NCBI GenBank assembly: GCA_000999095.1
Contig: LCFP01000004.1
Coordinates: 80,930-144,929, forward strand
From: Candidatus Gottesmanbacteria bacterium GW2011_GWA2_43_14
Lineage (GTDB): Bacteria > Patescibacteriota > Microgenomatia > 2-02-FULL-39-11
Reading direction: 5' to 3'
Length of the DNA: 64,000 bases
In this document: positions 1-64,000 of the stretch, piece after piece
Layout: each line of letters begins with the position of its first letter
How positions within the stretch are numbered: position 1 is the first letter of the stretch
The notes under the pieces: generated by a model
Seen by the model: only the letters and a program-made list of their open reading frames with translations
What the model was told of the DNA's origin: nothing
Databases searched by the model: none
Made by a program: the position numbers and the translations under genes

Positions 1-604
1 AAGGATGCTCCGGATCAGCTTTCTCGAAAAACTGTTCCGGATCCACCCAGATATTTCTGAATTCAGTTAATTTATCCGGATTGACATATATGGTTACAGG
101 TCGCCTTCGTTTGGCGTCATCAGGGAAGATGTAATTCGGCTGCACTTCGATGGAATCCATCGGGGCGACATACGAAGGCATTGCTGGGTTACCCCAGATG
201 CCTTTTTCCTCGATCAGCTGTTCATTGTTGTAAATAATATCGTCACCCCCGAAAATATAACCCTGATGGATGAGCACATGCTTCCATTGTTTACGATCCA
301 GTATGCCTGCTAAATTTGTAGGAAAAATCTGCCAGTCTTCCTCCGAGGGTATGATACCTATTTCAGGGTTATTTCTTATTCCTTCCTCAATTTTTCTTCT
401 GTAATCGGGATCTTTCATCCTCTCCGTTAATCGCTCCAGTTCCTGAGTCGCCTGAGACTTATTGATTGTAAAAAAATTCTTTTCTTCAAATGTGGGCGGT
501 GGTCTATTCCATTTCGCAAGCATTTTATTTAATCGATCAATTTGTCCTGATTTTGGATATAGGTCTCCGGCGGATATTGAAATTGGCTCATCTGGGAAAC
601 TCAT
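1..604 (-). CDS. hypothetical protein (5' part; ORF runs off the left edge of the window)
   Basis: Continuous minus-strand reading frame from the ATG at 604..602 to the window edge (MSFPDEPISISAGDLYPKSGQIDRLNKMLAKW...). No family recognised. It is absent from the ORF track because it is truncated. Confidence 0.45.
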   Translation of the reverse strand, partial: MSFPDEPISISAGDLYPKSGQIDRLNKMLAKWNRPPPTFEEKNFFTINKSQATQELERLTERMKDPDYRRKIEEGIRNNPEIGIIPSEEDWQIFPTNLAGILDRKQWKHVLIHQGYIFGGDDIIYNNEQLIEEKGIWGNPAMPSYVAPMDSIEVQPNYIFPDDAKRRRPVTIYVNPDKLTEFRNIWVDPEQFFEKADPEHP

Positions 605-734
605 AAATTAATATTATCAAAATACGGAATTTATTATCGAAAACACGTTCTGATTTCTTCCAGTCCGCGCAACAAGATAAATTGCGCCTCACAAGGCGCT
701 GTTTTTTTATCCAGTAATCCTAAAGGATGAGGAA

Positions 735-1016
735 GTGAGAATGATCAATTATAGTAATAGTATGTGGTTTGTTTATGTTCTTCTTTGCGGGGATGGCAGT
801 CTGTATACCGGTATCACCGATGATCCTTCTCAAAGACTGGCTGACCACAAACAGGGTAAAGGCGGCCGATATACCAGATCCCACCAACCAGTGGAGATAA
901 TTTATCAGGAAAAGTGCAAAAGCAGAGGTGAGGCTTTAAAAAGGGAGTATCAGATCAAAAGCTGGGATAGGCAAAGAAAAATAAAAGATTTAAATTTGGC
1001 GGCTAAACTAAGATAA
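735..1016 (+). CDS. GIY-YIG nuclease family protein (UPF0213/YhbQ-like)
   Basis: 93-aa ORF with a GIY-YIG core (FVYVLLCGDGSLYTGITDDPSQRLADH...GGRYT...EYQIK). An alternative start at 744 is possible. An SD-like 'aaaggatgagg' lies upstream. Confidence 0.7.
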   Translation: MRMINYSNSMWFVYVLLCGDGSLYTGITDDPSQRLADHKQGKGGRYTRSHQPVEIIYQEKCKSRGEALKREYQIKSWDRQRKIKDLNLAAKLR

Positions 1017-1023
1017 GACCCTT

Positions 1024-1980
1024 ATGAACGATTTACCTCCGGCATTTTTGTCCAGGCTGAAAAAAATTGTACCACCGGAAAATCTAAGCGCAGTTGTAGG
1101 TTCTTTTTCTCTGAAGAAACCGACAACATTCAGGACTAATACCTTAAAAATAAAAACTGAGGAACTACGGGAAAAACTGCAACAGGCGGGACACAAAATT
1201 TCCCGCGTCAATTGGTACGGTGATGCTTTTATCTTTCGGGATCCGCAAAAAAAGTTAACGGAAACGGATCTTTATAAACAGGGATATTTTTACATCCAGA
1301 GCCTCTCCAGTATGATCCCGCCGCTTCTTCTGAATCCCCAAAAGAACGAAAAGGTTTTGGACATAACAGCTGCTCCGGGCAGCAAGACTACGCAAATGGC
1401 GGCAATGATGCAAAACAGCGGTGAGATTTTGGCCAATGATCTGTCCCAGATCAGACTTCTCCGGCTTCAAGCCAATCTGAAAATTCAGGGAGTTGCCAAC
1501 ACCGTCATTAAACATGCTGATGCCAGGTCTTTTTGGCAGGAATACCCGGAGTATTTTGACAAATCTTTAGCGGATGTTCCCTGCAGTCTGGAGGGCACGA
1601 TATATATTCATGATCCAAAAAGCTTCGAGAACTGGTCAATAAAAAAAATAGAGGAACTTGCCAACCGTTCCCGCTGGATTTTGCGGTCGGCATTCAGCAG
1701 TATCCGGGCGGGCGGACGGATCGTCTATTCAACCTGTACTTTAGCTCCCGAAGAGAACGAAGAAGTTATAGATTGGCTTTTGACCAAGGAAAAAGGCAAA
1801 GTTGAAGTTGAGGAAGCTCACATTCCCGGTCTTGATACATATCCGGCATTGAGAGGCTGGCAAGGGAAAGTATATGATCGGCAAATAAAAAAGACTTTCC
1901 GTATCCTGCCGTCTGAGTTGATGGAAGGTTTTTATGTGGCAGTTTTGAGAAAAATCAAATCAAATATAATAAAAGTATGA
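1024..1980 (+). CDS. NOL1/NOP2/Sun-family RNA (rRNA) cytosine-C5 methyltransferase (RsmB/RsmF-like)
   Basis: SAM-binding motif I (DITAAPGSKT), motif IV (DVPCS) and motif VI (YSTCTL), which are characteristic of m5C RNA methyltransferases. Confidence 0.8.
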   Translation: MNDLPPAFLSRLKKIVPPENLSAVVGSFSLKKPTTFRTNTLKIKTEELREKLQQAGHKISRVNWYGDAFIFRDPQKKLTETDLYKQGYFYIQSLSSMIPPLLLNPQKNEKVLDITAAPGSKTTQMAAMMQNSGEILANDLSQIRLLRLQANLKIQGVANTVIKHADARSFWQEYPEYFDKSLADVPCSLEGTIYIHDPKSFENWSIKKIEELANRSRWILRSAFSSIRAGGRIVYSTCTLAPEENEEVIDWLLTKEKGKVEVEEAHIPGLDTYPALRGWQGKVYDRQIKKTFRILPSELMEGFYVAVLRKIKSNIIKV

Positions 1981-2768
1981 AAATCATTCCATACGGTACA
2001 AACGGCTTTGTTTCCAGCTTCAACAGGCAAACTGCCTGTTATGTAATTCCGCTTGGTGACCAATTGATAATTCTTGATGCAGGCAGCGGCCTTTTCCGCT
2101 TTATGGAACCGGCAGGAAGAAAACTGCTTAAAGATAAGAGGAAAATAAAAATATTTTTATCCCATTACCATCTCGATCATACTTTCGGCTTTTACGCCGC
2201 CTTTGAAATGTTTGAAAAAGAGGAGGTTGAAGTTTTCGGTTTGGAAGACAGACATGTTTTAAAGGAGTTAGTATCAATCGGTCAGTTTCCGGTCGAATAC
2301 GAAAAAAAACACAGGAATTTCAGCTGGATAAAAGCAGAATCGGGAAAAGATGAAAATGAAGGATTTAAATATTCAACCAGAGTACAAAAGCACCGGTTTG
2401 AGAAAAGTCTTGGTTACAGGCTGGAATTTGAAAACGGCAAAAGCATTGCTTATGTGACGGATGCCGATCCTAGCAGGGAAAGCGTAAATTTTGTGAAGGG
2501 AGCAGATCTGTTGTTGCACGAACATGAAACTCAGAATGTGCCGGAGTATACCAAAGACAGCCGGTTGGAAGATCTGATAAGCAAAGGAGGACATATAACC
2601 ACCCAAGGAGCTGCCCTGATTGCCAAAGAGGCAGGGGTTAAAAAACTTTATTTAATTCATCATAATCCTCCATGTACATGGGCTGAACTTGAAAAAGATT
2701 TGAAAAAAGCAAAAAGAATATTCCCCGAAAGTTTTCTTACCCAAGATTTAGAAGAAATTGAGTTTTAA
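1977..2768 (+). CDS. MBL-fold metallo-hydrolase
   Basis: HxHxDH motif (SHYHLDHTFG) plus downstream His/Asp ligands. It overlaps the upstream gene by 4 bp. Confidence 0.75.
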   Translation: MKIIPYGTNGFVSSFNRQTACYVIPLGDQLIILDAGSGLFRFMEPAGRKLLKDKRKIKIFLSHYHLDHTFGFYAAFEMFEKEEVEVFGLEDRHVLKELVSIGQFPVEYEKKHRNFSWIKAESGKDENEGFKYSTRVQKHRFEKSLGYRLEFENGKSIAYVTDADPSRESVNFVKGADLLLHEHETQNVPEYTKDSRLEDLISKGGHITTQGAALIAKEAGVKKLYLIHHNPPCTWAELEKDLKKAKRIFPESFLTQDLEEIEF

Positions 2769-2837
2769 ATATCAATTTTTTGCCGGCCTGAATACGGATT
2801 TGACAGCTGTGGTAAGATATATAGAGATTTATAAATG

Positions 2838-3090
2838 CATTGATGGCATATGGTTGGGATGCCGGAGCAGCCCCGATAAAATCGGGGACGGAGGCGAAAC
2901 CGTAAAAAGACAGCAACGAGTGTCGTAAATAAAACGGAGCTCGTCAGAAATAAGGCTTTCCCGCCTTTTAATGACAGTCCCGATTTGATCGGGATTTTTT
3001 TAAGGAGGGGACGGCAAAACAAGGTGGCACCGCGAGTTATTCGCCCTTGATTCCCCGTGAATTATTCCGGGGAAAGGAGGGCGTTTTTTT
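2838..3090 (+). promoter_or_regulatory. T-box riboswitch leader, probably Trp-specific, upstream of trpE
   Basis: Conserved T-box sequence AACAAGGUGGCACCGCGAG at 3017..3036. The UGGC bulge would pair with the NCCA end of a tRNA whose discriminator base is G, as in tRNA-Trp. There is a candidate specifier hairpin with UGG (ggcauaUGGuugggaugcc, about 2846..2864). The leader lies directly upstream of the trp operon. A TTGACA -35-like hexamer lies at 2800..2805. Confidence 0.6.
3042..3090 (+). terminator. Intrinsic terminator forming the expression platform of the T-box leader
   Basis: Hairpin CGCCCUUgauuCCCCG...CGGGGaaAGGAGGGCG followed by a U7 run ending 1 nt before the trpE ATG. The 3' arm contains the trpE SD sequence AGGAGG. 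Confidence 0.5.
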
Positions 3091-4455
3091 ATGAGAAACA
3101 TATTTAAGACACTGAAAATCGGGAAATACCGGGAAGAGAAACTGGATTTAAATATCTCTGCCTTCGAGGTATTTAAGAGGCTTTATCCGCATTATAAAAA
3201 CCTCTTTTTATTGGAATCTTTAGGCGAAGAAGGCCGTTATAACCGTTTTTCTTATGTAGGAACTGCCCCAGATACGGTTTTAACTGCTATAGGTAAGGAA
3301 TTGATTATAGACGGAAAGTTACAGGAAAAAGTTAATCCTTTTGATTACCTGCGCCACTTGCCCAATATCAAATCAAGATCAAGCGGATTTATAGGCGGTT
3401 TAGTCGGTTATTTTACCTACGAAGCCGCCGGCTATTTTGAACCGGGCTTTAAGGGTTTTGAAAATAGCGGTTTTCCCGAATTTAGTTTAGGTCTTTATCT
3501 AGACGGCTTTATTTTTGACAAAAAAGGCCGTAAATGCCGCTATTTCCATTATGGCCGTTCAAGATTAAACCATTTCCTCAAACTGATTAATATGACAACC
3601 GGTAGATTGGCTGATTTTTCTTTTCAACCGTTAAGAAAACCTGATAAACAAAAACACATGGAAATGGTCAGTCATGCGCTTGAGGAGATAAAGAAAGGTA
3701 ATATTTTTCAGGTAGTTTTAGCTGACAAAAACAGTTACCGAATAAGCGGAGATTCCAGAAGGATTTATGCGGCTCTCCGCCAGGAAAACCCGTCACCTTA
3801 TATGATTTATCTTAAATTTGATAACCGGGAAATAATTTCTGCCAGTCCGGAGCTTTTAATTAGAGTTAAAGGCAAACAAATTGAACACTATGGAACCTTG
3901 GCCGGAACAATCAGAAGAGGCCGCGATCCGGATGAAGATCTTCGTTTGGAAGAAAAACTTAAAAATGACGCAAAAGAACAGGCCGAGCATCTGATGCTGG
4001 TTGATCTGGCCAGAAATGATGTCGGACGGATAGCCCAATTCGGTTCAGTGACGGCAGAAAAGATGGGAAGCGTCAAGAAATTTACCCATGTCCAGCATTT
4101 ATTCACAGAAATTCGGGGAAAACTCTTAAACGGTAAAAATTATTTCGATGCTTTAGCAGTCTGTTTCCCTGCCGGAACATTGACCGGCGCTCCGAAAATA
4201 GAGGCCATGAAGATAATAAAAGAGCTGGAGGGAGAATGCAGGGGACCGTATGGCGGTGTCGCCGGTTATTTTTCATTTAACGGTGAATCGATGCTGGCTA
4301 TACTGATCCGCTCTCTGTATATCAGGGGTCAACTGGCTGTAACCGAAACCGGGAGCGGTATTGTATTGGATTCAATCGCCGATCGTGAATTTAAAGAAAT
4401 TGTGAATAAACAGAAGGGCATGGAAAAAACTCTCCGGAAAGCGAGTGTGATATGA
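3091..4455 (+). CDS. trpE: anthranilate synthase component I
   Basis: Chorismate-binding enzyme signature (LMLVDLARNDVGRIAQFGSV, GAPKIEAM). Length 454 aa. First gene after the T-box leader. Confidence 0.9.
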   Translation: MRNIFKTLKIGKYREEKLDLNISAFEVFKRLYPHYKNLFLLESLGEEGRYNRFSYVGTAPDTVLTAIGKELIIDGKLQEKVNPFDYLRHLPNIKSRSSGFIGGLVGYFTYEAAGYFEPGFKGFENSGFPEFSLGLYLDGFIFDKKGRKCRYFHYGRSRLNHFLKLINMTTGRLADFSFQPLRKPDKQKHMEMVSHALEEIKKGNIFQVVLADKNSYRISGDSRRIYAALRQENPSPYMIYLKFDNREIISASPELLIRVKGKQIEHYGTLAGTIRRGRDPDEDLRLEEKLKNDAKEQAEHLMLVDLARNDVGRIAQFGSVTAEKMGSVKKFTHVQHLFTEIRGKLLNGKNYFDALAVCFPAGTLTGAPKIEAMKIIKELEGECRGPYGGVAGYFSFNGESMLAILIRSLYIRGQLAVTETGSGIVLDSIADREFKEIVNKQKGMEKTLRKASVI

Positions 4456-5033
4456 AAACATTAATTATTGATAATTATGATTCTTTTACCTATAACCTTT
4501 ATCAGCTTATCGGAGAATTAGGCGGGAACCCGCAGGTTATTCGGAATGACCGGATTTCACTTGCTGAAATTAAGGCATGCAAATATTCGCATATAGTCAT
4601 ATCTCCGGGACCCGGTAGCCCGGAAGATCCTAATTATTTCGGAATTTGTTCTCAAGTCATTATAAAAGCAGGCAAAAAAATGCCGGTTTTAGGAGTCTGT
4701 CTCGGGCATCAGGGGATTATTCACTGTTTCGGCGGAAAAATAGTCAGGGCCGAACAGATATTGCACGGAAAAAAGAGCCTCATAAAGCATAACCGGCAGG
4801 GCATATTTAAAAATATCAGAAGTCCTCTGTTGGGGATGCGTTATCACTCTTTGGTCGGGGAGAGAATTTCCTTGCCGGCGGAACTTGAGATCACGGCCGA
4901 AACCGATGACGACACCATTATGGGAGTCAAACATAAAAAATTTCCGATCTTCGGCATCCAGTTTCATCCGGAATCAATAGGTACTGAAGACGGATTGCTT
5001 ATTCTGAAAAATTTTCTGGGATCAGGATTATGA
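4452..5033 (+). CDS. trpG: anthranilate synthase component II (glutamine amidotransferase)
   Basis: Class I GATase catalytic Cys motif (GVCLGHQ) and the His/Glu dyad region (FHPES). ATGA overlap with trpE. Confidence 0.9.
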   Translation: MKTLIIDNYDSFTYNLYQLIGELGGNPQVIRNDRISLAEIKACKYSHIVISPGPGSPEDPNYFGICSQVIIKAGKKMPVLGVCLGHQGIIHCFGGKIVRAEQILHGKKSLIKHNRQGIFKNIRSPLLGMRYHSLVGERISLPAELEITAETDDDTIMGVKHKKFPIFGIQFHPESIGTEDGLLILKNFLGSGL

Positions 5034-6052
5034 ATCTGAATGATTATTTAAAAAAAATTACCGCTGGTGTTAATTTAAGCCGGAATGAAAGCGAAGAATT
5101 GGCAGGTTTGCTTTTGAATCATTCTCCGGAAGATTCAGTCAAAGCCGGGGCAGTTTTGACGGCTTTGAAAATGAAAGGGGAAACAGTCGAGGAGATTTTG
5201 GGATTCGTGCATATATTACGGAAAGAAATGATCAAAGTTCCTGTGGAAGGACTGATTGTTGATACCTGCGGTACAGGAGGCGACGGGCAACAGACTTTCA
5301 ATATTTCCACCGCCGCCGCTCTGGTTGCGGCCGCCTGCGGAGTTATGGTGGCCAAACACGGCAACAGAAAGGTTTCAGGATCAGTCGGCAGTGCCGATGT
5401 TTTGGAAGGATTGGCAGTAAAAATAAATTTAAGCCCCGAGGCAGCCAGCAAGTGTTTGGAAAAGATAAAATTTGCCTTTCTCTTTGCACCCAACTTCCAT
5501 CCGGCGCTTAAAACAATAGGAGCCATCCGCCAACAGTTGAAAATAAGCACGATTTTTAATCTTTTGGGGCCTTTGCTTAATCCCGCAGGAGTCAAAAGAC
5601 AGCTGATCGGCGTACCGAGTTTGGAAACAGCCGAAAAATTAAGTCAAGTTGTCAAAAAGCTGGACTATGAGCATGTTTTAGTGGTTTGCGCCGAAGACGG
5701 TTTGGATGAAATAAGTCTCTATGCCAGGACCCATATTTTTGAAATAAAAAACGGCCGCATCCGGCGGTTTATTTTAGATCCGAAAAGTTTGGGAATTAAA
5801 AGCAAGAATAAAGAATCAATCAAGGGGATTAACCGGAAACACAATGCCGGCATGATTTTGGATATTCTCAAAGGAAATCCTGGTGATCCGCGGGAGATAG
5901 TAATTCTGAACGCGGCTGCTGTTTTGACAGTGGTGGCGGCGGCTAAGAATTTTAAAGAAGGGATCATGTTGGCCAGACAGGCAGTTGATTCAGGCAAAGC
6001 CTTGGAAATTTATAAAAAATTTAAAGCTTTAACTTATGAACTTTCTGATTAA
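5030..6052 (+). CDS. trpD: anthranilate phosphoribosyltransferase
   Basis: DTCGTGGDG glycine-rich PRPP-binding motif and KHGNR. 4-bp overlap with trpG. Confidence 0.9.
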   Translation: MNLNDYLKKITAGVNLSRNESEELAGLLLNHSPEDSVKAGAVLTALKMKGETVEEILGFVHILRKEMIKVPVEGLIVDTCGTGGDGQQTFNISTAAALVAAACGVMVAKHGNRKVSGSVGSADVLEGLAVKINLSPEAASKCLEKIKFAFLFAPNFHPALKTIGAIRQQLKISTIFNLLGPLLNPAGVKRQLIGVPSLETAEKLSQVVKKLDYEHVLVVCAEDGLDEISLYARTHIFEIKNGRIRRFILDPKSLGIKSKNKESIKGINRKHNAGMILDILKGNPGDPREIVILNAAAVLTVVAAAKNFKEGIMLARQAVDSGKALEIYKKFKALTYELSD

Positions 6053-6707
6053 TCTAAAAAAACCATCAGGCTATTTCGCATTAATTGCCGAAATAAAACT
6101 CAAGTCGCCTTCCGAAGGATTTTTGGGAAACGAAAGCCAGGTGGTTGAAATTACCGGTCAATATCAGGAAGCAGGGGCTGATGCTTTGTCGGTTGTAACT
6201 GAAAAAAAACTATTTGCCGGAAATATTAAGCTGATTAAAACCGTCAAAAAAGCCTGCCAATTGCCTGTGCTTTGCAAGGATTTTGTGACAGAGGGACGTC
6301 AACTGAAGGCTATTGCTGAAGCCGGAGCGGATGCGGTTCTGCTTTTGTCCAGAATTCTCAATGACCTTCAGTTGGAAATATTAAAGCAGACGGCTCAAAA
6401 ACTTAATCTTTTGCCTATTGTCGAAGCCGATAATTTTAACGATTTGAATCGGATAAAAAACCGCAACTTTCCGGTAGTGGCCGTAAACGCCCGCAACTTG
6501 GATGACTTAACTGTTGACAGAGACAGAGCCTGCCGGATGCTGAGATTGATCCCGGAGGCAACTTTCAAATTGGCTTTTTCCGGCGTCAGAAACAGACAGG
6601 ATGTCAGGGATTACTTAAAAAGCGGAGCCAGAGGAGTCCTGGTGGGAACGGCTTTGATGAAATCAGCCGACAGAATTAATCTTATCCGGGAATTGAAAAA
6701 GTTGTGA
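6036..6707 (+). CDS. trpC: indole-3-glycerol phosphate synthase
   Basis: 223-aa TIM-barrel-sized ORF at the expected position in the trp operon. The start codon is uncertain; the ORF overlaps the trpD 3' end. Confidence 0.8.
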   Translation: MNFLINLKKPSGYFALIAEIKLKSPSEGFLGNESQVVEITGQYQEAGADALSVVTEKKLFAGNIKLIKTVKKACQLPVLCKDFVTEGRQLKAIAEAGADAVLLLSRILNDLQLEILKQTAQKLNLLPIVEADNFNDLNRIKNRNFPVVAVNARNLDDLTVDRDRACRMLRLIPEATFKLAFSGVRNRQDVRDYLKSGARGVLVGTALMKSADRINLIRELKKL

Positions 6708-7294
6708 AAACTAAAATTAAAATCTGCGGGATAAAAACATTGGAGGAAGCCCTTTTCTGCGGCCAGGCCGCCGCTGATTATCTGGGATTTAATTTCGTGC
6801 CAGCTTCATCCAGGCATATCGATATGGATACTGCCAAATCAATAATTGCCGGTTTGCCGTCAGGGAGGCTGGAGACAGTAGGAGTTTTTCGTGATGAGAG
6901 GCCTGAAAAAGTGTTACAGATAGCTGAAGTGTTACATCTTGACTTTGTCCAGTTACATGGAAATGAAAATGAGGATTACGTCAGATTACTGCCGAATTTA
7001 AGGATTATCAAAGTGATCAACGGAGATTCTCTTCCTGAAAAATTTCCGGCGGAATTTGTGATGATTGACCGGGAAATCCAGGGGCAAGGAATGACGGTAG
7101 ATTTCCAAAAACTGTCCAGTCGGCAAATAGGAAAGCCTCTCTTTCTGGCCGGAGGCTTAAAGCCGGAAAACGTCAGGCAGGCAGTGTCCATTGTCAGACC
7201 ATATGCGGTTGATGTCGCTTCCGGAGTCGAAACGAACGGAAAAAAAGATCCGCAGAAAATCAGAAAATTTATAACTCAGGTAAACTCTCTATGA
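6704..7294 (+). CDS. trpF: phosphoribosylanthranilate isomerase
   Basis: 196-aa PRAI-like ORF (KICGI..., QLHG) between trpC and trpB. 4-bp overlaps on both sides. Confidence 0.8.
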   Translation: MKTKIKICGIKTLEEALFCGQAAADYLGFNFVPASSRHIDMDTAKSIIAGLPSGRLETVGVFRDERPEKVLQIAEVLHLDFVQLHGNENEDYVRLLPNLRIIKVINGDSLPEKFPAEFVMIDREIQGQGMTVDFQKLSSRQIGKPLFLAGGLKPENVRQAVSIVRPYAVDVASGVETNGKKDPQKIRKFITQVNSL

Positions 7295-8445
7295 GCAAAA
7301 TAAACTTAACTCCAAAATCAGGCTATTTTGGCGAATTCGGCGGTAATTTTACCAGTGAGTTGTTGTATCCGGCTCTATTTGAACTAAGGAAGGTGTTTTC
7401 CAAATTAAAAAAGGACCGGCATTTTCTGAAAACATACCGGGGATATCTTGGCAGTTATGCCGGCAGGCCGACCCCTTTGTATTTTGCATCCAATCTGTCG
7501 GATTTTATCGGCTGCCGGGTTTATCTGAAGCGGGAAGATTTGGTCAACGGAGGCTCACATAAGCTGAATAACACTTTAGGCCAGGTACTGCTTACGAAAA
7601 CTTTGGGAAAAAAAGAAATTATTACTGAAACAGCGGCAGGCATGAACGGTGTGGCGACTGCCATGGCAGCAGCGGCCTTGGGGCTGACCTGCAAAGTTTT
7701 TATGGGGGTAAGAGACATGGAAAGGCAACGGCTGAATGCCCAAAAAGTTAAATTGCTTGGAGGAGAGATAATTCCGGTTAAAAGGGGAGAAGGAGTCTTG
7801 AAAGATGCGGTATCGGAGGCAATGGTCTATTGGATCAGAAATATACATACGTGTCATTATCTGATCGGTTCAACCGTGGGACCTGACCCGTTCCCGGAAA
7901 TGGCAGCTTTTTTTCAGAAAATAATCGGTTTTGAAACCCGGATGCAAATATTTCAGCAGGAAAAGAGACTGCCGGGAAAAATTATAGCCTGCGGTTCCGG
8001 AGGCAGCAATGCTATCGGTATTTTTCAGGCATTTGTAAATGATTCCTGTGAATTGATTTTCGTCGAAGGGGCGGAATCAGCGGCTTTATCATCGGGATCG
8101 GCCGGCATTTTCCAGGGGACAAAAACGTATATTTTGCAGGATGAGTACGGTATGGACAGGAAAACGACTTCCCGGGCAGCCGGCCTTAACTATCCGGCCA
8201 GGGGTCCGCAGATAAGTTATCTCTATAAATTGGGCAGAATTAAAGCGGAAACAGTAAATAACAGAGAAGCAGTGGCCGCTTTTCGGGAAACAGTGAGACT
8301 TGAGGGTTTGTTGCCTGCTTTGGAGACCTGCCATGCATTAGCGTATTTACTTAGAAACAAAGGGAAGTTTTCTCAAAAAGAACTAATTGTCGTTAATTTC
8401 TCCGGACGCGGAGATAAAGATATGGAAACAGTATTGAAAATATGA
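7291..8445 (+). CDS. trpB: tryptophan synthase beta chain
   Basis: PLP-lysine motif region YLKREDLVNGGSHKLNNTLGQVLL, which matches the TrpB consensus (GGAHKxNxxLGQ). Confidence 0.9.
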   Translation: MSKINLTPKSGYFGEFGGNFTSELLYPALFELRKVFSKLKKDRHFLKTYRGYLGSYAGRPTPLYFASNLSDFIGCRVYLKREDLVNGGSHKLNNTLGQVLLTKTLGKKEIITETAAGMNGVATAMAAAALGLTCKVFMGVRDMERQRLNAQKVKLLGGEIIPVKRGEGVLKDAVSEAMVYWIRNIHTCHYLIGSTVGPDPFPEMAAFFQKIIGFETRMQIFQQEKRLPGKIIACGSGGSNAIGIFQAFVNDSCELIFVEGAESAALSSGSAGIFQGTKTYILQDEYGMDRKTTSRAAGLNYPARGPQISYLYKLGRIKAETVNNREAVAAFRETVRLEGLLPALETCHALAYLLRNKGKFSQKELIVVNFSGRGDKDMETVLKI

Positions 8446-9173
8446 AAACTTTGATGACCCATCTTTATTACGGCGATATAAGTCCGGATTTTTCACAGAA
8501 ACTGGCATTAACTTTAGCTTCAGCTGGAGCTGATTTTTTGGAAATCGGGATTCCTTATTCAGATCCGGTATGCGACGGGGTTATTTTTCAGGCAGCCTGC
8601 CGGCAGGCGCTTAAACAGGGAATTACTCCTGATGATGTCATAAACGGCCTAAAAAAAATCAGAGAAAATACGGATACTCCAATTTACTTAACCAGTTATT
8701 TCGGTCCCATATTTAAAATGGGCATCGAAATTTTTTTACGGAAAGCAAAGTCAAGCGGGGTAAAGGGGTTGATTGTTCCAGATTTACCTTTGGAGGAACA
8801 AAAAATTAAATTGCCTCTTATTCAGTTTGCTGCTGTAAATTCAAGTACGGAGAGATTGCATCAGATTATTGAAGCCGCCCAGGATTTTATTTATGTCATG
8901 TCCTTGCCTGGAATTACCGGTGACGAAAATCCCGGATATGAAAATTTAAAAAAACTGCTGAAGTTAATTAAAAGCAAGACTGACAGGAAAATATTAGTCG
9001 GATTCGGTATCAGAACAGCAAAAGAGGCTGCTGAAATTTGCGGCATGGGAGCTGACGGGGTGATTATCGGCAGCAGGATCGCTGAAATTTACAGAAGTGA
9101 GCCCAAAAATGAAGATCAGAGCTTGGATAAAATCAGGAAATTAGTTATAAATGTTAAAAAAGCCATAGGATAG
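8442..9173 (+). CDS. trpA: tryptophan synthase alpha chain
   Basis: 243-aa TrpA-like ORF (LEIGIPYSDPVCDG...) that is the last trp gene. 4-bp overlap with trpB. Confidence 0.85.
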   Translation: MKTLMTHLYYGDISPDFSQKLALTLASAGADFLEIGIPYSDPVCDGVIFQAACRQALKQGITPDDVINGLKKIRENTDTPIYLTSYFGPIFKMGIEIFLRKAKSSGVKGLIVPDLPLEEQKIKLPLIQFAAVNSSTERLHQIIEAAQDFIYVMSLPGITGDENPGYENLKKLLKLIKSKTDRKILVGFGIRTAKEAAEICGMGADGVIIGSRIAEIYRSEPKNEDQSLDKIRKLVINVKKAIG

Positions 9174-9186
9174 GCAGGGATTTTTT

Positions 9187-9882
9187 ATGAGAGGAATAGG
9201 CACGATTCTAAATATCATCACTGTTTTGATTGGCGGATCCATAGGACTTATTATCGGAAACCGGTTGCCGGAAAATATTCACCGCGCAGTGATCGGAATA
9301 ACCGGTTTTATTTCTTTGGTCATCGGTATCCAGATGGCATTGGAGTCTAAAAATATTTTAATAGTCTTAATCAGTTTGATGGTCGGTGTGGTTGCCGGCG
9401 AAATGGCTGATATTGACGGAAGGCTTAAAAAGTTCAGTGAAGCGATTGAAAAAAAATTCAGCAAGGGAGATAAGGGGAAATTCAGCAAAGCTTTTCTCAC
9501 TTCCAGTTTGGTATTTTGTGTCGGGCCTTTAACAATCTTAGGTTCGATAAAAGACGGTTTGAGCGGGGATTATAGCCTCCTTGCTTTTAAATCCGTACTC
9601 GACGGATTTACCTCAATCGCCTTTGCCGCCTCTTTGGGAGTAGGTGTTTTATTTACAGCTTTTACTATTTTAGCAGTGCAGGGAAGCTTGACGCTGTTTG
9701 CCTCGACAATAAGCGGCTTGCTGACCGAAGCTGTCATTGCGGAACTTTCAGGTGTGGGCGGAGTTATGGTTATGTCAATTGGTCTGAATATTCTGGAAAT
9801 AAAGAAATTCAAAACAGCCAATATGCTGCCGGCTCTGGTTATTGCGCCTATAATTGTGACGCTCGTGGCTACAGTTTCTTAG
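9187..9882 (+). CDS. DUF554-family (YqgA-like) membrane protein
   Basis: Polytopic membrane protein with a DUF554-like N-terminus (GTILNIITVLIGGSIGL). It is co-directional and nearly contiguous with trpA. Confidence 0.55.
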   Translation: MRGIGTILNIITVLIGGSIGLIIGNRLPENIHRAVIGITGFISLVIGIQMALESKNILIVLISLMVGVVAGEMADIDGRLKKFSEAIEKKFSKGDKGKFSKAFLTSSLVFCVGPLTILGSIKDGLSGDYSLLAFKSVLDGFTSIAFAASLGVGVLFTAFTILAVQGSLTLFASTISGLLTEAVIAELSGVGGVMVMSIGLNILEIKKFKTANMLPALVIAPIIVTLVATVS

Positions 9883-9909
9883 ACTATAATATAAAGGAAA
9901 GGGCAATAT

Positions 9910-11424
9910 ATGGATGAAACAGTCAAAAAATACATTGAAGAATTAAAACAGCTGGGTATAGATTTCAAGGTTTTGGAACATCCCCAGCTTATTTCCGTGG
10001 AAAAAGTCCAGGAATACTTAGGGTTTGGCATGAGTGATGCCGGAGCCACTCTTCTGATGAAAGCCGATGACAATTTTGTGGCTATCATAAAGCGGGGTGA
10101 CACCAAATTGGACAGCGAAAAAGTCAAAAAAAATTTGGGAGTTAAAAATCTGAGAATGGCCAATGAAACGGAATTTGCCGAAATAACCGGAGTCCCAAGC
10201 GGAGCTGCCACAGTTTATCTCAAAAATATTCCTACTTATCTCGATGAAAAAGTATTGGAAAAGGAATACATTAATGCCGGCAGCGGTTCACTCCTGGTCA
10301 CTCTGCGCTTTAAATCAGAGGATTTTAAAAAAATCCCGGGAATAAAAATTGTTGATTTGACGAAAATAGAAACCGGGAAAATTTCCGGTAAAAAGACAAT
10401 CATCGGTAAAAAAAGAATTCTTTCGGGAATTACTCCTTCGGGAGACGGAACTCTTCATATCGGCAACTATTTAGGGGCTGTCAAACAGTTTATTGATTTT
10501 GCCAAAACCCACGACTGTTTTCTGATGGTGGCGGATTTGCATGCGTTGACAACAGTTCAGGACAAGGCAACATTGCAGAAGAACACGGAAAATCTGATTC
10601 TGAACGAACTGGCTCTATTGGGGGATTTGAGCAATATCACCTTTTTCCGGCAATCGGATGTGCCGATGCATGCAGAGTTGACTTGGATCTTTAACAACGT
10701 CACCCCACTGGGCCTCCTAAAACGCGCCCACGCCTACAAAGATAAACTGCAAAAAGACGTTATGGAGGAAGAAATCAATCTCGGGTTATTCAATTACCCG
10801 ATATTGATGGCTTCGGATATTCTCCTTTACAAGCCGGACTTTGTGCCTGTTGGGCGCGACCAGAAACAGCATATCGAAATTGCCAGGGATATCGCTGAAA
10901 GATTCAATAAGACTTTTAAAAGTAAAATTTTTCCATTGCCTGAGGCGCATATACCGGAAGAAGTTGCCGTGGTTATGGGTACTGACGGCAATAGAAAAAT
11001 GAGTAAATCGCTGGGCAACATCATCGGTATTTTTGACGATAGCGCGGTGATAAAAAAGCAGGTAATGTCGACTTATACCGATCCCACCCGGATTCATGCG
11101 GATGACCCGGGGCACATCGAAGGGAATATGGTCTTTACTTACCTTGATTTTTTCGGCGATAAAGGGAAGGTGGCGGAATATAAGGAAAAGTACAAACAGG
11201 GGAAAGTCCCTGATGTTGAAGTTAAAAACTATCTGTTCGAGACTTTGTTGAAATATTTCGCTCCGGCCAGGCAGCTTTACCGGGAGTTGAAGAGTAATCC
11301 TGTCAAAGTCAAAAAAATACTGAAAGAGGGAGCGGAAAAAGCCAGGGAAGTTGCCGGATCAACCATGACCGAAGTCCGGAATGCAACCGGTCTAACAAAC
11401 TCATATTCCTTCTTTGAGTATTAA
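9910..11424 (+). CDS. trpS: tryptophanyl-tRNA synthetase with an N-terminal YbaK/ProX-type deacylase domain (fusion)
   Basis: The C-terminal roughly 340 aa form a class I aaRS with HIGH (TLHIGN) and KMSKS motifs and a TrpRS-like SGITPSG start. The N-terminal roughly 165 aa are a clear YbaK/ProX aminoacyl-tRNA trans-editing fold (DDNFVAIIKRGDTKLDSEKV...NAGSGSLLVTL). Confidence 0.85.
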   Translation: MDETVKKYIEELKQLGIDFKVLEHPQLISVEKVQEYLGFGMSDAGATLLMKADDNFVAIIKRGDTKLDSEKVKKNLGVKNLRMANETEFAEITGVPSGAATVYLKNIPTYLDEKVLEKEYINAGSGSLLVTLRFKSEDFKKIPGIKIVDLTKIETGKISGKKTIIGKKRILSGITPSGDGTLHIGNYLGAVKQFIDFAKTHDCFLMVADLHALTTVQDKATLQKNTENLILNELALLGDLSNITFFRQSDVPMHAELTWIFNNVTPLGLLKRAHAYKDKLQKDVMEEEINLGLFNYPILMASDILLYKPDFVPVGRDQKQHIEIARDIAERFNKTFKSKIFPLPEAHIPEEVAVVMGTDGNRKMSKSLGNIIGIFDDSAVIKKQVMSTYTDPTRIHADDPGHIEGNMVFTYLDFFGDKGKVAEYKEKYKQGKVPDVEVKNYLFETLLKYFAPARQLYRELKSNPVKVKKILKEGAEKAREVAGSTMTEVRNATGLTNSYSFFEY

Positions 11425-11496
11425 CACTCATATTTAGGCAGTGCGATAATATCCTGTTGTTTTAGCCTCGATTTTGAGGTATAATTGCAGTCTTAA

Positions 11497-11832
11497 ATGA
11501 AAGCAGATATTCCTTTTGTGGACTTCCAAAAACTCGATCTCAGGGTGGGCAAAGTTCTTTCCGCCGAAGCGGTTGCAGGATCAACCAATTTATTGCGACT
11601 TAAAGTAAACCTGGGCAATGACCACGGGGTCAGGATTATTATTTCCGGCATTGCCAGATGGTATACTCCGGCTACACTAAAGGGAAAAAAGTTTGTTTTC
11701 GTCACTAATCTGGAACCCAAGAAATTAATGGGGGATGAAAGCCGGGGCATGATACTTTGTGCTGATTACGATCACAAGGCAGTTGTTGTTCCCGTTAACA
11801 AAAAGATCCCCGAAGGGACGATCATCAGATAA
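11497..11832 (+). CDS. tRNA-binding domain protein (Trbp111/CsaA-like, EMAP/OB fold)
   Basis: LDLRVGKVLSAEAV...L.V.LG......I.SG motif typical of Trbp111/MetRS-C tRNA-binding domains. A -35 TTGTTT / -10 TATAAT-like promoter lies at 11457..11485. Confidence 0.75.
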   Translation: MKADIPFVDFQKLDLRVGKVLSAEAVAGSTNLLRLKVNLGNDHGVRIIISGIARWYTPATLKGKKFVFVTNLEPKKLMGDESRGMILCADYDHKAVVVPVNKKIPEGTIIR

Positions 11833-11833
11833 A

Positions 11834-13726
11834 ATGGCCGCCAACAGCAAACATCAATCTAATAATAAACACTCAAAGGGTAAGAAAGGCAAAAAGATTT
11901 TTGAGTTTAAACTTAATCTGACGCCGAAAAATTTCTTCCTCTGGTCGATTGTCCTTTTAATAATATTTTTCATTTTCTTTTCCGCCCGGGACATCTCCAA
12001 TCTCTTTCCGGAAAAATCCCTGACGGCACTTATCGGTGATATTAAAAACGACAAGGTGGAAAAGGTTGAGGTCGTCGGAGACAAGATATTGTCAACTTAT
12101 GAAGACGGTAAAGTTTATTCAACAATAAAGGAAAGCCAGGATTCCCTTTATACCATCCTTTCAGATGCAGAGGTTGATCCGTCAAAAGTTGAAGTCGAGA
12201 TCAAAGATACGACCGGGGGAACTGTCTGGTTTAACATCCTCTCCAATGTTCTGCCGCTACTTTTGATGGTCGGTTTCTTTTTGTTTCTGTTAAGGCAGGC
12301 CAGGGGAGCCCAGGATTCCATTTTTTCCTTCGGGCAGTCCCGGGCAAAATTGTTTTCCAAAGATAATCCCAGAGTCACTTTTGCCGACGTGGCAGGAGTG
12401 GATGAGGCCAAACAGGAACTTTCTGAAGTAGTCGATTTTCTGAAAAATCCCCAGAAATACCGGGCATTGGGAGCCAGGACACCCAAAGGATTGTTGTTAG
12501 TCGGTCCCTCCGGAACGGGTAAAACCATGCTGGCCAGGGCATTGGCCGGAGAAGCAGGTGCGCCTTTTTTCTCCATGGCCGGCAGCGAATTCATGGAAAT
12601 GCTGGTTGGCGTGGGAGCTTCCCGGGTTAGGGATCTTTTCAATACAGCCAAAAAGAACTCACCCTCAATTATTTTTATCGATGAAATCGATGCCATCGGC
12701 AGAGTCAGGTCCATAGGCGCTGTCGGGGGACATGACGAAAGGGAGCAGACTTTAAACCAGATTCTGGTTGAGATGGACGGGTTTACCCCCAATGAACACG
12801 TGGTCGTGGTTGCGGCAACAAACAGAGGCGACCTTCTGGATCCGGCTCTCTTGCGGCCGGGCAGATTTGACCGGAGGGTAGTACTAGACTTGCCGGATCT
12901 AGAGGGAAGAAAAGCCATACTTAAGATCCACGTCCGGGGAAAACCGGTCGAGGCAAATGTCGATTGGGATAAAGTTTCCAGAAGAACGGTCGGTTTCTCA
13001 GGAGCTGATTTGGAGAATATGCTCAACGAGGCAGCCATTTTGGCTGCGCGCAAGAACCAGAAATCCATCACTTTTGTCGATATTGAAGAAGCAGCCACGA
13101 AAGTCAAACTCGGGCCTGAGAAAAAAAGGCTGCAGAGCGAGCTTGACCGTAAAATGACAGCCTATCATGAAGCCGGCCATGCCATCGTTTCTTATGCTTT
13201 GCCCCATATGGACCCGGTACACCGCATTTCCATTGTCTCCCGCGGAATGTCTCTGGGTTTTACGCTAATTCCGCCGGCAAAAGATCGGATTCATGAGACT
13301 AAAACCCATCTTGTCGAGCAGATTACGGCCATGATGGGAGGCCGCGCTGCCGAGCAACTGATTTTTTCGGAAATGACCTCAGGCGCCTCCAATGATATCG
13401 ATAAAGCCACGGCTTTGGCCCGCAATATGGTTACCGAGTACGGCATGTCCGGGTTGGGACCGATTAATTTCGGACCAACCATGGATGTAATGGAATGGGG
13501 TGGCCGTTATGTCCACGAGTCGAAAATTTCACCGGAAATGCAAAGCCGGATTGACACGGAAGTCAAGAGTATCATTGATATTGCATACAAAAATGCGGAA
13601 GCTATTTTAAAGAAACTGAAGACCAAACTTGATGCTGTAGCCACGGAACTATTGAAAAAAGAAACTCTCGAGAGCGAGGAATTTGAAAAAATCGTCGGTC
13701 CCCGTCCGGCTTTGGCCATAGCCTAA
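11834..13726 (+). CDS. ftsH: ATP-dependent zinc metalloprotease FtsH
   Basis: Walker A (GPSGTGKT), second region of homology, and the zinc-binding HEAGH motif. Lys-rich N-terminal extension. The start is set at the ATG at 11834, after the upstream stop codon. The track ORF starting at 11759 overlaps the previous gene. Confidence 0.9.
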   Translation: MAANSKHQSNNKHSKGKKGKKIFEFKLNLTPKNFFLWSIVLLIIFFIFFSARDISNLFPEKSLTALIGDIKNDKVEKVEVVGDKILSTYEDGKVYSTIKESQDSLYTILSDAEVDPSKVEVEIKDTTGGTVWFNILSNVLPLLLMVGFFLFLLRQARGAQDSIFSFGQSRAKLFSKDNPRVTFADVAGVDEAKQELSEVVDFLKNPQKYRALGARTPKGLLLVGPSGTGKTMLARALAGEAGAPFFSMAGSEFMEMLVGVGASRVRDLFNTAKKNSPSIIFIDEIDAIGRVRSIGAVGGHDEREQTLNQILVEMDGFTPNEHVVVVAATNRGDLLDPALLRPGRFDRRVVLDLPDLEGRKAILKIHVRGKPVEANVDWDKVSRRTVGFSGADLENMLNEAAILAARKNQKSITFVDIEEAATKVKLGPEKKRLQSELDRKMTAYHEAGHAIVSYALPHMDPVHRISIVSRGMSLGFTLIPPAKDRIHETKTHLVEQITAMMGGRAAEQLIFSEMTSGASNDIDKATALARNMVTEYGMSGLGPINFGPTMDVMEWGGRYVHESKISPEMQSRIDTEVKSIIDIAYKNAEAILKKLKTKLDAVATELLKKETLESEEFEKIVGPRPALAIA

Positions 13727-13747
13727 TCATGCTAAAATTACCCCATC

Positions 13748-14695
13748 ATGAAAAGATTGGTTGTAATTGACGGTCATGCCATCCTCCACCGCGCTTACCA
13801 TGCCTTACCTCCATTAATCACCCACGACGGCAATGTTGTCAATGCTGTTTACGGATTTGCATCTATGCTTATACGGGCTATCCAGGACCTTAAACCGGAT
13901 TACCTGATGGTTGCCTTTGACCATCCCAAACCAACCTTCCGGAAAAAGCTTTTTAAGGAATACCAGTCCCAAAGGCCGCCGATGGAAACTACCCTGATTT
14001 CACAAATTGAGACGGTCAAACGGATGGTTGATCTTATGGGTATTCCTGTTTACGGGATGGACGGATTTGAAGCTGATGATGTAATTGGAACGATTGCCCG
14101 GAAAGCCGGGAATATAAAGACAGACGAAGAGGAACTGGAAACCGTCATCATTACCGGCGACCGCGATATTCTTCAGCTGGTCAATAATTGTGTGAAAGTT
14201 TATATGCCGGTCAAGGGGCTGTCGGAGTCAAAAATGTACGGCATCAGGGAAGTTGAGGAAAAATATGAGATTAAACCGCAACAGATTCCTGATTTTAAAG
14301 CCCTGGTCGGTGATGCTTCGGATAATTACCCGGGTGTTTCCGGCATCGGTCCAAAGACGGCAATTGATCTTATTAAAAAATACGGTTCAGTGGAAGCAGT
14401 TTACCGGAACTTGGAAAAAATCGGAGGCAAACTTGAGGAAAGACTGTCTGCCGGAAAAGAGTCTGCCGTACTTTCAAAAAAACTGGCCGTCATTGTCTGT
14501 GACGTGCCAATAGAAGTCAGTATAAAAGATGCTAAATTGCCTCTTTTGGACAGGCCGGCAGTTATAAGTTTTTTCGAAAAAATGGAATTTAACAGCCTGA
14601 TTTCCAGACTGACTAACCGTAATGCCGGTAAAGAGGAAAATAAAAAAATAAAAACGGAAAAACAGAATGAGGGAAAACAACAGTCTTTATTTTAA
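13748..14695 (+). CDS. 5'-3' exonuclease (Pol I N-terminal/FEN-like domain, standalone)
   Basis: MKRLVVIDGHAILHRAYHALPP...GIPV...DDVIGT... are 5'-nuclease motifs. Only 315 aa and no polymerase domain. Confidence 0.8.
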   Translation: MKRLVVIDGHAILHRAYHALPPLITHDGNVVNAVYGFASMLIRAIQDLKPDYLMVAFDHPKPTFRKKLFKEYQSQRPPMETTLISQIETVKRMVDLMGIPVYGMDGFEADDVIGTIARKAGNIKTDEEELETVIITGDRDILQLVNNCVKVYMPVKGLSESKMYGIREVEEKYEIKPQQIPDFKALVGDASDNYPGVSGIGPKTAIDLIKKYGSVEAVYRNLEKIGGKLEERLSAGKESAVLSKKLAVIVCDVPIEVSIKDAKLPLLDRPAVISFFEKMEFNSLISRLTNRNAGKEENKKIKTEKQNEGKQQSLF

Positions 14696-14701
14696 ACCTT
14701 T

Positions 14702-15826
14702 ATGAAAGTCGCACTAGTGCACGATTATCTGAAAGAGTACGGCGGCGCTGAAAAAGTATTGGAGGCTTTACATGATATTTTCCCCGAAGCTCCATTATAT
14801 ACAGCCTTTTACTTTCCCGAGTACTTGGGACCTCACCGAAAAAGATTTGAGGATTGGGATATAAGAACTTCACTTTTGCAGAATATTCCATTTGCGGAAA
14901 AATTGGTCAGCCCTTTGAGACTTTTAAGTTCGCAGGTTTTTGAGAATTGGAATTTGGACCGTTATGATTTAGTGATAGTTTCTGCAACAGGTGCTTATTT
15001 TCCCAATCTGATCAGAACAAAGCAAGGATGTCTCCATCTTTGTTACTGTCATACTCCTCCGCGTTATCTTTACGGTTACGCCACCGCCCGCAATTGGAAA
15101 AAATATTCCTGGGGAAGGGTAGCCGGTGCTTATGTCAATCACAAACTGCGCCAAAGCGATTATGTATCGGCACAAAGACCGGATTATTATATTGCAAATT
15201 CCGAAGAGGTTAAAAACCGTATCCGGAAATTTTACCGCCGGGAAGCGTCCATAATTTATCCGCCTGTGGATTTGGCTGACAGAATAAACCCGAAGTCCGA
15301 AAACCGGAATTTGAAATCAGAAGCTGAATATTTTTTGGCCGGCGGCCGTTTGGCCAGAGCTAAACACATTGACCTGATTATCGAAGTTGCCAACAAACTT
15401 GAGTTTCCCCTGAAAATATTCGGGCGCGCCTTCGCCGGTTACGGGGCGGAATTGAAAAAAACGGCCGGCCCGACGGTTGAATTTGTCGGGGAAGTTTCCG
15501 ATGAAACACTTATAGAGCTTTACAGAAAGGCAAAAGCACTTATTTTTGCTTCGGAAGATGAGGATTTCGGGATTATGCCGGTAGAAGCCCAAGCCTGCGG
15601 TACCCCTGTTGTTGCCTACAGAAGCGGAGGAGTTAAAGAATCAGTCATTGAGGGCAAAACCGGTATCTTTTTTGACAGTCTTTCATCGGCAAGTCTGACA
15701 TCTGCCGTCAAACGAATGAACAAAACCATCATAAAAGCGGTTGACTGTCAGGAAAATGCCCGCAGATTCGGTAAAATGAGATTTACAAAAGAAATTTTGC
15801 GCTTCATTAAAGAAAAACGTGCCTGA
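14702..15826 (+). CDS. glycosyltransferase family 4 (GT-B, RfaG-like)
   Basis: C-terminal EX7E-type motif region (SEDEDFGIMPVEAQACGTPVVAYRSGG). Confidence 0.75.
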   Translation: MKVALVHDYLKEYGGAEKVLEALHDIFPEAPLYTAFYFPEYLGPHRKRFEDWDIRTSLLQNIPFAEKLVSPLRLLSSQVFENWNLDRYDLVIVSATGAYFPNLIRTKQGCLHLCYCHTPPRYLYGYATARNWKKYSWGRVAGAYVNHKLRQSDYVSAQRPDYYIANSEEVKNRIRKFYRREASIIYPPVDLADRINPKSENRNLKSEAEYFLAGGRLARAKHIDLIIEVANKLEFPLKIFGRAFAGYGAELKKTAGPTVEFVGEVSDETLIELYRKAKALIFASEDEDFGIMPVEAQACGTPVVAYRSGGVKESVIEGKTGIFFDSLSSASLTSAVKRMNKTIIKAVDCQENARRFGKMRFTKEILRFIKEKRA

Positions 15827-16622
15827 ACTTCCAGAAGTCGAAACCATCCGCCTGCAGCTAAAACAATTTATTTCCGGACTATTCATTTCCAAAATCACCA
15901 TTTACAAGGAGAAATCATTTCAGGGCAATCCAAAACAGATGGAAGGCGCCACTATTAAAGATTTGAAGCGTTTTGCCAAAGTTCTCATTTTCGAAACCGA
16001 TAAAGGAAATTCCCTGGCAGTTCATCTTAAAATGACCGGCCAGTTGATTTATAAAAAACAACAGGATAAGTCAAGTCTGCCAGATAAGCACACCCGTGTC
16101 TTTTTTCAGTTTAAAGATGGAAGCAGGCTCTTTTTCAATGATGTCAGGAGATTCGGCTGGATGAGAATTATTAAAAATATTAAGGAAATTACCTATAATT
16201 TCGGGCCGGACCCGTTTAAATTAACTGCTGCTGAATTTGAAATAATACTGTCAAAATCTGCCAAACCAATCAAGCTGTTACTGATGGATCAGGAAAAAAT
16301 CGCCGGTATAGGCAATATTTATGCCAATGAGGCGCTTTTTACGGCAAAAATAAATCCCCGAACCAAAGCCAATAAACTCAGTAAAAAAAAGGCAGATAAA
16401 ATACTGGCTGCCGTTAAAGACGTACTTGGCAAGGGGATTAAATTCGGAGGAGCCTCAGATAATAATTATTTGAATGCTTACGGGGAAAAAGGGGAGATGC
16501 AGGATCATTTTATGGTCTACGGAAGGAAAGACGAGAATTGTTTAAATGACTGTCATGGCCGGATTAAGCGGATAATACTAGGCGGCCGCGGGACTTTTTT
16601 CTGCCCCGAATGCCAGAAATGA
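15819..16622 (+). CDS. mutM: formamidopyrimidine-DNA glycosylase
   Basis: N-terminal MPELPEVE catalytic Pro2/Glu3, an H2TH region, and a C-terminal zinc finger (CPECQK). Confidence 0.85.
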   Translation: MPELPEVETIRLQLKQFISGLFISKITIYKEKSFQGNPKQMEGATIKDLKRFAKVLIFETDKGNSLAVHLKMTGQLIYKKQQDKSSLPDKHTRVFFQFKDGSRLFFNDVRRFGWMRIIKNIKEITYNFGPDPFKLTAAEFEIILSKSAKPIKLLLMDQEKIAGIGNIYANEALFTAKINPRTKANKLSKKKADKILAAVKDVLGKGIKFGGASDNNYLNAYGEKGEMQDHFMVYGRKDENCLNDCHGRIKRIILGGRGTFFCPECQK

Positions 16623-16676
16623 ATATTCAGCCGTCAGAGAACTCAGCTTGAATTTCTGCTATAATTGCCTCGATAA

Positions 16677-17375
16677 ATGGATAAATCCCATCCCATCGTA
16701 ATTTCCCTCGGAGGATCCCTGGTAGTCCCGAACGGAGGGATTGACACCCGGTTTTTAAAAGAATTCAACATGTTTATCAGACAGAAAATCGCCAGGGGAT
16801 GGCGATTTTTTATAGTGGTAGGCGGAGGTGCTACAGCGCGCCATTATATCGACAGTGCCAGGGAAATTGTCGGGCAAATATCCGACTGGGATTTGGACTT
16901 TTTGGGAATCCATTCAACCCATTTGAATGCCCATATGATCAGGACAATATTCCGGGATGTGGCCCACCCGAGAGTTATCATGAATTACCAGAAAAAGATA
17001 GTTAATCTGCAGGAACCGCTGGTAATTGCCGCCGGCTGGAAACCGGGCTGCTCGACAGACTATGATGCCATGCTGCTGGTCAGGGATTACGGAGCCAATG
17101 CACTTATAAACATGTCCAATATTGACAGCGTTTACGATAAAGATCCGAAGAAATTTCCGGAAGCTCTGCCTGTAAAAAAAATAAGCTGGAGGGAATTCGA
17201 AAAAATGATTACAGGCAAATGGAGCCCGGGATTCAGTTCACCATTTGATCCGGTGGCAACCAAACTGGCGATACAACTGGATTGTTCCGTCTATGTCATC
17301 GGTAAAAATTTGGATAATTTGGGGAAACTTCTTGAAGGTAAAGATTTTGAAGGAACATTGATTGCTTCTGAATGA
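16677..17375 (+). CDS. pyrH: amino-acid-kinase-family protein, probably archaeal-type UMP kinase
   Basis: IVISLGGSLVV and FFIVVGGGATAR glycine-rich loops of the AAK fold. About 230 aa. Confidence 0.55.
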   Translation: MDKSHPIVISLGGSLVVPNGGIDTRFLKEFNMFIRQKIARGWRFFIVVGGGATARHYIDSAREIVGQISDWDLDFLGIHSTHLNAHMIRTIFRDVAHPRVIMNYQKKIVNLQEPLVIAAGWKPGCSTDYDAMLLVRDYGANALINMSNIDSVYDKDPKKFPEALPVKKISWREFEKMITGKWSPGFSSPFDPVATKLAIQLDCSVYVIGKNLDNLGKLLEGKDFEGTLIASE

Positions 17376-18445
17376 TTTTAGAACGGATCAGTCTGGAAAA
17401 TTTCCGCAGCCATACAAAAGCCGCTTTCAGCTTCACTCCTGACGTCAATTTGATTTTAGGACAGAACACTTCCGGCAAAACCAATCTGATTGAAGCCATT
17501 AATTATTTGGCCGCAGGCAGAGGATTGCGTCCCGGCCGGGATTCAGAATCCATCAACCATAAGGCTGAGATGGCCAGAATCAAAGGCATAGTGGAGGATG
17601 CTTCTGGTGAAGCCAAATCTCTGGAAGTCATAATTACCCGCGGCAGTGTCATGGAAATTAAAACCCCGATGAAAAAATACATCGTCAATGACGTATCCAG
17701 AAGAAGTACAGATTTTGCCGGCATAATCAAAACGGTGCTTTTCTGGCCGCAGAATATGGACTTGGTTACAGGTTCACCGTCTCTTCGCCGTCGTTATCTG
17801 GACGATGTTTTAACCCAGACTGACCGAGAATATCATAGGACTCTGGTCTCTTATGAGAGGGGACTTAGGCAGAGAAATAAGCTGTTGGAAGCAATTTCGG
17901 AAAACCAGGCGCACCATCACCAGCTGCTTTTTTGGAACCAATTGTTGATAAAACAGGGAAGTTACATTACAGCCCGGCGTGAAGAATTTCTGGAATTTGC
18001 CAACCGCTTTAATTTTCCCGAAGAGATTAATCCCGGAGTGTCTTACATGCTTTTTTATGATAAAAGCATCATTTCCGAAAGCAGGCTGGAACAGTATAGT
18101 GAGGCGGAAGTTGCTGCCAAAGCAACCCTGGTTGGCCCGCACCGAGATGATTTTATTTTTAAGAAGCATGAGGAGAAAGACCGCGAGCTTGTTTCATACG
18201 GTAGCCGCGGAGAGCAACGTCTGGCAATTTTATGGCTGAAACTTACGGAATATGCTTATTTGCAGGAAAAAAGCGGAGGCAGACCTTTGCTATTGCTGGA
18301 TGACATCTTTTCCGAACTGGATCATACACACAGGGAAATAATTTTTCATCTGCTTGGCAAGCAACAGACAATAATGACCATTACCGATAAACACCTGATT
18401 CCGGAAAAGTACTTCCGGCTGGCCAAAGTGATAGAATTGGATTGA
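17372..18445 (+). CDS. recF: DNA replication and repair protein RecF
   Basis: N-terminal Walker A (GQNTSGKTNLIEAI), an SMC-like signature, and a C-terminal Walker B (LLLLDD). Confidence 0.85.
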   Translation: MILERISLENFRSHTKAAFSFTPDVNLILGQNTSGKTNLIEAINYLAAGRGLRPGRDSESINHKAEMARIKGIVEDASGEAKSLEVIITRGSVMEIKTPMKKYIVNDVSRRSTDFAGIIKTVLFWPQNMDLVTGSPSLRRRYLDDVLTQTDREYHRTLVSYERGLRQRNKLLEAISENQAHHHQLLFWNQLLIKQGSYITARREEFLEFANRFNFPEEINPGVSYMLFYDKSIISESRLEQYSEAEVAAKATLVGPHRDDFIFKKHEEKDRELVSYGSRGEQRLAILWLKLTEYAYLQEKSGGRPLLLLDDIFSELDHTHREIIFHLLGKQQTIMTITDKHLIPEKYFRLAKVIELD

Positions 18446-18449
18446 TTTT

Positions 18450-19337
18450 ATGAATCAGGACATCCAAATTGCATTAAAGAAAATATATCTGCCTGCCGCC
18501 AACTCCCACAAAGGCCAAAACGGCCGTTTGCTGATAATAGGCGGTTCCAAACTGTTCCATGCGGCCTCATTGTGGGCTCTCCAGGTCGCCTCAAGAATAG
18601 TTGATCTGGTTCATTACGCTTCTGTGCCGGAAGACAACCGCTTGGTCGCCAAATTGAAGCAGGAATTCAGAAACGGCATTGTAATACCGAGAAGCGAGAT
18701 AGAAAGTTATATTGAAGAAGACGACTGCATCCTGATCGGGCCGGGAATGGTCAGAAGCGGAATTCCGGCCCAAACGGATAAAAAAATGAATTCCGTTATC
18801 GAAATTGAAAAAATGGAAGATGAAGGATTGCAGACCTATTATTTGACAAAATTCTTATTAAAAAAATATGTCCATAAGAGATGGGTGATAGATGCCGGAG
18901 CTCTGCAGATGATGGATCCGGCCTGGACACCGCCCGGGGCTATATTAACGCCCCATACCAGGGAATTTATGACCGTTTACCGTAAAACAGATCTACCGAT
19001 GCAAAAATCAACCGCAGAAAAAGTCCGCGAGTTTTCCCGGAAATATAACTGTCTGATTCTTCTGAAAGGCGGGAAAGATGAGGTTGCCTTTAATGACAGG
19101 CAAGTAACAATCGAAGGCGGCAGTGCGGGAATGACCAAAGGAGGCACGGGAGACGTATTGGCCGGTCTGGCAGCAGCCTTATACTGCAAAAATGACGCCT
19201 GGACTTCAGCTGTGGCTGCCTCTTACATAAACAAAAAAGCCGGCGAAGCTCTTGCCGGCAAAATGGGCTACTGGTTTAACGCCACCGACCTGGCCAACCA
19301 AATTCCCCAGACAATGATGAGTCTTATTTTGGGGTAA
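18450..19337 (+). CDS. nnrD: NAD(P)H-hydrate dehydratase (YjeF C-terminal/carbohydrate-kinase-like)
   Basis: GGSKLFHAASLWAL...GGTGDVLAGLAAAL is the Nnr/YjeF-C signature. Confidence 0.8.
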   Translation: MNQDIQIALKKIYLPAANSHKGQNGRLLIIGGSKLFHAASLWALQVASRIVDLVHYASVPEDNRLVAKLKQEFRNGIVIPRSEIESYIEEDDCILIGPGMVRSGIPAQTDKKMNSVIEIEKMEDEGLQTYYLTKFLLKKYVHKRWVIDAGALQMMDPAWTPPGAILTPHTREFMTVYRKTDLPMQKSTAEKVREFSRKYNCLILLKGGKDEVAFNDRQVTIEGGSAGMTKGGTGDVLAGLAAALYCKNDAWTSAVAASYINKKAGEALAGKMGYWFNATDLANQIPQTMMSLILG

Positions 19338-19345
19338 TGGATTTA

Positions 19346-19753
19346 TTACTTTAATTTATCAGTCATTTCTTTGAATGGCTGGAAGTAATTCTTGAAATCT
19401 AAATATACCTCCGGTATTTTTTGAGTCTTACCGAATTGCTGAGCAGCTTTATATTCTTCCGCCACCCAGCCCGTTGAGAAATCAATTTTAAATAATTTAG
19501 AGTCGAAAACTATAAATAATTTTTCCTCATTCCAGAAAAAAGAGTACCAACCGTAATGCATTTCATTCTGAAATTCAGAAATTATGGGTTCAATTTTTTC
19601 TGTTTTATATTCCAGAAGAAAATTGTAATGGAATTTAGCCGTTGAAGACTCAGGTTCGTATTGAACTGTTACTTTTCGATGCTGAAATTTATTTAAGATG
19701 GTAGGGTTTTTTAATGAAGCTGAGTCTATTAAGGAGTAATATATTTTTTTCAT
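19346..19753 (-). CDS. hypothetical protein
   Basis: 135-aa ORF translationally coupled (4-bp overlap) to the upstream ORF. No recognisable motifs. Confidence 0.35.
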   Translation of the reverse strand: MKKIYYSLIDSASLKNPTILNKFQHRKVTVQYEPESSTAKFHYNFLLEYKTEKIEPIISEFQNEMHYGWYSFFWNEEKLFIVFDSKLFKIDFSTGWVAEEYKAAQQFGKTQKIPEVYLDFKNYFQPFKEMTDKLK

Positions 19754-20121
19754 TTTTCTTTACTAATCCACCATTGTTTAAATAAAGTGCATGAATCGTG
19801 CTGATTTAACTTTATAAGGAAAATTCCATCCAATTCCGCTTTTATACCGGAAGGGATCCGGGTGAATGAAGCCCGCCAATGAGCGGTATATTGTCGATTT
19901 TTTTCTGAAATGATTTCAAAATTAAAGGAAATATTCTTTTGAGAATCGGGAACATCAAGCCACAGTTTAATGAGATTAGTTTTATTGGTAATGGGTTTTT
20001 CGAATGGTGTTTCATAATATTTGAATTTTTCCGCAAACAGAGAAGTAATGACTTCTGGCTTTTTATCAATCCAAGCCTGCCCCATTTTATTTATCCATTC
20101 CCAGCCAGCATCCTTTTTCAT
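19750..20121 (-). CDS. hypothetical protein, possibly NTF2-like/SnoaL-like fold
   Basis: 123-aa ORF with weak resemblance to NTF2-like small proteins. Confidence 0.35.
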   Translation of the reverse strand: MKKDAGWEWINKMGQAWIDKKPEVITSLFAEKFKYYETPFEKPITNKTNLIKLWLDVPDSQKNISFNFEIISEKNRQYTAHWRASFTRIPSGIKAELDGIFLIKLNQHDSCTLFKQWWISKEK

Positions 20122-20122
20122 T

Positions 20123-20986
20123 TTATAAAGAGAGTTTTAAAGCACAAATTATCATAACGGCAGCGGCTGTAAAACGAATGGCATAAACTTTAAATGTATG
20201 CTTTTCCAAAAGTTTGGGAGCAAAGTAAGACAGAAGAAAAGCCAAGACCATTGACAGTGGTAGTGCAGTAATGATGCTTGTTATGGTGACATTGTCCTGA
20301 TAAGCACGATTTTCCGTAAATATTCCTATAGCTAACATGATTGACATGGCAAAAACGGATATTATCTGCTTTAAATTCAGTTTACCAATATCTTTTTTAA
20401 AGAAGGGATAAGTTAAAAGCAGCATTATTTGTGAAAGCGCTGCCATCCATAGAGTAACTCCCCAATAGCCGTTTTTACCGATAGACCAGTTAATTGATAT
20501 GCCGTAGAAAGTGTAAGATAAAGTGCATAAAATCCCGACAAAAATAGGCCAGCGAAAAAAAGAGCGTATTGATAATTTTTCGTCCACACTCACAAATAAT
20601 CCGCCGATAAATATCAGTGCAATTAATAAATATTGATATAGCATAAGTATCTCCCCCAGAAAAATTGCGCTAAAAATTGCCACAAAAGCGGTTCTTAAAT
20701 TCATTAGAGGAATAAGAACAGAAATATCCAAGAGAGAAAGACTGAGTATATACAGGATTCCGAATACAGCATTAAAAATAGACACAAGAATTAGACTAGG
20801 CCAATGAGTAGGTAGGGTGGCACCGTTTAGAAAGGCAACGGGAATTGTGATTAGGAGCGAAAATAGCATCCAAAGGAAATTGAATAGCCAGACATTGGGA
20901 ATTGCATATTTATTGGTTAATTTTCCGATGATACTGACAAACCCGAAAGCAAAAGAAGCAATCCAAGCATAGACTGCAAATGTCAT
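20123..20986 (-). CDS. EamA/DMT-family transporter
   Basis: 287-aa protein with about 10 TM segments in two EamA-like repeats. Confidence 0.6.
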   Translation of the reverse strand: MTFAVYAWIASFAFGFVSIIGKLTNKYAIPNVWLFNFLWMLFSLLITIPVAFLNGATLPTHWPSLILVSIFNAVFGILYILSLSLLDISVLIPLMNLRTAFVAIFSAIFLGEILMLYQYLLIALIFIGGLFVSVDEKLSIRSFFRWPIFVGILCTLSYTFYGISINWSIGKNGYWGVTLWMAALSQIMLLLTYPFFKKDIGKLNLKQIISVFAMSIMLAIGIFTENRAYQDNVTITSIITALPLSMVLAFLLSYFAPKLLEKHTFKVYAIRFTAAAVMIICALKLSL

Positions 20987-21058
20987 GTTGACGAAATAAT
21001 AGCATAGGGATTGTTGTATTGCACAAAGCGGGAATTATGCGATAATTAATTTTGGAAA

Positions 21059-22108
21059 ATGTATATCCCGAAATTTACCATCACCAATAAAATTCTGAGG
21101 AACATCGGCTTGATCGAAGCCGGACGGGAAGTTATTCTCAATGCGCCTCTGGTGCCGGCCTATGAAAAGAAATTCCGGGAGGAGGCAATTGTCAGGACTG
21201 TCCATCACGGTACCCATATCGAAGGCAATGAACTGAATTTAACCGAAGCGGAAAGGGTTCTTAAAGGCCAGCCGGTGGTTGCCCGTGACCGGGATATCCA
21301 GGAAGTCATCAATTACCGCAATGTCTTGAACTATCTTGATTATGTAGGCCAGGGAGAGATATCAAAAGGCAGAATTACCGAAGAGGTGGTTAAAAAAATC
21401 CATACCCTGACGGTGGAAAAATTGATGCAGCCGGAAGCAGGGGGCAGTTTCCGCAAGACCCAGGTAGTCGTCAAAAATTCCAAAACCGGAGAAATTACCT
21501 TCCGTCCTCCACCGGCCATAGAAGTCCCTTACCAAATATCTGATTTTTTGGAATGGCTGAATAAAACCTCCAAGGATGATATGCATCCGGTCCTCAAAGC
21601 CGGCATAACACATTATGAACTGGTGCGGATCCATCCCTTTATCGACGGAAACGGCCGTATGGCCAGGGCTGCTGCTACTCTGGTTCTGTTTTTCGACGAT
21701 TATGACATCAGAAAATTTTTCTCATTGGAAGAATATTACGACCGGGATGCAGCTCATTATTATGATTCATTAAGAAGCGCAGCTCAGGGTGAATTGACCA
21801 CCTGGCTGGAATATTTTACCGAAGGCCTGGCCATTGAGCTTTCCCGCATCAAAGAAAAAGTGCAGAAATTATCGACTGATTTGCAGTTAAAGCAAAAATT
21901 GGGAGGCCAGCAGGTTTTTCTGACGGAAAGGCAAATCTCGATTATGGAATACATCCAAAGAGTGGGATTTCTCAATAACCAGGGATTTGAAGATCTTTTC
22001 CCTAAAATTTCCGAAGACACCATTTTACGGGACCTTAAGGATTTGATGGGGAAGGGGATTATCAAGAAAGAAGGCAAGACCAAAGCTTCAAGATACATGC
22101 TCCGGTAA
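21059..22108 (+). CDS. Fic/Doc-family protein (AMPylation-type) with a C-terminal winged HTH
   Basis: Canonical Fic motif HPFIDGNGRMARA. N-terminal inhibitory-helix-like element (HIEGN). The C-terminal 90 aa resemble a wHTH. Confidence 0.85.
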   Translation: MYIPKFTITNKILRNIGLIEAGREVILNAPLVPAYEKKFREEAIVRTVHHGTHIEGNELNLTEAERVLKGQPVVARDRDIQEVINYRNVLNYLDYVGQGEISKGRITEEVVKKIHTLTVEKLMQPEAGGSFRKTQVVVKNSKTGEITFRPPPAIEVPYQISDFLEWLNKTSKDDMHPVLKAGITHYELVRIHPFIDGNGRMARAAATLVLFFDDYDIRKFFSLEEYYDRDAAHYYDSLRSAAQGELTTWLEYFTEGLAIELSRIKEKVQKLSTDLQLKQKLGGQQVFLTERQISIMEYIQRVGFLNNQGFEDLFPKISEDTILRDLKDLMGKGIIKKEGKTKASRYMLR

Positions 22109-22113
22109 TCACT

Positions 22114-23874
22114 ATGACTTTTAAAAGACTGGCAGAATATTTTCATAAACTGGAAAATACCACACTCCGCAACCAAATGACGGAGATTCTGGCGGAATTG
22201 TTTAAAGAAGCTCCTCAAAATGAGATCGGCAAGATTGTTTACCTTTTACAGGGCCGTGTGGCACCTCTATATGAAGCAGTCGAATTCGGACTGGCTGATA
22301 AGATGATTATCCGGGCGATTGCAGACGGGTTAAAAGTCGACAGTCAAAAAGTGACGCGGGTTTTTAAAGAGAGCGGTGATTTGGGTAAAACAGCCGAAAA
22401 ACTCAAAGCAAATGTTAAAACAAAACACAATTTAAACGTATTACAAGTTTTCGGGACTTTGCATAAAACAGCCTTGGCCGGTGGGGAAGGGTCGCAGGAT
22501 GTAAAGATCAAATTATTAGGAAGCCTGATCAGGGATCTTGATTCTTTGTCAGTCAGATATTTGGTACGGATTCCGGTAGCCAAACTGAGGCTGGGTTTTT
22601 CCGATATGACAATTCTGGATGCTCTGTCATGGATGAAGGCAGGTTCGAAAAAATTAAGGCCGCAATTTGAAAAAGCATATAATGTCCGCCCTGATTTGGG
22701 ATTAATTGCCGAGACCGTCAAGAGACACAAAGAAAATAATTTCAATATCGAGCCCCGTGTAGGTATACCGATTCTCATGGCCAGGGCGGAGAGAATGGGC
22801 AGCGGAGAGGAAATTATAGACAAAATAGGCCGCTGTGCCGTCGAACCGAAATACGACGGTTTTCGTTTGCAAGGGCATAAAATGGGAAACAAAGTGGAGC
22901 TTTTTTCCAGAAATTTGGAAAATGTTACCCATATGTATCCTGATATCGTCCAGGGTATAAAAAAACAGGTTAAAACCAAAGAAGCGATTATTGAAGGAGA
23001 AGCTGTTGCTTATAATCCGCAAACAGGCGAGTATTTGCCTTTCCAGGAGACGGTGCAGCGGAAAAGAAAATATAATATTGAAGCCAAAGCCAAGGAAATT
23101 CCTCTGAAGCTGTTTGCTTTTGAACTTCTGTACCAGACGGGTAAAAATTTAATCATGTCTGAGTATGTTGAACGCCGTAAACAACTGGAAAAAATAGTTG
23201 CCCGGGGTGAGGTGATTTTGATTGCCCAGGAAGAAGTGATTGATACCCCTAAAAGACTGGAAGCAATCTTTCTTGATACAGTCAGCCGGGGACTTGAAGG
23301 CGTCATGGCCAAAAAATTGGACGGCATTTACCGTGCCGGTTCCAGGGATTTCAACTGGATTAAATACAAAAGAAGCTATGCGGGAAAATTGGATGATACG
23401 GTGGATGCTGTTGTTATGGGTTATGATTTCGGCCAGGGAAAACGGACGGCTTTCGGTATCGGTGATTTTCTGATCGGAGTCTTCGACGAAAAACTGGAGA
23501 AGTATGTTTCCATTGCCAAAATCGGAACGGGCCTGACCGATGAGGAATGGAAAGAGATAAAAATCAGGAGCGAAAAGCTGAAGGCCCCGGAAAAACCCAA
23601 AAATTATGAAGTCGACAAAATCATGGGTTGTGATGTCTGGATAACCCCTAAAATAGTCGTCGAAATCCGGGCGGATGAGATAACCCGTTCTCCCGTGCAT
23701 ACTGCAGGCAGAATCATGGGGCCTACTAAAACCGGATCTGCGATTGAAGTCAAAGAAGCAGGGCTGGCTTTACGTTTTCCGCGCCTTGAAAGGTTCCGCG
23801 ATGACAAAAACCCAACCGATGCCACCACACTCGGGGAACTTAAAAAAATGTTGCATCGGCAAATGAAAAAGTAA
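22114..23874 (+). CDS. ATP-dependent DNA ligase (archaeal/eukaryotic Lig1-type: DBD + adenylation + OB)
   Basis: Adenylation motif I KxDG (EPKYDGFR), motifs III-V (FAFELLY, EGVMAKK, WIKYK), and an N-terminal DNA-binding domain. Confidence 0.85.
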   Translation: MTFKRLAEYFHKLENTTLRNQMTEILAELFKEAPQNEIGKIVYLLQGRVAPLYEAVEFGLADKMIIRAIADGLKVDSQKVTRVFKESGDLGKTAEKLKANVKTKHNLNVLQVFGTLHKTALAGGEGSQDVKIKLLGSLIRDLDSLSVRYLVRIPVAKLRLGFSDMTILDALSWMKAGSKKLRPQFEKAYNVRPDLGLIAETVKRHKENNFNIEPRVGIPILMARAERMGSGEEIIDKIGRCAVEPKYDGFRLQGHKMGNKVELFSRNLENVTHMYPDIVQGIKKQVKTKEAIIEGEAVAYNPQTGEYLPFQETVQRKRKYNIEAKAKEIPLKLFAFELLYQTGKNLIMSEYVERRKQLEKIVARGEVILIAQEEVIDTPKRLEAIFLDTVSRGLEGVMAKKLDGIYRAGSRDFNWIKYKRSYAGKLDDTVDAVVMGYDFGQGKRTAFGIGDFLIGVFDEKLEKYVSIAKIGTGLTDEEWKEIKIRSEKLKAPEKPKNYEVDKIMGCDVWITPKIVVEIRADEITRSPVHTAGRIMGPTKTGSAIEVKEAGLALRFPRLERFRDDKNPTDATTLGELKKMLHRQMKK

Positions 23875-23891
23875 TAAAGTAATCTTAAAGC

Positions 23892-24596
23892 ATGAAAGCG
23901 ACTGTCATCGTTCCTGCATACAACGAAGAAAAATATATCGGGAAGACGTTGGGATCCATAAAATCCCTGGAAAAAGATAATATTGAAATAGAAATAATAG
24001 TTGTTGATGCTTCTTCAACTGACAAAACTGTAGAAATTGCCAAATCATACGGGGCAAAAGTCGTCCCTGAACCGCACAAAGGCATAGGATTCGCCCGCCA
24101 GCAGGGATTGCTGCATGCCAAAGGAGAAGTAGTAGCTTATACCGATGCCGATACGGTAGTCCCGAGAAACTGGTTAAAGAGACATATAAAAGTATTGGAA
24201 CAGCCGGGAGTTGTTTTTACTTATGGAACCTTCCGGGTGACAGACGGCAAATTTCCTTATTTTCACTATATAAATTACATTCAGCCGAGAATCTTGTGGA
24301 TGATGCATTATCTTTTCGGCAAAGAAATCGCCGCCGGCCAAAATTTGGCTTTCTGGAAAGATAAAGCTTTGGCAATCGGGGGTTTCGACGATAAATTGAA
24401 GGTAATGGAGGATATTGATCTGGCAGTACGTATGAAAAAAACAGGCAAAACAGTCTTTATTCCTGATTTAATTGTCCTGTCATCGGGCAGACGGTCTTTG
24501 GAAGGCTGGGCTTTTTTTTCCAGAATGATCGGAACTTTAGTGAGATATTTCTTTTTCGGGGTAAAAAAACTGCAGGTTTTTCCGGATTTCAGGTAG
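23892..24596 (+). CDS. glycosyltransferase family 2
   Basis: GT-A fold: VPAYNEE, DASSTD and DAD (DxD) motifs. Confidence 0.75.
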   Translation: MKATVIVPAYNEEKYIGKTLGSIKSLEKDNIEIEIIVVDASSTDKTVEIAKSYGAKVVPEPHKGIGFARQQGLLHAKGEVVAYTDADTVVPRNWLKRHIKVLEQPGVVFTYGTFRVTDGKFPYFHYINYIQPRILWMMHYLFGKEIAAGQNLAFWKDKALAIGGFDDKLKVMEDIDLAVRMKKTGKTVFIPDLIVLSSGRRSLEGWAFFSRMIGTLVRYFFFGVKKLQVFPDFR

Positions 24597-25320
24597 CTGT
24601 GACTGAAACTGGTTTGTCGAACTGATGGCATTTTAGGGTTTTGAAATAGCGAGAAATGTACTGCACCAGATAAAGGTGAACGCCCCGAACGGGATTTTCC
24701 CTCATCCTTCTGGTAGAGCTTGAAACTGCCAGTTCCGGGAGAAAGAGCACTTTTCCCGTTTTTGCCAGATGATAAGACAAATCAAGGTCTTCCAGAACTT
24801 CCGTCTCATCGCCGCACACCCTGGTTTTTTCCCAGGCTGATTTTTTTATCACCATATTGGGACCAAGAAAGCAATCCTGGCCTACATAAGTTTTGAATAA
24901 TATTTTTTCGGCCGTCAGCGAATATATTTTCCCGAAAAAACTCAGAATTCCTCCTGATTTAAAGATAGGGCCGCTGAAGCCGACAGCATCCGGATGGTTT
25001 TTGAATGCCAGATCTATTTTTTCCAGCCAGTCGTCCGGAACTAAAGTATCCGCATCTGTCCTGGCCAGGATGTCCGCTTTGGCTTCCCGGAAGCCTCTCT
25101 CGCGGGCGGCGATAAGACCCTGTTTTTTTTCTTTGACAACCCTGGCTCCGTATTTTTTCGCAATTTGGGCGGTATCATCAGTTGAATTATTGTCGACGAC
25201 AATCACTTCATAGTCACGGAAAGTCTGTTTATTGACTGCTTCCAAACAGGCTGGTAAGAATCCGGCTTCATTAAAAGCAGGTATTACGACCGAAATCCGG
25301 GGATGTTTATGCTGGTTCAT
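24589..25320 (-). CDS. glycosyltransferase family 2
   Basis: VIPAFNE, DNNSTD and TDADT motifs. Confidence 0.75.
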   Translation of the reverse strand: MNQHKHPRISVVIPAFNEAGFLPACLEAVNKQTFRDYEVIVVDNNSTDDTAQIAKKYGARVVKEKKQGLIAARERGFREAKADILARTDADTLVPDDWLEKIDLAFKNHPDAVGFSGPIFKSGGILSFFGKIYSLTAEKILFKTYVGQDCFLGPNMVIKKSAWEKTRVCGDETEVLEDLDLSYHLAKTGKVLFLPELAVSSSTRRMRENPVRGVHLYLVQYISRYFKTLKCHQFDKPVSVTAT

Positions 25321-25333
25321 AAATCAAAAAAGT

Positions 25334-26062
25334 TTATCTGACGGGTTTGGCTTTAATAATTGCCTTCCCGAGAATTTTGGCAGTCAGGTAATTCAGCCAA
25401 TAATTATAGAGAAGCTGGACAAAAAAATAGCGGGAAATGCCGATTTTCAATCTCCGGCTGTGTGTTTGGGGAACAGGTTTGGTTATGTAGTGAATTTTAC
25501 CAGCCTGTTTCAACCTCATTAAAAAGTCAATTTCATCGCCGCCGAAATCAAGCTTGGTATTATAACCGTTAACTTTTAAAAATGCGGATTTTCTGAATGC
25601 CAGGTTAAGCGCAGGGGCATAAACAACTTTTCCGGTAAAAATATAGATTGCTTCAAATAAACTGTAAAATATCCACCAGACGGGTTTCCACCACCAGGGA
25701 CAATTATAAAAATAGATTTTGCCGCTCATGGCTGAGGCGTCTTTGTTTTTATCGAATACCTGAAGGACTGTTTCCAGGTAATTTTCCGGGTAAAAGGTAT
25801 CGGCATCTGCTCCGGCTATGATGTCTCCTTCGGCCAGCCTGGTCCCTTTATCCCTGGATAGGCAGACATTGGCTCCGTCAAAAACAAAGACTTTATCGGT
25901 ATACTTTTTGGCTATTGCCACCGTTTTATCTTTCGAACCGCCATCAGCAATAATGATCTCAAAATCCTTAAAAGTCTGTTTTTTCAGGCTGTCCAAAGCG
26001 ATTTTCAGATATTTTTCTTCCTGGAGGGTGGGGATGACAACCGACAGTCTAGGTTTTTTCAT
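25334..26062 (-). CDS. glycosyltransferase family 2
   Basis: VIPTLQEE, DGGSKD and ADADT motifs. Confidence 0.75.
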   Translation of the reverse strand: MKKPRLSVVIPTLQEEKYLKIALDSLKKQTFKDFEIIIADGGSKDKTVAIAKKYTDKVFVFDGANVCLSRDKGTRLAEGDIIAGADADTFYPENYLETVLQVFDKNKDASAMSGKIYFYNCPWWWKPVWWIFYSLFEAIYIFTGKVVYAPALNLAFRKSAFLKVNGYNTKLDFGGDEIDFLMRLKQAGKIHYITKPVPQTHSRRLKIGISRYFFVQLLYNYWLNYLTAKILGKAIIKAKPVR

Positions 26063-26148
26063 AGTGAAATTAGCTGTTATCTTATCATGAATTTATTCCG
26101 GCAGACAATTCGCTCATCAAAATAATCTGTGATATCATTTTCCGCAGG

Positions 26149-27396
26149 ATGAAAAAGGTATTGCTCATGCCAGCGGGAATTGGTATAGCCCACGTTGGGC
26201 GACTGATCATGATCGCCAAGGAACTGCAGAAGTTGCAAGTTGAGGTAATTTTCGGAGCGGGAGCTGAAGCTTGCAAAATCCTTAAAGGTGAAAATTTACC
26301 GTATCGGATTATTAAGGAATTTCCGCGGAATGTTTACGAAGAAAAAATTAAAAAAAATAACTTTTTCATTTATAACCGTACAAACTTCACCGACTTTGTT
26401 AAAAGCGAACAGGCTTTGTATAAAAAGGTCAAGCCCGATTTGATTGTTTTTGATACTCGAATTACTGCCAAAGTTTCGGCAACTATAGCCGGAATTCCTC
26501 TAATATCCGTAAATAATGCAGACGCCACCAGTTACTATGATTACCAGAAATGCAGGTTTCCCCTGAATACAACTATCGGCAGATATTTACCGGGTAAGGT
26601 TGTGAGGCTGCTGGAACGGGAATACGGCCAGAAATTCCTGTTAAAAGCCGCCGAAAGGGCGATCCCGGCCATGCTGATTGCGGCCATGGTGAATATCTTT
26701 CCTGCTTTTATCAAATTAAGGTACAAACCATCCAGAGATCCTTTTCAATTTTTCCAGGGTGATATTACTTTGTTGGCTGATATTCCTGAGTTCAGGCCGG
26801 TAAAAAATCTGCCGGAAAATATAAAAATGGTCGGCCCGATATTTTGGGACGGAGTGAATAAACTGCCTGTCTGGAGTAAAGAAATAGAAGAGAGAAACAA
26901 TATTATATATGTGACAGCTTCCGGAACCGGGGACAAACAAATATTTTTGCAGATGCTGGATTTTTTGAAAGAAACTGATTATACGGTTATTGCCACAACA
27001 GGCAATACTTTAAGTCCAAAAGAGGTGACGGTAAGCTACCCTTCCTTATACCTGACTGATTATCTGCCCGGTTCGTACATAATGCCCAGAGCCCAAGCAG
27101 TTATCTTCCCCGGCGGCAACGCTTCCTGCTATCAGGCTTTAAGTTACGGTGTGCCTCAAATTGCCACACCGTTCCATATTGATCAGGAAGATAATGCCAA
27201 TCAGCTGGAACGGTTAGGTACAGGAGTAATTCAAAATCATTTTAAAAATTTTGACCGGAAGCACTTTCTGGAAACTGTAGATAAGGTTATAAGCAACAAA
27301 TCCTATAGGACAAAAGCAGGGGAGTTAAAAAAGATTATCGCCAATTACAACGGTAAAAAAACAGCCGCCCGGCTTATCGCGGATTTTATGAGCTGA
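26149..27396 (+). CDS. glycosyltransferase, GT1/GT28-like (MGT/UDP-glycosyltransferase family)
   Basis: GT-B architecture. The C-terminal nucleotide-sugar-binding region (FPGGNASCYQALSYGVPQIATPFHIDQEDNA) resembles the UDPGT/MurG signature. Confidence 0.6.
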   Translation: MKKVLLMPAGIGIAHVGRLIMIAKELQKLQVEVIFGAGAEACKILKGENLPYRIIKEFPRNVYEEKIKKNNFFIYNRTNFTDFVKSEQALYKKVKPDLIVFDTRITAKVSATIAGIPLISVNNADATSYYDYQKCRFPLNTTIGRYLPGKVVRLLEREYGQKFLLKAAERAIPAMLIAAMVNIFPAFIKLRYKPSRDPFQFFQGDITLLADIPEFRPVKNLPENIKMVGPIFWDGVNKLPVWSKEIEERNNIIYVTASGTGDKQIFLQMLDFLKETDYTVIATTGNTLSPKEVTVSYPSLYLTDYLPGSYIMPRAQAVIFPGGNASCYQALSYGVPQIATPFHIDQEDNANQLERLGTGVIQNHFKNFDRKHFLETVDKVISNKSYRTKAGELKKIIANYNGKKTAARLIADFMS

Positions 27397-27399
27397 ATA

Positions 27400-28236
27400 A
27401 TGATAGTTCCTTATTTTTCCGTCATCATTCCGGCTTTGAATGAAGAGAAATACCTGCCGACAATTCTTAAGAGTCTGACAATGCAGACGTTTAAGGATTT
27501 TGAAGTGATTGTGGTTGACGGAAACTCAAGGGATAAAACAGTGGATGTTTTTAATAAATTCCGTCCCAAACTGCCCTATTCTAAAATTTTGGTCACGAAA
27601 AGAGCTAATGTCGGTTTCCAGAGAAATTCGGGCGGAAAGGAAGCTGGCGGAAAGTATTTTATTTTTTTGGATGCGGACGTAGATATAAGTTCTACCTTTC
27701 TTGAAGAAATTCATCTTGCATCCATAAAAAAAGGCTTTAAATTGGCTACAACCTGGATAATGCCGGACAGCCGGGACCCGATTGACCAAACGATGATACT
27801 GCTCGGTAATTTAGGCCAGGAATTGTCCAAGCTGTTCAATAAGCCTTTTTCCGGGGGTTACAATACCATTGTCAAAAAGGAGGCATTTCAAAAATTGAAG
27901 GGTTTCCGGGAGGATATGAAAATAAATGAAGATCAGGATTTTGCCATCAGAGCTTTTAAAAAAAATATTGAAACGGTAATTTTGCAGGAACCGAAAGTCA
28001 CTTATTCCTTAAGAAGATTCAGATCCGAAGGTACATTACAAGTATTGCGCAAGTATGCCCAATCAAATCTGCATTTCTATTTAAAAGGTCCGATTACCCA
28101 TGAATTGTTTGAGTACAGAATGGGCGGACACGTCCATAAAAGAAGGAGAAAACAGCTTAATTTAACTAAAATAGACACCTATATCAAAGCCATGGAAAAG
28201 CTGGAAGATAAGATTGTCGCCCTTCTGTCCGAATGA
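27400..28236 (+). CDS. glycosyltransferase family 2
   Basis: IIPALNEE, DGNSRD and DADVD motifs. Confidence 0.75.
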   Translation: MIVPYFSVIIPALNEEKYLPTILKSLTMQTFKDFEVIVVDGNSRDKTVDVFNKFRPKLPYSKILVTKRANVGFQRNSGGKEAGGKYFIFLDADVDISSTFLEEIHLASIKKGFKLATTWIMPDSRDPIDQTMILLGNLGQELSKLFNKPFSGGYNTIVKKEAFQKLKGFREDMKINEDQDFAIRAFKKNIETVILQEPKVTYSLRRFRSEGTLQVLRKYAQSNLHFYLKGPITHELFEYRMGGHVHKRRRKQLNLTKIDTYIKAMEKLEDKIVALLSE

Positions 28237-28262
28237 GGTTATAATATTGAGATAAATTACTG

Positions 28263-29588
28263 ATGAAAATAATCACTGATTTACAAATCCATTCCAAATA
28301 TGCCAGAGCTGTCTCTCCTGAGATGGTCGTGCCTAAAATCTGGGAATGGGCGAAAAGAAAGGGGATAGGCCTTATTGCCACCGGTGATTGGACACATCCC
28401 TTATGGATGAGAGAGATAAAAAAAGACCTTGAAGAAACAGGCACCGGTCTTTTGAAACTTAAAAACCAGGATAGTGGCCCTTTATTTCTGCTGGAAACCG
28501 AAGTCTCCTGCATTTATTCGCAAGGCGGCAGGTTAAGGCGCGTTCATACCATGATTTGGGCGCCGTCGCTTGATTCAGCAGAAAAAATCAATAAAAAATT
28601 AATGTCCCTGGGAGCAAATCTCATGTCTGACGGCCGGCCTATCATGGGATTGACCAGTATTCAAATAGCAGAGGTGGTTTTGTCAATTGACCCCAAAGCA
28701 CTGATTGTACCGGCCCATATCTGGACACCCTGGTTTTCCCTTTACGGCTCGGAATCCGGGTTCGATTCGATTGCTGAGTGTTTCGGTGAATATGCCAAGT
28801 ATATATATGCCATTGAAACAGGTTTATCCAGTAATCCCGAAATGAACTGGAGAGTCAAAGATCTGGATACGCGCTCCATAGTATCATTCTCCGATGCCCA
28901 CTCGGGTCCCAAATTAGGCCGTGAGGCCACAGTATTTGAACTGGAAAACCTAAGTTTTGAGGCTATCCGTCAGGCTCTCATATTACCCAATAAAACCAAA
29001 AACCGAGTTGCTTATACAATGGAATTTTATCCTGAGGAAGGAAAATACCATTACACCGGACACCGTAATTGTCAAATAAAACAAACTCCGGAGGAAACCC
29101 GTGCAAAAGGGACTCTTTGTCCTGTCTGCGGCAAGAAGTTAACCGGTGGAGTCTTGTACCGTGTCGACCAGCTGGCAGGCAGAAGTGAAGCTGATCTGGG
29201 AATGGAAAAAACAACTATGGAGGGTATCCTGACGACTATGTACCGTTCAAAAATGATTTCAGACAGGCCGCCTTACCTGATGATGGTGCCTTTGGCTGAA
29301 ATCATATCAGAAGTCAACGGAGGCAGCCCGACGACCAAAGGCGTATTAAATGAATATTTCAAACTGGTGGAGCATTTCGGATCGGAATTTAAAGTCTTAA
29401 CCGAAGTAGAAGCAGAAAACCTGTCCAAAATTTCCGGTGAGAAACTAGCTCAGGCAATTGACAAGGTAAGAAAGGGAGATATCTTTGTCGATCCGGGATA
29501 TGACGGTGTTTTCGGAAAAGTTAAAATTTGGGCTGACGAGAAAAAAGATACAGAAAGCGTCAATAAAAAACAAATGAGCCTCTTTTAA
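28263..29588 (+). CDS. PHP-domain nuclease, endonuclease Q (EndoQ, COG1379)-like
   Basis: N-terminal PHP motif (DLQIHSKYARAVSP...GLIATGDWTHP) and a mid-protein Cys zinc finger (CPVCGKK). The architecture matches archaeal/Bacillus EndoQ. Confidence 0.5.
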   Translation: MKIITDLQIHSKYARAVSPEMVVPKIWEWAKRKGIGLIATGDWTHPLWMREIKKDLEETGTGLLKLKNQDSGPLFLLETEVSCIYSQGGRLRRVHTMIWAPSLDSAEKINKKLMSLGANLMSDGRPIMGLTSIQIAEVVLSIDPKALIVPAHIWTPWFSLYGSESGFDSIAECFGEYAKYIYAIETGLSSNPEMNWRVKDLDTRSIVSFSDAHSGPKLGREATVFELENLSFEAIRQALILPNKTKNRVAYTMEFYPEEGKYHYTGHRNCQIKQTPEETRAKGTLCPVCGKKLTGGVLYRVDQLAGRSEADLGMEKTTMEGILTTMYRSKMISDRPPYLMMVPLAEIISEVNGGSPTTKGVLNEYFKLVEHFGSEFKVLTEVEAENLSKISGEKLAQAIDKVRKGDIFVDPGYDGVFGKVKIWADEKKDTESVNKKQMSLF

Positions 29589-29596
29589 AACATCCG

Positions 29597-30325
29597 ATGA
29601 AAAAGCGCCTGCTGGCTGTTTTTGCCCATCCTGATGATGAAGCCTTTGGTCCGGGCGGAACATTGACGAAATCAGCCGCCGAAGGAGTCGAAATCCATTT
29701 GCTTTGTGCAACCCGCGGTGAAGGCGGCCAGTTGCATAAAGAAATAACAGAAACGGGTAAGGATGTAAAAATCCATCATCTCAGGGAAAGAGAACTTTTA
29801 AAATCAGCCGGCATTTTAGGCATAAAAAAAGTAGAGTTTTTGGACTTTTTGGACGGTCATTTATGCAATGCGAATTATCATGATTTGGCCGGGAAAATAA
29901 TTTCTAAAATAAGGTCATTTAAACCGCATGTCATATTGACAACTGACAGGACCGGAGTATCGGGACATCTGGACCATATTGCCGTTTCCATGGTAACGAC
30001 TTTCTCTTATTTGAAAACGACCGAAGCCAATAAATTATATTATTATTGCCTGTCAAAAAAACAAAGGAGGCCGGAAGGCGATGATTATTTTGTTTACTTT
30101 CCCGAGGGCTATTCCGAAGATCAAATTACCACCAGAATTGATTACCAAAAGTTTTTTGAGGCTAAAACTGCAGCCATGTTTCAGCATAAGAGCCAATTGT
30201 CTGATGTTACGGCCATTCATTCATTTATAAAAAATAAGCCGAAAATTGAAAATTTTATCCTGCAATACTACAGGAACATAAAAGTAAGATTTCCGGAGAC
30301 GAATCTTTTCGGGGGAATAGAATAA
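29597..30325 (+). CDS. PIG-L/LmbE-family N-acetylglucosaminyl deacetylase
   Basis: AHPDDEAFGPGG zinc-binding motif and HxDH. Confidence 0.8.
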   Translation: MKKRLLAVFAHPDDEAFGPGGTLTKSAAEGVEIHLLCATRGEGGQLHKEITETGKDVKIHHLRERELLKSAGILGIKKVEFLDFLDGHLCNANYHDLAGKIISKIRSFKPHVILTTDRTGVSGHLDHIAVSMVTTFSYLKTTEANKLYYYCLSKKQRRPEGDDYFVYFPEGYSEDQITTRIDYQKFFEAKTAAMFQHKSQLSDVTAIHSFIKNKPKIENFILQYYRNIKVRFPETNLFGGIE

Positions 30326-30389
30326 AGCTTCTATTGACCTGGTAAAAATACGGATGCTATGCTTAATAGAGGATCGGAGGTGATATTTT

Positions 30390-30734
30390 ATGGCGGAGAA
30401 AACCGCAAATAACGAAAAAATGATGGGTGCACTTGCTTATCTTCTCGGACCGGTTACCGGAATAATTTTACTGATAACGGAAAAGAATAACCAGTTTGTC
30501 AGATTTCATGCCATGCAGTCGACGATGATTTTCGGTGCCATATTACTGTTTAATATGGTTTTAGGTATTGTTCCGGTATTGGGATGGATCATCGCCCTGA
30601 TTCTTTCACCTTTGGTTGCCTTGGTTTCATTTATTCTTTGGCTGGTTCTGATGTGGAAAGCCTACAACGGTGAAAAGTACAAATTACCTTACGTCGGGGA
30701 TTTAGCCGAAAAACAATTGGCCAAGATGAAGTAA
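30390..30734 (+). CDS. DUF4870-like small membrane protein
   Basis: GALAYLLGPVTGIILLI...FVRFHAMQS motif typical of DUF4870. 3 TM segments. Confidence 0.5.
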   Translation: MAEKTANNEKMMGALAYLLGPVTGIILLITEKNNQFVRFHAMQSTMIFGAILLFNMVLGIVPVLGWIIALILSPLVALVSFILWLVLMWKAYNGEKYKLPYVGDLAEKQLAKMK

Positions 30735-30747
30735 TTTATAACCCCTA

Positions 30748-31389
30748 ATGTTTAAGGACAGGAAAGAAGCCGGTCGACAACTGGCGGAAAAGTTAAAAGA
30801 CTTCCGGGACAGTAGTGAAACCGTCATTGTGGCCCTGCCAAGAGGCGGGGTCATTGTCGGTAAGGAGGTTGCTCAAGTTCTTCGGCTCCCTTTGACAGCA
30901 TTGCCGGTAAAAAAATTAAGAGCTCCGGCCAATTCTGAGTTGGCCATCGGTGCAATCTCTATAAACAAGGTAAAATACCTGAATTTTGAATTGATTAAAG
31001 CATTGTCTGTGTCCGACGATTTCCTGTCATCCGAAATTTCGGAAAAAGAAAAGCAAGTAGGGGAGCAGGCTTTGATTTTCCGGACTGATATTGACTATCT
31101 GACCAGCTTCCGCTATTACATTATTATCGATGACGGGATAGCCACAGGATCTACAGTCTTGGCTGCCGTCAAACTGCTCAGGAATGGTTTAAAGGACAAG
31201 AAAAAAATAATAGTAGCCGTCCCGGTAATCGCCCGGGATATATTTGAGGTTTTACAAAATGAAGTTGACCGGTTGGAGACAATGGTAGTTTCTTCTGATT
31301 TTAAAGCCGTTGGCCAGTTTTACCGGAATTTTAAGCAGGTATCAGACAAAGAGGTTATTCACAGTTTAAGAAAAGGAGAAGAAAATTAA
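30748..31389 (+). CDS. phosphoribosyltransferase-domain protein (COG1926-like)
   Basis: PRTase type I fold with a PRPP-binding loop (YIIIDDGIATGST). Confidence 0.7.
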   Translation: MFKDRKEAGRQLAEKLKDFRDSSETVIVALPRGGVIVGKEVAQVLRLPLTALPVKKLRAPANSELAIGAISINKVKYLNFELIKALSVSDDFLSSEISEKEKQVGEQALIFRTDIDYLTSFRYYIIIDDGIATGSTVLAAVKLLRNGLKDKKKIIVAVPVIARDIFEVLQNEVDRLETMVVSSDFKAVGQFYRNFKQVSDKEVIHSLRKGEEN

Positions 31390-31991
31390 TGAAAATGATC
31401 GTCGGCTTGGGGAATCCTGAAGAAAAATACCTTTATAACAGGCATAATATCGGATATATGGTGGTGGAGAAGCTGGCTAAAGTGTTGTTGCCGGTTGACA
31501 GCAGTGAAAAAGAGTGGATTGGTGAAAAAAAATTCACAGCACAGTTATGCCGGGTGAACAAGTCATTAATTCTGGTAAAACCTCATACCTACATGAACAG
31601 ATCGGGTATAGCGGTTTCCGCTTTAGCCCGATTCTACAAGATAGAAGAATCTGATTTGTGGGTAATCCATGACGATATAGATTTGCCTTTGGGAAAAATA
31701 AGAATTAGAAAGGGAGGCAGCTCCGGAGGGCACAACGGAGTCGAGTCCATTATTCAGCATTTTCAATCTGCAGATTTTATCCGCTTCAGGTTAGGTATTG
31801 GGCGGGGCAAATTGGATGCAAAAAAAACTACGGATATTAATCTCTCGCGCCAGGGTATTGAAAAATTTGTTTTGTCAACTTTTAAAGACAGCGAAGCGGG
31901 TGAAGCCAAAAAGATGATTAAAAACGCCGTTAAAGCGGTAATTTTAACACTGGATAAAGGGCTCGAAAAAGCGATGAATAGGTTTAACTGA
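31389..31991 (+). CDS. pth: peptidyl-tRNA hydrolase
   Basis: MKMIVGLGNPEEKYLYNRHNIGY, which is the Pth N-terminal signature. Confidence 0.85.
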   Translation: MKMIVGLGNPEEKYLYNRHNIGYMVVEKLAKVLLPVDSSEKEWIGEKKFTAQLCRVNKSLILVKPHTYMNRSGIAVSALARFYKIEESDLWVIHDDIDLPLGKIRIRKGGSSGGHNGVESIIQHFQSADFIRFRLGIGRGKLDAKKTTDINLSRQGIEKFVLSTFKDSEAGEAKKMIKNAVKAVILTLDKGLEKAMNRFN

Positions 31992-32643
31992 AAGCGGGTA
32001 AAGCCACAGCCTTTTTGGCTTTGAGGAAATTAAAGACTTTTACTAAAGCAAAATAGGATAAAGTAATCCCGCCGGCCATAAGGGTCCTTTCAATCAGAGT
32101 TTGGGGAATAAGAGCCAGCCACATTTCTTTTGACAGACCGAAAGCCCAAACCCAGAGAGCCCCTCCGACTGCATGAGCGGAAAAGGTTGCTCCCAAGCTT
32201 CTGATAAACAAATTTTTCCTGAAATAATGGGCCATAACTGGAATAAGCCATAAAAGAGAATACTGCCAGGCGCTTCTGCCGATCGGATGGAGATTAAAAA
32301 TAAGCATAGAGAGAAGGGGTATCAATAAATTCACGGACCTTTTTTGGGAAAAGTAATAAACGGCAAAGAGAACCGGGAAAAGTCTGATAACTGAAGACAG
32401 GCCGGTTAAGGAATCGGGATGGATAAAGAAATTTACCAGTTGAATCAAAAGAACCGTAAAGATACCCGGCAAAGTTGTTAAAAATACTCCGGCAGTAGGA
32501 GCCAGGAAATCATATAAAGTGAATTGCACATTGCCCCCGAGAAGTCTGGTAAAAGGAATCTGAAGAGCTATAAGGCCAATCAGGAAAAAAAGAATTATGA
32601 AAGACAGTTTTGAACCGAGGTTTTTCATCATTGAAATTTTCAT
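31984..32643 (-). CDS. hypothetical polytopic membrane protein (possibly an ECF-transporter S-component-like substrate carrier)
   Basis: 219 aa with 5-6 TM segments. No diagnostic motif. Confidence 0.35.
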   Translation of the reverse strand: MKISMMKNLGSKLSFIILFFLIGLIALQIPFTRLLGGNVQFTLYDFLAPTAGVFLTTLPGIFTVLLIQLVNFFIHPDSLTGLSSVIRLFPVLFAVYYFSQKRSVNLLIPLLSMLIFNLHPIGRSAWQYSLLWLIPVMAHYFRKNLFIRSLGATFSAHAVGGALWVWAFGLSKEMWLALIPQTLIERTLMAGGITLSYFALVKVFNFLKAKKAVALPAFS

Positions 32644-32668
32644 TATTTTAACATTTCAAAACATCCTG

Positions 32669-33400
32669 TCAACTGCTAAAGCCCGGCCGCCAGCCTCCAC
32701 TGATTTCCAGATTGGCACCATTGATATAGGCCGATTCCGTTGACAATAAAAAGTGAACTGCCGCGGAAATATCTTCAAATTGAGCAAATTTACCTGTGGG
32801 GGTCTTGGGTTTGGCGAAGCTGGTTTTCAGGATTCCCGGGGATATGGAATTGACTGTAATGCCGTACTTGGCGTATTCGAAGGCCATTACTTTGGTAAGC
32901 ATAATAACTGCTGTTTTGGCCATATAATACGGGGTGGTATTCTTTCGAATAGTTATGGTGTCTGCGGCGACTGCTCCGAAATTGATAATCCGTCCCCATT
33001 TTTTCTTTTTCATTTCCGGCAAAGCCTGTTGAGAACAGAGAAAAGTCGCATAGAGATTGGATTCAATAACATCTTTGAATTTGGCAAATGAAGTTTCGGC
33101 AATCGGCTGATAAATAAAATTGCCGATCAGGTTTATAAGTATCTCCACCGTGCCCAGCTTCTTTTCGATATGTTTAAACATAGTGTTTACTTCGGCAGGC
33201 TCAGTCAGGTCTGCCCGGAACATTTCTCCCGAGGAATATTTCTTGACCTGTGATATGGTTGCGGTTGCTTCGGTCAAGCTATCCCTGAAATGGACGGCGA
33301 TTTTAGCTCCTTTTTCCGCCATGGACAAAGCCAAATGGCGGCCTAAATTTTTTCCGCTGCCCGTGACTAATACTGTTTTACCTCTCAATTCATTTTTCAT
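32669..33400 (-). CDS. SDR-family oxidoreductase
   Basis: Rossmann motif TGSGKNLG and catalytic YxxxK (YYMAK). Confidence 0.8.
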   Translation of the reverse strand: MKNELRGKTVLVTGSGKNLGRHLALSMAEKGAKIAVHFRDSLTEATATISQVKKYSSGEMFRADLTEPAEVNTMFKHIEKKLGTVEILINLIGNFIYQPIAETSFAKFKDVIESNLYATFLCSQQALPEMKKKKWGRIINFGAVAADTITIRKNTTPYYMAKTAVIMLTKVMAFEYAKYGITVNSISPGILKTSFAKPKTPTGKFAQFEDISAAVHFLLSTESAYINGANLEISGGWRPGFSS

Positions 33401-33416
33401 ATATAATCTGTGGGCA

Positions 33417-34742
33417 ATGATAAGGACATTTCAGGAAGCAGTCAAGTTCCTGGAGCGTTATATACCTCCGGCTGATAAAAAGCACCCGGGCGTCCTGGGA
33501 CTTGAAAGAATGAGGGAACTGACCGGCAGGCTGGGCAATCCGCAATTAAAATACAGGACGATCCATGTGGGTGGCACATCAGGAAAAGGATCAACAGCCA
33601 CCATGATTGCTTCAATTTTAGGAACAAAATACAAAACCGGTCTTTACACTTCGCCTCATCTGGTAAGGATAAACGAAAGGTTCACCGTCATTGAGCCGTT
33701 AAACTCAGTTCAAAGGGAAATCTCAGACGGTGTTTTCACCCGTTTAATTAATAAGATTAAACCACATGTTGAAGCGATGGGGGAAACAGATTTGGGATCA
33801 CCCAGTTATTTTGAAATCGTCTCGGCTCTGGCTTTTCTCCATTTCTACAAAGAAAAAGCAGAGGCAGCCGTGATAGAAGTGGGTTTAGGAGGACTGTATG
33901 ATGCTTCAAACGTCGTCCAACCGGAAATCGCCGTCATAACCAATGTGGGACTTGATCATACCGAAATTCTGGGGGAGACCCTCGAGGAAATAGCCGCTGA
34001 TAAAGCCGGTATTATAAAAAAAGGTATGAAAGTGATTTCAGGCACTGATATTTCTTCGGTTAAAGCAATTTTCAAAAACAAGTCTGATCAAAACAATGTC
34101 CCATTATTTTTGGCCGGGCTCAATTTCAGAACAGATATAAAAAGAGTATCAATCTCAGGCAGCCGCTTCGATTTTCATAACTTCCAATATTACCGGAATC
34201 TGCATCTTGGCATGTTAGGCCGGCACCAGGTGGCAAATGCGGCATTGGCTGTTAAAGCTTGCGAAGAATTCGGGGGTATCGGGGTAAAAGAGATAAAAAG
34301 CGGTTTAAAAACGGTAAAATTTGCCGGCCGGCTGGAAATCATCAGGAAAAAGCCTTTAATTGTTTTGGACGGAGCCCACAATCCCGATAAAATTAAAGCA
34401 CTGGTTGATGCAGTCAGGGAAATCTGGCCCGGAAAAAAAGCCACGACAGTCCTGGCTATAAAAAAAGACAAAAATGCTGCCGGGATGATCCGGCTGCTGT
34501 CTTTGATAACGGAAAAATTTATCCTGACAAATTACCGTGTTATTATGGACCAGGGTGAAATAAGCTCTTATGATCCGGCTGAGTTAGCCCGGTTTATGCA
34601 AAAACACGTTTCCTTTGAAGTCAACCACAATGCATTTTCAGCTTTGGAAAGCGCTCATAAATCAGCCGGTAACAGCGATTTAATTTTGGTTACTGGTTCT
34701 TTATATCTTGTGGGAATAATCCGGAAAAAATTTATTTCATGA
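33417..34742 (+). CDS. folC: folylpolyglutamate synthase/dihydrofolate synthase
   Basis: Mur-ligase-family P-loop (HVGGTSGKGST) and a FolC-like region. The start is placed at the ATG at 33417, after the SDR start on the opposite strand. The longer track ORF (33120) overlaps the SDR gene. Confidence 0.8.
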   Translation: MIRTFQEAVKFLERYIPPADKKHPGVLGLERMRELTGRLGNPQLKYRTIHVGGTSGKGSTATMIASILGTKYKTGLYTSPHLVRINERFTVIEPLNSVQREISDGVFTRLINKIKPHVEAMGETDLGSPSYFEIVSALAFLHFYKEKAEAAVIEVGLGGLYDASNVVQPEIAVITNVGLDHTEILGETLEEIAADKAGIIKKGMKVISGTDISSVKAIFKNKSDQNNVPLFLAGLNFRTDIKRVSISGSRFDFHNFQYYRNLHLGMLGRHQVANAALAVKACEEFGGIGVKEIKSGLKTVKFAGRLEIIRKKPLIVLDGAHNPDKIKALVDAVREIWPGKKATTVLAIKKDKNAAGMIRLLSLITEKFILTNYRVIMDQGEISSYDPAELARFMQKHVSFEVNHNAFSALESAHKSAGNSDLILVTGSLYLVGIIRKKFIS

Positions 34743-35074
34743 AAAATACAAAAATCCAGTCCATCGGAGACATCCTGACAAAATTCAATCCGCTTGAAGA
34801 TAAATTTATTTCCCGGGAATTCCAGTCATTCGGTTACCATATAGCGGAAACTTTAAATGACATCAAACATAAATCGCTCTATATAAAACTGGCCAGGGAT
34901 ATTCCGCGGCCATTTCTCGAAAAAGCACTGAGTTTTTGCGCTGATGCCAAAGTAAAAAACAAAGGCGCTTTGTTTATGTGGAAACTGAAAGAAATTGGAG
35001 CATGGCAAAATAAAAAATCCGCGAAAAAAAAATTGATTGAAAATAAGCAAAATTCAAAAGATATACCCTTTTAA
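34739..35074 (+). CDS. hypothetical protein
   Basis: 111-aa ORF coupled to folC by a 4-bp overlap. Basic C-terminus. Confidence 0.35.
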   Translation: MKNTKIQSIGDILTKFNPLEDKFISREFQSFGYHIAETLNDIKHKSLYIKLARDIPRPFLEKALSFCADAKVKNKGALFMWKLKEIGAWQNKKSAKKKLIENKQNSKDIPF

Positions 35075-35112
35075 AATTACCCGGCTTTTTATAATTTATC
35101 CATGCTATCATT

Positions 35113-35691
35113 ATGAATATGGCCGATCATAAGGCTAAAAAGAATAACTGGCAGAAAATCGGTGAGGGGAAGAGTTTCCGTATTGCAGTTTTTGTAATCA
35201 GCTTATTGCTGCTTTATCTCCTCTGGATCAACCGGGATGATCTGAAAGACGTAGAAAGCTGGGGTTTTTTAGGCATCTTCGTCATCAATTTCATTTCCAA
35301 CGCCACCATAATTCTGCCTGCGCCGGGTACTGCCTCAGTTTTTGTAGGGGGAGCTATTTGGAATCCGCTGGCAGTGGGATTGTTATCAGGTATCGGAGCG
35401 GCCTTCGGAGAGCTTTTCGCTTATTTTCTGGGATTTGGAGGCCGGGGTGTATTACGATTCGTTGAAAAAGGGGGAAAGTGGGTAAAAACTTTGGAAGGAT
35501 TTTTTCACCGTGCCGGTTTTATAACAACATTTGTCTATGCCTTGATCCCTCTGCCTTTTTTCGATGTTTTGGGTATTATTGCCGGAGCGGTTAACTATCC
35601 GGTCTGGAAGTTTTTTCTGGCGGTTCTTCTGGGAAGAATAATCAGAAATGTCATTATTGCACTATCCGGGGCCAAGTTCCTGACTGATTAA
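35113..35691 (+). CDS. YqaA/DedA-like (VTT-domain) membrane protein
   Basis: NATIILPAPGTA...GRGV...LIPLPF layout typical of the VTT/SNARE-associated family. Confidence 0.5.
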   Translation: MNMADHKAKKNNWQKIGEGKSFRIAVFVISLLLLYLLWINRDDLKDVESWGFLGIFVINFISNATIILPAPGTASVFVGGAIWNPLAVGLLSGIGAAFGELFAYFLGFGGRGVLRFVEKGGKWVKTLEGFFHRAGFITTFVYALIPLPFFDVLGIIAGAVNYPVWKFFLAVLLGRIIRNVIIALSGAKFLTD

Positions 35692-35699
35692 TTATTAAA

Positions 35700-36677
35700 T
35701 CAGAGAAAAATGATGATCTGTGCTACCAGAATGGCCAGATAACTGGAGAAAAGAATAAAACCTTCTTTCCGCGAAATACCCCTGCCTGAGATCATATAAA
35801 TAAATAATAAAAAGCTAATCCAGACAACAACGGGAATATCAAAGGTCAGCCAGTTGGATTGCATTTCAATCGGAGAAATCATGGCTATAATGCCAGTTGT
35901 TACGAGGAGAGTAAAGACGTTTGAACCGATAGTCTCTGAAACCGCCACCTCCGTCAAACCCTTTTTAGTGGCTTTATAAGCGGCCGCGATATTGGGTATG
36001 GAGGGAACAAACGCTCCGATAGTCATGCCGACGAATAGGGGGTCAAGTGAAAACAGGTTGACCAGGGAAATCAGCTGCCCTGAAAAAAGATAAGTTCCGA
36101 TAAGAAGTATTACCAGTCCAAGGGAAAAAGACAGCCAACCTGCCTTTATGTGGCCGAAATCCAAACCGATCAGTTGTAACTCGATTTCTATATCCCGTTT
36201 GAGCGCTTCCTCGTTATATTCCGTATGTTTTTCCTGCAAGAAGACATTGGTCAGGTATGGAATAAAAAGAAGAAGCAGGGCAAAGCCGTGAAGCCTGGTT
36301 ATTGTGCCGCCTGAAGAAATGGCAAAAATAAGAATGGGAACGACAATTGAAAATATACCGTCTCTAAGAACCATATTTTTGGAAACAGTCAGCGGTCTGA
36401 TCATGGCCGGCAATCCGACCATAAGTCCTATATTGCAGATAATCGATCCGAAGATAACTCCCAGGCTGATCTGTACATATCCCCGGAGGCCTGCGTCTAC
36501 TGCTACCAGGATTTCCGGCAGGCTGACGACCATTGAAACCAAAATGATGGCAATAGAGATATTTGAAGTCTTAAGTTTGGCTGCAATCGGAGCCAATGAG
36601 TCAGTAAGCCAATCAGCACCTTTAGATATTAGGAGAATGCTGGTTATAATGGAGATAGAAAGCAGGATTAAAGCCAT
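35700..36677 (-). CDS. CaCA-family Na+/Ca2+ (cation) antiporter (YrbG-like)
   Basis: Two alpha-repeat regions (GLMVGLPAMIRP... / GSNVFTLLVTTGIIAM). Confidence 0.75.
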   Translation of the reverse strand: MALILLSISIITSILLISKGADWLTDSLAPIAAKLKTSNISIAIILVSMVVSLPEILVAVDAGLRGYVQISLGVIFGSIICNIGLMVGLPAMIRPLTVSKNMVLRDGIFSIVVPILIFAISSGGTITRLHGFALLLLFIPYLTNVFLQEKHTEYNEEALKRDIEIELQLIGLDFGHIKAGWLSFSLGLVILLIGTYLFSGQLISLVNLFSLDPLFVGMTIGAFVPSIPNIAAAYKATKKGLTEVAVSETIGSNVFTLLVTTGIIAMISPIEMQSNWLTFDIPVVVWISFLLFIYMISGRGISRKEGFILFSSYLAILVAQIIIFL

Positions 36678-36698
36678 TTACGGTATATAAAATATATC

Positions 36699-36977
36699 AT
36701 GAAAAGAGTACGCGCTCATGTGTTCATTTCCGGTGATGTCACCGGTGTCGGCTACAGAGCCTGGACGGTGCGCGAGGCGACCAGACTGGAGCTTAAAGGC
36801 TGGGTCAGGAATGCCGACCGGAATCTGGTTGAGCTTGTTTGTGAAGGTGCGGAGGATATTGTTAATAAGTATATAGATATCTGCAAAAACGGGCCGGAGA
36901 CAAGCCTGGTGGCGGATATCGAAGTAAAATGGGAAAAGACGGGTGACGACCTGGCCGGGTTTGAAATCAGGTATTGA
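36699..36977 (+). CDS. acyP: acylphosphatase
   Basis: VFISGDVTGVGYRAWT...GWVRN is the acylphosphatase signature. Confidence 0.8.
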   Translation: MKRVRAHVFISGDVTGVGYRAWTVREATRLELKGWVRNADRNLVELVCEGAEDIVNKYIDICKNGPETSLVADIEVKWEKTGDDLAGFEIRY

Positions 36978-36996
36978 AAAAGATTAGAATTAAATT

Positions 36997-37644
36997 ATGA
37001 AGCGTCAGGTGTTTATAGTTTGGTTTTTCATTTTTATTGTTTGGGCTTTTTACCGGGCTAAATTTATTCTGCCTGAAAGCGTGGACGAGTTTATCGTAAA
37101 ACCGTTAATTTTTTTGGTACCGCCTCTTTTTCTTGTCTGGGTCTGGGAAAACAAAAAACTTAAAGAACTGGGTATAAGTTTTGATGTCAAAAGCTTTCTG
37201 ACGGATGTATATATCGGTGTTGTATTAGGAATAATTCTGGCTGTTGAAGGCCTTATGGCCAATTATCTTAAATATCAAAAATTTTCCTTTGAACCGGTTG
37301 CGGCCGTGTTATTAGCCGGTGGTATAGGTTCATTTCTGCTGATTAATTTGGCCACCGCTTTTTCCGAGGAAGTATTGGGGCGTGGCTTTCTGTTCGGACG
37401 CTTGTATAAAGTGACCGGTAAGCAATTTCCGTCTGCCATAACCGCCAGTTTTCTGTTCATGCTGCTTCATCTTCCGGTAATGTTTACGAGGCTGCATCTG
37501 ACGGGAACAGCTTTACTTTTTTATCCCGCGTCGATTTTTTTGATGGGAGTTACCAACAGTTATCTTTACACATTCCGCCGAAACCTGGTTCTGCCGATCC
37601 TATTACATGCTTTCTGGAATATGACGGTCTCTCTTTATTTGTAA
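36997..37644 (+). CDS. CPBP-family intramembrane metalloprotease (CAAX protease-like)
   Basis: EExxxR motif (SEEVLGRGFLFGRL), a second Glu/His region and a C-terminal HAFWN motif. Confidence 0.7.
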   Translation: MKRQVFIVWFFIFIVWAFYRAKFILPESVDEFIVKPLIFLVPPLFLVWVWENKKLKELGISFDVKSFLTDVYIGVVLGIILAVEGLMANYLKYQKFSFEPVAAVLLAGGIGSFLLINLATAFSEEVLGRGFLFGRLYKVTGKQFPSAITASFLFMLLHLPVMFTRLHLTGTALLFYPASIFLMGVTNSYLYTFRRNLVLPILLHAFWNMTVSLYL

Positions 37645-37651
37645 AACCGTT

Positions 37652-37870
37652 TTACGTATTGAGGTTGGCAGTATAACCGGCCTTTTTGATGATTTCTTCG
37701 ATTTTCTTCTCGTCCAGCACTTCCGGATCAAATTCTACTTCCGTTAGGGCTTTGGCATAATTGGTTCTGGCTGATTTGATACCATGGTTATCTTCAAGCT
37801 CAAAATCAATGTTTATGGCGCAGGCAGTGCAATGCATATCCAGTATTTTCCAGACGGTTTTTTTAGTCAT
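37652..37870 (-). CDS. heavy-metal-associated (HMA) domain metallochaperone, CopZ-like
   Basis: MxCxxC motif (DMHCTACAINI). Confidence 0.75.
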   Translation of the reverse strand: MTKKTVWKILDMHCTACAINIDFELEDNHGIKSARTNYAKALTEVEFDPEVLDEKKIEEIIKKAGYTANLNT

Positions 37871-37874
37871 AATG

Positions 37875-38900
37875 CTAAATCACTTTGATGACTCCGTTAT
37901 ACATACCCATACTGCAGGAGAAAGTCAGGTCCTGGGGAATTTCCGGAGCAGTGAAAGACAAGCTTGTTTTACTACCCGTTCTGACGACTTTTTGGATATT
38001 TAATTTGGGGATAACGAAAGCCTGGATGCAGCCTTCTCCGTCATTATTAATAAGATTCAGTTTTACCTCGGACCCTTTTGCCACCGTAATATTTTCAGGT
38101 GAATACCCGCGTGAATTAAAGTAAATAGTGGCTTCCGAAACAGGCGTGGCAGCCTTGGCCAAAACCTGGCCGGAACAATTGCTTAAAACCGTACAGTTAA
38201 AATCTTTCCATAAATTATTAAGGGTGAAGTTGGAGCCCGACAAAACCGCGGCCGCATTAATGTTAAAAACAGCCAAAAAGATAATGGCAAAAGCGGCTAT
38301 TTTGCCAAACGAGGTTTGGAACAGGGAACTTAATTTGGTGGTTAATAAACCTAAAATAAAAAAGACGGGCGCAGTACCAAGAGTAAAAGCAAACATAATT
38401 ATGGCAGAATAAGCAGGGTTGGCTGAAACCAGTGCTAAAGCCATCATTGCCTGAGTGGTGCCGCAGGGGATAAAAATTGTCAAAGCACCCAAAAAAGCAG
38501 GTGCAAATAAATCACCGCTTCTCGATTGCCGGCGGATGATCCTCAACAGGAAGCGGGGAGGCTGGATAATGAAATAACGGAAAATGGGGTGAACATTCAA
38601 TAAATTAAGTGCAGTGCCGATCATAAAGATCCCGACGGCTATTTGCAGAAAGACTTGGGTTGAGACTGACAACCGGAAGAAAGAGCCGAAAATTCCCAGC
38701 AACGCACCCAAGACAGTATAGGCGATGATTTTGGCTATCAGGAAAGCTAATATCGGCCAAGCCCGTCCTTTGGTGGCGATACCTCTCAGTCTGTCTTCTT
38801 CATTCTGTACAAGTGTGGTTGCCAGCAGACCGCCCTGGACGGCCATGCAGGATAAACCGCCAGTAAGAAGCCCTGTTAAAAAAACGGTCCACAAATTCAT
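37875..38900 (-). CDS. membrane protein: DsbD_2/CcdA-like Cys-pair transmembrane domain fused to a C-terminal cupredoxin-like Cys/Met metal-binding domain
   Basis: TM region with conserved GGLSC and IPCG motifs. The extracytoplasmic C-terminal domain has a GEGC...FSCSMGMYNGVIKV motif. It is a paralogue of 45805..47643 but lacks the HMA domain. Confidence 0.55.
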   Translation of the reverse strand: MNLWTVFLTGLLTGGLSCMAVQGGLLATTLVQNEEDRLRGIATKGRAWPILAFLIAKIIAYTVLGALLGIFGSFFRLSVSTQVFLQIAVGIFMIGTALNLLNVHPIFRYFIIQPPRFLLRIIRRQSRSGDLFAPAFLGALTIFIPCGTTQAMMALALVSANPAYSAIIMFAFTLGTAPVFFILGLLTTKLSSLFQTSFGKIAAFAIIFLAVFNINAAAVLSGSNFTLNNLWKDFNCTVLSNCSGQVLAKAATPVSEATIYFNSRGYSPENITVAKGSEVKLNLINNDGEGCIQAFVIPKLNIQKVVRTGSKTSLSFTAPEIPQDLTFSCSMGMYNGVIKVI

Positions 38901-38949
38901 CGGTAACTATCAATTTTAACATTGATGAAGACTGATGCAAATAAAGAGG

Positions 38950-39084
38950 TTATTTCTTTTTATTGATTTCTTTCCAGAAATAAATGATTCCCAGAACCAG
39001 AAAAGTGATTATAAGCAGCCAGGTTACAGCTCCCAAAAAGCCCCAACCTCCCATCATGCCGGAGTAACCCCAATTAGCCATCAT
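38950..39084 (-). CDS. small membrane peptide (44 aa), Met/Gly/Trp-rich N-terminus
   Basis: Not in the ORF track because it is under 60 aa. Strong SD sequence (AGGAGGTG) 7 nt upstream of ATGATG. Sequence MMANWGYSGMMGGWGFLGAVTWLLIITFLVLGIIYFWKEINKKK with one TM helix. It lies between two operon genes. Confidence 0.45.
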   Translation of the reverse strand: MMANWGYSGMMGGWGFLGAVTWLLIITFLVLGIIYFWKEINKKK

Positions 39085-39132
39085 ACAAATCACCTCCTGA
39101 TTCTATTATAAATGAAATCTTTAAAAGTAAAA

Positions 39133-39558
39133 TCAGATTTTGCGTTTAAGTCGGATGAGATAAATTATACTCGCGAGATTGGAAAGAATTGCCAACAGTA
39201 AAATTTCTTTCTGGAATTGGATTAAGAGTGAAGTGAGAAGACTTAAGCCTAACAGCGGCAGGACATCAGTCAGATGATGGGCGCAGCAGGCGATCATACC
39301 CAGAGTCGAAGTTGAAGAATTGCCCACCATCATTTTACGGCTGCCCCCTTTAATTTTATTTTTTAAGCTGACATAAAGCCCGGATTGAATCCCGAAACCG
39401 GCAGAGAGTGAAGTCATGTAAGGCCAAAGTGTCGAAAATTGCCACCAGGCAGTTTCAAAAGAACCTGTCAGAAGTCTCATAAGGAAAAAATAAAAGGTCA
39501 AAAGAAAGGATGAAGCAACAATCCCCATGAAAATGGGGGAGGAGAGAAATTTAGTCAT
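39133..39558 (-). CDS. hypothetical membrane protein with an intramembrane ACCAHH motif
   Basis: 141 aa and 4 TM segments. A vicinal Cys pair followed by His-His (GMIACCAHHLTD). Confidence 0.45.
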   Translation of the reverse strand: MTKFLSSPIFMGIVASSFLLTFYFFLMRLLTGSFETAWWQFSTLWPYMTSLSAGFGIQSGLYVSLKNKIKGGSRKMMVGNSSTSTLGMIACCAHHLTDVLPLLGLSLLTSLLIQFQKEILLLAILSNLASIIYLIRLKRKI

Positions 39559-39564
39559 AGTCTT

Positions 39565-39837
39565 TCAACTTTTTTTAGCTAGATAATTATAGGTTGCGGC
39601 AATAAAATAACCGGTGATCCAGGCTGATATGCTGAAAGTGATAAAGCCGAATAGAACAGTTCCGATTGCAGGCGGCTGTCTGTTCCAGACAGTGGTCACA
39701 TCCACGCCGTGCATCCAGGATTGGGCAAATTGACGGTAAAGATCCGGTGCCAAAAAGACCAGCAGTGTGCAAATAAGATAATAGGCAGCTGCCACAATGG
39801 CCAAAGTATTGGCTAATACCGATTCCTTAAATTTCAT
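39565..39837 (-). CDS. hypothetical small membrane protein
   Basis: 90 aa and 2-3 TM segments. Same operon. Confidence 0.4.
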   Translation of the reverse strand: MKFKESVLANTLAIVAAAYYLICTLLVFLAPDLYRQFAQSWMHGVDVTTVWNRQPPAIGTVLFGFITFSISAWITGYFIAATYNYLAKKS

Positions 39838-39840
39838 GTT

Positions 39841-40302
39841 TCACCCCCTTTCCCCTTCAACTTTAAATTCCCTTCTCGGGATGCCTGATAAATTCTTAAT
39901 TATTATGGCGAAAGGAAGTTCAATTTTTTCAAAAACCGCCTTTGCTTTTTTATGATGGGTTTGTCCAGAAACTTCAATTTTTAGAGACGGATAAAGTCCT
40001 TCGTTTTTTTCAAGATAAATACCTTTCTGATAATCATAAGCATCCAGGTTGACATTATGGGTATCAAAATTCAAATTAAAATTCCAACCATCCTCATCCC
40101 CTCCGGCATAAGCGACGGAAACGCTGACCCCGCCGGCTGCACCGGCCGAAGGACTGACAACCACAGAGTCAGTGATTTGATTAGAAGTGATCAGGCTTGA
40201 GGTATCTGTATCTTTTGCTTTAGTTAGGGTAAATAGAAGAATAATAGCTAGAATCCCACTGATTAAGAATAAAAACCAATATTCCCAGGATATTTTTTTC
40301 AT
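39841..40302 (-). CDS. TM-anchored extracytoplasmic protein (possibly FixH/YtkA-like beta-sandwich)
   Basis: N-terminal signal anchor, then a 120-aa Gly/Ala-rich and beta-rich domain. Family assignment is speculative. Confidence 0.35.
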   Translation of the reverse strand: MKKISWEYWFLFLISGILAIILLFTLTKAKDTDTSSLITSNQITDSVVVSPSAGAAGGVSVSVAYAGGDEDGWNFNLNFDTHNVNLDAYDYQKGIYLEKNEGLYPSLKIEVSGQTHHKKAKAVFEKIELPFAIIIKNLSGIPRREFKVEGERG

Positions 40303-40318
40303 CTATTCTTCCAGTGTA

Positions 40319-41260
40319 TCAGACGCCGCAGCCGCCGCCGCCTTCAACTTTGGGAAGGATGCCTTCCGACTGAAGTTCCTTGTTGATAGCCTGGTAACCG
40401 GCGCCACTCGAGTAAGGACTGCCTAATGCCTCCTTGGGATCTACATCCTGCCAATCCTCACCCTTTTTGCTTTTGAAGTACATGGCCAGTTCCACATAAG
40501 TCTGGGGGAACCACTGGGAATTTAAAAGCAGGGCTTTTTTGTATATTTCATTCCGGCTCATACCCTGGACAACGGCCAGCTCAATATAGCCCAGCATGGC
40601 CGCCCCGTGATTGCAGTCGGGAAAGTAGGTGGAATTGCCGCAGCAGGGCCGGTAAATATTTTGGGCAATTTCAATCACTTCCTTTTCCTGTTCGGGCGTT
40701 AACGGCAGGATAGGGAAACGGTTGAAAAGTTTACCGCCTTCCTCCTTTCCCAAAGTCCAACCGCCGGTTGAAGCGTAATTGCCGGAATCTTCCTTCATCG
40801 GCCCTTCTTCCAGAAATTTGGTTTTGTTGGCAATTCCCAGCGGCCAGAGGAGGTTGAGGATGATGGCATTGTTTTCTTTGGTGACGATTATCTTTTCGGA
40901 AGAATCCTTATCAAAAAGATCCGTAAATTCGGCAGGTAAACCTCCGCGGCTTTGATAGAGATCTAAAAATTTTTGCTTATCTATAGCGCCTGTCTCGACC
41001 ATTTTTTTGACGGTCTCACCAAAGGAGACACCGAGGTTGAATTTATCAGGCAGAACTTTTTGGGTTACTTCTGAAAGCAATTGATCGGACTTAATAGAAG
41101 CCGTTTTTTCTGCTGGTGTTTCACTTTCCGGATTAGTAGCTTTCCGGTAATTAGAAAGTTTCGGGATAAGCACAAACAATAACAGGCCGATCAAAAGTCC
41201 CGTGACAATACCGGTCAAATAAGATTGATGTTTATTTTCAGAATTATTTTTTTTCACCAT
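40319..41260 (-). CDS. TM-anchored extracytoplasmic protein with a PCCGNSTYFPDCNHG motif (uncharacterised)
   Basis: 313 aa with a single N-terminal TM segment. Conserved-looking Cys cluster (RPCCGNSTYFPDCNHGAAM) and a C-terminal GGGGCGV. No family recognised. Confidence 0.45.
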   Translation of the reverse strand: MVKKNNSENKHQSYLTGIVTGLLIGLLLFVLIPKLSNYRKATNPESETPAEKTASIKSDQLLSEVTQKVLPDKFNLGVSFGETVKKMVETGAIDKQKFLDLYQSRGGLPAEFTDLFDKDSSEKIIVTKENNAIILNLLWPLGIANKTKFLEEGPMKEDSGNYASTGGWTLGKEEGGKLFNRFPILPLTPEQEKEVIEIAQNIYRPCCGNSTYFPDCNHGAAMLGYIELAVVQGMSRNEIYKKALLLNSQWFPQTYVELAMYFKSKKGEDWQDVDPKEALGSPYSSGAGYQAINKELQSEGILPKVEGGGGCGV

Positions 41261-42059
41261 GGCCTACCTCCTTTATCATAATTTTGATAAATATAACCAA
41301 AAGGGCAATCAATAACAGGTCTATCAGGGGATTTCCCAGCCGATTGGACAGATTAAAGATAAATCTTCTAAGGGATTCTCCGTAGGCCATATTCTTATCC
41401 ATCTCAATTTTTCCCGTCAGAGCCATCAAAGCGATAATCACCGCCGAGACCATGAAAGTAACAGAAGCCAATATTTTCAGCGGTTTTTCCCAACTACTCT
41501 TGATTTTATAGAGGTATTTATTGCTCAGCTTTTCATAAAAAAGAGACAGGAAAAAAAGAGGGAAAACGATTCCTAAGACATAGGCTATTGAAACAATCAG
41601 GGAAGACAGAAGGGTCGGTGATAGTGAGGACAGGGTGATAGCGGCAAAAAGAACCGGGGCGCAGCAAGAGGAGGTGATACCGGAAAAAAGTCCCAATATA
41701 TAAGTTGAGAGGACAGTTGTTTCTTTGGGCATGGTGTAATGGGGCAGGGGAAGCATCAGTTTCACTTCAAATAGAGTCATCAACCCAACCAGAAACATCA
41801 CTAAAGCCCCAAGAAGATATGTCGTGGTATGGAATTTATCAAAGAAAGAGACGATAATCGAAGCGCCCAAAGCCACCGGTACCAGGATTGATCCCAAACC
41901 CGCGGCAAAAATCATCGTCAGAAAAACCACCCTTTTCCTATCTTTGAAAATTGTTCCCAAATAAGAAGGAAAAAGAAAAGTAATACAGCAGGGAGCAAAC
42001 AAGGCCACCATGCCGCCCAAAAAAGAGGCAGTCAGGGAAACTCCGAAGAAAAGATTCAT
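41244..42059 (-). CDS. CcdA/DsbD-like membrane protein with two vicinal Cys pairs
   Basis: Polytopic membrane protein. FAPCC in TM1 and SSCCAP in a later TM, at the positions where CcdA carries SPC/PC motifs. Confidence 0.5.
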   Translation of the reverse strand: MNLFFGVSLTASFLGGMVALFAPCCITFLFPSYLGTIFKDRKRVVFLTMIFAAGLGSILVPVALGASIIVSFFDKFHTTTYLLGALVMFLVGLMTLFEVKLMLPLPHYTMPKETTVLSTYILGLFSGITSSCCAPVLFAAITLSSLSPTLLSSLIVSIAYVLGIVFPLFFLSLFYEKLSNKYLYKIKSSWEKPLKILASVTFMVSAVIIALMALTGKIEMDKNMAYGESLRRFIFNLSNRLGNPLIDLLLIALLVIFIKIMIKEVGHGEKK

Positions 42060-42065
42060 AAGTAA

Positions 42066-42587
42066 TTATTCGACTGTGGCATTGATATTGAATATCAAGG
42101 TTTCATTTTCCGGGTCATTGGTGTTGAGTGAGGCTTGTCTGGTAACCAGTCCTTTGACCGGCATAATAAACGGCCGGTAAGTAACAAACAATTTGGCTGT
42201 CTCTCCCGGCGGCAGTTGAGCCTTCCAGTTGTTTTTTGAATGCATGGTAAATTCCGGACTAATGACTCCATTGATATCCAGTTTGGCAAATGTACAGTCG
42301 CAGGAAGTCGATAATTTATAGAGTTCCAAAGGCTTGGAGCCGTTATTTTTTATGCTGAATTCAGCTGTCCTCTCATCACTGACTTTCATCTTGCCCAATT
42401 CTTTTAAATTAGAATCAATTGAAGCCGCCGGTTTTTCCGTGTCACCTTTGGTATAAGAGATAGCATCTGATTGCGTGGCTCCCTTTCCTTCTTTAACGGC
42501 AAAGACAATAATCAGTAGGAATACCAGCAAGGTGAATCCGCCAATTACCAATAATATTAATTTTTCTCCTGAGAAGCGTTTGAACAT
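42066..42587 (-). CDS. DUF1573-domain protein (TM-anchored, extracytoplasmic)
   Basis: Signal anchor plus a DUF1573-like beta-sandwich region with an SCDCT motif (LYKLSTSCDCTFAKL). Confidence 0.55.
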   Translation of the reverse strand: MFKRFSGEKLILLVIGGFTLLVFLLIIVFAVKEGKGATQSDAISYTKGDTEKPAASIDSNLKELGKMKVSDERTAEFSIKNNGSKPLELYKLSTSCDCTFAKLDINGVISPEFTMHSKNNWKAQLPPGETAKLFVTYRPFIMPVKGLVTRQASLNTNDPENETLIFNINATVE

Positions 42588-42644
42588 ATTGGCTTAATAA
42601 TACAGCCTGGATTATTAAGAAATTATGAAGATTTTTTGGGAAAA

Positions 42645-45566
42645 CTATTCAAAAGCCATGGAGGAGCTGATTTTGGCAAAACCGCCGAAAATTATGCTGA
42701 AAAGAATCAGCATCGCAAGCGGAGCAATCAAAGACAAGTAATTCCGTTTGCCCGGCCGGAAATATTTTAAAGTCAGGGAATTGGTAACGACGGAGATGGA
42801 GGATAAAGCCATGGCCAAACCTGCCAATTCGGGTTTAAGCACAAGCCCCATGAAAGCGAAAGCCCGGGCAGCGACGGGGATGCCAACGATGTTATAAAAG
42901 AGGGCGAAAAACATGTTTTGCTTAATTTTACTCATCGTATCGTGGGAAAGATTGATGGCAGTAACTACATCCCGCAGGTCGTTTTTGACGATGACGATAC
43001 CGCCTGTTTCCATCGCGACATCAGTTCCCGAACCCATGGCAATCCCTAAATCAGCCTGAGCTAATGCCGGCGCATCATTGATGCCGTCGCCGACCATGGC
43101 CACAATTTGTTTTTTATCCTGAAGTTTTTTGACTTCATTGGCTTTGTCTTCAGGTAAAACTTCCGCCAGAATATTGGTAATGCCGACCTGATCAGCAATA
43201 GCCTGGGCAGTCCGTTCATTGTCGCCGGTGATCATATAAACTTCGATATTTCTTTTTTTAAGCTGATCGATAGCTTCCCGGCTGGTTTCTTTGACGGTAT
43301 CGGCAACCGCAATCGCTCCCAGGATCTGATTTTTATCTGCCAAAAGCATGGCGGTTTTACCCATGTTTTCCAATCTAATCAGTTTGTCGTGAAGTTGACC
43401 GAGCTCAACTTTGGCGACATCTGTCATCAGTTTCCGGTTGCCCATATAATAAGTTTCGCCTTTGATGGTGCCGGTGACTCCGTGACCGGGTATGGCCTTA
43501 AAATTCTCGACATTCTTCATGAGCATATCTTTTTCCCGGGCAAAGCCTACAATGGCTTCCGCTAAAGGATGTTCAGAAGATTTTTCCAATGAAGCGGCAA
43601 TTTCCAGGATTTGAGCCTCTCCGGTTTCAGTGTAGCTTTCGATATCGGTCACAATCGGTTTGCCGTTGGTTAAAGTACCGGTTTTATCGAAAATGATGGT
43701 TGTTATCCGGCAAATCTTTTCCAAGGGTTCGCCGCCTTTTATTAAAATGCCGTGTTCCGCGCCCTTACCAGTACCGACCATCAAAGCGGTCGGAGTCGCC
43801 AAGCCCAAGGCGCAGGGACAGGCAATGACGATAACGGCCGTGAATGCCATCAGGGCAAATGATAAGGAAGCCCCAAAGATCAGGTACCAGACGAGAAAGG
43901 TGCCGATGGCGATAATGATGACGGCCGGGACAAACCAGGCTGAAATGCGGTCGGCGAAGGCCTGAATGGGTGCCTTGGAACCCTGGGCTTCCTCAATTAA
44001 ACGGATGATTTGGGCTAGCGTGGTTTCGCTGCCGACCCGGGTTGCCTCAAATTCAAAGCTGCCCATTTTATTGATGGTTGCCCCGACCACATTATCACCG
44101 CTGTTTTTTTCAACAGGTATGCTTTCGCCGGTAATCATCGATTCATCGACGGAAGATGAGCCTCTGATAATTTTGCCGTCAACCGGGATTTTTTCGCCCG
44201 GCCGGACCAGCAAAATGTCGCCTTTGACCACCTGATCCAAAGGAATATCAACCGTATTGCCATTTCTTATAACTCTGGCGGTTTTTGGCTGAAGGCCCAT
44301 CAATTTTTTTATGGCATCTGATGTTTTACCCTTGGCTCTAAGTTCCAGCCATTTTCCCAAAAGAACAAAAGTAATCAAAAAGGCGGATGTTTCAAAATAC
44401 AATTCCGGTATTTTTTCTATCACCGGCCCGAGGAGAGTACCTGTTAGGGAGAAATAACTCAAATAATTGAAAGCGCTGTAAAAATAGGCAGCCGAGGTGC
44501 CGATGGCTATCAGACTGTCCATATTAAAGGTTTTCATCCTGAGAGCGGACCACATGCCTTTATAGAAACCGTAACCCAAAACAAACTGCACCGGGGTCGA
44601 CAGGATGAAAGAGAGGACGCCGACATAAGGATTAAAGAACAGTTTGCCGATTGCACCCGGGAAAAAGTCGAACAGCATGAAATAAAGCAATGGCAAGCTC
44701 AGGATCAGGCTGGAAATGAACTTCGAAAAAAGCATTCTAGTTTCTTCCTGACGTTTTCGCGTTTCAAATTCGGTATCTTTTTGATCAATCTGACTGGCTT
44801 TATAACCGCTGTTTTCCACCGCTTTGATCAGATTTTCGACAGTCGCCTGGTTAGAGTCAAAGTCAACCAGCGCCTTTTCGGCGGCAAAATTGACGTTGGC
44901 GGAAGAGACGCCATCAACCTTTTTAAGGGAACGTTCAATCAGTTGGGCACAGGAAGAGCAGTGCATACCGGAGAGAGATAACGAAACTCTTTTGCGTATA
45001 TCAGGCGTTTCAGCCGGAGTACTTATTTCAGGAATTTGTGATTTTTTTGCCGGTATTTGATCAGGTTTATTCGACAAGACGTTATCTTGGGAGGGGAGAG
45101 GGTTGAATAGCGGGGCATTATCCAAAGATCCGGAAAGTTTTGACATAAAATTCTTCACTTCTCCATTACCGAAAGATTGTTGGTATTCGGATTTTTGGAA
45201 TTTGCTGATTTTACCATCAAAAAATGGTTCACCATGATCATTTAGAAAAACACGCCCTTGCGCTTCAACTCTTGATTCAATTTTAACCGGAACACTGCTT
45301 CTTGTCACTTTTGCCCCAGCGGTGCTTTTATTAGCTTCCGTTCCAACACTTTCTTCCTGGAGTGCTTCATAGCCTGCCCGTTTGACCGCTTCGATCACTT
45401 CGGTCAGGCTGTTTTTACTTTGGTCAAGAGTGAGAACGGCCAGCTGTTTTTGGAAACTGACATTTATATCGGAAACACCCGGTAAAGCCGCCAGTTCCTC
45501 TTTCGTAACCACTTCACAGGAGCGGCAATGCATGCCTTTGATATTTAATTTCAGCTTTTTTTTCAT
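42645..45566 (-). CDS. copA: copper-translocating P1B-type ATPase with two N-terminal HMA domains
   Basis: Two MxCxxC HMA domains ([18 protein letters not shown]), TM6 CPC ([12 protein letters not shown]), DKTGTLT, the YN and MxxSS TM signatures, and GDGINDAP. Confidence 0.9.
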
Positions 45567-45579
45567 TAAGAAATTTTCT

Positions 45580-45792
45580 TCAGTTTATAACCTGATAATC
45601 CGTACCTTCCAGTGATTTCTTAATTTCCGTAAGATTAATATCACGTCTGGCGGTAACTTGCGCCTCACCGGTCAGGGAAACGTTAAAATCCAAAACACCT
45701 TCGATTGAATTGACTCTGCGTTTGATAAGTTTCAGACAAGCGTCACAGGTGATGCCGGTAACGTAGAATTTTAGCGTATTTATATCGGACAT
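45580..45792 (-). CDS. copZ: HMA-domain copper chaperone
   Basis: GITCDAC MxCxxC-type motif. 70 aa. Immediately upstream of copA. Confidence 0.8.
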
Positions 45793-45804
45793 GAAAAGAC
45801 TCCT

Positions 45805-47643
45805 TTAAACAACCTTAATAATGCCGCGGGGTACCCCCATGGCGCAGGTAATCGGGTATTCACCGGGAGTTTTCGGGGTGAATTCAAGAACTATCGTTTC
45901 TCCCTTTTTAAGAAATTGGGGATTATCGGCTAAACCGGGGACGGCAATTGTTGCCATACAGCCGGAACCGTTGTCTTTGACTTCAATTTCCATTCTGACG
46001 GGCTTTCCCGCATTAACTTCAAAAGCATTTGGACTGATATCAGTATTTTGGGTATACACAGTTTTAATGATTTGCTCATCTTTATTTTCTTGAGCTTTCA
46101 CCGGAGTGACATTTGTGTTTTGGACCTGCTTTTGCCCTCCACCTCCGCAACCGCAGCCTCCGCTACCGCAAGACGCACCTCCGGCAGAATTAGCGGTTTT
46201 AACAGCGGCGGTGTCATCGGGGAGAGTCGCAGCCTGTACTTGAATACCATTGACATCATTAACCACCCTGATCGATCCGGAAAACATGCCCATACTGCAG
46301 GTAAATCGGATAACGCCTTCTTCGGAAGGCGTAAACTCAATCACATTTTCACCAGGATGGAGCAATTTTTGCACGCCGATTTTGTCGGCCACAATTGAAG
46401 CGGCACAGGTGTTGGGATCTTTGGAATCGATAACCCAGCGGACAGGTACGCCTTTTTTAACCGTGAAGACTTTCGGATTGTAACCTCCGGCATCCTGGAC
46501 CATACGGATGACCTGTTTGCCGTTTTCCAGTTGAACTCCTTCTGTATCAGCTGCTGCCACAACAGTTGTTTTCCCGGGGAAATTAAAATAACCCGGATTT
46601 AAGCCGGTCAGATTCAGGCCATTGTTAAGATTGAAAAGACTTAAGACGATAACAACGACACCGGCAATCCGGAAAAAACTTTGAGCAAAAGCTCCTTTGA
46701 CCAGCGATGTCAAACCGCCAATTCCCAGAAGTCCAGGTGCTGTCCCCAAGGCAAAAGTGCCCATGATTAAAGCGCCCGAAACAGGATTGCCTGTCGTCAT
46801 GGCAAAAAGCTGCATCGCCTGGGTGAAGCCGCAGGGCAGAAAAAAGGTCAGGCCTCCCATAAAGACAGAATTTTTATTGCTGTATTCAGCCTCTTTTTTT
46901 GAATTAATTCTCAAAATTTTTCCCACTCCGGCAGGCAGAGTCAGTTTAAAATCTTCCAGTCTGGGGGAAAGCCCGGTTAGCTGTAAACCCATCAAAAGCA
47001 TAACCATGCTTACAAAAACCGTCAGCATACCAAGGCCGAAACCGGACAGCTGGAAAAAAGAACCAAACCAACCGATTATCGCACCGAAAAAAAGATAAGA
47101 ACCTATCCTGCCAAGATTAAAAAACAGATGCGGTTTGAATTTTTCAAGAGGAGTAGCTAAAGAATGCTTTTCGGCAAACCTGGCAGAAACACCCAAAACC
47201 AAGCCGCCGATTAAAGCCATGCAGGTGGAGAAGCCGGCTGTTAACCCGATTAAAAGCACTACTAAAAGGCTGGAAGGATGATTGGAGATGGCCGGCAGGG
47301 CAATTTTAATGCCGAAAATGTCTAGGAGAACATAGCCTAAAAAGACGGCAATCAGAAAAATTATTATTTCCTGATAAATATTAAAATCGCGGGTAAATAA
47401 AGGTTTTTTTTCGGGTAGGCCGATTGAATAGCCTGCTCCTTCGATAGTCGAGTTGACCGCTTCATAGTTTAGATTACCTTTATAAGCGATTTCCGCTAAG
47501 CCCTTTTTTTGGCTGACGGCAACTTTTTTGACACCCTCAAGAGAGCAGAGTTCACCTTCAATCAAAAGCTCGCAAGAACGGCAATGCATGCCTTTTATCG
47601 GAACGGATGCTGTTTTTATCATGTTAAAAATCTTACCAGTCAA
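45805..47643 (-). CDS. fusion protein: N-terminal HMA domain + DsbD_2/CcdA-like Cys-pair membrane domain + Cys/Gly-rich linker + two cupredoxin-like Cys/Met domains
   Basis: HMA domain ([10 protein letters not shown]). TM core with GFSTC and FFLPCGFTQAM motifs. Linker ASCGSGGCGCGGGG. Two repeated extracytoplasmic domains ending FTCSMGMFSGSIRVV and ITCAMGVPRGIIKVV, each with an upstream conserved Cys (NTCAAS / GSGCMA). Confidence 0.6.
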   Translation of the reverse strand: MTGKIFNMIKTASVPIKGMHCRSCELLIEGELCSLEGVKKVAVSQKKGLAEIAYKGNLNYEAVNSTIEGAGYSIGLPEKKPLFTRDFNIYQEIIIFLIAVFLGYVLLDIFGIKIALPAISNHPSSLLVVLLIGLTAGFSTCMALIGGLVLGVSARFAEKHSLATPLEKFKPHLFFNLGRIGSYLFFGAIIGWFGSFFQLSGFGLGMLTVFVSMVMLLMGLQLTGLSPRLEDFKLTLPAGVGKILRINSKKEAEYSNKNSVFMGGLTFFLPCGFTQAMQLFAMTTGNPVSGALIMGTFALGTAPGLLGIGGLTSLVKGAFAQSFFRIAGVVVIVLSLFNLNNGLNLTGLNPGYFNFPGKTTVVAAADTEGVQLENGKQVIRMVQDAGGYNPKVFTVKKGVPVRWVIDSKDPNTCAASIVADKIGVQKLLHPGENVIEFTPSEEGVIRFTCSMGMFSGSIRVVNDVNGIQVQAATLPDDTAAVKTANSAGGASCGSGGCGCGGGGQKQVQNTNVTPVKAQENKDEQIIKTVYTQNTDISPNAFEVNAGKPVRMEIEVKDNGSGCMATIAVPGLADNPQFLKKGETIVLEFTPKTPGEYPITCAMGVPRGIIKVV

Positions 47644-47730
47644 GTTATTAAGATTTTATGAAGAGTGCTTCTTTTATTATTTTTATATTAATGAGTTCTA
47701 TCTTATACATTTTAACTGTAATCTTAAAAA

Positions 47731-49149
47731 GTGAAAGTTTTTATTTCTCCAATTTTCGTTGTTCTAATCTATGCCTTTCTGTTAAGAATTTATAATCTCA
47801 ATTACAATTCTCCTTTTTTGGATGAAGCTCAATATCTAATATTAGGACGGAAAGTTTTGGTAGGGCATTGGCAGGAAAGCAATCCTTTTGCCTGGGTAGG
47901 AGGGATGCCATTGTTTTATCCGACACTTTCGGCTGTCTTTGGTTTTTGGGGCATCACAGGCAGCAGGTTGTTAAATGCATTATTGGGCACAATATCCGTT
48001 TACCTTTTATATTTAATCGTCAGATATTTGAAATTATCCAATAATGATCAGGATAATGAAACCTCAGCTATCATTGCCGCCAGTTTTTTGGCAGTTTTAG
48101 CCGTGCCTTTGTACTTAAGCCGTCTGGCTATTTACGATATGCTTTCATTTACGCTGCTTTTAGCAGGATTGGTATTGCTGCTAAAAAGCTTAAAGTCGGA
48201 AAAACAAAAAGACTGGCGGAAGGAAAATTGGTATTTTGGGGCAGCAGTTTTTATAGCCGCTTCATATCTTGCAAAGTATATCTCCTTTATCATATTTCCG
48301 GTGGTTGCTCTGGCGGCTTTTTGGCAAGCAAAAATTAATGGTAATCATGAAGTCCGACTTTATTTAAAGTATTTTTTGCTGCCGCTGTCGACAATTGTCA
48401 TAGGCTATGCTCTTTGGCAGTATCCGGCGCTTATCCACTTTCAAGAAGAACAGATAAGCAAGGCAACCAGCCACTCAGTGGTAATTCTTAAAAGCTTTTA
48501 TTCTTACAGCCTGCCCGTTCTGCTGCCGGCGGCAATCGGAGCACTTTTGCTGTTTTTCAAAAGTAGCCGGACAGCCCTTGTTTTAATTATCTTAGCTCTG
48601 ACCCCGCTTGCCGTCCATCTGGCTACCAACAATTCAGCTGCCAGCGGGCAGCATTCATATTTGACGGTCATTTTCCTACTGCCATTGGCCTCATATGGAT
48701 TACAGTCATTTATAGGGAGGTGGCCCAGATTTGGCAACCTGTTATTAGGTTTATTGTTTATCGCCACTTTTTTCTATTCTTACTCCCAACTTTTGAAGCT
48801 TGAGAGAGCCTGGCCGAATACTGATAAAGCCATGGACTTTTTAAAAACAAGAACATCCGATCACGAAAAAATACTCTCTTCACAGGATGACGTGACACTT
48901 TTGGCGCTTCCCAATTTCAGGGATGAGAACATTACGGGAATCTTTGATTTTAAATATAAAAATCTGACAGGTTCCCAAGCATACAGCCTGGCCCTGTCCG
49001 AAAATTTCTTTGACTTTGTCCTTTTGGACGACCACGCCCACGGGACAATTGAATCGACAGTCTTGAATTCAATAACGTTCCATTACCGCCCAATTTACAA
49101 TGAGGAGCCTTTTACCATCTACCATAAGTCAGCTATCGCCCAAGGATGA
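47731..49149 (+). CDS. ArnT/PMT-like (GT39/GT83 family) membrane glycosyltransferase
   Basis: 472 aa with about 11 TM segments. N-terminal loop motif (NSPFLDEAQYLILGRK) resembling DE/DD-loop lipid-linked sugar transferases. Confidence 0.6.
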   Translation: MKVFISPIFVVLIYAFLLRIYNLNYNSPFLDEAQYLILGRKVLVGHWQESNPFAWVGGMPLFYPTLSAVFGFWGITGSRLLNALLGTISVYLLYLIVRYLKLSNNDQDNETSAIIAASFLAVLAVPLYLSRLAIYDMLSFTLLLAGLVLLLKSLKSEKQKDWRKENWYFGAAVFIAASYLAKYISFIIFPVVALAAFWQAKINGNHEVRLYLKYFLLPLSTIVIGYALWQYPALIHFQEEQISKATSHSVVILKSFYSYSLPVLLPAAIGALLLFFKSSRTALVLIILALTPLAVHLATNNSAASGQHSYLTVIFLLPLASYGLQSFIGRWPRFGNLLLGLLFIATFFYSYSQLLKLERAWPNTDKAMDFLKTRTSDHEKILSSQDDVTLLALPNFRDENITGIFDFKYKNLTGSQAYSLALSENFFDFVLLDDHAHGTIESTVLNSITFHYRPIYNEEPFTIYHKSAIAQG

Positions 49150-50186
49150 AAAGAGCTCTTTTCCTGATATTAGCTGCCGGGGTTATTTACTTTTTATGGG
49201 AAAGCAGTGACAGAACCGGCATACCTTCGCCTAATCCTGATCATAAGCTGTCATATACTGGGTCAATAGGTATCGGGAAAGATAAGCTGGACCGGTCCCT
49301 TTTCTCATTTAAGGCCAATTTAACTAAACTGGACTATGTATCTTTGTACTGGTACAACCTGGATGATGATGGACGGATCAGCCGCGATGATTCAATATCT
49401 GCGGAGATGGAAGAAGAAGTTTTGTCGCTTTCTAAAGAAAACAACCTCAAAATAATGATGGGAATAGGGGATCACGGTGATGTCGGCCGGGCCGACGAAA
49501 TTTTGGATGATAAGGACACACAAAAAGAACATTTTTCTGATGTTTTGGAAACAGCAGCCGAAAAGGGTTACGACGGGGTGACCATTGATTACGAAAACCT
49601 TAAGAATAACCAGGAAGAAGAGTTTACGGAATACATACGCACCCTCTCAAAAGAAATTAAAAATACAGGAAAAATATTGAGTATATCTATACCTGTTGAG
49701 ACCGAAGGCAGGGTAACTCACGGCATCAATCTGACTGAGATAGGCAAAATTGCCGACCGACTGCACCTTAATATATATGAAGAGTACGGCCAGGATACGG
49801 GGCCCGGGCCGATCGCTTCTTTTGAATGGGTAAATGCAGTCATTAAAAACGCTCTTAAACAGGGGGTTCCGGCTGAGAAAATTATTTTAGGCACAGCCCA
49901 TTCAGGGCACGACTGGATCATTGAGCCGGAAGAAGAATTTTATAAGGATATGAGAACAGCCGAGACGTTAACAATTCTTGCGGGAACCGGAGTTGAGCTT
50001 CGTTGGGATGAGGCAAAAAGAGCTAATTTTTTTGAATATACCGACGAAGGGCAAAAGCACCAAGTCTGGCTGGAAGATGCCAGTTCGTTCAAAGCCAAAA
50101 TTGATCTGGCCAAAGCTTACGAGCTGGGAGGAATCTTCATCTGGTATCTGGGCGGCGAAGACCCCGGGATATGGGAAATTCTCTAA
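49146..50186 (+). CDS. glycoside hydrolase family 18-like protein
   Basis: GH18 catalytic DGxDxDxE motif (YDGVTIDYENL). TIM-barrel size. Confidence 0.65.
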   Translation: MKRALFLILAAGVIYFLWESSDRTGIPSPNPDHKLSYTGSIGIGKDKLDRSLFSFKANLTKLDYVSLYWYNLDDDGRISRDDSISAEMEEEVLSLSKENNLKIMMGIGDHGDVGRADEILDDKDTQKEHFSDVLETAAEKGYDGVTIDYENLKNNQEEEFTEYIRTLSKEIKNTGKILSISIPVETEGRVTHGINLTEIGKIADRLHLNIYEEYGQDTGPGPIASFEWVNAVIKNALKQGVPAEKIILGTAHSGHDWIIEPEEEFYKDMRTAETLTILAGTGVELRWDEAKRANFFEYTDEGQKHQVWLEDASSFKAKIDLAKAYELGGIFIWYLGGEDPGIWEIL

Positions 50187-50315
50187 TCCTTATCCTGATT
50201 AGGTTGAGATAAACTCTTATAGAGATATTTATCTATTTTAAGCGATAAATTTTTCGGTCCATTTGTTTTTATGGCAGTTAAAGACAGTAAAGCTTTGCCG
50301 ATGGAAGATTCTGGA

Positions 50316-51318
50316 TTATTTCAGATATTTGTCAAAAAATTGAAGGGATCTGGCGGAAATTTGCGCCCAGCCTAAATTGCGAAAATTGTGGTCCTGTCCG
50401 GGATACTCAAAATACTCAACCTGTTTACCTGCCTGTTTCAATGCTTCGTTCAGCTCTTTTGACCAGGCGGGATCCACTTCGGTATCAAAAAGCCCCTGGT
50501 GGAGGCTTACCGGAGTTGAAATGTAATTTAGAAAATCAATAGGGGAGGCACTTTCGGTGCCTTGATTGTTATTTGCGACTGGGCGTCTACCTCCGTAGAA
50601 TCGGGCATTATCGGAAACACGGGCGCTGGTGGGAGCCCATAAGACGAGAGCTTTGATTTTATCGGTTGCTTCAACCACCCTCAAGCCAACCTCTCCGCCC
50701 TAACTGTGCCCCCACATGCCGATTTTTTCCAGGTTAAGGAAAAGACCGTCAGATTGGTCTTGGGGATTCTTTAGATTTTTTAAGGAGGCAAGAAGGTTTA
50801 AGACGTCAATGGCATATTCGCCGGTGTCCGCGTGATACCCGCCCGTCATCCTCACTATTGCCGTGGCCACGATAGTCTGAAGCCAGGGTCAGATAGCCGT
50901 TGCGGGCCATAATATCCGCCATGGTTTGTGTGCCGTCGCCGCTTTTAAATGAGGTATTATTGAAATAGCCGTGATTGAGGATGATAACGGGAAAACCTCC
51001 GGCAGGGGATTCACCAAAGGGTATATTCATACGGCCGTAAATTTTCAGGCCGTCTGAAGAATATGAAAAAAGGTAACCGCTGTAAGAACCGTTGCGCTCA
51101 ATTTCATTTTCTATTTTAAACTCCCCATCTCCGTATGAGCGTTCCCGCAGGGAGTCAATAAAAGAAGGCTCTTTGTTTTCTTGAGGATCTGAAAAGTTTT
51201 TATTTGCGGATTCCGGTGAAGCTTCCTGTCCATTATTGCCCTGATAGAACTTTTGGAGAAGACTGAAACCGATTAAAACCGGAATAAAAAATAATAAGGG
51301 AAAGAAACGTTTCATCAA
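50316..51318 (-). pseudogene. secreted alpha/beta-hydrolase (dienelactone hydrolase/peptidase S9-like) disrupted by a frameshift and an in-frame TAG
   Basis: N-terminal part (50806..51318) has a signal peptide and runs to YRGHGNSE. C-terminal part (50316..50684) carries the Asp/His region (GQDHNF). The bridging sequence in a third frame reads ...IGMWGHS*GGEV..., i.e. the GxSxG nucleophile motif interrupted by TAG (plus strand cta at 50700..50702). A frame change lies near 50860. Confidence 0.6.
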
Positions 51319-51497
51319 CTAGCATAATTTTGGGGATCAGCTTCAAAGGTTTTTTGGCAGTTTTCCGAGCAGAAATAGTAGGTTTTGCCATCATGGTTGC
51401 TTTTATATTCCGCTTTTTCAGGATCGACCATCATTTTGCAAACCGGATCTTTAACCTTGTTTTTATTGGCGGAAAATAATTTATCTAAGAAACTCAT
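51315..51497 (-). CDS. YHS-domain metal-binding protein
   Basis: DPVCKMMVD...YYFCSENC is the YHS/TRASH motif. Start placed at the ATG at 51497, which forms an ATGA overlap with the upstream DUF305 stop. Confidence 0.7.
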   Translation of the reverse strand: MSFLDKLFSANKNKVKDPVCKMMVDPEKAEYKSNHDGKTYYFCSENCQKTFEADPQNYAS

Positions 51498-51865
51498 GGA
51501 TTTGCCTCCCATTCTTTTTGCCACATTTTCATTTGTTCAATTTCGTTCTCTTGAGCTTCTATTATATCATCTGCCAAATTTTTGATCTCTTCATGCATGC
51601 CTTTTGCTTTCGCTTCTTTGGCCATTTCAATGGCGCCTTCATGATGGACCATCATCGAGTTCATGAAAGCCATATCAAAATCTTCCCCTTCAGCCTTTTC
51701 CAGTGATTGCATCATTTCATTCATGCTGGAATTCATGGTCATCATGCCGCTGCCACCCATCATATTAGCAGGTTGAGCCTGCTGTCTGTTGTAACCTGTT
51801 ATGAGAACTGTTAACAGAATCCCGGCGATAAAAGTTGTAATTGCCAATAAATAATTATTTTTCAT
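51494..51865 (-). CDS. DUF305-family protein (Met/His-rich, copper-resistance-associated)
   Basis: Signal anchor. Met-rich stretch (MMGGSGMMTMNSSMNEMM) and the DUF305 motif MMVHHEGAIEMA. SD sequence GGTGA upstream. Confidence 0.7.
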   Translation of the reverse strand: MKNNYLLAITTFIAGILLTVLITGYNRQQAQPANMMGGSGMMTMNSSMNEMMQSLEKAEGEDFDMAFMNSMMVHHEGAIEMAKEAKAKGMHEEIKNLADDIIEAQENEIEQMKMWQKEWEANP

Positions 51866-51879
51866 TTCAAATCACCGCC

Positions 51880-51900
51880 ATCTATAGATAAGTATCTATA
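51880..51900. promoter_or_regulatory. palindromic operator-like site in the DUF305 promoter region
   Basis: ATCTATAGAT (10-bp perfect palindrome) overlaps TATAGATA-ag-TATCTATA (8-2-8 inverted repeat), 15-37 nt upstream of the DUF305 ATG. A related AGATA-tt-TATCT palindrome lies at 50223..50234. Confidence 0.4.
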
Positions 51901-51949
51901 AATATTAGCATAACAAAGATTAAGATTCCATGAAGAAAGACAGATTCAG

Positions 51950-52612
51950 TCAGACCCGATGGTGATCGATGCCGCGGTAGGCTTTAATAAATTTTTCTAT
52001 TCTCTCTTCATTAAACTCATTGAATTTATCCAACTTGGTCCAGGCTGTCAGGGCGATTTTAGTATCAAGCTGAGGGTAGGGGGCAAGTATTACTTTATCC
52101 TTATATTTTTTTATGACGGCTGTTAATCCGGCAACCAGTTTTTGGCATTCATCTTGCCCTTCGGCACTGTCAGTGGCCTCTTTTTGGCTGTCCCCATCCG
52201 GCGTGCAATTATACTGTACCATAATCCCGCCGTCCTCCAGATTATGAAGCTGGAGTTCGTCAGGAATAGGGGACCCGCTTACTCCCCAGGGGGCTTTATT
52301 ATTCACGTGGGTACCTGAAGTCGGAGGCAGGGAATTGTAAGATTCGTGGGTATCGGTGATGTTTTGGATATGTTCATTGCCTAAGGTGGGGACAAATTCC
52401 CCGGGCTTCGGTTTAGAGGCTTCTCTGATAAACCAGTATCCGCCAGCAAGAAACACCAAACAAGCGGCAATAATTATTCCGTATTTCTGCAACTTACCCA
52501 GCCGCAGCTGTTTATTCATCTGTTCCCGGTAAAATGCACGTTTTATCTTCCTGCGTTCTTTTTTGGGTAATCCTTCAGGTAAATCAGGTCTGTTTTTCAT
52601 AACAGATTTCAC
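51950..52612 (-). CDS. DUF3105-domain protein
   Basis: N-terminal TM segment, then LGNEH...PPTSGTH...HNLEDGG motifs typical of DUF3105. Confidence 0.65.
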   Translation of the reverse strand: MKSVMKNRPDLPEGLPKKERRKIKRAFYREQMNKQLRLGKLQKYGIIIAACLVFLAGGYWFIREASKPKPGEFVPTLGNEHIQNITDTHESYNSLPPTSGTHVNNKAPWGVSGSPIPDELQLHNLEDGGIMVQYNCTPDGDSQKEATDSAEGQDECQKLVAGLTAVIKKYKDKVILAPYPQLDTKIALTAWTKLDKFNEFNEERIEKFIKAYRGIDHHRV

Positions 52613-52725
52613 AAACTTTCAGTAAGGTGTTCTGAATTATTAGTAAGGACAAAAATATAGGGAAAAAGCCTAAAAAGAAATAAGGATAAACTTAAGAAAC
52701 CGGTGAAATATCCATAAATTTATAT

Positions 52726-53466
52726 TTATTTTAAGGCTGCATCAATCATAGGCTTGATACTTTCATAGGGAAGAGCCCCGGGTATAAGCTGGGTACTGCC
52801 ATTTTCAGTCAGAATGATTGTACCGGGAGTTCCAGTTACACCTTCTTCACTTCCTTTGGCCATCTGGTCCTGCACTTTTTGGGTATACTTACCCGAGTCA
52901 AGACATTTTTGGAATTTGGTCTGATCAACCCCTACTTCATTGGCCAGGGAACCCAGTTTGTCCAGCGCAAAGCCGGTGCCATTGGAGGTCGTACGCTCAA
53001 AAATGGCATCAATATATTTCCAAAAAACGTCATTGCCTCCCAATTCGTTGACACACCAGCCTGCCTCCGCTTCTTTTTGTGCATTCTGATGAAAGTTTAA
53101 AGGGTAATCACGATACACCCATTTTACTTTATCACCGTATTCTTTCATGACCTGCTGCATGGTGGGATGAAAATTTTTACAGTAGGGACATTCCAGATCA
53201 GAGTATTCAATAAGTGCTACTTTGGCGTTTTTGTTGCCTCTCACGCGGTCATCACTTTCCAATTCCGGCTTTTTGGCTGCAGGTTGGGGAGAGGGGATTT
53301 GCGCGGAAACGGTGTCGTTTCCTCCTGTCCCGGCCTGGATTTCCGCCACGCCCGGGTTTCCTTTTTCCAGAAGTTTAACTTTGGTGTAAAGGGAACCGAT
53401 TGCAAACGAAGCGACAATTAGAAGGGCAACCAGAATTAATGAGCTTTTAGATTTTACTTCAGACAT
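52726..53466 (-). CDS. DsbA-family thiol:disulfide oxidoreductase (BdbD-like)
   Basis: Signal anchor. Thioredoxin-fold CxxC (ECPYCKNF). Confidence 0.8.
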   Translation of the reverse strand: MSEVKSKSSLILVALLIVASFAIGSLYTKVKLLEKGNPGVAEIQAGTGGNDTVSAQIPSPQPAAKKPELESDDRVRGNKNAKVALIEYSDLECPYCKNFHPTMQQVMKEYGDKVKWVYRDYPLNFHQNAQKEAEAGWCVNELGGNDVFWKYIDAIFERTTSNGTGFALDKLGSLANEVGVDQTKFQKCLDSGKYTQKVQDQMAKGSEEGVTGTPGTIILTENGSTQLIPGALPYESIKPMIDAALK

Positions 53467-53468
53467 AT

Positions 53469-53485
53469 TACTACAAAGTGTAGTA
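53469..53485. promoter_or_regulatory. BlaI/CopY-type operator (perfect 7-3-7 palindrome TACTACA-aag-TGTAGTA) abutting the dsbA-like start codon
   Basis: Perfect inverted repeat located 2 nt upstream of the ATG (minus strand) of 52726..53466. A near-identical site lies upstream of the BlaI/CopY-like gene (54817..54833). Confidence 0.5.
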
Positions 53486-53510
53486 GTAAAGCTGACGGTT
53501 TGTCAATAGG

Positions 53511-54446
53511 TCAAAGCGGGAGTATATAAAGTCCGGAACATGAATGGTGGCATTCTGTATTCGGGCGGCAAAAAGATTTATGTCCCCCGTTTTCCGGACC
53601 GGTTTCCGCAGTTGACACTGAAGATAAAGCAAACACCAGAAAAATTATAAGAGTGAAAAAGGTTTGGAGGAGATTTTTAAGTGAGGGTTTTTTGGCGGGA
53701 ACTTTCAGATTAAGAAGCGCCTTTATTCTGGCCTCAAGAGTTTCGTACGCGTTTAATCCGGCAACCGCCGGCAGGGGAGCGGGTTTGTATGTTATGAGTT
53801 TTTTAAGAACATCTGACAGACAGTATTGGTCATTTTTTTGCCGGATGGCCTGCCGGTCAGCCTCAAGTTCGCGATTCAGTCTGTAATTTCCTATCAGATC
53901 TGAAACAAGCGGAAAGAAGGGAAATAAGCATTGGGTTAGATCGGCCAACAAAAGGGTGGCCGTATCTTTGTTTTCCAAATGGTATTTTTCGTGGCGCAGA
54001 ATGACTGCCAGTTCCTTCAGGCTAACCAGCCTGATAATTCCGGTGGTTATGAATATCCTAGGGTTTAAAAAGCCAAAGCAAAAAGCGGTCGGAGCATTTT
54101 TTGGGAGGATCATTACTTTATTTTCCAAACCTAAATCTTTAATAAGTCTTCTCGTCCGTTTATTCCCGGTAACCAGCGGGGAAAGGGTGCGGCTAAAGCG
54201 GTATATTTTAAAGAACGAGATAAGCAGTTTTATGGCAGTATGGAGTATCAGTAGGGACAAAAATATAAAAATAAAATCTCCAACAAGAGGGCTTGAGCCA
54301 AATGATATGTTTTTTACCATTTCCCGACAGTAATAAAGCGCATGATGAAAAAAAACCGGAAAAAACCTAAACAATATTAACAGATAACCTGATATAAGAA
54401 AGGTAAAAAGAAATGAAAAAACAAAAAGATATTTATTTATTTTCAT
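53511..54446 (-). CDS. M56-family peptidase, BlaR1/MecR1-like transducer protease domain without a penicillin-binding sensor domain
   Basis: 4 TM segments plus a zinc-protease motif HEKYHLENKD (compare BlaR1 HELYHxxRxD). It overlaps the upstream repressor gene by 14 bp. 311 aa, and there is no C-terminal PBP domain. Confidence 0.7.
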   Translation of the reverse strand: MKINKYLFVFSFLFTFLISGYLLILFRFFPVFFHHALYYCREMVKNISFGSSPLVGDFIFIFLSLLILHTAIKLLISFFKIYRFSRTLSPLVTGNKRTRRLIKDLGLENKVMILPKNAPTAFCFGFLNPRIFITTGIIRLVSLKELAVILRHEKYHLENKDTATLLLADLTQCLFPFFPLVSDLIGNYRLNRELEADRQAIRQKNDQYCLSDVLKKLITYKPAPLPAVAGLNAYETLEARIKALLNLKVPAKKPSLKNLLQTFFTLIIFLVFALSSVSTAETGPENGGHKSFCRPNTECHHSCSGLYILPL

Positions 54447-54813
54447 CCGGATTGGCCAATAATTTTAACAGGCGCTTTTTTTTATCCTTGGGGAGCCGTT
54501 CGATCGATTGGGCAAAAGAGGCAACCGCCGAATCGCCAAAGGAAGAGAAAAACTGGCGCATAAATGACCGGGCGGCGCTTTTACCGTAATCGACTTTTGA
54601 AATTTTGGGAAAGTAGTACAGGCGGGAATCATGAGTTTCCTTCAAGACTAAGCCTTTTTGATAAAGGCGGGAAAGGATGGTGGCCACGGTAGTATAAGCA
54701 AGTTTTTTCTTAAGGTTGATTTTTCTCACGACATCACGCACAGAACAATCACCGCATGCCCAGACAATTTCCATAATCAGTTGTTCCAGATGGCTTAATG
54801 ATTTGACGGACAT
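54433..54813 (-). CDS. BlaI/MecI/CopY-family transcriptional repressor
   Basis: Penicillinase-repressor winged-helix N-terminus (LSHLEQLIMEIVWACGDCSVRDVVRKI...TTVATILSRLYQKGLV) and a C-terminal dimerisation helix. Confidence 0.8.
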   Translation of the reverse strand: MSVKSLSHLEQLIMEIVWACGDCSVRDVVRKINLKKKLAYTTVATILSRLYQKGLVLKETHDSRLYYFPKISKVDYGKSAARSFMRQFFSSFGDSAVASFAQSIERLPKDKKKRLLKLLANPDENK

Positions 54814-54816
54814 ATT

Positions 54817-54833
54817 TACTACAGAGTGTAGAA
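54817..54833. promoter_or_regulatory. BlaI/CopY-type operator (TACTACA-gag-TGTAGAA), autoregulatory position
   Basis: TACA/TGTA dyad typical of BlaI/MecI/CopY boxes, 3 nt upstream of the repressor ATG. It shares a roughly 20-nt conserved block (CTACAC-T-y-TGTAGTAA-ATATGTC) with the site at 53469. Confidence 0.5.
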
Positions 54834-54866
54834 TAGGATTAATTAAATTTCAACAAGGAGATTGGA

Positions 54867-57161
54867 TCAAACGGTTACTAAATCCTTTTCCGCACGGTTA
54901 AGAAGGACGGCGTTGGTGGCGACAATGATAGAGGAGATGCTCATCAGAAGCGCTGAGATTTCCGGTCTCAAGATAATACCGTATTTGGGATATAAGACTC
55001 CGGCGGCAACAGGAATGGCCAGCAAATTATAGATTGAAGCCCAAAAAAGGTTTTGCTTCATTTTGGTAACGGTGGCTTTGCTTAGACGGATAGCCCTTAA
55101 AATATCCGCCGGATCGGATTTCATCAGAACTACCTTGGCGGTTTCGATGGCCACATCAGTACCGGCTCCGATGGCAATGCCGATGTCAGCCTGGGCAAGG
55201 GCGGGTGCGTCGTTGACCCCGTCACCGACCATGGCGACAAATTTTACTTCTTTTTGAAGTTTTTTGACGTATGAGGCTTTATCTTCTGGGAGCACTTCAG
55301 AAAAGATCCTATCTATATTAAGCTGCTTGCCGATAGCCTCTGCAGTTTTTTTGTTATCTCCGGTGATCATCGCAACCTCTAACCCGAGCTCCTTCATGCG
55401 AGTAATCGCTTGCTTGGCGTTTTCCTTCACAGGATCAGAAGCGGCTGCGACACCAGCAATCTTAGTGTTAACTGCAAGTACCATAATTGTCTTGCCCCCT
55501 GAGAAAAGTCTATCTATATCATTTTGAAGTGGTGAAATATCAACCTTTGAATCTTTCATTAATTTTACGGTTCCCACAAGTACATGCTTACCGTCAACTA
55601 CTGCCTCAACCCCATGGCCTGCTAGATTTTTAAACTTTTCAACCCTGGTAGAAATACTGACTTTTCTTCTTTTAGCTTCCTCTAAAACCGCCAGACTCAA
55701 CGGGTGCGAAGATTTAGCTTCGGCTGCAGCGTCAAGAGCAATAATATCGTTCTCGGTAAATCCTTTGGAGGCAACAACATCAGTAATTTTGGGCTTGCCT
55801 TCAGTGAGGGTTCCAGTTTTATCAAGAACGACAGCCTGGATTCGTGAAACCTGTTCGAGAGTAGGAGCATCTTTAATTAAAATATTATGTTTGGCGCCAA
55901 GGCCTGTTCCGACTGCTACAGCAGTAGGGGTGGCCAGGCCTAAAGCATCGGGGCAGGCAATTACTACAGTTGATATGGCAAAAGTCAGAGCGAAAAGTAG
56001 AGGCTGTCCTAATATAAAATACCAAACAGCAAAAGTCAGAAGACCTCCTCCTACTGCCACAATCACCAGATATTTGGCAAAACGGTCGGCCAGTTTCTGG
56101 CCGGGAGCCTTGGAATTTTGGGCAATTTCAACCATTTTGACTATCTGGGCCAAAGCTGTGTCAGAGCCAATTTTGGTCGCTTTGAATTTGACTGAACCTG
56201 AGGTATTGATTGAACCACCAATTACCGTATCACCAACACTTTTAGTAACAGGCAAAGATTCTCCTGTCACCAGGGATTCATCAATAGCAGTTTCACCATC
56301 GATGATTTCTCCATCAACCGGAATTTTATCTCCAGGCTTGAGAATAAGAATATCCCCGAGTTTGACTTCCGATGTAGGCACAAAAGTCTCTTCCCCGTCT
56401 TTCCAGAGCCTTGCCTGTGGAGGAACAAGATCAAACAATGCTTGGAGGGCATCTGTAGTCCCGCGTCTACTTTTCATCTCCATCCAATGACCAAAGAGAA
56501 CAAAGGTAGTGAGCATGGCCGCGGCTTCATAGAATGATTCTTCACTGCCCAGGAGTGATAAGACGACACTGAATACGTAAGCCGCAGTAATACCAACAGC
56601 AATCAGAACCGCCATGTTAAGAGTTTTGGCTTGCAATGCTTTGTATGTTGAGTAAAGAAATATCCAGCCTGAATAAAAGAAAACGGGAGTAGTCAAAAGA
56701 AACATAATCCAATTGGCAGAAATTGGCGTTGGAAGCCTTAACCCCAAAATATTTGTACCAAGCGGAGAGTAGGCAATAATAGGCAAGGTGAGTATGAGGG
56801 CGACAAAAAACTTATTGCGGATGTCTTCTTCCATGAGTTTAGCCATTTCCCGTCCCGCTAAACCCCCATGCTCCATACCCATCGCCATAGTCATGCTAAT
56901 CTTGAACTTTTCCCAGGAGGACATCTCTGAGACAGGTTTCATCATATGCTCGCCATGTTTCATAGCCCCATGCTCGCCCGCTTTGCCCTTCGGGCTTCGA
57001 GGGGCAGGCATTCCATCGTGGTTCATTTTACCCTCTGCTATTTTTTTATCCTTCATAGCATTAGCGACGAGGGGCATCCCGCATTTTGGGCAAGTCCCGG
57101 GTTTACTCCGATGTACATCGGAGTGCATCGGACATGTATAATTTTCGGTTTCTGAGGTCAT
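54867..57161 (-). CDS. P1B-type heavy-metal ATPase with a Cys4 N-terminal metal-binding domain, a His/Met-rich linker and an atypical CPD transmembrane motif
   Basis: N-terminal CPMHSDVHRSKPGTCPKCGM (HMBD/zinc-ribbon-like). His/Met-rich segment (HDGMPAPRSPKGKAGEHGAMKHGEHMMKP...MTMAMGMEHGG). TM6 reads IACPDALGLATP, confirmed on the DNA at 55936..55952. DKTGTLT, YN and MSISS motifs, and GDGVNDAP. Confidence 0.9.
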   Translation of the reverse strand: MTSETENYTCPMHSDVHRSKPGTCPKCGMPLVANAMKDKKIAEGKMNHDGMPAPRSPKGKAGEHGAMKHGEHMMKPVSEMSSWEKFKISMTMAMGMEHGGLAGREMAKLMEEDIRNKFFVALILTLPIIAYSPLGTNILGLRLPTPISANWIMFLLTTPVFFYSGWIFLYSTYKALQAKTLNMAVLIAVGITAAYVFSVVLSLLGSEESFYEAAAMLTTFVLFGHWMEMKSRRGTTDALQALFDLVPPQARLWKDGEETFVPTSEVKLGDILILKPGDKIPVDGEIIDGETAIDESLVTGESLPVTKSVGDTVIGGSINTSGSVKFKATKIGSDTALAQIVKMVEIAQNSKAPGQKLADRFAKYLVIVAVGGGLLTFAVWYFILGQPLLFALTFAISTVVIACPDALGLATPTAVAVGTGLGAKHNILIKDAPTLEQVSRIQAVVLDKTGTLTEGKPKITDVVASKGFTENDIIALDAAAEAKSSHPLSLAVLEEAKRRKVSISTRVEKFKNLAGHGVEAVVDGKHVLVGTVKLMKDSKVDISPLQNDIDRLFSGGKTIMVLAVNTKIAGVAAASDPVKENAKQAITRMKELGLEVAMITGDNKKTAEAIGKQLNIDRIFSEVLPEDKASYVKKLQKEVKFVAMVGDGVNDAPALAQADIGIAIGAGTDVAIETAKVVLMKSDPADILRAIRLSKATVTKMKQNLFWASIYNLLAIPVAAGVLYPKYGIILRPEISALLMSISSIIVATNAVLLNRAEKDLVTV

Positions 57162-57181
57162 AATTTAATGATACAAGATTT

Positions 57182-57847
57182 TCATTTCGAATTCCCTGAA
57201 ATAGCGGATTTAGCGATCATTTCGTCCAGAAGAAGTTTTACATTGGGAATAAAACCGGGAACTTCGTTTTTATATACTTTGTACACCGACCCGAATTTCC
57301 TGAGCATCTTTTTTTCTTCACTTTTTGCCAGACGGATGTAGCGGAAAATAAGGATCGGCGCCATGACAAGCGTTATAATGGTTGGCCACTGGATGAGAAA
57401 ACCAACAATTATAAGGATAAAGGCCAGATATTGAGGGTGGCGCAGATATTTATAGACACTAATAACAGCCAGACTTTGTTGCTTTTGGGCTTTATAAAGG
57501 ACTTCCCAGGCTTTACCCAAAAGAATTAACCCTCCGATAATAAGCGCGTAACTGATGATATGCAGGATATTAAAGTGAGGATCACCTTTCAGACCCAACA
57601 GGGTGTTTAATATATGACCGTTGTTGTGTGTAAAATCCAAGCCTAACCGACTTCCAAAGAACGAAGTTAACAGGTAAATTGTCAAAGGAAATCCATACAT
57701 TTCGGCAAACAGCGCGACTATAAAGGCTCCAAAGATACAGTAAGTCTGCCAATCAATCTTTGTTCTTGGTTTGAAAGCGCTATAAATAAAATAGAGAAAA
57801 AGAACAATATTGAATAAAACCAGAAGCCAGTTACCATACTCATACAT
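57182..57847 (-). CDS. isoprenylcysteine carboxyl methyltransferase (ICMT/PEMT)-family membrane protein
   Basis: C-terminal region RHPQY...EE..L...FG..Y..Y is characteristic of the ICMT family. 5-6 TM segments. Confidence 0.65.
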   Translation of the reverse strand: MYEYGNWLLVLFNIVLFLYFIYSAFKPRTKIDWQTYCIFGAFIVALFAEMYGFPLTIYLLTSFFGSRLGLDFTHNNGHILNTLLGLKGDPHFNILHIISYALIIGGLILLGKAWEVLYKAQKQQSLAVISVYKYLRHPQYLAFILIIVGFLIQWPTIITLVMAPILIFRYIRLAKSEEKKMLRKFGSVYKVYKNEVPGFIPNVKLLLDEMIAKSAISGNSK

Positions 57848-57898
57848 ATACGAACAGTGTAACAGTAAGAGATTAAGAATTTATGAGGCCTTTATCAA

Positions 57899-58282
57899 TT
57901 ATCTGCTTCTATCAATAATTTCTTTAATAATTTTATCAATTTCGATAGGTAGCGCACCGAGATGTGCTTTCGGGAAAAACCGGGGAAGGATAATTGGGCG
58001 CATGCCTGAAATATACGTAATCCCATCCTTCCGGTAGACGTTTATCTTACAGGGCAAACATAATCCTATCTTGATATCAGCCTGAAGTACAGTATAGGCG
58101 CTTCTAGCATTGCAAATCTCGATAATCTTGAATGGTTCAGCCTTAAAACCCTTCTCTTTCAATGTGGCTGTGACATCATGGATATAAAGCACGCGAAATC
58201 CGGCATTTTTCGTTTCTTTCTCAACCGCTTTAACCGCTTGATCAAATGATTTCTCCGTTGTAACCGTGTAATCAAAATCCAT
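57899..58282 (-). CDS. DUF302-domain protein
   Basis: 127 aa with the DUF302 fold signature (FRVLYIHDVTATLKEKGF...IIEICNA). Confidence 0.7.
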   Translation of the reverse strand: MDFDYTVTTEKSFDQAVKAVEKETKNAGFRVLYIHDVTATLKEKGFKAEPFKIIEICNARSAYTVLQADIKIGLCLPCKINVYRKDGITYISGMRPIILPRFFPKAHLGALPIEIDKIIKEIIDRSR

Positions 58283-58306
58283 ACGCTTATTTAAAAAGTT
58301 ATTACT

Positions 58307-58402
58307 TTAGAAATGCTGGCAGGCATTGACGGGCATTTCTGCTGATTGAATTTTGCCGCATTTTGGGCAAGTCAGATTTGCTGTGGTAATAATTTGGTCC
58401 AT
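58307..58402 (-). CDS. 31-aa Cys-containing mini-ORF, truncated paralogue of the 60006..60239 protein
   Basis: MDQIITTANLTCPKCGKIQSAEMPVNACQHF aligns with residues 6-36 of the 77-aa protein (LTCPLCHAEQSTEMPINACQYF). Not in the track because it is under 60 aa. It may be a gene remnant. Confidence 0.35.
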   Translation of the reverse strand: MDQIITTANLTCPKCGKIQSAEMPVNACQHF

Positions 58403-58425
58403 AAAATAAGTTTAAAATTTAAATA

Positions 58426-58830
58426 TTAATTTTTTTTAAGAGAAAAACCTTTGGATTGCCAGTCGTGCATCCCTAAGATGTGATTGTAAACATTGGTGTA
58501 GCCGAGTTCAGTCAGGCGTTTGGCGGCGATAGCACTCATCCGGCCGCTTTTGCAATACAAGATGATTTTGGCATTTTTATCTTTGGGGAATTTATTGAGA
58601 TTTTCATCAATCCGGTCATAGGGAATAAAAGCATCGGTTTTTTCAATTTCTCCCTCATAAGGCGTGTGGACATTGACAAAATAAAAATCTTTATTTTGCA
58701 GCATGGTTTTTAACTGGTCACTGGTTATATCAGTATATTCAAACGCTGAAGGAGTTTGATGAATTTTATAAAAATACAACCAACTGCCAAGAAAAACAGC
58801 CAGGAAAAGAATAATTAGGAATTTTTTCAT
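58426..58830 (-). CDS. rhodanese-domain protein (membrane-anchored/exported)
   Basis: N-terminal TM/signal segment and a rhodanese active-site loop (ILYCKSGRMS). Start placed at MKKFLIIL (58830) to avoid overlap with the upstream gene. Confidence 0.75.
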   Translation of the reverse strand: MKKFLIILFLAVFLGSWLYFYKIHQTPSAFEYTDITSDQLKTMLQNKDFYFVNVHTPYEGEIEKTDAFIPYDRIDENLNKFPKDKNAKIILYCKSGRMSAIAAKRLTELGYTNVYNHILGMHDWQSKGFSLKKN

Positions 58831-58831
58831 C

Positions 58832-59341
58832 TTAAAAACAATGGCGAAGTTTGGCTTCGAAATTTTCAGGATCGGCAATTCCGGCAACTAAGATTTTGTC
58901 CTTATATCCGCCTGAAGCACTAGTTTCAATAATAACATCACCGAAATGAAAAATTTTACCCAGGAATGATTGTTTAATGGTGACGGAACGGATGTTGTTA
59001 AGATCATAAACTTTCTCCTGGATGGAAAAAATACCCTGATGTTTGACAAGATGCTTTTCAGTTAAAAAGAAGGATTTTCCGCGCCAGTGAAGAATAGTGG
59101 AAATGATAAAAAATATCTGGATAACGCTTTTGAATACATGGATAAAAGCCAATAAAAGAACTACAAAATGGTGAATGTTGAAAGGTAAAGTCAATTTCAG
59201 AAAGTAGATCCGGAGTAAAGAAAAGTTTAAAAAAGCATAGAGACCGTCAGTAATCAGTAAAAACATCGTCAGCTGAAAAATCAGCAGGGTCATGTTTCCT
59301 TTAATTACGTCTGATGGTGATGTCGTGTGTGTCCATTCCAT
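58832..59341 (-). CDS. bPH_2 (DUF304, YdbS/YdbT-like) membrane protein
   Basis: Two TM segments followed by a PH-like domain (ITDGLYAFLNFSLLRIYF...VYDLNNIRSVTIKQSFLGKIFHFGDVIIET). Confidence 0.5.
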   Translation of the reverse strand: MEWTHTTSPSDVIKGNMTLLIFQLTMFLLITDGLYAFLNFSLLRIYFLKLTLPFNIHHFVVLLLAFIHVFKSVIQIFFIISTILHWRGKSFFLTEKHLVKHQGIFSIQEKVYDLNNIRSVTIKQSFLGKIFHFGDVIIETSASGGYKDKILVAGIADPENFEAKLRHCF

Positions 59342-59347
59342 AATTAA

Positions 59348-59695
59348 TTAAGGCAGCAGAATACCTCCCCGATAGCCCGGAATCCACCACGGAATAAAGA
59401 CATAGATAATAAAGATAAACCCGGCGGTCAGAGACAAAAGCAGATAAAGAGTCAGGCCTCTCAGGCGGTCATAGAAAGTTTTATACCCTTTAAGGGTGCA
59501 ACTGTGTTGATGATGCAGATATTGCCAAAAAAGAAGGGCTGTCAAAAGAAGTGCCGGCAGAAGAAAGATTTTATTGCTTGCTTCTTGGCTTAGCATGAAT
59601 AAAATTCCCGAAGAAACAAGCAGAAAAAGCAACATCCCGCAACAGATAAGGTGGATAAACAGAAAAGGAAAAACAGCCCCGACTGCCTGTCTCAT
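59348..59695 (-). CDS. hypothetical membrane protein
   Basis: 115 aa with 3 TM segments. Same operon. Confidence 0.4.
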   Translation of the reverse strand: MRQAVGAVFPFLFIHLICCGMLLFLLVSSGILFMLSQEASNKIFLLPALLLTALLFWQYLHHQHSCTLKGYKTFYDRLRGLTLYLLLSLTAGFIFIIYVFIPWWIPGYRGGILLP

Positions 59696-59961
59696 TATTT
59701 TTCAGGTGATTGATGGTGTTTATTGCCTTTGGAGTGATCTTTCATCATAAAGACATGTAAGATGGGACAGGCGAGAATTGCTCCATAAAAAAGTAGGTTG
59801 TTGATGGGAACTTTAAAGACGGAAACCGCTGCGAACGTAGCGATTAAGACTGCTCCGCAAAGATATAGCCATTTGGCCCGAGGGTTTATTTTAGGACTCT
59901 GGTTGGATTCATTCCCGGATTCCTGCTGTTTAGACTTTTCATCATTATTACAACAATTCAT
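59695..59961 (-). CDS. DUF2933-like small membrane protein (N-terminal MNCCNN, C-terminal His-rich tail)
   Basis: Start moved to the internal Met (MNCCNNDEKS...) to remove the overlap with 60006..60239. TM helix plus ACPILHVFMMKDHSKGNKHH tail reminiscent of DUF2933. Confidence 0.45.
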   Translation of the reverse strand: MNCCNNDEKSKQQESGNESNQSPKINPRAKWLYLCGAVLIATFAAVSVFKVPINNLLFYGAILACPILHVFMMKDHSKGNKHHQSPEK

Positions 59962-60005
59962 CTTTATCAGGATACCAGATGAAAGATTAAGAAATGATGA
60001 ACAAG

Positions 60006-60239
60006 TTATACAGGATTTATGATTTTTCTGATAACTACTGTTTCTGAATGCTGTTTCGGTGGGCACTTGGTTTTGCTGTACGAGCAGAAAACACAACAAT
60101 CTCCCTCTTTCGGTTTTAGCATTTCCCCGCATTTTTGGCTTTGGTAAAAATACTGACAGGCGTTAATAGGCATTTCCGTTGATTGTTCAGCATGGCACAG
60201 AGGACAGGTTAATACTGCAGCTGTAACGATTTTTTTCAT
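60006..60239 (-). CDS. small Cys-rich (9 Cys per 77 aa) putative metal-binding protein
   Basis: CPLCH...C..., CGEM and GDCCVFCSYSKTKCPP motifs. Immediately downstream of the two-component system (4-bp overlap with the kinase gene). Confidence 0.5.
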   Translation of the reverse strand: MKKIVTAAVLTCPLCHAEQSTEMPINACQYFYQSQKCGEMLKPKEGDCCVFCSYSKTKCPPKQHSETVVIRKIINPV

Positions 60240-61627
60240 ACAAGCGGAAGAGTTATGGTAATGGTAGTGCCTTTATTAAAGATACTTTTTACGGTAATAG
60301 TACCTTTATAGATATCGATAATGGATTTGGAAATGGCCAACCCCAAACCGGAACCTGAGATATTTTGAGTTTTTGCCCCGCGGTAAAATCTTTCAAAAAT
60401 ATATGGCAGATCTTCTTTGGCTATTCCAAGACCCCTGTCACTAATGGTTAGAATTGCTATGTTTCCGTGAGTTTTGAGCTTAATATCAATATGTCCCTTT
60501 TCTTTCGAATACTTTACGGCGTTATCAAGGCAATTGAGGATAGCCCTGCCCAGTTTATCTTCTTTGCCGTACACAAAAACATCTGGTTGGAAGTCTAAAT
60601 TTACCCTGATTGATTTTGCCTGGGCCAGTTTGACCGCAATTTCACCAAGCTCGGACAAGAGACTGCTTAAATTGACCTTATTATTATCAGCTTTAGCCTG
60701 CGAAGCTTCACTCCAGGCCAGATCGAGGATATTTTGCAGAGTATTCGACAGTCTGTTGTTATCAATAATAGCCTCCTCGATTACTTTTTTATATTCAGCT
60801 TTTGACCGTTCTTTTTGAAGAGAGACCTCCAAACCGGTCCTTTGAGTGGCAAAGGGTGTTTTAAGTTCATGCGCCACATCGGCGATAAACTGCCGTTCAC
60901 GTTTGAAAGCCAGTTTGATCCGGTCAAGGAGTTTATTGAAAGTGGTGGCCAGTTCGGAAATTTCATCACCTGTTCCCGGATCGTTTATCCGCTCACTGAG
61001 ATTTTCACCGGAAATTTTATTTAATTTACGGCTAATATCGGAAACTGGCTTTAATGCACGTACTGAAAACCAATAACCGCCAAGTAAAGTAGGGAACAGC
61101 ATGACGGCAAAAGCGGCGATTAAAGTCAAAGATAATTTATTTAATGACGACTGAATAACATCGATCGGATGACCTACTAAAACGACGCCCGATAGCTCGC
61201 CTTCAAAATAAACGGGGGATGCGTAAAATCTGATACTTTGACTGCCCAGTCTGGTATTGGTTAAGATATTTTTCCGACTATTGATCGCCTGGCGGTGCAT
61301 AGCGGCAAAGGTATTTCTGTCAAAACTGTTCATCAACGAACTGGAGATGATATCTCCCCGGGTATTCATGATGATGACCAACATCCCCGGAATTTCCGAA
61401 AACTCGTAAAGAAAGGCTCTTTGAGCCAGGACTTCATTCGAGTCTTGTCCCTGTTTAGAGACGACTTCAACCACTTTATTGCCATGGGAAATAAGAGAAC
61501 TGTCAGTTTGTTGATAAAGAAGCTGGCTGGTCAACAAAAAAAAGCCTGCAAATATAACTGTAGTTGTTAACAAAAAAGCCAGGAAATACCAAATGGTCAG
61601 GCGGAATTTGATACTGCGAATGTTCAT
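60236..61627 (-). CDS. sensor histidine kinase (two TM segments, periplasmic sensor, HAMP, HisKA, HATPase_c)
   Basis: H-box (ADVAHELKTP) and N, G1 and G2 boxes (DNAVKYS, DRGLGI, GSGLGLAI). Confidence 0.85.
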   Translation of the reverse strand: MNIRSIKFRLTIWYFLAFLLTTTVIFAGFFLLTSQLLYQQTDSSLISHGNKVVEVVSKQGQDSNEVLAQRAFLYEFSEIPGMLVIIMNTRGDIISSSLMNSFDRNTFAAMHRQAINSRKNILTNTRLGSQSIRFYASPVYFEGELSGVVLVGHPIDVIQSSLNKLSLTLIAAFAVMLFPTLLGGYWFSVRALKPVSDISRKLNKISGENLSERINDPGTGDEISELATTFNKLLDRIKLAFKRERQFIADVAHELKTPFATQRTGLEVSLQKERSKAEYKKVIEEAIIDNNRLSNTLQNILDLAWSEASQAKADNNKVNLSSLLSELGEIAVKLAQAKSIRVNLDFQPDVFVYGKEDKLGRAILNCLDNAVKYSKEKGHIDIKLKTHGNIAILTISDRGLGIAKEDLPYIFERFYRGAKTQNISGSGLGLAISKSIIDIYKGTITVKSIFNKGTTITITLPLV

Positions 61628-61643
61628 TTTTAATACCCGAGTG

Positions 61644-62318
61644 TTAGACTGATTTGCTGATTTTATAACCGACTCCGTGTAAGGTATGAATCAATTTAAA
61701 AGTTGCTTTGCCGTCAATTTTTTTTCGTAATGCGGCGACAAAAACATCAACCACATTGCTTAACCCTTCGAAATTATAATCCCAAACATGTTCGATTAGC
61801 ATGGTTCTCGAGACAACTTCGTCTTTATGCCTCATTAAAAATTCCAGAATGGCAAATTCCTTGGGGGTCAGCTTGATATGATGTTTATTTCTATTGACTG
61901 TATGTTTGATGGGGTCGACTGTCAGGTCGGCGATCTTTAAAACCGGAGAACTTTCACCGCGGCTTCTTCTGATGAGGGCATGGATACGGGATTTTAACTC
62001 CAGAAATGAAAACGGTTTGGTCAAATAATCATCAGCTCCCGAGTCAAGGCCGGTCACCTTGTCTTCGACATTGGATTTGGCCGTGAGCATGATGACTGGG
62101 ATATTGTGTTTTTTCTGCCTCAATCTCCGACAAATGGCCACTCCGTCAAGTTTCGGCAGCATGATGTCCAGAATAATAAGATCATATGGCTCTGTTTCAG
62201 CCATAAACATGCCGTCTTCGCCATCATAAGCCAGATCGACGGCAAAACCATCTTCAATAAGGCCTTTTTTAACGACATGGGCCAGTCTCCGCTCGTCTTC
62301 GATGATTAAAATACGCAT
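61644..62318 (-). CDS. OmpR-family response regulator (CopR/CusR-like)
   Basis: Receiver domain (Asp in LIILDIMLP) and a C-terminal winged-helix trans_reg_C domain. Confidence 0.9.
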   Translation of the reverse strand: MRILIIEDERRLAHVVKKGLIEDGFAVDLAYDGEDGMFMAETEPYDLIILDIMLPKLDGVAICRRLRQKKHNIPVIMLTAKSNVEDKVTGLDSGADDYLTKPFSFLELKSRIHALIRRSRGESSPVLKIADLTVDPIKHTVNRNKHHIKLTPKEFAILEFLMRHKDEVVSRTMLIEHVWDYNFEGLSNVVDVFVAALRKKIDGKATFKLIHTLHGVGYKISKSV

Positions 62319-62356
62319 AAGTGAGGTATTTTACAATATCGAGGATTAAAAAAACA

Positions 62357-63244
62357 TTAAGAAATAATGAAGGGATATTTCTTTAAAACTTGAGACATAA
62401 TTTCCGGGCCTTTTAAAATTCCCATTTCATTTATTACTCTAACCTGCTCAAAGTAGGGGATAAAGTCGAAGGCCGGAGTATGAAATTTCAGTCCTTTTGG
62501 AGCATTCTCCCAAATCTCGACACCTTCTCTTCTTTCGATAATTGTCTCCTTAAACGGTCGGTGATCATATTTTAATAGAATGCTCAGGACATAGACCGGA
62601 ATATTCTTTGAATTGGCGGCAAAGGTTATGCCCAGGCTGCCGACTTTGTTGACGAAACCTGATGAACTTAACAAATCGGCTCCGATAAAAACAGCCGAGA
62701 CGGGTTTTGTGAGAAGAATTGAGGCGGCAGCATCGTCAATGATCATGGTGACATCAGTCAGTCCGGCCCCGATCAATTCCCGAGCGGTGATTCTGCCCTG
62801 ATAAAGAGGCCTGGTTTCGGTGGCGTATACAGAGAACTTTTTGCCTTGAAGGTAGGCTTCCATAAACATATTTGTCACGGTTGAAGAATGGCAGTGAGTC
62901 AGGTAAATTCCACCGTCTGCAATCAGTTGGCTTCCTATTTGACCCATTGTCTCCTTGGCGGATTTCAGAATCTCCTTAAATTTTTCTGCCATTTCCGCAT
63001 ATTTAGTCGGATCAGTTTGTTTAGCCTGGAAGATGAATTTCAGCGCATTGACAGCTAAAGGTTCCGTCGGCCGGGCTTGGGCCAGTTTCTGCAACGCGGT
63101 AAATAAAAATTCATGATAATCAGCCGGATAAATTGCGGTCTTCATGACTTCCTTCAGTCCGTCAATAACTGCCAAAGCTACGTTAGTCGCTCCCTGGATT
63201 TTCAGGCTCTTGATGTCAGCCTCAATTTGCTTTATTTTATCCAC
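62357..63244 (-). CDS. eIF-2B alpha/beta/delta-family protein (ribose-1,5-bisphosphate isomerase/MtnA-like)
   Basis: IF-2B fold features (GATNVALA...THCHSSTV...GADL). 295 aa. Confidence 0.55.
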   Translation of the reverse strand: MDKIKQIEADIKSLKIQGATNVALAVIDGLKEVMKTAIYPADYHEFLFTALQKLAQARPTEPLAVNALKFIFQAKQTDPTKYAEMAEKFKEILKSAKETMGQIGSQLIADGGIYLTHCHSSTVTNMFMEAYLQGKKFSVYATETRPLYQGRITARELIGAGLTDVTMIIDDAAASILLTKPVSAVFIGADLLSSSGFVNKVGSLGITFAANSKNIPVYVLSILLKYDHRPFKETIIERREGVEIWENAPKGLKFHTPAFDFIPYFEQVRVINEMGILKGPEIMSQVLKKYPFIIS

Positions 63245-63266
63245 AAGACTATTTTAACGGATAAAA

Positions 63267-63713
63267 ATGCTTTATACACCCCACTTTCTGACCGGCGCAG
63301 TGATTTTGAAATATGTTCCCAATCCGCTGGTCGGACTGCCTCTGGCATTACTGTCGCATGTAGTTCTTGATTTAACGCCTCATAATGATTTCGGATTGCG
63401 GCCGGGAATTACCCTGAAAGAATTCTGGAAAATGGAGATAAGGAGAAGAAACATCATTATTTCGGCCTTACTTTTCGACTACTTATTATGTGCCGGAGTA
63501 TTTGTTTGGCTGTTTTCGACCTACAGGAATTGGTGGCTACTTCTGGGAGGCATAGCCGGGGTATTTCCTGATGCCTTGGAGCAATTCCTGATGCTGTTTG
63601 GTATAGCGCTCCCGGGCTGGCAGGATAAACTGCAATGGAGGGTTTCGGCCAAATACGGCTTTATTTCATACCCTTTAATTTCCCTGTTATCGCTTTTTTT
63701 CCTTTTAAGATAA
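63267..63713 (+). CDS. hypothetical membrane protein
   Basis: 148 aa with 4 TM segments. No diagnostic motifs. Confidence 0.35.
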
Positions 63714-63766
63714 GATAAATTTTGGTAAGATATTAAAGTTATTATTATTGAAAAGGAGAAAAATAA

Positions 63767-64000
63767 TGTCAGAGAAAACTGTAACGGATAAGGATTTTGA
63801 TGAGAATGTGGTCAAATCCGCCCTTCCGGTCCTGGTGGATTTTTGGGCGGTTTGGTGCGGACCCTGCCAAATCCAAAATCCGATTTTAGAAGAACTGGCA
63901 AAGCAATATAATGGTAAGGTTGTCATAGCTAAACTGAATGTGGATGAAAATCCGGCAACAGCAGCAAAGTTTGGAGTGATGAGCATCCCCACTCTTATGC
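63767..64000 (+). CDS. trxA: thioredoxin (3' end beyond the window)
   Basis: SD sequence AAAGGAGA 9 nt upstream. WCGPC active site ([12 protein letters not shown]). Not in the ORF track because it runs off the right edge. Confidence 0.85.

Follow-up and report, generated by a model that had tools for sequence, protein, structure and literature searches.

A candidate transmembrane Cu(I) relay built on a DsbD_2 core beside a copper ATPase in Patescibacteria

Results

The gene at 45805..47643 encodes a membrane protein in which an HMA domain, a core of the DsbD_2 family and two CupA-like cupredoxin domains are joined in a single chain. Since its cysteine sites are predicted to lie inside the cell, in the membrane and outside, beside a copper pump, the protein probably passes copper or reducing power across the membrane. 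Our best reading, to which we assign a rough probability of 45%, is a transmembrane Cu(I) thiolate relay acting alongside CopZ and CopA.

Gene and domain organization

The open reading frame lies on the minus strand of the window, the whole 64,000-nucleotide stretch of DNA analysed here. It is genuine and is translated as 612 residues from a TTG codon. The motifs GMHCRSC, GFSTCMA and LPCGFTQ are present, as are ASCGSGGCGCGGGG, FTCSMGMFSGSIRVV and ITCAMGVPRGIIKVV. The domain assignments of the preliminary description hold: Pfam recognizes an HMA domain (residues 14-72, E=7e-10, 39.5 bits against a threshold of 24.8), a DsbD_2 domain (residues 129-336, E=1.9e-31) and two Cupredoxin_1 domains (E=2.6e-22), each above its gathering score. 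All the parts named there exist; their order needs one correction, as the Cys/Gly linker is found between the two cupredoxin domains and not ahead of both. Homologues start at the equivalent of Met8 (consensus MxKTTVPIKGMHC), so the ATG at 47622 is probably the true start, which would give a protein of 605 residues. The features of the fusion gene and its surroundings are the following.

45805..47643, minus strand: fusion gene, HMA-TM0-DsbD_2-Cup1-Cys/Gly linker-Cup2
47428..47604, minus strand: N-terminal CopZ-like HMA domain with GMHCRSC, predicted cytoplasmic
47308..47367, minus strand: extra helix TM0, residues ~93-112 (helix 87-109 in the AF2 model; K/R counts)
46609..47268, minus strand: six-helix DsbD_2 core, residues ~126-345, with C141 (GFSTCMA, TM1) and C271 (LPCGFTQ, TM4)
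46261..46539, minus strand: Cup1, residues ~369-461, CupA-like, with C413, C449, M451 and M453, predicted extracytoplasmic
46096..46260, minus strand: inter-domain linker, residues 462-516, containing ASCGSGGCGCGGGG, disordered (pLDDT <50 at 464-507)
45808..46095, minus strand: Cup2, residues ~517-612, with C562, M563, C600 and M602 (best Cupredoxin_1 stretch 517-604)
45580..45792, minus strand: small cytoplasmic HMA protein of 70 residues (Pfam HMA) with GITCDAC and no signal peptide, between the fusion gene and the ATPase
42645..45566, minus strand: P1B-1 Cu(I) ATPase of 973 residues with two HMA domains and CPC, YN and MALSS motifs (Pfam), directly downstream
41244..42059: divergent CcdA-like gene in the fusion operon
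37875..38900, minus strand: paralogue, six-helix DsbD_2 core (C18, C146) and one CupA-like domain (C291, C329, M331, M333)
37652..37870, minus strand: small HMA protein of 72 residues with DMHCTAC (Pfam E=3.7e-11), directly downstream of the paralogue

Membrane core and topology

The HMA domain is modelled by AF2 with strands at residues 9-17, 38-44 and 49-55 and helices at 22-33 and 60-69 (pLDDT 86-93), giving the beta-alpha-beta-beta-alpha pattern. Its C21 and C24 are invariant in 48 aligned homologues. The following helix, TM0, is predicted to connect this cytoplasmic domain to a DsbD_2 core with its N-terminus outside.

The core scores 109.9 bits against the DsbD_2 model (PF13386, gathering score 24.9) and that of the paralogue 106 bits, and the same model is matched by all 111 diverse representatives. 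Six core helices are seen in the AF2 models, with the conserved cysteines located on TM1 and TM4 and the PC motif on TM4 only. Both C141 and C271 are invariant in the 48 homologues. In the full-length model the helices are broken at 138-139 and 269-271, at or beside these two cysteines; in a core-only model the TM4 break recurs, while TM1 stays one helix (7-40). About 20 core positions alone are conserved from CPR to Shewanella, both TM cysteines among them, and the Met residues beside these cysteines are invariant within CPR only. An internal 3+3 duplication of the helices was considered and rejected, the hhalign E-value of 0.11 being insignificant.

The DsbD_TM model (PF02683) gave no match in the query core at E<=10. 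It is matched by 33 of the 111 relatives (best E=2.7e-13), which indicates that the relation of the core to CcdA/DsbD is real but distant. A precomputed PF02683 hit is also carried by many CPR homologues of the paralogue.

The TM helices were taken from the AF2 models and the K/R counts, as a plain hydropathy threshold was too noisy. The seven helices so obtained, with 17 Lys and Arg residues inside versus 2 outside, put the HMA and cupredoxin domains on opposite sides of the membrane, as had been suggested. The corresponding means for the 48 homologues are 16.4 and 1.6. By the positive-inside rule, the HMA domain is predicted to be in and the CupA-like domains out. A paralogue with six TM helices and a separate HMA protein without signal peptide are what would be expected if the core is N-out/C-out and TM0 serves solely to retain the fused HMA domain in the cytoplasm.

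Cupredoxin domains and linker

In an alignment with CupA, the Cys, Cys and Met residues of the cupredoxin domains fall on the residues that hold Cu(I) in its crystal structure, C74, C111, M113 and M115. By this homology they belong to a common metal site, which supports the earlier proposal. C413, C449, M451 and M453 of Cup1 and C562, C600 and M602 of Cup2 are invariant in the 48 homologues. Similarity to CupA is found in both sequence and fold; all four ligands are present in Cup1 and in the paralogue, whereas Cup2 is without the last Met. Its fourth ligand position is Val or Ile (V604 in the query). The CxMxM ending ascribed to both domains is thus correct for Cup1 and the paralogue, while Cup2 ends in CxMxV. 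The upstream Cys had been placed about 45 residues away, but the measured spacings are 36 (C413-C449) and 38 (C562-C600) residues. Cup2 is 36% identical to Cup1 (E=1e-12) and matches CupA weakly (E=1e-3).

The TM Cys pair together with the C...CxMGM pattern of the cupredoxin domain is invariant in members from other phyla and nearly so in the 111 representatives. The number of cupredoxin domains varies from one to two across the homologues, and a filamin-like domain is added in some. In the two-domain subfamily the linker residues C492, C497 and C499 are invariant; the linker itself was found, by a strict pattern, in about 20 of 79 species loci.

The paralogue

A paralogue of 341 residues with a matching core, one cupredoxin domain and no HMA domain had been described, and Pfam confirms this composition (DsbD_2 and one Cupredoxin_1). 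It is also without TM0: the alignment with the fusion protein begins at fusion residue 125 and shows 32% identity over core and domain (E=1e-44). More than 5000 homologues of the paralogue exist. The 72-residue HMA protein encoded beside it has no signal peptide and is the separate-gene counterpart of the fused HMA domain; paralogue and HMA gene together would be the unfused version of the fusion machine. The same gene pair also occurs in CPR and on plasmids of Tsukamurella, Deinococcus, Chlorohelix, Streptomyces and Mycolicibacterium. The 72-residue gene was absent from the preliminary description.

Genomic setting

A Cu(I) P-type ATPase adjoins the fusion gene in all 81 CPR loci, and the one in the window scores 632.8 against TIGR01511 (cutoff 397). 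A small HMA gene lies between the fusion gene and the ATPase in 36 of these loci (tblastn). The rest of the setting resembles that of resistance genes, with a CopY/BlaI-type repressor, a second ATPase, DUF305 and plasmid metal islands. An MCO homologue, the sole cuproenzyme searched, was found near the module in one of the 81 loci. Neither the window nor any of the 81 CPR loci contains a merA homologue, and a mercury reading of the CPR genes was rejected on this basis.

A DsbA-like gene is located 5 kb away (52726..53466), and another adjoins the fusion homologue in locus L001. The tRNA and Rfam scans around the genes gave no matches. The promoter scan was without clear signal (28 promoter-like sites versus 19.6 expected), and terminator-like sites were under expectation.

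Distribution and annotation

The closest homologue, 87% identical and in full synteny, comes from a Gottesmanbacteria MAG (locus L014). More than 5000 clusters at 90% identity match the fusion query, and the three Pfam domains are common to all 120 matches listed. Of 79 CPR species loci, 76 have the fused HMA domain. In the unfused cases with an intact gene, which come from five phyla, HMA is encoded directly downstream in every one examined. The fusion had been regarded as unusual; in fact, its domain order is near-universal in Patescibacteria and is already catalogued in databases under a wrong name. That name, sulfite exporter TauE/SafE, is a misnomer as judged from the profile matches: the TauE model (PF01925) is unmatched and DsbD_2 is the sole core hit at E<=10. 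An apparent in-frame fusion with CopA in locus L054, which would imply a cytoplasmic cupredoxin domain, was also rejected, as a stop codon parts the two reading frames.

The split form is found in metal islands of Actinomycetota, Deinococcota and Chloroflexota. Canonical CcdA/TlpA genes are present in three of the six intact non-CPR metal islands examined, and a further two carry TlpA only. On a Tsukamurella plasmid, the split gene pair lies directly upstream of a merA without an N-terminal HMA domain. In Shewanella, a bare DsbD_2 homologue with the same Cys pair and no cupredoxin domain follows ccoI-ccoS in a ccoNOQP-fixH-ccoI-ccoS cluster, where ccoI encodes the copper-delivery ATPase for cbb3 oxidase. 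A literature search found no functional study of this protein family and no report of DsbD_2 (PF13386) together with a cupredoxin; COG2836 was mentioned in a single paper.

Comparison with known systems

[quoted passage not shown] However, CupA is small, carries a single N-terminal helix and faces the cytoplasm, while the cupredoxin domains described here are C-terminal to seven TM helices, predicted to be outside and sometimes duplicated. The partner ATPase here has two HMA domains, whereas the CopA that works with CupA has a cupredoxin metal-binding domain. CupA has been reported from just a few streptococci (PMC7558416); the CupA-like domain of the present family occurs across Patescibacteria and several other phyla.

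The core resembles that of CcdA, DsbD-beta and ScsB (PF02683, TC 5.A.1), being related to it and sharing the cysteines on TM1 and TM4 and the N-out/C-out layout of six helices. Links to copper tolerance are known on that side for ScsB and cutA2/dsbD. Unlike in CcdA/DsbD, the dedicated cytoplasmic partner is an HMA domain, and a cupredoxin stands outside where those proteins have a DsbD-alpha or thioredoxin module. The structure comparison of the core recovered no match to a solved CcdA.

The analogy with MerP-MerT drawn in the preliminary description stands for the functional logic: a soluble domain binds metal at one face, the membrane holds a Cys pair, and an HMA domain receives the metal at the opposite face. 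It fails as family membership: the MerTP_fusion model (NF033556) gives 35.6 bits versus 180 required, in the HMA part only, and merA is missing. MerT has three TM helices, the first of which carries a CC pair. The membrane part here is not homologous to it, and a cytoplasmic HMA domain is combined with a cupredoxin as outer binder. MerH, the mycobacterial mercury transporter of pMM23, was rejected as a relative, as it belongs to the MerC family and has no similarity to the paralogue.

The distinction from CopC-CopD (YcnJ) is borne out, with no CopC or CopD Pfam hit at E<=0.01. CopC-CopD/YcnJ, as well as EfeO(Cup)-EfeU and FtrB-FtrC, use other membrane families (CopD and Ftr1/ILT, respectively) and have no cytoplasmic HMA domain; their ligands are His, Met and carboxylate, as compared with Cys2Met2 here. 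The COG2836 proteins of Firmicutes (HMA, DsbD_2 and DUF2318), which are named 'heavy metal transport/detoxification', share the backbone, with an outer DUF2318 in place of the CupA-like cupredoxin, and are likewise uncharacterised. For gut Firmicutes, membrane proteins of this group that combine HMA and DsbD_2 have been assigned by prediction to the copper-responsive CsoR regulon (PMC4938975).

Discussion

In the proposed relay, Cu(I) would move by thiolate ligand exchange between three stations. The first would be the cytoplasmic CopZ-type HMA domain with its CxxC motif, held at the membrane by TM0. The second would be the DsbD_2 core with one invariant Cys on each of TM1 and TM4, and the third, one or two outer CupA-type cupredoxins with a putative Cu(I) site made of Cys2 (high-affinity) and Met (low-affinity), the two domains being separated by a flexible Cys-rich linker. 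Copper would pass from the HMA domain to the membrane Cys pair and on to the outer CupA-like site, and the relay would work with the neighbouring CopZ-like chaperone and the Cu(I) P-type ATPase. Because the setting is a resistance island, we lean to outward transfer, which would serve for export or for loading of an extracytoplasmic Cu(I) buffer. It is possible, although we hold this tentatively and at somewhat below even odds, that a DsbD-type scaffold has been re-used here for metal in place of electrons, as an ATP-independent transmembrane Cu(I) carrier operating by ligand-exchange hops. We infer that the membrane cysteines bind metal beyond disulfide exchange and that transfer occurs, and likewise its direction and energy source.

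Putative soft-metal ligands are invariant in all three modules of the 48 homologues, and this argues for the relay, as does the HMA domain as a near-obligate partner, since an electron shuttle driven by thioredoxin needs no dedicated metallochaperone domain. The DsbD family is placed within the LysE superfamily, most families of which carry metals or amino acids (PMC4608589). Also in favour are the predicted placement of HMA and cupredoxin domains on opposite faces, the Cu(I) ATPase beside the gene in all 81 loci, the bare core behind ccoI-ccoS in Shewanella and the CsoR prediction for proteins with HMA and DsbD_2. Against the relay, a carrier without obvious energy source would admit copper under external copper stress, and the Met residues next to the TM cysteines are invariant in CPR only.

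The core itself is explained equally well by a thiol-disulfide shuttle, because its TM1 and TM4 cysteines are arranged as in the redox pair of CcdA/DsbD and 33 of the 111 relatives match PF02683. The protein could then be a DsbD-like conduit of reductant, with the TM Cys pair carrying reducing equivalents from the cytoplasm to the outer CupA-like domains. Kept reduced in this way, the cysteines of these domains would trap Cu(I) released by the adjoining CopA or reduce Cu(II) in repeated cycles; the core would be the analogue of CcdA, and the cupredoxin domain that of DsbD-alpha or ScsC. Thiols outside the cell require a supply of reductant, and CcdA, TlpA and DsbA genes are regular in copper islands. 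[quoted passage not shown] Copper tolerance has been tied to the DsbD family (PMC4608589), and DsbD-family genes respond to copper in an archaeon (PMC7785015). However, such a conduit leaves unexplained the HMA domain, which is fused or encoded alongside with virtually no exception. General thioredoxin is what the known DsbD/CcdA proteins use. The lack of a fused thioredoxin-fold domain, the PC motif on TM4 alone and the unmatched PF02683 model in the query also speak against it. Moreover, CcdA-like genes occur separately in several islands and in the fusion operon, and with the CcdA/TlpA genes of the islands this suggests that the role of thiol reductant is already covered elsewhere. We consider the reductant conduit the main rival of the relay, although rather unlikely.

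The stations of the relay could also be used in the inward direction. The outer CupA-like domain would take copper, maybe after reduction of Cu(II), and pass it through the TM cysteines to the HMA domain and CopZ. From CopZ it would reach the P-type ATPase, which would supply cuproproteins outside the cytoplasm, along a path like that of CcoA-CopZ-CcoI. In mer-type islands this would become Hg(II) import for MerA, with roles like those of MerP, MerT and NmerA, and the position of the Tsukamurella gene pair upstream of merA is in agreement with it. There are precedents for uptake by an outer beta-sandwich binder and a polytopic permease, such as CopC-CopD/YcnJ and the cupredoxin-type EfeO/FtrB with Ftr1-type permeases, and FtrB and EfeO were among the structural neighbours found. 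The bare homologue in the Shewanella cco cluster also fits, as copper transits the cytoplasm in such clusters (PMC7558416). However, this direction is disfavoured by the absence of merA from the window and the CPR loci, by the near absence of MCO homologues beside the module in these loci and by surroundings otherwise typical of resistance, and copper import merely for re-export would be futile in a cell without periplasm; we regard it as clearly improbable. The invariable adjacency of CopA would be consistent with a simpler role. The CupA-like domains, tethered to the membrane, would accept or buffer Cu(I) outside the cell for CopA, in the manner of CusF or CopL; the HMA domain would provide the docking to CopA, and the TM cysteines would be conserved for structural reasons. 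The varying number of cupredoxin domains and the occasional filamin-like domain do suggest a modular outer 'sponge'. But a core of six helices is needless for anchoring, which CupA manages with one helix, it is also found without a cupredoxin domain, and its positions conserved as far as Shewanella include both TM cysteines. We hold a passive anchor to be very improbable.

Copper traffic across the bacterial cytoplasmic membrane is now ascribed to P1B ATPases for export and a few importers (CcoA/CalT and CopD). The present family would add a missing component, either a second Cu(I) route or the long-sought supply of reductant for CupA-type sites. If the carrier reading is true, the family would constitute a new class of copper transporter in bacteria, one that is near-universal among Patescibacteria and occurs also in the metal islands of Actinomycetota, Deinococcota and Chloroflexota, with the core alone in cbb3 oxidase assembly clusters. 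The related bare core of the ccoGHIS clusters could be relevant to the copper supply of this oxidase. CupA-type cupredoxins, so far a peculiarity of streptococci, would become an extracytoplasmic module of broad distribution, and the misleading TauE/SafE annotation on thousands of genes would be corrected. Among the few metal-handling operons conserved in the reduced genomes of CPR, one would also gain a function.

Domain organization of the fusion protein and its paralogue

The fusion protein and its paralogue represent an uncharacterised, widespread copper-homeostasis module which joins known parts in an unstudied combination. The genes concerned are the following.

45805-47643, minus strand: fusion gene, 612 aa; HMA, DsbD_2 and two Cupredoxin_1 domains (Pfam)
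37875-38900, minus strand: paralogue gene, 341 aa; DsbD_2 and one Cupredoxin_1 domain (Pfam)
37652-37870, same strand as the paralogue: small HMA gene, 72 aa, immediately after the paralogue

The fusion exists as the preliminary description gave it: the reading frame and all quoted motifs were found, and the Pfam domains agree. The HMA domain spans residues 14-72 (E=7e-10) and the DsbD_2 membrane core residues 129-336 (E=1.9e-31), while Cupredoxin_1 matches two stretches (E=2.6e-22), here called Cup1 and Cup2. Homologues begin at the equivalent of Met8, which makes the ATG at 47622 the probable true start. The paralogue was also correctly recognized as having the same core and one cupredoxin domain, with 32% identity across both (E=1e-44). 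A 70-residue HMA gene and then a 973-residue P-type ATPase gene are located downstream of the fusion gene.

Some details of the preliminary description require correction. The Cys/Gly stretch ASCGSGGCGCGGGG, placed there between the membrane core and the cupredoxin domains, actually separates Cup1 from Cup2 in a segment modelled as disordered; pLDDT is below 50 at residues 464-507 of the predicted structure. The spacing of the two cysteines is 36 and 38 residues in the two domains, not about 45. The CxMxM-type ending ascribed to both repeats holds for Cup1 but not for Cup2, which ends in CxMxV.

Outer domains and the metal site

In a PDB sequence search with the whole fusion, residues 369-461 matched the S. 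pneumoniae copper chaperone CupA (4F2E/2MRY, E=5e-15) and the cupredoxin-type metal-binding domain of S. pneumoniae CopA (4F2F, E=8e-10). In the HMMER alignment, C413, C449, M451 and M453 correspond to CupA chain positions 49, 86, 88 and 90, which are C74, C111, M113 and M115. [quoted passage not shown] All four ligands are kept in the cupredoxin domain of the paralogue, and Cup2, 36% identical to Cup1, retains both cysteines and one methionine. The expectation that the Cys and Met residues converge on a common site is thus borne out by homology, since these ligands align with the Cu(I)-bound crystal structure of CupA. According to a 2020 review, CupA is limited to a few streptococci and works at the cytoplasmic face (PMC7558416). 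A weak similarity to filamin repeats was seen in Cup2 (E=3e-4), and two fusion homologues of 713-719 aa (P0016 and P0017) carry an extra filamin-type (PF00630) domain.

Membrane topology

The predicted structure of the full fusion has seven membrane helices (residues 87-109, 126-159, 165-196, 201-223, 256-284, 287-314 and 318-346). Helix 126-159 is interrupted at 138-139, just ahead of C141, and helix 256-284 at 269-271, at C271. In a model of the core only, the TM4 break recurs and TM1 is one unbroken helix. The loops between hydrophobic spans contain 17 Lys and Arg residues on the HMA side and 2 on the cupredoxin side; the averages for 48 homologues are 16.4 and 1.6, with a smallest difference of 12. 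In the paralogue there are six helices, with charges distributed in the same way and TM1 lying directly at the start, and no signal peptide was found in its partner HMA protein or in the HMA protein beside the fusion gene. From the helix counts, the charge bias and the signal-less HMA partners, the DsbD_2 core is predicted to be oriented N-out/C-out, and the extra helix of the fusion would be what holds the fused HMA domain in the cytoplasm with the CupA-like domains outside. The proposed placement of these domains on opposite sides of the membrane therefore agrees with the predicted topology. No convincing structural relative of the core was found among solved structures.

Distribution and annotation

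The architecture had been regarded as unusual, which is incorrect: more than 5000 clusters at 90% identity match the fusion, which is Patescibacteria-wide. The Pfam set HMA/DsbD_2/Cupredoxin_1 is present in all 120 fusion matches listed, and the organism names given for these are all of CPR (Patescibacteria) lineages. A scan with one genome per species found fusion homologues in at least 592 genomes; the best 80 of these belong almost without exception to Patescibacteria (Microgenomates, Parcubacteria, Saccharibacteria, Gracilibacteria, WWE3, Berkelbacteria). The closest among the matches listed, in a Gottesmanbacteria MAG, has 87% identity and keeps the entire gene order including the paralogue. 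HMA is fused in 76 of 79 species loci, and the CxMx motif occurs once in 44 of these loci and twice in 35. For the paralogue type, matching clusters likewise exceed 5000, with 3185 representatives at 50% clustering (261 with E≤1e-30). Among 111 diverse representatives, DsbD_2 is found in all, Cupredoxin_1 in 101, DsbD_TM also in 33 and HMA in 3.

The source annotation of all these homologues, and of those outside CPR described below, is "sulfite exporter TauE/SafE family protein"; Pfam gives no TauE match in the fusion core. Our literature search found no paper linking DsbD_2 (PF13386) with cupredoxin, so the domain order is catalogued in databases, yet it is neither a named nor a characterised family. 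COG2836 proteins (HMA, DsbD_2 and DUF2318) are predicted CsoR copper regulon members in gut Firmicutes in one bioinformatic study (PMC4938975). The DsbD family has been assigned to the LysE superfamily, mostly metal and amino-acid carriers (PMC4608589). In an ammonia-oxidising archaeon, DsbD-family genes are copper-responsive, and the authors speculated on Cu(I) binding (PMC7785015).

Gene neighbourhood

A CopA-type ATPase gene adjoins the fusion gene in all 81 loci, mostly directly downstream. The neighbouring genes in the window are the following.

42645-45566, minus strand: ATPase, 973 aa; CPC, YN and MxxSS motifs; passes TIGR01511
42066-42587, minus strand: anchored DUF1573 Ig-like protein with STSCDC motif; OS_HP2 (seleno)protein family model matched as well
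41244-42059, minus strand: 271-aa, roughly 6-TM protein; APCC near the start, SSCCAP in the second half
40319-41260, minus strand: 313-aa membrane-anchored protein carrying PCCGNSTYFPDCNHG; C-terminal end GGGGCGV; no family match
39841-40302, minus strand: 153-aa membrane-anchored protein; no family match
39133-39558, minus strand: 141-aa membrane protein with CCAHH motif, between the CopA operon and the paralogue; no family match
51494-57161, minus strand: second copper-type gene set (ATPase, repressor, M56 peptidase, DsbA-like, DUF3105, DUF305), including the next four
54867-57161, minus strand: P1B ATPase with HMBD N-terminus
54433-54813, minus strand: BlaI/CopY-type repressor
53511-54446, minus strand: M56 peptidase
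52726-53466, minus strand: DsbA-like protein
50316-50684 and 50806-51318, minus strand: adjacent short reading frames, C-terminal and N-terminal alpha/beta hydrolase parts (S9/DLH, S15/S33)

About 120 residues of the ATPase (about 70-190), between its two N-terminal HMA domains, have no Pfam match, and its homologues are as long as 1106-1117 aa. The DUF1573 gene, directly after the ATPase here, lies within the flanks of 19 of the 81 loci. The 271-aa protein has no Pfam match, and NCBIfam matches it weakly to selenoprotein TsoB, in the DsbD-like part (E=0.0025); its sequence resembles a divergent shuttle of the CcdA/DsbD type that has CC pairs, and its gene is beside the CopA module in 15 of the 81 CPR loci. 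In Microgenomates (16 of the 81 loci), the 313-aa gene is again found 3' of CopA and DUF1573, and the Gly/Cys tail of its product recalls the linker of the fusion. The 153-aa gene is found only in the closest relative, where the 141-aa gene is also kept. The two short hydrolase frames may be one frameshift-split gene or pseudogene.

Outside CPR, a DsbD_2-Cupredoxin_1 gene paired with a small HMA gene occurs in plasmid metal islands of Tsukamurella, Deinococcus, Chlorohelix, Streptomyces and Mycolicibacterium. In these islands the pair usually has a P-type ATPase beside it, together with a regulator of CopY/BlaI or MerR type and genes for CcdA/TlpA. Streptomyces plasmids combine the CopY/M56 pair found in the second copper-type set here with a DsbD_2-Cup gene, an HMA gene, an ATPase, CcdA and a peroxiredoxin-family gene. 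On Shewanella baltica pSbal01 (4851-5543), a bare DsbD_2 protein of 230 aa, in which the TM Cys pair is kept, is encoded at the end of a ccoNOQP-fixH-ccoI-ccoS cluster; this position suggests that the family helps to supply cbb3 oxidase with copper. On the Tsukamurella plasmid NZ_LR134469.1 (7001-9882), the gene pair is directly upstream of a merA without HMA domain at its N-terminus, and a multicopper oxidase gene comes next; mercury uptake is a possible role of the module in this lineage.

Possible mechanism

Three invariant stations could be recognized in the fusion: the CxxC of HMA inside, C141 and C271 in the membrane, and the Cys2Met2 set of the CupA-like domain outside, to which the two-domain subfamily adds three invariant linker cysteines. 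Cu(I) would be handed on from site to site by thiolate ligand exchange, alongside CopZ and CopA. This predicted relay is plausible, and we give it a probability of about 0.45. The strongest argument for it is the near-obligate partnership with an HMA metallochaperone, fused or next door in five phyla. The main rival, less probable, is that the core is a DsbD/CcdA-type reductant conduit keeping the exposed CupA-like cysteines reduced, as its ancestry suggests; CupA cysteines reduce Cu(II) and then need a re-reductant (PMC5646241), which adds to the appeal of this reading. However, it leaves the HMA domain unexplained, since a thioredoxin-fed shuttle would not need it, and several of the same islands already have ordinary CcdA/TlpA genes, as the operon here has the CcdA-like gene.

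We lean towards outward transfer in the relay because of the resistance-island context. Copper stress from outside would make a passive carrier a hazard. An inward relay is improbable: the ccoGHIS-linked homologue and the single merA-adjacent case speak for it, but merA was found neither in the window nor in the 81 CPR loci. Least probable is a role as an anchor only, which fails to account for the two membrane cysteines being among about 20 positions of the core that are kept all the way from CPR to Shewanella. The earlier interpretation as a metal hand-off protein survives in its topology and metal site, though not in its rarity.

Follow-up and report, generated by a model that had tools for sequence, protein, structure and literature searches.

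Palindromes before a BlaI-like repressor gene and a DsbA-like gene in a Gottesmanbacteria genome are probably repressor operators fused to -10 promoter elements

The DNA analysed here (the window) is a stretch of 64,000 nucleotides from Candidatus Gottesmanbacteria bacterium GW2011_GWA2_43_14. It carries genes for a BlaI/MecI/CopY-family repressor, an M56 membrane protease and a DsbA-like protein, and two palindromes, A and B, stand just before the dsbA-like gene and the repressor gene, respectively. The features are as follows.

52726..53466, minus strand: gene for a membrane-anchored DsbA/ScsC-like thiol-disulfide oxidoreductase of 246 aa (PF13462, Thioredoxin_4; PF01323)
53485..53469, minus strand: candidate operator A, TACTACActtTGTAGTA, a perfect 7-3-7 dyad (TACTACA-ctt-TGTAGTA)
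53477..53482, minus strand: predicted -10 hexamer TACACT of the dsbA-like promoter, inside operator A
53501..53506, minus strand: predicted -35 hexamer TTGACA (perfect) of the dsbA-like promoter
53511..54446, minus strand: gene for an M56 (BlaR1-like) membrane zinc protease without a sensor domain, 311 aa (PF05569, E=2.7e-14)
54433..54813, minus strand: gene for the BlaI/MecI/CopY-family winged-helix repressor, 126 aa (PF03965, E=3.4e-25, residues 6-120)
54833..54817, minus strand: candidate operator B, TTCTACActcTGTAGTA (TTCTACA-ctc-TGTAGTA), with 1 mismatch in the outer arm
54825..54830, minus strand: predicted -10 hexamer TACACT of the repressor promoter, inside operator B (left arm and spacer)
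54848..54853, minus strand: predicted -35 hexamer TTGAAA of the repressor promoter

Operator A is joined by AT to the dsbA-like ATG (53466..53464), a gap of 2 nt, and operator B by AAT to the repressor ATG (54813..54811), a gap of 3 nt; both genes lie on the minus strand. An earlier note on this DNA had described near-identical palindromes 2-3 nt before both starts, with a perfect 7-3-7 copy abutting the dsbA-like ATG, and we find them at these positions, together with the stretch that it described as common to both sites, CTACACTnTGTAGTAA(A)TATGTC. With at most 1 mismatch, the 17-nt pattern matches twice in the 64-kb window against 0.00 expected from 100 dinucleotide-preserving shuffles. With 3 mismatches the test is powerless (3 matches in the window against 0.91 expected), and the third match, at 42598..42614, was set aside as being at chance level. 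The intergenic gaps ahead of the two genes are short (44 and 53 nt) and lie in a co-directional cluster. An intrinsic terminator of the upstream gene was considered and rejected: the terminator scan was negative at both sites, and no U-run follows the dyads.

Each palindrome appears to hold part of a promoter. At the dsbA-like gene, the -10 hexamer lies 10 nt before the A of the ATG and 18 nt downstream of the -35 hexamer, which begins 4 nt past the M56 stop codon (53513..53511); scoring 10/12 in the promoter scan, this is the best promoter match in 7.5 kb. At the repressor gene, the -10 hexamer lies 11 nt before the A of the ATG, the -35 hexamer is 17 nt further upstream, the copA stop codon (54869..54867) lies another 14 nt upstream of that, and the promoter scores 9/12. 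In the local scan, no other match on the gene strand ranks above these two.

For phylogenetic footprinting we used 80 related loci, mostly from Microgenomates and 559 kb in total. Strict matches to CTACA-N3-TGTAG numbered 110 against 0.23 expected, an enrichment of about 500-fold; the N3 spacing of all 110 follows from the construction of the pattern. The motif is nearly confined to two positions, one before the repressor gene (64 sites) and the other before the DsbA-like gene (59 sites), about 1.4 kb downstream of the first and beyond the M56 protease gene. By blastp, the gene behind the motif is BlaI-like or DsbA-like at these same 64 and 59 sites and CopA at 2; further targets are a multicopper oxidase, DsbD_2 proteins with or without HMA and cupredoxin domains, a YtkA-like protein and a DUF7282 protein. 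About 60 genomes, at 43-65% protein identity, have the dyad together with the repressor gene, in each case in the autoregulatory position, and the arms of the dyad are invariant over 117 unique sites. At 60 of 62 unique related sites, TGTAG ends 1-10 nt before the repressor start codon, and at 13 of the 62 the right arm's last A doubles as the first base of the ATG. Upstream of the DsbA-like gene, 55 unique related sites give the consensus CTACTACAcTnTGTAGTA(G/A). These comparisons strongly support the earlier proposal of a BlaI/CopY-family operator in an autoregulatory position with another copy before the dsbA-like gene, and they also support start sites that overlap the operator or are leaderless.

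The promoter elements are conserved along with the dyad. At the repressor sites the spacer is asymmetric: in the direction of the gene, 61 of 62 read TACAAT (37) or TACACT (24), and the opposite strand reads TACATA, TACAGA or similar. A -35 element matching TTGACA in at least 4 of 6 positions is present at 48/62 of these sites, with a 17-nt spacer in 40 of the 48. Of the dsbA-like sites, 42/55 have a perfect TTGACA with a 17-18-nt spacer and 38/55 have TACACT as the -10 hexamer. From this conservation, the operator is predicted to overlap the promoter of the repressor's own operon. One could instead suppose that the two sites resemble each other merely as a duplicated strong promoter cassette of -35, -10 and start context to which no repressor binds, as there are good promoters at both sites and leaderless starts are common in the genome. 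This would have to account for the right arm, which RNA polymerase does not need, which mirrors the left arm with the same invariance in all 117 sites, and which is missing (TGTAGTA) from the other predicted promoters of the window (those of copA, an ICMT-like gene and others). Given also the motif's enrichment, we see next to no chance for such a cassette.

The repressor aligns over its full length to MecI (1sd6/1okr), BlaI (1sd4) and M. tuberculosis BlaI (2g9w), and its recognition helix, AYTTVAT, is invariant in 16 repressor homologues. The solved structure with the most similar recognition helix is that of M. tuberculosis BlaI (Rv1846c), whose operator is reportedly a TAC(G/T)AC...GT(C/A)GTA-type dyad. 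S99-F100-A101 is also invariant in the 16 homologues and aligns with the N-F cleavage site in VLNFAK of BlaI and VLNFVE of MecI. Lying between the DNA-binding and dimerisation domains, S-F-A is thus placed where BlaR1/MecR1-BlaI signalling requires its scissile site, and it may serve as one. The C-terminal CxC-x4-5-CxC motif of CopY is absent from the repressor, whose C-terminus reads ...LLKLLANPDENK, and none of the 16 aligned homologues has a Cys after residue 24. Because it lacks the CopY cysteine motif, the repressor resembles the protease-controlled PetR/BlaI proteins more than the metal-binding CopY.

The earlier note had read the palindromes as TACA/TGTA dyads of the BlaI/MecI/CopY type. 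The half-sites and the family agree with this, but the element is not the classical cop or BlaI box: the cop box, RNYKACANNTGTMRNY, is N2-spaced, as are all biochemically defined CopY, BlaI and MecI boxes, whereas the spacing here is N3 and no N2-spaced variant is visible in the orthologous upstream regions. The N3 spacing and the missing CopY cysteines together rule out a classical cop box. The same unusual spacing might suggest that the dyads are operators of some other transcription factor, encoded elsewhere. We consider this most improbable, since the dyad travels with the adjacent repressor gene and keeps its autoregulatory position throughout those genomes, its half-sites are typical of the family, the homologous PetR itself uses N3 spacing, and the invariance of the recognition helix parallels that of the half-sites.

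Neither gene has an SD sequence, as the earlier note had remarked, but they are no exception: of the 61 long ORFs of the window, only 4 follow an SD-like 4-mer, which is the background level of 7%. The missing SD is a genome-wide habit and is uninformative about these two genes. On the other hand, 46% of starts have a -10-like hexamer 5-12 nt upstream, compared with a background of 19% (p=1.7e-6). Leaderless genes with a -10 element close upstream of the start codon are known from Actinobacteria and Deinococcus and from lambda cI transcribed from pRM. As in these, a -10-like hexamer stands here a few nucleotides before the start without an SD; among the 62 repressor-orthologue sites, 13 have 7 nt between the -10 and the ATG, 2 have 8 nt and 11 have 9 nt. 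The window differs in its gaps of 10 and 11 nt, where strictly leaderless geometry calls for about 6-8 nt. Since its ATGs lie slightly too far past the -10 for a strictly leaderless start, the window transcripts would more likely have a leader of 2-5 nt than one of zero length. At the repressor gene, the N-termini of the 16 homologues align at this ATG, with only 5 residues before helix 1 of MecI/BlaI. Leaderless expression does not appear to be essential to the regulon, because about 24 of 55 dsbA-like orthologues have the dyad 21-36 nt from the start codon. In the parts of the literature available to us, we found nothing relevant on leaderless transcription or transcription starts in CPR/Patescibacteria, or on the system itself.

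The earlier note had also offered an element acting on translation initiation. Under this reading, the palindromes would form RNA hairpins 2-3 nt before the AUG that tune initiation in place of an SD, including on read-through mRNAs. Site A with its flanks does fold at -10.1 kcal/mol (z=-2.2), and read-through from copA or the M56 gene is plausible, given the short co-directional gaps with no predicted terminators. Site B, however, reaches only -2.5 kcal/mol (z=-1.4), a value equalled by 20 of 200 shuffles, and has z=+0.45 in its 81-nt context. The invariance of the arms leaves no compensatory change in any of the 117 sites, the complementarity of the outer pair (-1:13) is not maintained at the repressor sites, and no Rfam family was found in the whole window. 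Moreover, the conserved -35 and the gene-oriented -10 predict a start past the left arm, so that the main transcript would lack half of the hairpin, and a dyad 21-36 nt from the AUG, as in the dsbA-like orthologues mentioned above, does not fit either. With a weak and inconsistent hairpin, arms without covariation and a left arm that is predicted to be untranscribed, a role in translation initiation is highly unlikely.

The M56 gene overlaps the repressor gene by 14 nt, and the repressor-M56 pair is kept in 69 of 73 CPR loci. The M56 protein has HEKYH (HExxH) at residues 152-156 and weakly matches BlaR1 (8exs). No penicillin-binding sensor domain was found in it by Pfam, and the protein ends 34 residues past its last TM helix. 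Its hydropathy topology places Cys40 in a predicted outside loop and H..C293-x5-C299-x3-C303 in a C-terminal tail that would likewise be outside. In 69 M56 orthologues, H152/E153/H156, E193, Cys40, Cys123 and the Cys triad are conserved at 86-97%.

The dsbA-like product has a CPYC motif at residue 93, and its nearest relatives of solved structure (6nen, 6mhh, 4xvw and 4gxz among them) include ScsC, "suppressor of copper sensitivity," and copper-resistance proteins. The window cluster also encodes P1B ATPase, DUF305, DUF3105 and YHS proteins. Besides the operon itself, the DsbA-like gene is the sole universally conserved target (50/73 loci), and CopA lies within 4 kb in 25/73 loci, about a third. 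The evidence for copper as the signal is circumstantial, because a copper ATPase is near only about a third of the loci, no dyad accompanies copA in the window, and the target that is strictly kept encodes a thiol oxidoreductase.

Based on these results, we propose that the palindromes are very probably operators of the neighbouring BlaI-family repressor, fused to -10 promoter elements, and that they provide autoregulation and control of the dsbA-like gene. The sequence anatomy, conservation, regulon membership and protein families in this model come from the data, and from them we infer repressor binding, transcription starts, proteolysis and signal. A repressor dimer would bind each palindrome, in which the left arm and spacer would serve as the -10 TACACT and the right arm would span the transcription start, with the TTGACA or TTGAAA -35 element 17-18 nt upstream. 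The bound repressor would thereby block RNA polymerase at its own operon (repressor and M56 protease) and at the dsbA-like gene. Transcription would start 6-8 nt past the -10, which is 2-5 nt before the ATG here and on the ATG itself in many relatives; since the start would be at or near the ATG, the mRNAs would be leaderless or nearly so, making an SD unnecessary. Induction may follow the BlaR1/PetP route, in which the co-transcribed M56 membrane protease, once activated, would cut the repressor at the conserved S-F-A. The likeliest trigger would be copper or copper-linked thiol damage, for which the conserved Cys40 loop and the H/Cys-x5-6-Cys-x3-Cys tail could serve as extracellular sensors.

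The same design could work with a signal other than copper: the M56 protease may monitor the extracytoplasmic thiol-disulfide state and set the level of the DsbA-like protein homeostatically, with copper genes as occasional passengers. The DsbA-like gene, with its 59 sites, is indeed the one target conserved as the operon is, DsbD_2 proteins recur among the targets, and the candidate sensor consists of four conserved outside cysteines, natural substrates of DsbA; the scarcity of copper ATPases near the loci and the copA without a dyad in the window point the same way. Nevertheless, regulon members in several genomes are copper-specific (multicopper oxidase, P1B ATPase, HMA/cupredoxin fusions, YtkA-like protein), the window cluster is copper-themed with ScsC copper-tolerance proteins among the nearest solved relatives of the target, and the sole characterised sensor-less M56/BlaI pair responds to copper. 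A thiol-based signal without copper seems less likely, though far from negligible. The two signals are not exclusive, since copper stress itself damages thiols.

That characterised pair, PetR/PetP of the cyanobacterium Synechocystis sp. PCC 6803, is the closest known system. There, PetR binds GACA-N3-TGTC, and the sensor-less M56 protease degrades PetR only with copper. Shared with our locus are a BlaI-type factor that lacks CopY's Cys motif, an N3-spaced inverted repeat, a short M56/M48 protease that is co-transcribed, carries HExxH and lacks a penicillin-binding domain, a repressing operator over the core promoter, and a copper context. The half-site here is TACA rather than GACA, and the targets are DsbA/ScsC-like, CopA, multicopper oxidase and DsbD_2 proteins rather than petE/petJ, the plastocyanin/cytochrome c6 switch. 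We see no sign of an activator mode here, the candidate sensor is the outside Cys40 and C-terminal Cys triad instead of the two loop methionines proposed for PetP, and the operator, in a CPR/Microgenomates lineage, takes in the -10 and adjoins the start codon.

The BlaI/BlaR1 and MecI/MecR1 systems of Staphylococcus aureus and Bacillus licheniformis share the full-length repressor alignment (1sd4, 1okr), TACA/TGTA dyads, an autoregulated repressor-protease operon, an M56 partner and the conserved cleavage-site Phe. They differ in their TACA-N2-TGTA spacing, and the targets here are neither beta-lactamase nor PBP2a; BlaR1 has an extracellular beta-lactam sensor of about 250 aa, whereas the M56 protein here has 311 aa in all and a 34-aa tail. 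The cop-box repressors CopY/CopR of Firmicutes such as E. hirae, S. pneumoniae and L. lactis have in common with our system the protein family, a copper-related regulon and a promoter-overlapping dyad with KACA/TGTM half-sites. CopY, however, senses Cu(I)/Zn(II) directly via the C-terminal CxC...CxC that is absent here, and has no protease partner. Repression by an operator over a promoter and autoregulation in the BlaI family are textbook matters and not new in principle.

CPR/Patescibacteria are uncultivated, and gene regulation in them is almost unstudied. In this case, a complete compact circuit of repressor, protease, operator, promoter and targets can be read from sequence and is kept in about 60 genomes; it offers a defined operator-promoter pair from CPR that is suited to testing in a heterologous host, and its sequences speak directly for a reliance of these organisms on SD-independent expression with leaderless or very short-leader mRNAs. 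It also carries the PetR/PetP paradigm, in which a metal-responsive BlaI factor with an N3 operator is under protease control, past cyanobacteria, and adds to the BlaR1 family a new kind of candidate sensor for copper or thiol stress. We tentatively suggest, at somewhat less than even chance, that a single 17-19 bp element combining operator, -10 and start, often with the first base of the ATG, serves a copper/thiol-sensing BlaR1-type protease regulon in Microgenomates, in which the protease, without a sensor domain, would govern a DsbA/ScsC-like oxidoreductase and genes of copper resistance. If true, CPR bacteria would thereby have their first defined transcriptional regulon, and four outward-facing cysteines reading copper or the thiol-redox state would be a mode of input new to the BlaR1/BlaI family.

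The earlier note had described two near-identical palindromes just before the starts of a copY/blaI-like and a dsbA-like gene, and our minus-strand coordinates and shuffle test bear this out as written. Both sites fall in short gaps of a co-directional minus-strand gene cluster, whose parts are as follows:

Minus strand, first-listed member: DUF302 protein gene
57182..57847, minus: ICMT-like methyltransferase gene
54867..57161, minus: P1B-type ATPase gene (copA) with an N-terminal heavy-metal-binding domain, followed by site B
54833..54817, minus: site B, TTCTACA-ctc-TGTAGTA, then AAT, then the ATG (54813) of the repressor gene
54433..54813, minus: BlaI-like repressor gene, 126 aa (Pfam PF03965, E=3.4e-25)
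53511..54446, minus: M56 BlaR1-like protease gene, 311 aa, HEKYH, overlapping the repressor gene by 14 nt and followed by site A
53485..53469, minus: site A, TACTACA-ctt-TGTAGTA, then AT, then the ATG (53466) of the dsbA-like gene
52726..53466, minus: gene for a membrane-anchored DsbA/Thioredoxin_4 protein, 246 aa, CPYC motif, downstream of site A
51315..52612, minus: DUF3105, DUF305 and overlapping YHS-domain genes, downstream of the dsbA-like gene

PF03965 is the penicillinase repressor family, which includes BlaI, MecI and CopY. The window belongs to a Candidatus Gottesmanbacteria genome (Microgenomates), and its repressor shows 100% identity to a GW2011_GWA2_4x protein. With up to one mismatch allowed, the 17-nt dyad pattern gave two hits across the window's 64 kb and none in any of 100 dinucleotide-preserving shuffles, and sites A and B are the window's sole occurrences of the core CTACA-N3-TGTAG; the paired palindromes are real and lie far above chance level. 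The DUF3105, DUF305 and YHS-domain genes follow with gaps of 113 and 84 nt and no predicted terminator, and may be co-transcribed from the operator A promoter. At 50316..51318 (minus), an alpha/beta-hydrolase (peptidase S9/S15-like) frame is broken into three overlapping or adjacent ORFs (50806-51318, 50700-50870 and 50316-50684), which suggests frameshifts, that is, a pseudogene or assembly errors.

Each dyad carries a predicted promoter. A consensus scan over 7.5 kb, scored out of 12, ranked TTGACA-N18-TACACT at site A (53506..53477) first with 10/12 and placed TTGAAA-N17-TACACT at site B (54853..54825; 9/12) among the next. At both sites the -10 hexamer takes its first four bases from the end of the left arm and its last two from the start of the spacer, and its distance to the A of the ATG is 10 nt at site A and 11 nt at site B. 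Transcription starting at the usual 6-8 nt past the -10 would give leaders of about 2-5 nt and would leave the left arm outside the transcript. Elsewhere in the cluster, in the region upstream of the ICMT-like gene (57848..57870, minus), a promoter-like TACACT stands 8 nt before the ATG; with the preceding T it reads TTACACT, resembling the operator's left half with the right arm absent, and may represent a degenerate site, a half site or merely the same -10 flavour. Upstream of copA (57162..57175, minus), TATCAT, 6 nt and ATG form a perfect leaderless geometry with no dyad, and in a Woesebacteria locus (L002:2634-2646) a dyad stands 29 nt upstream of a CopA gene; direct control of the ATPase thus varies between genomes.

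With an alignment of 16 homologues we collected 80 loci from species-representative genomes; 7 are from Bacteroidota and nearly all the others from Microgenomates (Gottesman-, Woese-, Levy- and Roizmanbacteria) or WWE3. The motif search was run on the window and on 559 kb of these loci, where CTACA-N3-TGTAG occurs 110 times against 0.23 expected; allowing one mismatch gives 149 sites, including the window's two. In the 70 nt upstream of the repressor, cTACA(A/C)TnTGTAGta lies immediately 5' of the ATG in almost all loci of the Candidate Phyla Radiation (CPR). By blastp against the window's proteins, the next gene downstream of a site is BlaI-like in 64 cases, DsbA-like in 59 and CopA-like in 2; the others, about 20, include genes for multicopper oxidase, DsbD_2 with or without HMA and cupredoxin domains, a YtkA-like protein, a DUF7282 protein and a recurrent multi-pass membrane protein of ~490 aa with no Pfam match. 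Among the 73 CPR loci, 69 have the M56 gene and 50 the DsbA-like gene, some contigs being incomplete. From this recurrent site placement and gene content, the repressor, the M56 protease, a second operator and the DsbA-like gene form a conserved module.

Some loci depart from this pattern. In Roizmanbacteria-like loci the ~490-aa protein takes the place of the DsbA-like protein after the second operator (L031:5219, L057:2911, L062:5215, L068:5353, L070:1057 and L072:1397). Its cysteine motifs are conserved, with CSVC inside a TM region and both RPCCxNSTAFPDCNHG and GGGCGV near the C-terminal end, and it may be a thiol-redox or metal protein that has gone unrecognised. In the Marinifilum loci (L076-L080, Bacteroidota) the BlaI-like gene at 4001 is preceded, ~25-45 nt upstream, by a related dyad, TCTACTA-tat-TTGTAGTAGA; a second, TACTAtaaaaaTAGTA, is also present, and the spacing is unlike that of the CPR sites. 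The Bacteroidota -7 promoter motif is TAnnTTTG; since TAtaTTTG at the centre of the first dyad fits it, a promoter element native to this lineage may be contained in the dyad. Many of the contigs that contain the module and operator of the Microgenomates type bear the titles "uncultured Gammaproteobacteria" or "Pseudomonadales" (L003, L006, L008-L012, L022, L030 and others); some are single contigs of 0.9-1.0 Mb, typical of a CPR genome, and the titles look taxonomically mislabelled.

Across 117 unique sites, essentially no variation is seen at the five inner positions of either arm. In the gene direction the hexamer is TACAAT (37) or TACACT (24) at 61/62 repressor sites, while the opposite strand, with sequences such as TACATA and TACAGA, lacks the final T; since no such asymmetry would be imposed by a purely symmetric protein site, the spacer points to a -10 box. 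The -35 is conserved at a constant distance from it: a perfect TTGACA with a 17-18 nt spacer occurs at 42 of 55 dsbA-like sites, and at least 4/6 positions of the -35 match at 48/62 repressor sites, with a 17-nt spacer in 40 of the 48. The right arm, TGTAGTA, is conserved equally with the left although RNA polymerase needs none of it, a signature of a dimeric DNA-binding protein, and the invariance of the half-sites is matched by that of the recognition helix in the repressor (K36...AYTTVAT...L47). That a different, unlinked regulator uses the dyads is unlikely, because dyad and repressor gene co-occur strictly. A terminator at the dyads was excluded by the terminator/promoter scan. The earlier note had also entertained an element acting at translation initiation; an RNA hairpin of this kind is disfavoured: the site B fold reaches just -2.5 kcal/mol (z=-1.4; z=+0.45 in 81-nt context), compensatory changes are absent and repressor sites do not preserve the outer pair, the window has no Rfam match, and the predicted promoter geometry leaves the left arm untranscribed. 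The conserved dyad, -10 and -35 instead support that note's main reading of a BlaI-family operator in an autoregulatory position, with starts that are leaderless or overlapped by the operator. We propose that in this element a predicted BlaI/PetR-type N3 operator is joined with the -10 box and start of promoters that are leaderless or nearly so.

The distance between the repressor start codon and the end of TGTAG is 1-10 nt in 60/62 sites. In 13 of these sites it is 1 nt, so that the right arm's last A doubles as the first base of the ATG; 7 nt then separate the -10 from the ATG, as in canonical leaderless geometry. This ATG is the true start, since the homologues' N-termini align there, just 5 residues before the first helix (aligned to the MecI and BlaI structures). 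For dsbA-like genes the distance is bimodal, 1-5 nt (26 sites) or 21-36 nt (24 sites), the longer leaders being AT-rich and mostly without a Shine-Dalgarno (SD) sequence. Both window genes do lack an SD sequence, as had been noted; the lack is not special to the pair, since SD-like 4-mers precede only 4/61 long ORFs in the whole window, with no enrichment over the 7% background. For 28/61 starts (46%), the end of a -10-like hexamer falls 5-12 nt upstream, against 19% background (p=1.7e-6). SD absence is therefore a property of the genome; short-leader or leaderless, SD-independent initiation seems to be its habit, to which the repressor and dsbA-like genes conform without standing out. Operon-internal genes also lack SD sequences, for example M56 (ATG at 54446).

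Classical CopY/BlaI/MecI boxes have the form TACA-N2-TGTA, refined to RNYKACANNTGTMRNY. Our sites have N3 spacing, and the alignment of 16 homologues shows no CopY-type C-terminal cysteines in the repressor; this rules out a cop box for the site and CopY for the protein, which is also unlikely to bind copper itself. By sequence, the system appears to be BlaI-family, protease-partnered and autoregulated. Its closest likeness is PetR/PetP of Synechocystis, the one characterised sensor-less pair, whose BlaI-type factor is degraded only when copper is present and whose operator core is GACA-N3-TGTC; the N3 spacing is common to both, whereas half-site, targets and candidate sensor differ. The literature searched, whose coverage is incomplete, held no account of this module or its operator for CPR bacteria.

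Upon induction, the M56 protease would cleave the repressor at the invariant S99-F100-A101, which occupies the aligned position of the N-F scissile site in BlaI and MecI. Domain and structure comparison found no beta-lactam sensor domain in the 311-aa protease. Hydropathy places its TM1-TM2 loop with conserved Cys40 outside, the K/R-rich HExxH domain inside, and a 34-residue tail after the last TM outside; the tail (residues 281-311) reads (E)xH...C-x5-6-C-x3-C, its three cysteines 86-97% conserved in 69 orthologues. The Cys40 loop (residues 38-40) and the Cys tail are a candidate copper/redox sensor replacing the BlaR1 beta-lactam domain. Copper is favoured as the inducing signal, given the copper-protein regulon members, the copper theme of the neighbouring window genes, the presence of CopA within 4 kb in 25/73 loci, and the DsbA-like target's resemblance to ScsC, the "suppressor of copper sensitivity" proteins. 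A thiol-redox signal must be taken seriously as an alternative: an oxidoreductase is the one universal target, and outward-facing cysteines make up the candidate sensor. The N3 operator is predicted to define a conserved DsbA-like and copper regulon in Microgenomates.

Follow-up and report, generated by a model that had tools for sequence, protein, structure and literature searches.

A patescibacterial P1B ATPase with a CPD motif in M4, a probable copper exporter of the CopB lineage

Our analysis indicated that the gene at 54867..57161 on the minus strand of the window (the whole stretch of DNA analyzed, 64,000 nucleotides from Candidatus Gottesmanbacteria bacterium GW2011_GWA2_43_14) probably encodes a working P1B ATPase that exports copper and belongs to a branch of the CopB ('P1B-3') lineage with Asp in place of the His of the CPx motif. 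CPD has already been reported within P1B-3: three rhizobial Cu-ATPases were assigned to it by Cubillas et al. (2017; PMC5552934), who called their signature a "novel CPD motif". The window pump is therefore a new member of a named subtype, a patescibacterial and HMBD-bearing addition to it. It shares a copper-resistance island with a canonical HMA-CopA and CopZ, and is the second ATPase encoded there.

Pump gene, metal-site motifs and predicted structure

The open reading frame is complete and encodes 764 amino acids. Pfam matched HMBD, E1-E2_ATPase and Hydrolase domains in the translation, and the catalytic motifs are all present: TGES at 299, DKTGT at 447 (D447, 55809..55823, minus strand; invariant in alignment A2), SSHP at 484-487 and GDGVND at 646. 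By DKTGT, TGES, the HP of the N-domain and GDGxND, the protein is a P1B-type ATPase. A copper-type P1B ATPase had been predicted, and the catalytic motifs, the YN and MxxSS motifs of M5 and M6 and the copper subfamily model NCBIfam TIGR01511 (580 bits; cut-off, 397) all agree with that assignment. The P1B model TIGR01525 gave 598 bits (cut-off, 346), while the ZntA models gave 331-370 bits against cut-offs above 1000, so that the Zn/Cd scores lay far below that of the copper model. LpCopA (3rfu) matched the pump with an E-value of 6e-168.

The metal-site motif of M4 is C403-P404-D405 (55947..55955, minus strand), with GAT as the Asp codon, and the minus-strand translation of 55926..55961 is IACPDALGLATP. 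The original prediction had read CPD correctly; the span given for it, 55936..55952, covers only part of the three codons. A single nucleotide separates GAT from the His codon CAT. In the alignment, D405 is the counterpart of C384 in LpCopA and C382 in AfCopA. The M2 motif, G224-H-W-M-E228-M229 (56475..56492, minus strand), contains the equivalent of LpCopA E205 at E228 in the 3rfu alignment. Two of its residues mark the CopB/CPD lineage: 95/95 CPD sequences have both H225 and M229, and of the CPH sequences 7/7 have H225 and 6/7 have M229, whereas CPC pumps carry K/R/Q at the first position and A/S/E at the second.

Both of the predicted helix motifs, YN and MSxSS, are present. Y711-N712 in M5 (55026..55031, minus strand) belongs to a Cu-type YN(x)4P motif ending in P717 and is invariant over the CPD, CPH and CPC sequences of alignment A2; M740-S-I-S743-S744 in M6 (54930..54944, minus strand) is an MxxSS motif, with M740 and S743 unchanged throughout A2. 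CPD pumps carry MSxSS in M6, with the exception of P0124 (MSAST). P1B subclasses are still assigned by the CPx motif of M4 together with the motifs of M5 and M6. The window pump has the YN(x)4P and MxxSS of P1B-1 with CPD in place of CPC; compared with P1B-3, it has CPD instead of CPH and MSISS instead of MSxST. As had been supposed, CPD stands outside the textbook CPC, CPH and SPC classes. Membership of the Zn/Cd (P1B-2) or Co (P1B-4) class was rejected on the YN/MSISS motifs and the low Zn/Cd model scores; the signatures of P1B-2 (Lys in M5, DxG in M6) and of P1B-4 (SPC, HEGxT) are absent from the pump.

An AF2 model built with a diverse alignment reached a pLDDT of 90.7. A model from a shallow alignment, whose homologues were 79-90% identical, was poor (pLDDT 64.5, below 50 in M4) and was discarded. 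The model predicts an eight-helix membrane domain (MA, MB and M1-M6), with helices at 101-131, 133-177, 183-203, 211-243, 353-383, 388-424, 685-719 and 733-763. The predicted M4 helix (388-424) breaks at 401-404, which places the xPx motif at the M4 kink. Superposed on the E1 structure of AfCopA (7r0g), the model gave TM scores of 0.89-0.91.

At the N-terminus, residues 7-33 (57063..57143, minus strand) form an HMBD with the pattern C10-P-M-H13 ... C24-P-K-C27-G (Pfam PF19335, E 9e-11, above the cut-off) and translate as NYTCPMHSDVHRSKPGTCPKCGMPLVA. This zinc-ribbon-like element is a putative cytosolic metal-binding domain. Pfam found no HMA domain with GMxCxxC in the window pump, the HMBD standing there instead. 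The ENA gene call P0001 begins at M46 and leaves the HMBD out. The HMBD motif aligns with residues 40-66 of LpCopA; an HMBD-type element is also borne by some accepted CopAs, LpCopA among them, where it reads YTCPMH...CPxCGM. The linker that follows (residues 34-112; 56826..57062, minus strand) ends in MGMEHGGLAGREMAKLM directly before helix MA and is probably disordered, given its low pLDDT. Its 79 residues include 13 Met (16%) and 5 His (6%), compared with 3.9% Met and 1.6% His in the whole protein. The predicted combination of a CPxH...CPxCG domain with a His/Met-rich stretch is thus there, with the qualification that the stretch is richer in Met than in His. Cu(I) is typically bound by Met-rich motifs, and an xMGHGxGMxMxxM-type motif before MA, related to the end of the window linker, is conserved throughout the CPD clade.

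Distribution and relationships of CPD pumps

CPD was found in 120/120 of the nearest database homologues (78-100% identity, best 120 listed), with an invariant Asp. A DNA-pattern scan of GTDB species genomes recovered CPD in at least 120 genomes; every match listed was a homologous pump, and the pumps among the matches listed came from about 10 bacterial phyla. Some are plasmid-borne in cultured actinomycetes and proteobacteria (Nocardia, Rhodococcus, Mycolicibacterium and Phenylobacterium). Orthologues from cultivable bacteria include WP_011212235 on pNF1 of Nocardia farcinica and WP_012520389 of Phenylobacterium zucineum. When 1.84 billion proteins were searched, the top four 50%-identity representatives were all CPD pumps, and a gap in score, from 679 to 616 bits, separated these from the first CPC pump. 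CPD is a widespread variant and not a private mutation. The original prediction had named as a finding against it that CPD might be a common variant already classified within P1B-3; with these counts and the placement published in 2017 (PMC5552934), that is largely what we observed.

A neighbor-joining tree was built from 95 CPD and 7 CPH sequences plus CPC sequences, without an outgroup. With the D column removed, the split of CPD and CPH from CPC had a bootstrap of 98-99/100. Nine residues (H225, M229, G234, L365, A369, G373, P684, M701 and A715) are common to CPD and CPH pumps and absent from CPC pumps. By these sequence comparisons, CPD and CPH (CopB, "P1B-3") pumps appear as one lineage apart from CPC CopA. 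Whether CPD pumps would form a clade had been proposed as a check, and in the tree they group to the exclusion of both CPC and CPH: one split held 94/95 CPD sequences and nothing else, the bootstrap of the main CPD clade was 67/100, and no non-D sequence fell inside the clade.

[quoted passage not shown] (PMC5552934) share CPD and YN(x)4P with the window pump, have few N-terminal His residues, as it does, and are likewise grouped with CPH pumps. Their M6 motif is MSGSS and that of the window pump MSISS, both of the MSxSS type. The CPD pumps of Xanthobacter and Bradyrhizobium were recovered in the GTDB scan with 49-51% identity to the window pump. Where the window pump has an HMBD, the 'VIc' pumps carry a longer N-terminus with an HMA-like domain lacking CxxC and with CGYHCxG...PxHxC, as do most CPD pumps of actinobacteria and proteobacteria. 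Our literature search for experimental characterization of any CPD pump found none, the matches for the CPD motif being Cubillas et al. (2017) or irrelevant. The window pump itself is ordinary, a patescibacterial HMBD member of the subtype noted in 2017 that annotation pipelines label generically.

CopB pumps with CPH (Archaeoglobus fulgidus, Enterococcus hirae and Sphaerobacter thermophilus) share the lineage, the GHWxEM of M2, the M3 residues L365, A369 and G373, and P684, M701 and A715 with the window pump. A His-rich N-terminus without HMA is a mark of P1B-3; the CPH representatives have far more His there than the window pump, whose linker is Met-rich with only 5 His, and two of them (P0170 and P0205) also bear an HMBD. 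They differ from it by His as the third CPx residue and by MSxST in M6, where the window pump has Asp and MSxSS, and a further 20 or so positions, most of them around M4 and in the P-domain, are CopA-like in the window pump and not CopB-like (A352-P353, T411, A414 and P457, for example). CopA pumps with CPC (Legionella pneumophila, 3RFU; A. fulgidus, 7R0G) are 42-48% identical to it over the whole core. The predicted fold is the same (TM about 0.9 to 7r0g), both have YN and MxxSS, and equivalents of LpCopA M148, E189, E205 and D337 are kept. CopA differs by CPC in place of CPD, by the HMA CxxC domain that the window pump lacks, and by its lineage residues (K/R/Q for H225, F for L365, V for A369). 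ZntA (P1B-2) pumps, whose membrane site combines CPC with an Asp in M6, resemble the window pump in pairing a thiolate with a carboxylate at this site; in ZntA the carboxylate lies on M6 (K in M5, D in M6), whereas in the window pump it lies in CPx, with YN/MxxSS in M5 and M6. Structural identity to ZntA-type pumps is only 27-29%, with much lower family scores.

Gene neighborhoods in the window and elsewhere

All genes around the pump described here lie on the minus strand. An ICMT-family membrane methyltransferase-like gene (57182..57847; Pfam ICMT/PEMT) lies 20 bp upstream of the pump. A BlaI/MecI/CopY-family repressor without a C-terminal CxC motif (54433..54813; Pfam Penicillinase_R, E 3e-25) lies 53 bp downstream, followed by an M56 (BlaR1-like) membrane metalloprotease (53511..54446; Pfam Peptidase_M56/M48) with HEKYH and a Cys/His-rich C-terminal tail. 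Further downstream are a DsbA-like thioredoxin (52726..53466), DUF3105 (51950..52612) and DUF305 (51494..51865), all assigned by Pfam. The pump is probably co-transcribed with the ICMT-like gene and controlled by the adjacent repressor and M56 protease, the latter being the probable signal-transducing partner of the repressor. Related Patescibacteria also have a BlaI/CopY-family repressor near the CPD pump, and the M56 gene is conserved at three such loci (L121-L123). A scan of 51000..60500 for promoters and terminators found sites no more numerous than in shuffled sequence. No CsoR-type gene was found within the window, though several CPD loci have one beside the pump.

The same island holds a canonical copper module (42645..47643, minus strand): a CPC CopA with two HMA domains (42645..45566), a CopZ-like HMA protein of 70 amino acids (45580..45792) and an HMA-DsbD_2-cupredoxin membrane protein (45805..47643). 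At two loci of related Patescibacteria (L125 and L126), this trio directly adjoins the CPD pump; together with DUF305, DsbA and the CopY-family repressor, it makes up a set of copper-related genes that the window has in common with related Patescibacteria. Among the 120 diverse loci listed, an HMA-CopA was found near the CPD pump in 20, a CsoR-family gene in 9, a multicopper oxidase in 7, a CusA-like RND gene in 6, and CusB-like and MerR genes in 4 each. The ICMT-family gene adjoins the pump in 6 of the 120 and lies directly upstream of it on a Phenylobacterium zucineum plasmid; DsbA and DUF305 genes also recur around CPD pumps, and on Nocardia pNF1 a multicopper oxidase and DUF305 are nearby. 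The CsoR-family neighbors have the Cu(I)-type Cys-His-Cys fingerprint in actinobacteria and Cys-His-His, not of the Cu(I) type, in Patescibacteria. CPD-pump neighborhoods, in the window and elsewhere, are of the copper type.

Transported metal and role of the pump

The window pump is most likely a Cu(I) exporter. The HMBD and the Met/His linker would capture cytosolic Cu(I), unless it came bound to a small ligand, and the ion would enter the membrane domain where M1, M2 and M4 reach the cytosol (M183, H225/E228/M229 and C403/D405). It would then be occluded between M4, M5 and M6 (C403, D405, Y711/N712 and M740/S744), and phosphorylation of D447 would be followed by release of Cu(I) outside, as in the standard P1B cycle. 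Against a Cu(I) exporter of the CopB lineage stand the fit of D405, a carboxylate being a poor Cu(I) ligand; its position, which in an alignment to a SERCA fragment is that of the hard-cation ligand E309; the Cys-His-His fingerprint of the patescibacterial CsoR-family neighbors; and the tree, a simple neighbor-joining tree without an outgroup in which the main CPD clade has a support of only 67/100. The canonical CopA in the same island also argues that the two pumps are non-redundant.

Another explanation, which we consider possible but unlikely, is that CPD pumps are a distinct, phylum-spanning class of specificity or mechanism, in which the Cys/Asp site of M4 would serve Cu(II) or some other divalent ion of borderline or hard character (Zn, Co, Ni, Fe or Mn), or would couple transport to protons as the homologous M4 Glu of P2 ATPases does. 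The window pump would then complement the Cu(I)-specific CopA of the island without duplicating it. That the Asp never varies over a deep clade implies that a carboxylate has been selected for, and the Asp replaces a direct thiolate ligand of Cu(I), since C382 of AfCopA contacts Cu(I) and is needed for binding (PMC9433437). D405 also stands where P2 ATPases have their acidic M4 ligand, the Cys-His-His of the patescibacterial CsoR/RcnR-family neighbors offers more N-donors, and PGAP names these pumps only 'heavy metal translocating'. A distinct class would explain the frequent retention of CPD pumps beside a canonical CPC CopA, as in the window and the 20 of 120 loci listed. However, the YN of M5 and the MxxSS of M6 of Cu(I)/Ag(I) pumps are all kept and Zn- and Co-type signatures are missing, the neighbors are copper genes and not of the czc, nik or cnr type, and copper in the cytosol is Cu(I). 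The chemistry of the third CPx residue lay at the heart of the long-running debate on whether CopB transports Cu(II) or Cu(I), and a deep, widespread clade with a fixed carboxylate there is a natural experiment on ligand hardness against selectivity and release kinetics. A review (PMC7558416) gives Cu(I) as the revised substrate of the sister CPH pumps, for which Cu(II) had earlier been claimed. The shift toward Cu(II) or a harder metal raised in the original prediction is speculation; the signatures and gene context point to copper without telling Cu(I) from Cu(II).

It is considerably less probable that the pump is a low-turnover, high-affinity ATPase that, like CopA2, CcoI or FixI, loads secreted or membrane cuproproteins, for example the cupredoxin-domain protein of the island, and has no part in detoxification. 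The presence of two copper ATPases in the island is reminiscent of the division of labor between CopA1 and CopA2 (PMC7558416), and genes for a cupredoxin-domain membrane protein and for DsbA-type oxidoreductases are close by; yet at L125 the cupredoxin gene adjoins the CPC CopA/CopZ pair as much as the CPD pump. The CPD pump, moreover, groups with CopB and not with the FixI/CcoI type, and it is carried on plasmids and in resistance islands alongside genes for CsoR, multicopper oxidase and Cus proteins, a pattern typical of detoxification. Finally, the idea that CPD stems from faulty sequencing or assembly, or from a recent mutation that inactivated a decaying gene, was rejected as having practically no chance of being correct: no point in its favor was found, error is excluded by an identical protein on an independent 192-kb ENA contig and by CPD in all 120 nearest homologues, none of which carried the CPH or CPC that a point mutation had been expected to leave in relatives, and the recurrence of CPD in at least 120 species genomes is joined by a full-length reading frame with every catalytic motif preserved.

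The pump and its metal site

The ORF at 54867..57161 (minus strand) encodes a 764-aa protein in which IACPDALGLATP, translated from 55926..55961 (minus strand), spans the M4 motif CPD (codons 55947..55955; Asp encoded by GAT). The translation agrees with the CPD reading of the original prediction, whose coordinates span the motif only in part, and the YN and MSxSS motifs it described are present as Y711-N712 and M740-S-I-S-S744. TGES, DKTGT, SSHP and GDGVND are complete. Pfam identified the metal-binding domain HMBD (residues 7-33, E 9e-11), E1-E2_ATPase and HAD hydrolase, and the 79-residue linker between HMBD and helix MA contains 13 Met and 5 His. Among NCBIfam models, the protein scored 598 bits for the heavy-metal P1B subfamily (TIGR01525), 580 bits for the copper P1B subfamily (TIGR01511, cut-off 397) and far lower for the Zn/Cd models. 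The solved structures closest to it belong to Legionella CopA (3RFU, E 6e-168) and Archaeoglobus CopA. An identical database protein (P0001, on a 192-kb contig) was called from M46 as 719 aa, leaving out HMBD; the 45 missing residues correspond to window 57027..57161. Several other homologues of 674-728 aa lacking an HMBD match probably have miscalled starts as well.

Structure prediction from a diverse alignment was confident (pLDDT 90.7, pTM 0.86), and the model superposed on the E1 state of AfCopA with a TM of 0.89-0.91. The predicted P1B membrane domain has eight helices, with an M4 break modelled at 401-404. Equivalences to LpCopA were read from a HMMER alignment: M183 corresponds to M148, E212 to E189, H225 to Q202, E228 to E205, D359 to D337, C403 to C382, D405 to C384, Y711/N712 to Y688/N689, M740 to M717 and S744 to S721. 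In CopA, both CPC cysteines form the entry site with the M1 methionine and the high-affinity site with the M6 methionine, and Cu(I) binding is lost when the cysteines are mutated (PMC9433437). Since the CPC cysteines are Cu(I) ligands, D405 would, by alignment, occupy the position of a direct metal ligand.

Gene neighbourhoods of CPD pumps

In the window, DUF302 and an ICMT-family membrane methyltransferase-like gene (57182..57847, minus strand, 20 bp from the pump) lie upstream on the pump's strand; downstream on that strand follow a BlaI/CopY-family repressor and M56 (BlaR1-like) protease pair (53511..54813, minus strand), a DsbA-like protein, DUF3105 and DUF305. The repressor lacks the C-terminal CxC motif of CopY, and the protease has an HEKYH motif and, in the usual place of the penicillin-binding sensor, a short extracytoplasmic tail rich in Cys and His (HKSFCRPNTECHHSC). 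The pair, kept in loci L121-L123, could be a proteolytic switch that senses metal. About 9 kb from the pump, the same island holds a canonical copper module (42645..47643, minus strand) composed of a 973-aa CPC CopA that carries two HMA domains and shares 48% identity with the CPD pump, a 70-aa CopZ-like HMA protein (45580..45792, minus strand) and an HMA-DsbD_2-double-cupredoxin membrane protein of 612 aa. In related Patescibacteria the CPD pump is surrounded by this gene set too, and in loci L125/L126 the copper trio is its direct neighbour.

Neighbouring ORFs were clustered into families over 120 diverse CPD loci (L001-L120). A second, HMA-type CopA lay beside the pump in 20 of the 120, followed by CsoR family (9), OmpR-type regulators (8), SHOCT and multicopper oxidase (7 each), ICMT-like and CusA-like RND (6 each), and CusB-like, MerR and DUF302 (4 each). 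The Nocardia farcinica plasmid locus holds DUF305, SHOCT, DUF2933 and a multicopper oxidase, and the Phenylobacterium plasmid locus DUF2933, ICMT, the pump and an MFS transporter. The surroundings of CPD pumps are a copper neighbourhood.

The ICMT-like gene directly upstream of the pump in the window is found there in the Phenylobacterium plasmid too and adjoins several beta- and alphaproteobacterial CPD pumps; the loci outside the window are L128 6059..6718, L113, L034, L101, L072, L015 and L092, and the pairing spans phyla. A Cys-His-His fingerprint marks the CsoR/RcnR-family repressors encoded upstream of CPD pumps in Patescibacteria and Saccharibacteria (L033 3180..3452, L041 1867..2172, L072 1645..1911), and the Cu(I)-type Cys-His-Cys marks those beside actinobacterial CPD pumps. 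In five proteobacterial/acidobacterial loci the gene directly upstream of the pump, in the same orientation, encodes a conserved protein of ~130 aa (...LGIFMPHMHDE.TGEF...VESGL.VSFQ...) with no Pfam match (L004 540..941, L006 7606..7995, L025 6922..7314, L071 3566..4015, L104 4252..4689).

Placement among P1B pumps and the transported ion

Neighbour-joining trees were built from a core alignment of 95 CPD, 121 CPC and 7 CPH pumps (633 columns, the Asp column taken out). CPD and CPH pumps together were separated from CPC pumps with a bootstrap of 98-99/100, and the seven CPH sequences grouped at 95/100. The CPD clade that the original prediction proposed to look for was recovered for 94 of the 95 CPD sequences and included no other pump (67/100), the position of the remaining one, P0124, being unstable. 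Nine positions are fixed alike in CPD and CPH pumps and hold other residues in CPC pumps: H225 and M229 (both in the M2 motif GHWxEM), G234, L365/A369/G373 (M3), P684, M701 and A715. At about 20 positions near M4 and in the P-domain, CPD pumps instead resemble CopA, and CPH pumps differ. With residues partly CPH-shared and partly CopA-like, the CPD clade looks like a basal sister group or basal grade of CopB. A single nucleotide change turns His (CAT) into Asp (GAT), and Cys to Asp takes two. Two representative proteins are rare intermediates close to the CPD/CPH node: P0124 combines CPDALALATP with a CopB-like MSAST, and P0263 has SPD in place of CPD (VASPDALALATP).

The window pump is best read as a CopB-lineage exporter of Cu(I), where we infer both which ion is carried and what the Asp does, because every other Cu-class ligand is retained, the gene context is copper, and the sister CPH pumps, earlier assigned to Cu(II), were later reassigned to Cu(I) (PMC7558416). 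A specificity or mechanism peculiar to CPD pumps is unlikely, but has several points in its favour. The carboxylate of D405 is a hard ligand, and D405 lines up with SERCA E309 in a gapless alignment with a SERCA fragment; a normal CopA is habitually kept next to the CPD pump; and the CsoR-family neighbours of patescibacterial CPD pumps are Cys-His-His, not Cu(I)-type.

Distribution of the CPD motif

An error or private mutation is ruled out as the origin of CPD, the motif being present in all 120 best matches (78-100% identity; Microgenomates and other Patescibacteria) from a 5.8-billion-protein collection; the CPH or CPC in close orthologues that would have pointed to such an origin was not seen. 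When 1.84 billion cluster representatives were searched exhaustively with HMMER, CPD pumps took the first four places (905-679 bits), after which the score fell to 616 bits with the first CPC pumps; the best 150 comprised 134 CPC, 7 CPD, 6 CPH and 1 SPD. DNA encoding C-P-D-A-L-G-L-A-T-P, searched in one genome per GTDB species, gave at least 120 matches. All 120 listed encode P1B ATPases sharing 44-78% identity with the window protein, and the genomes belong to Actinomycetota (Nocardia, Streptomyces, Mycolicibacterium, Microbacterium, others), Alpha-, Beta- and Gammaproteobacteria (Xanthobacter, Bradyrhizobium, Mesorhizobium, Ralstonia, Thermomonas, others), Chloroflexota, Patescibacteria, Gemmatimonadota, Acidobacteriota, Bacteroidota, Armatimonadota, Dormibacterota, Myxococcota and one Bathyarchaeota MAG (L110, VBBR01000102.1).

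The CPD variant is real, as the original prediction held, and selected. The interpretation offered there is supported in part: CPD is common, already noted and classified within P1B-3, the outcome that the original prediction itself named as refuting its novelty. Cubillas et al. (2017) named a new P1B-3 subtype for the motif (PMC5552934), an assignment with which the neighbour-joining placement agrees; no other account of CPD was found in a literature search that two key classification papers lay outside. The window protein, which is patescibacterial and has an HMBD N-terminus, adds a further member to this known subtype, and the CPD clade as a whole is still a worthwhile target for biochemistry.

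Other N-termini occur. A Cys-rich module (C.C...C..C.AE.L.V.CGC..EAKQFEY; no Pfam match in P0122) is found in L118, L076, L031, L059, L111 and P0122. Most CPD pumps, including those of the Nocardia farcinica plasmid pNF1 (L127 6674..9166), the Phenylobacterium plasmid (L128 6761..9148) and most actinobacterial, proteobacterial and Chloroflexota loci, have an HMA-fold domain of which the Pfam HMA match covers the C-terminal two thirds only and whose GMxCxxC loop is cysteine-free (GLxWAS and MLSALSA are examples). Behind this domain lies a conserved C-G-[YF]-H-C-x-G-x3-P-x-H-x-C, and the predicted metal site has apparently moved to these 3 Cys and 2 His. Plasmid-borne CPD pumps were found in Nocardia farcinica, Rhodococcus, Mycolicibacterium, Cryobacterium and Phenylobacterium, where the annotation goes no further than "heavy metal translocating P-type ATPase". 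A CPD pump fragment with HMBD that shares 66% identity with the window protein is assigned to the archaeal Candidatus Bathyarchaeota MAG, which points to horizontal transfer or to contamination during binning.
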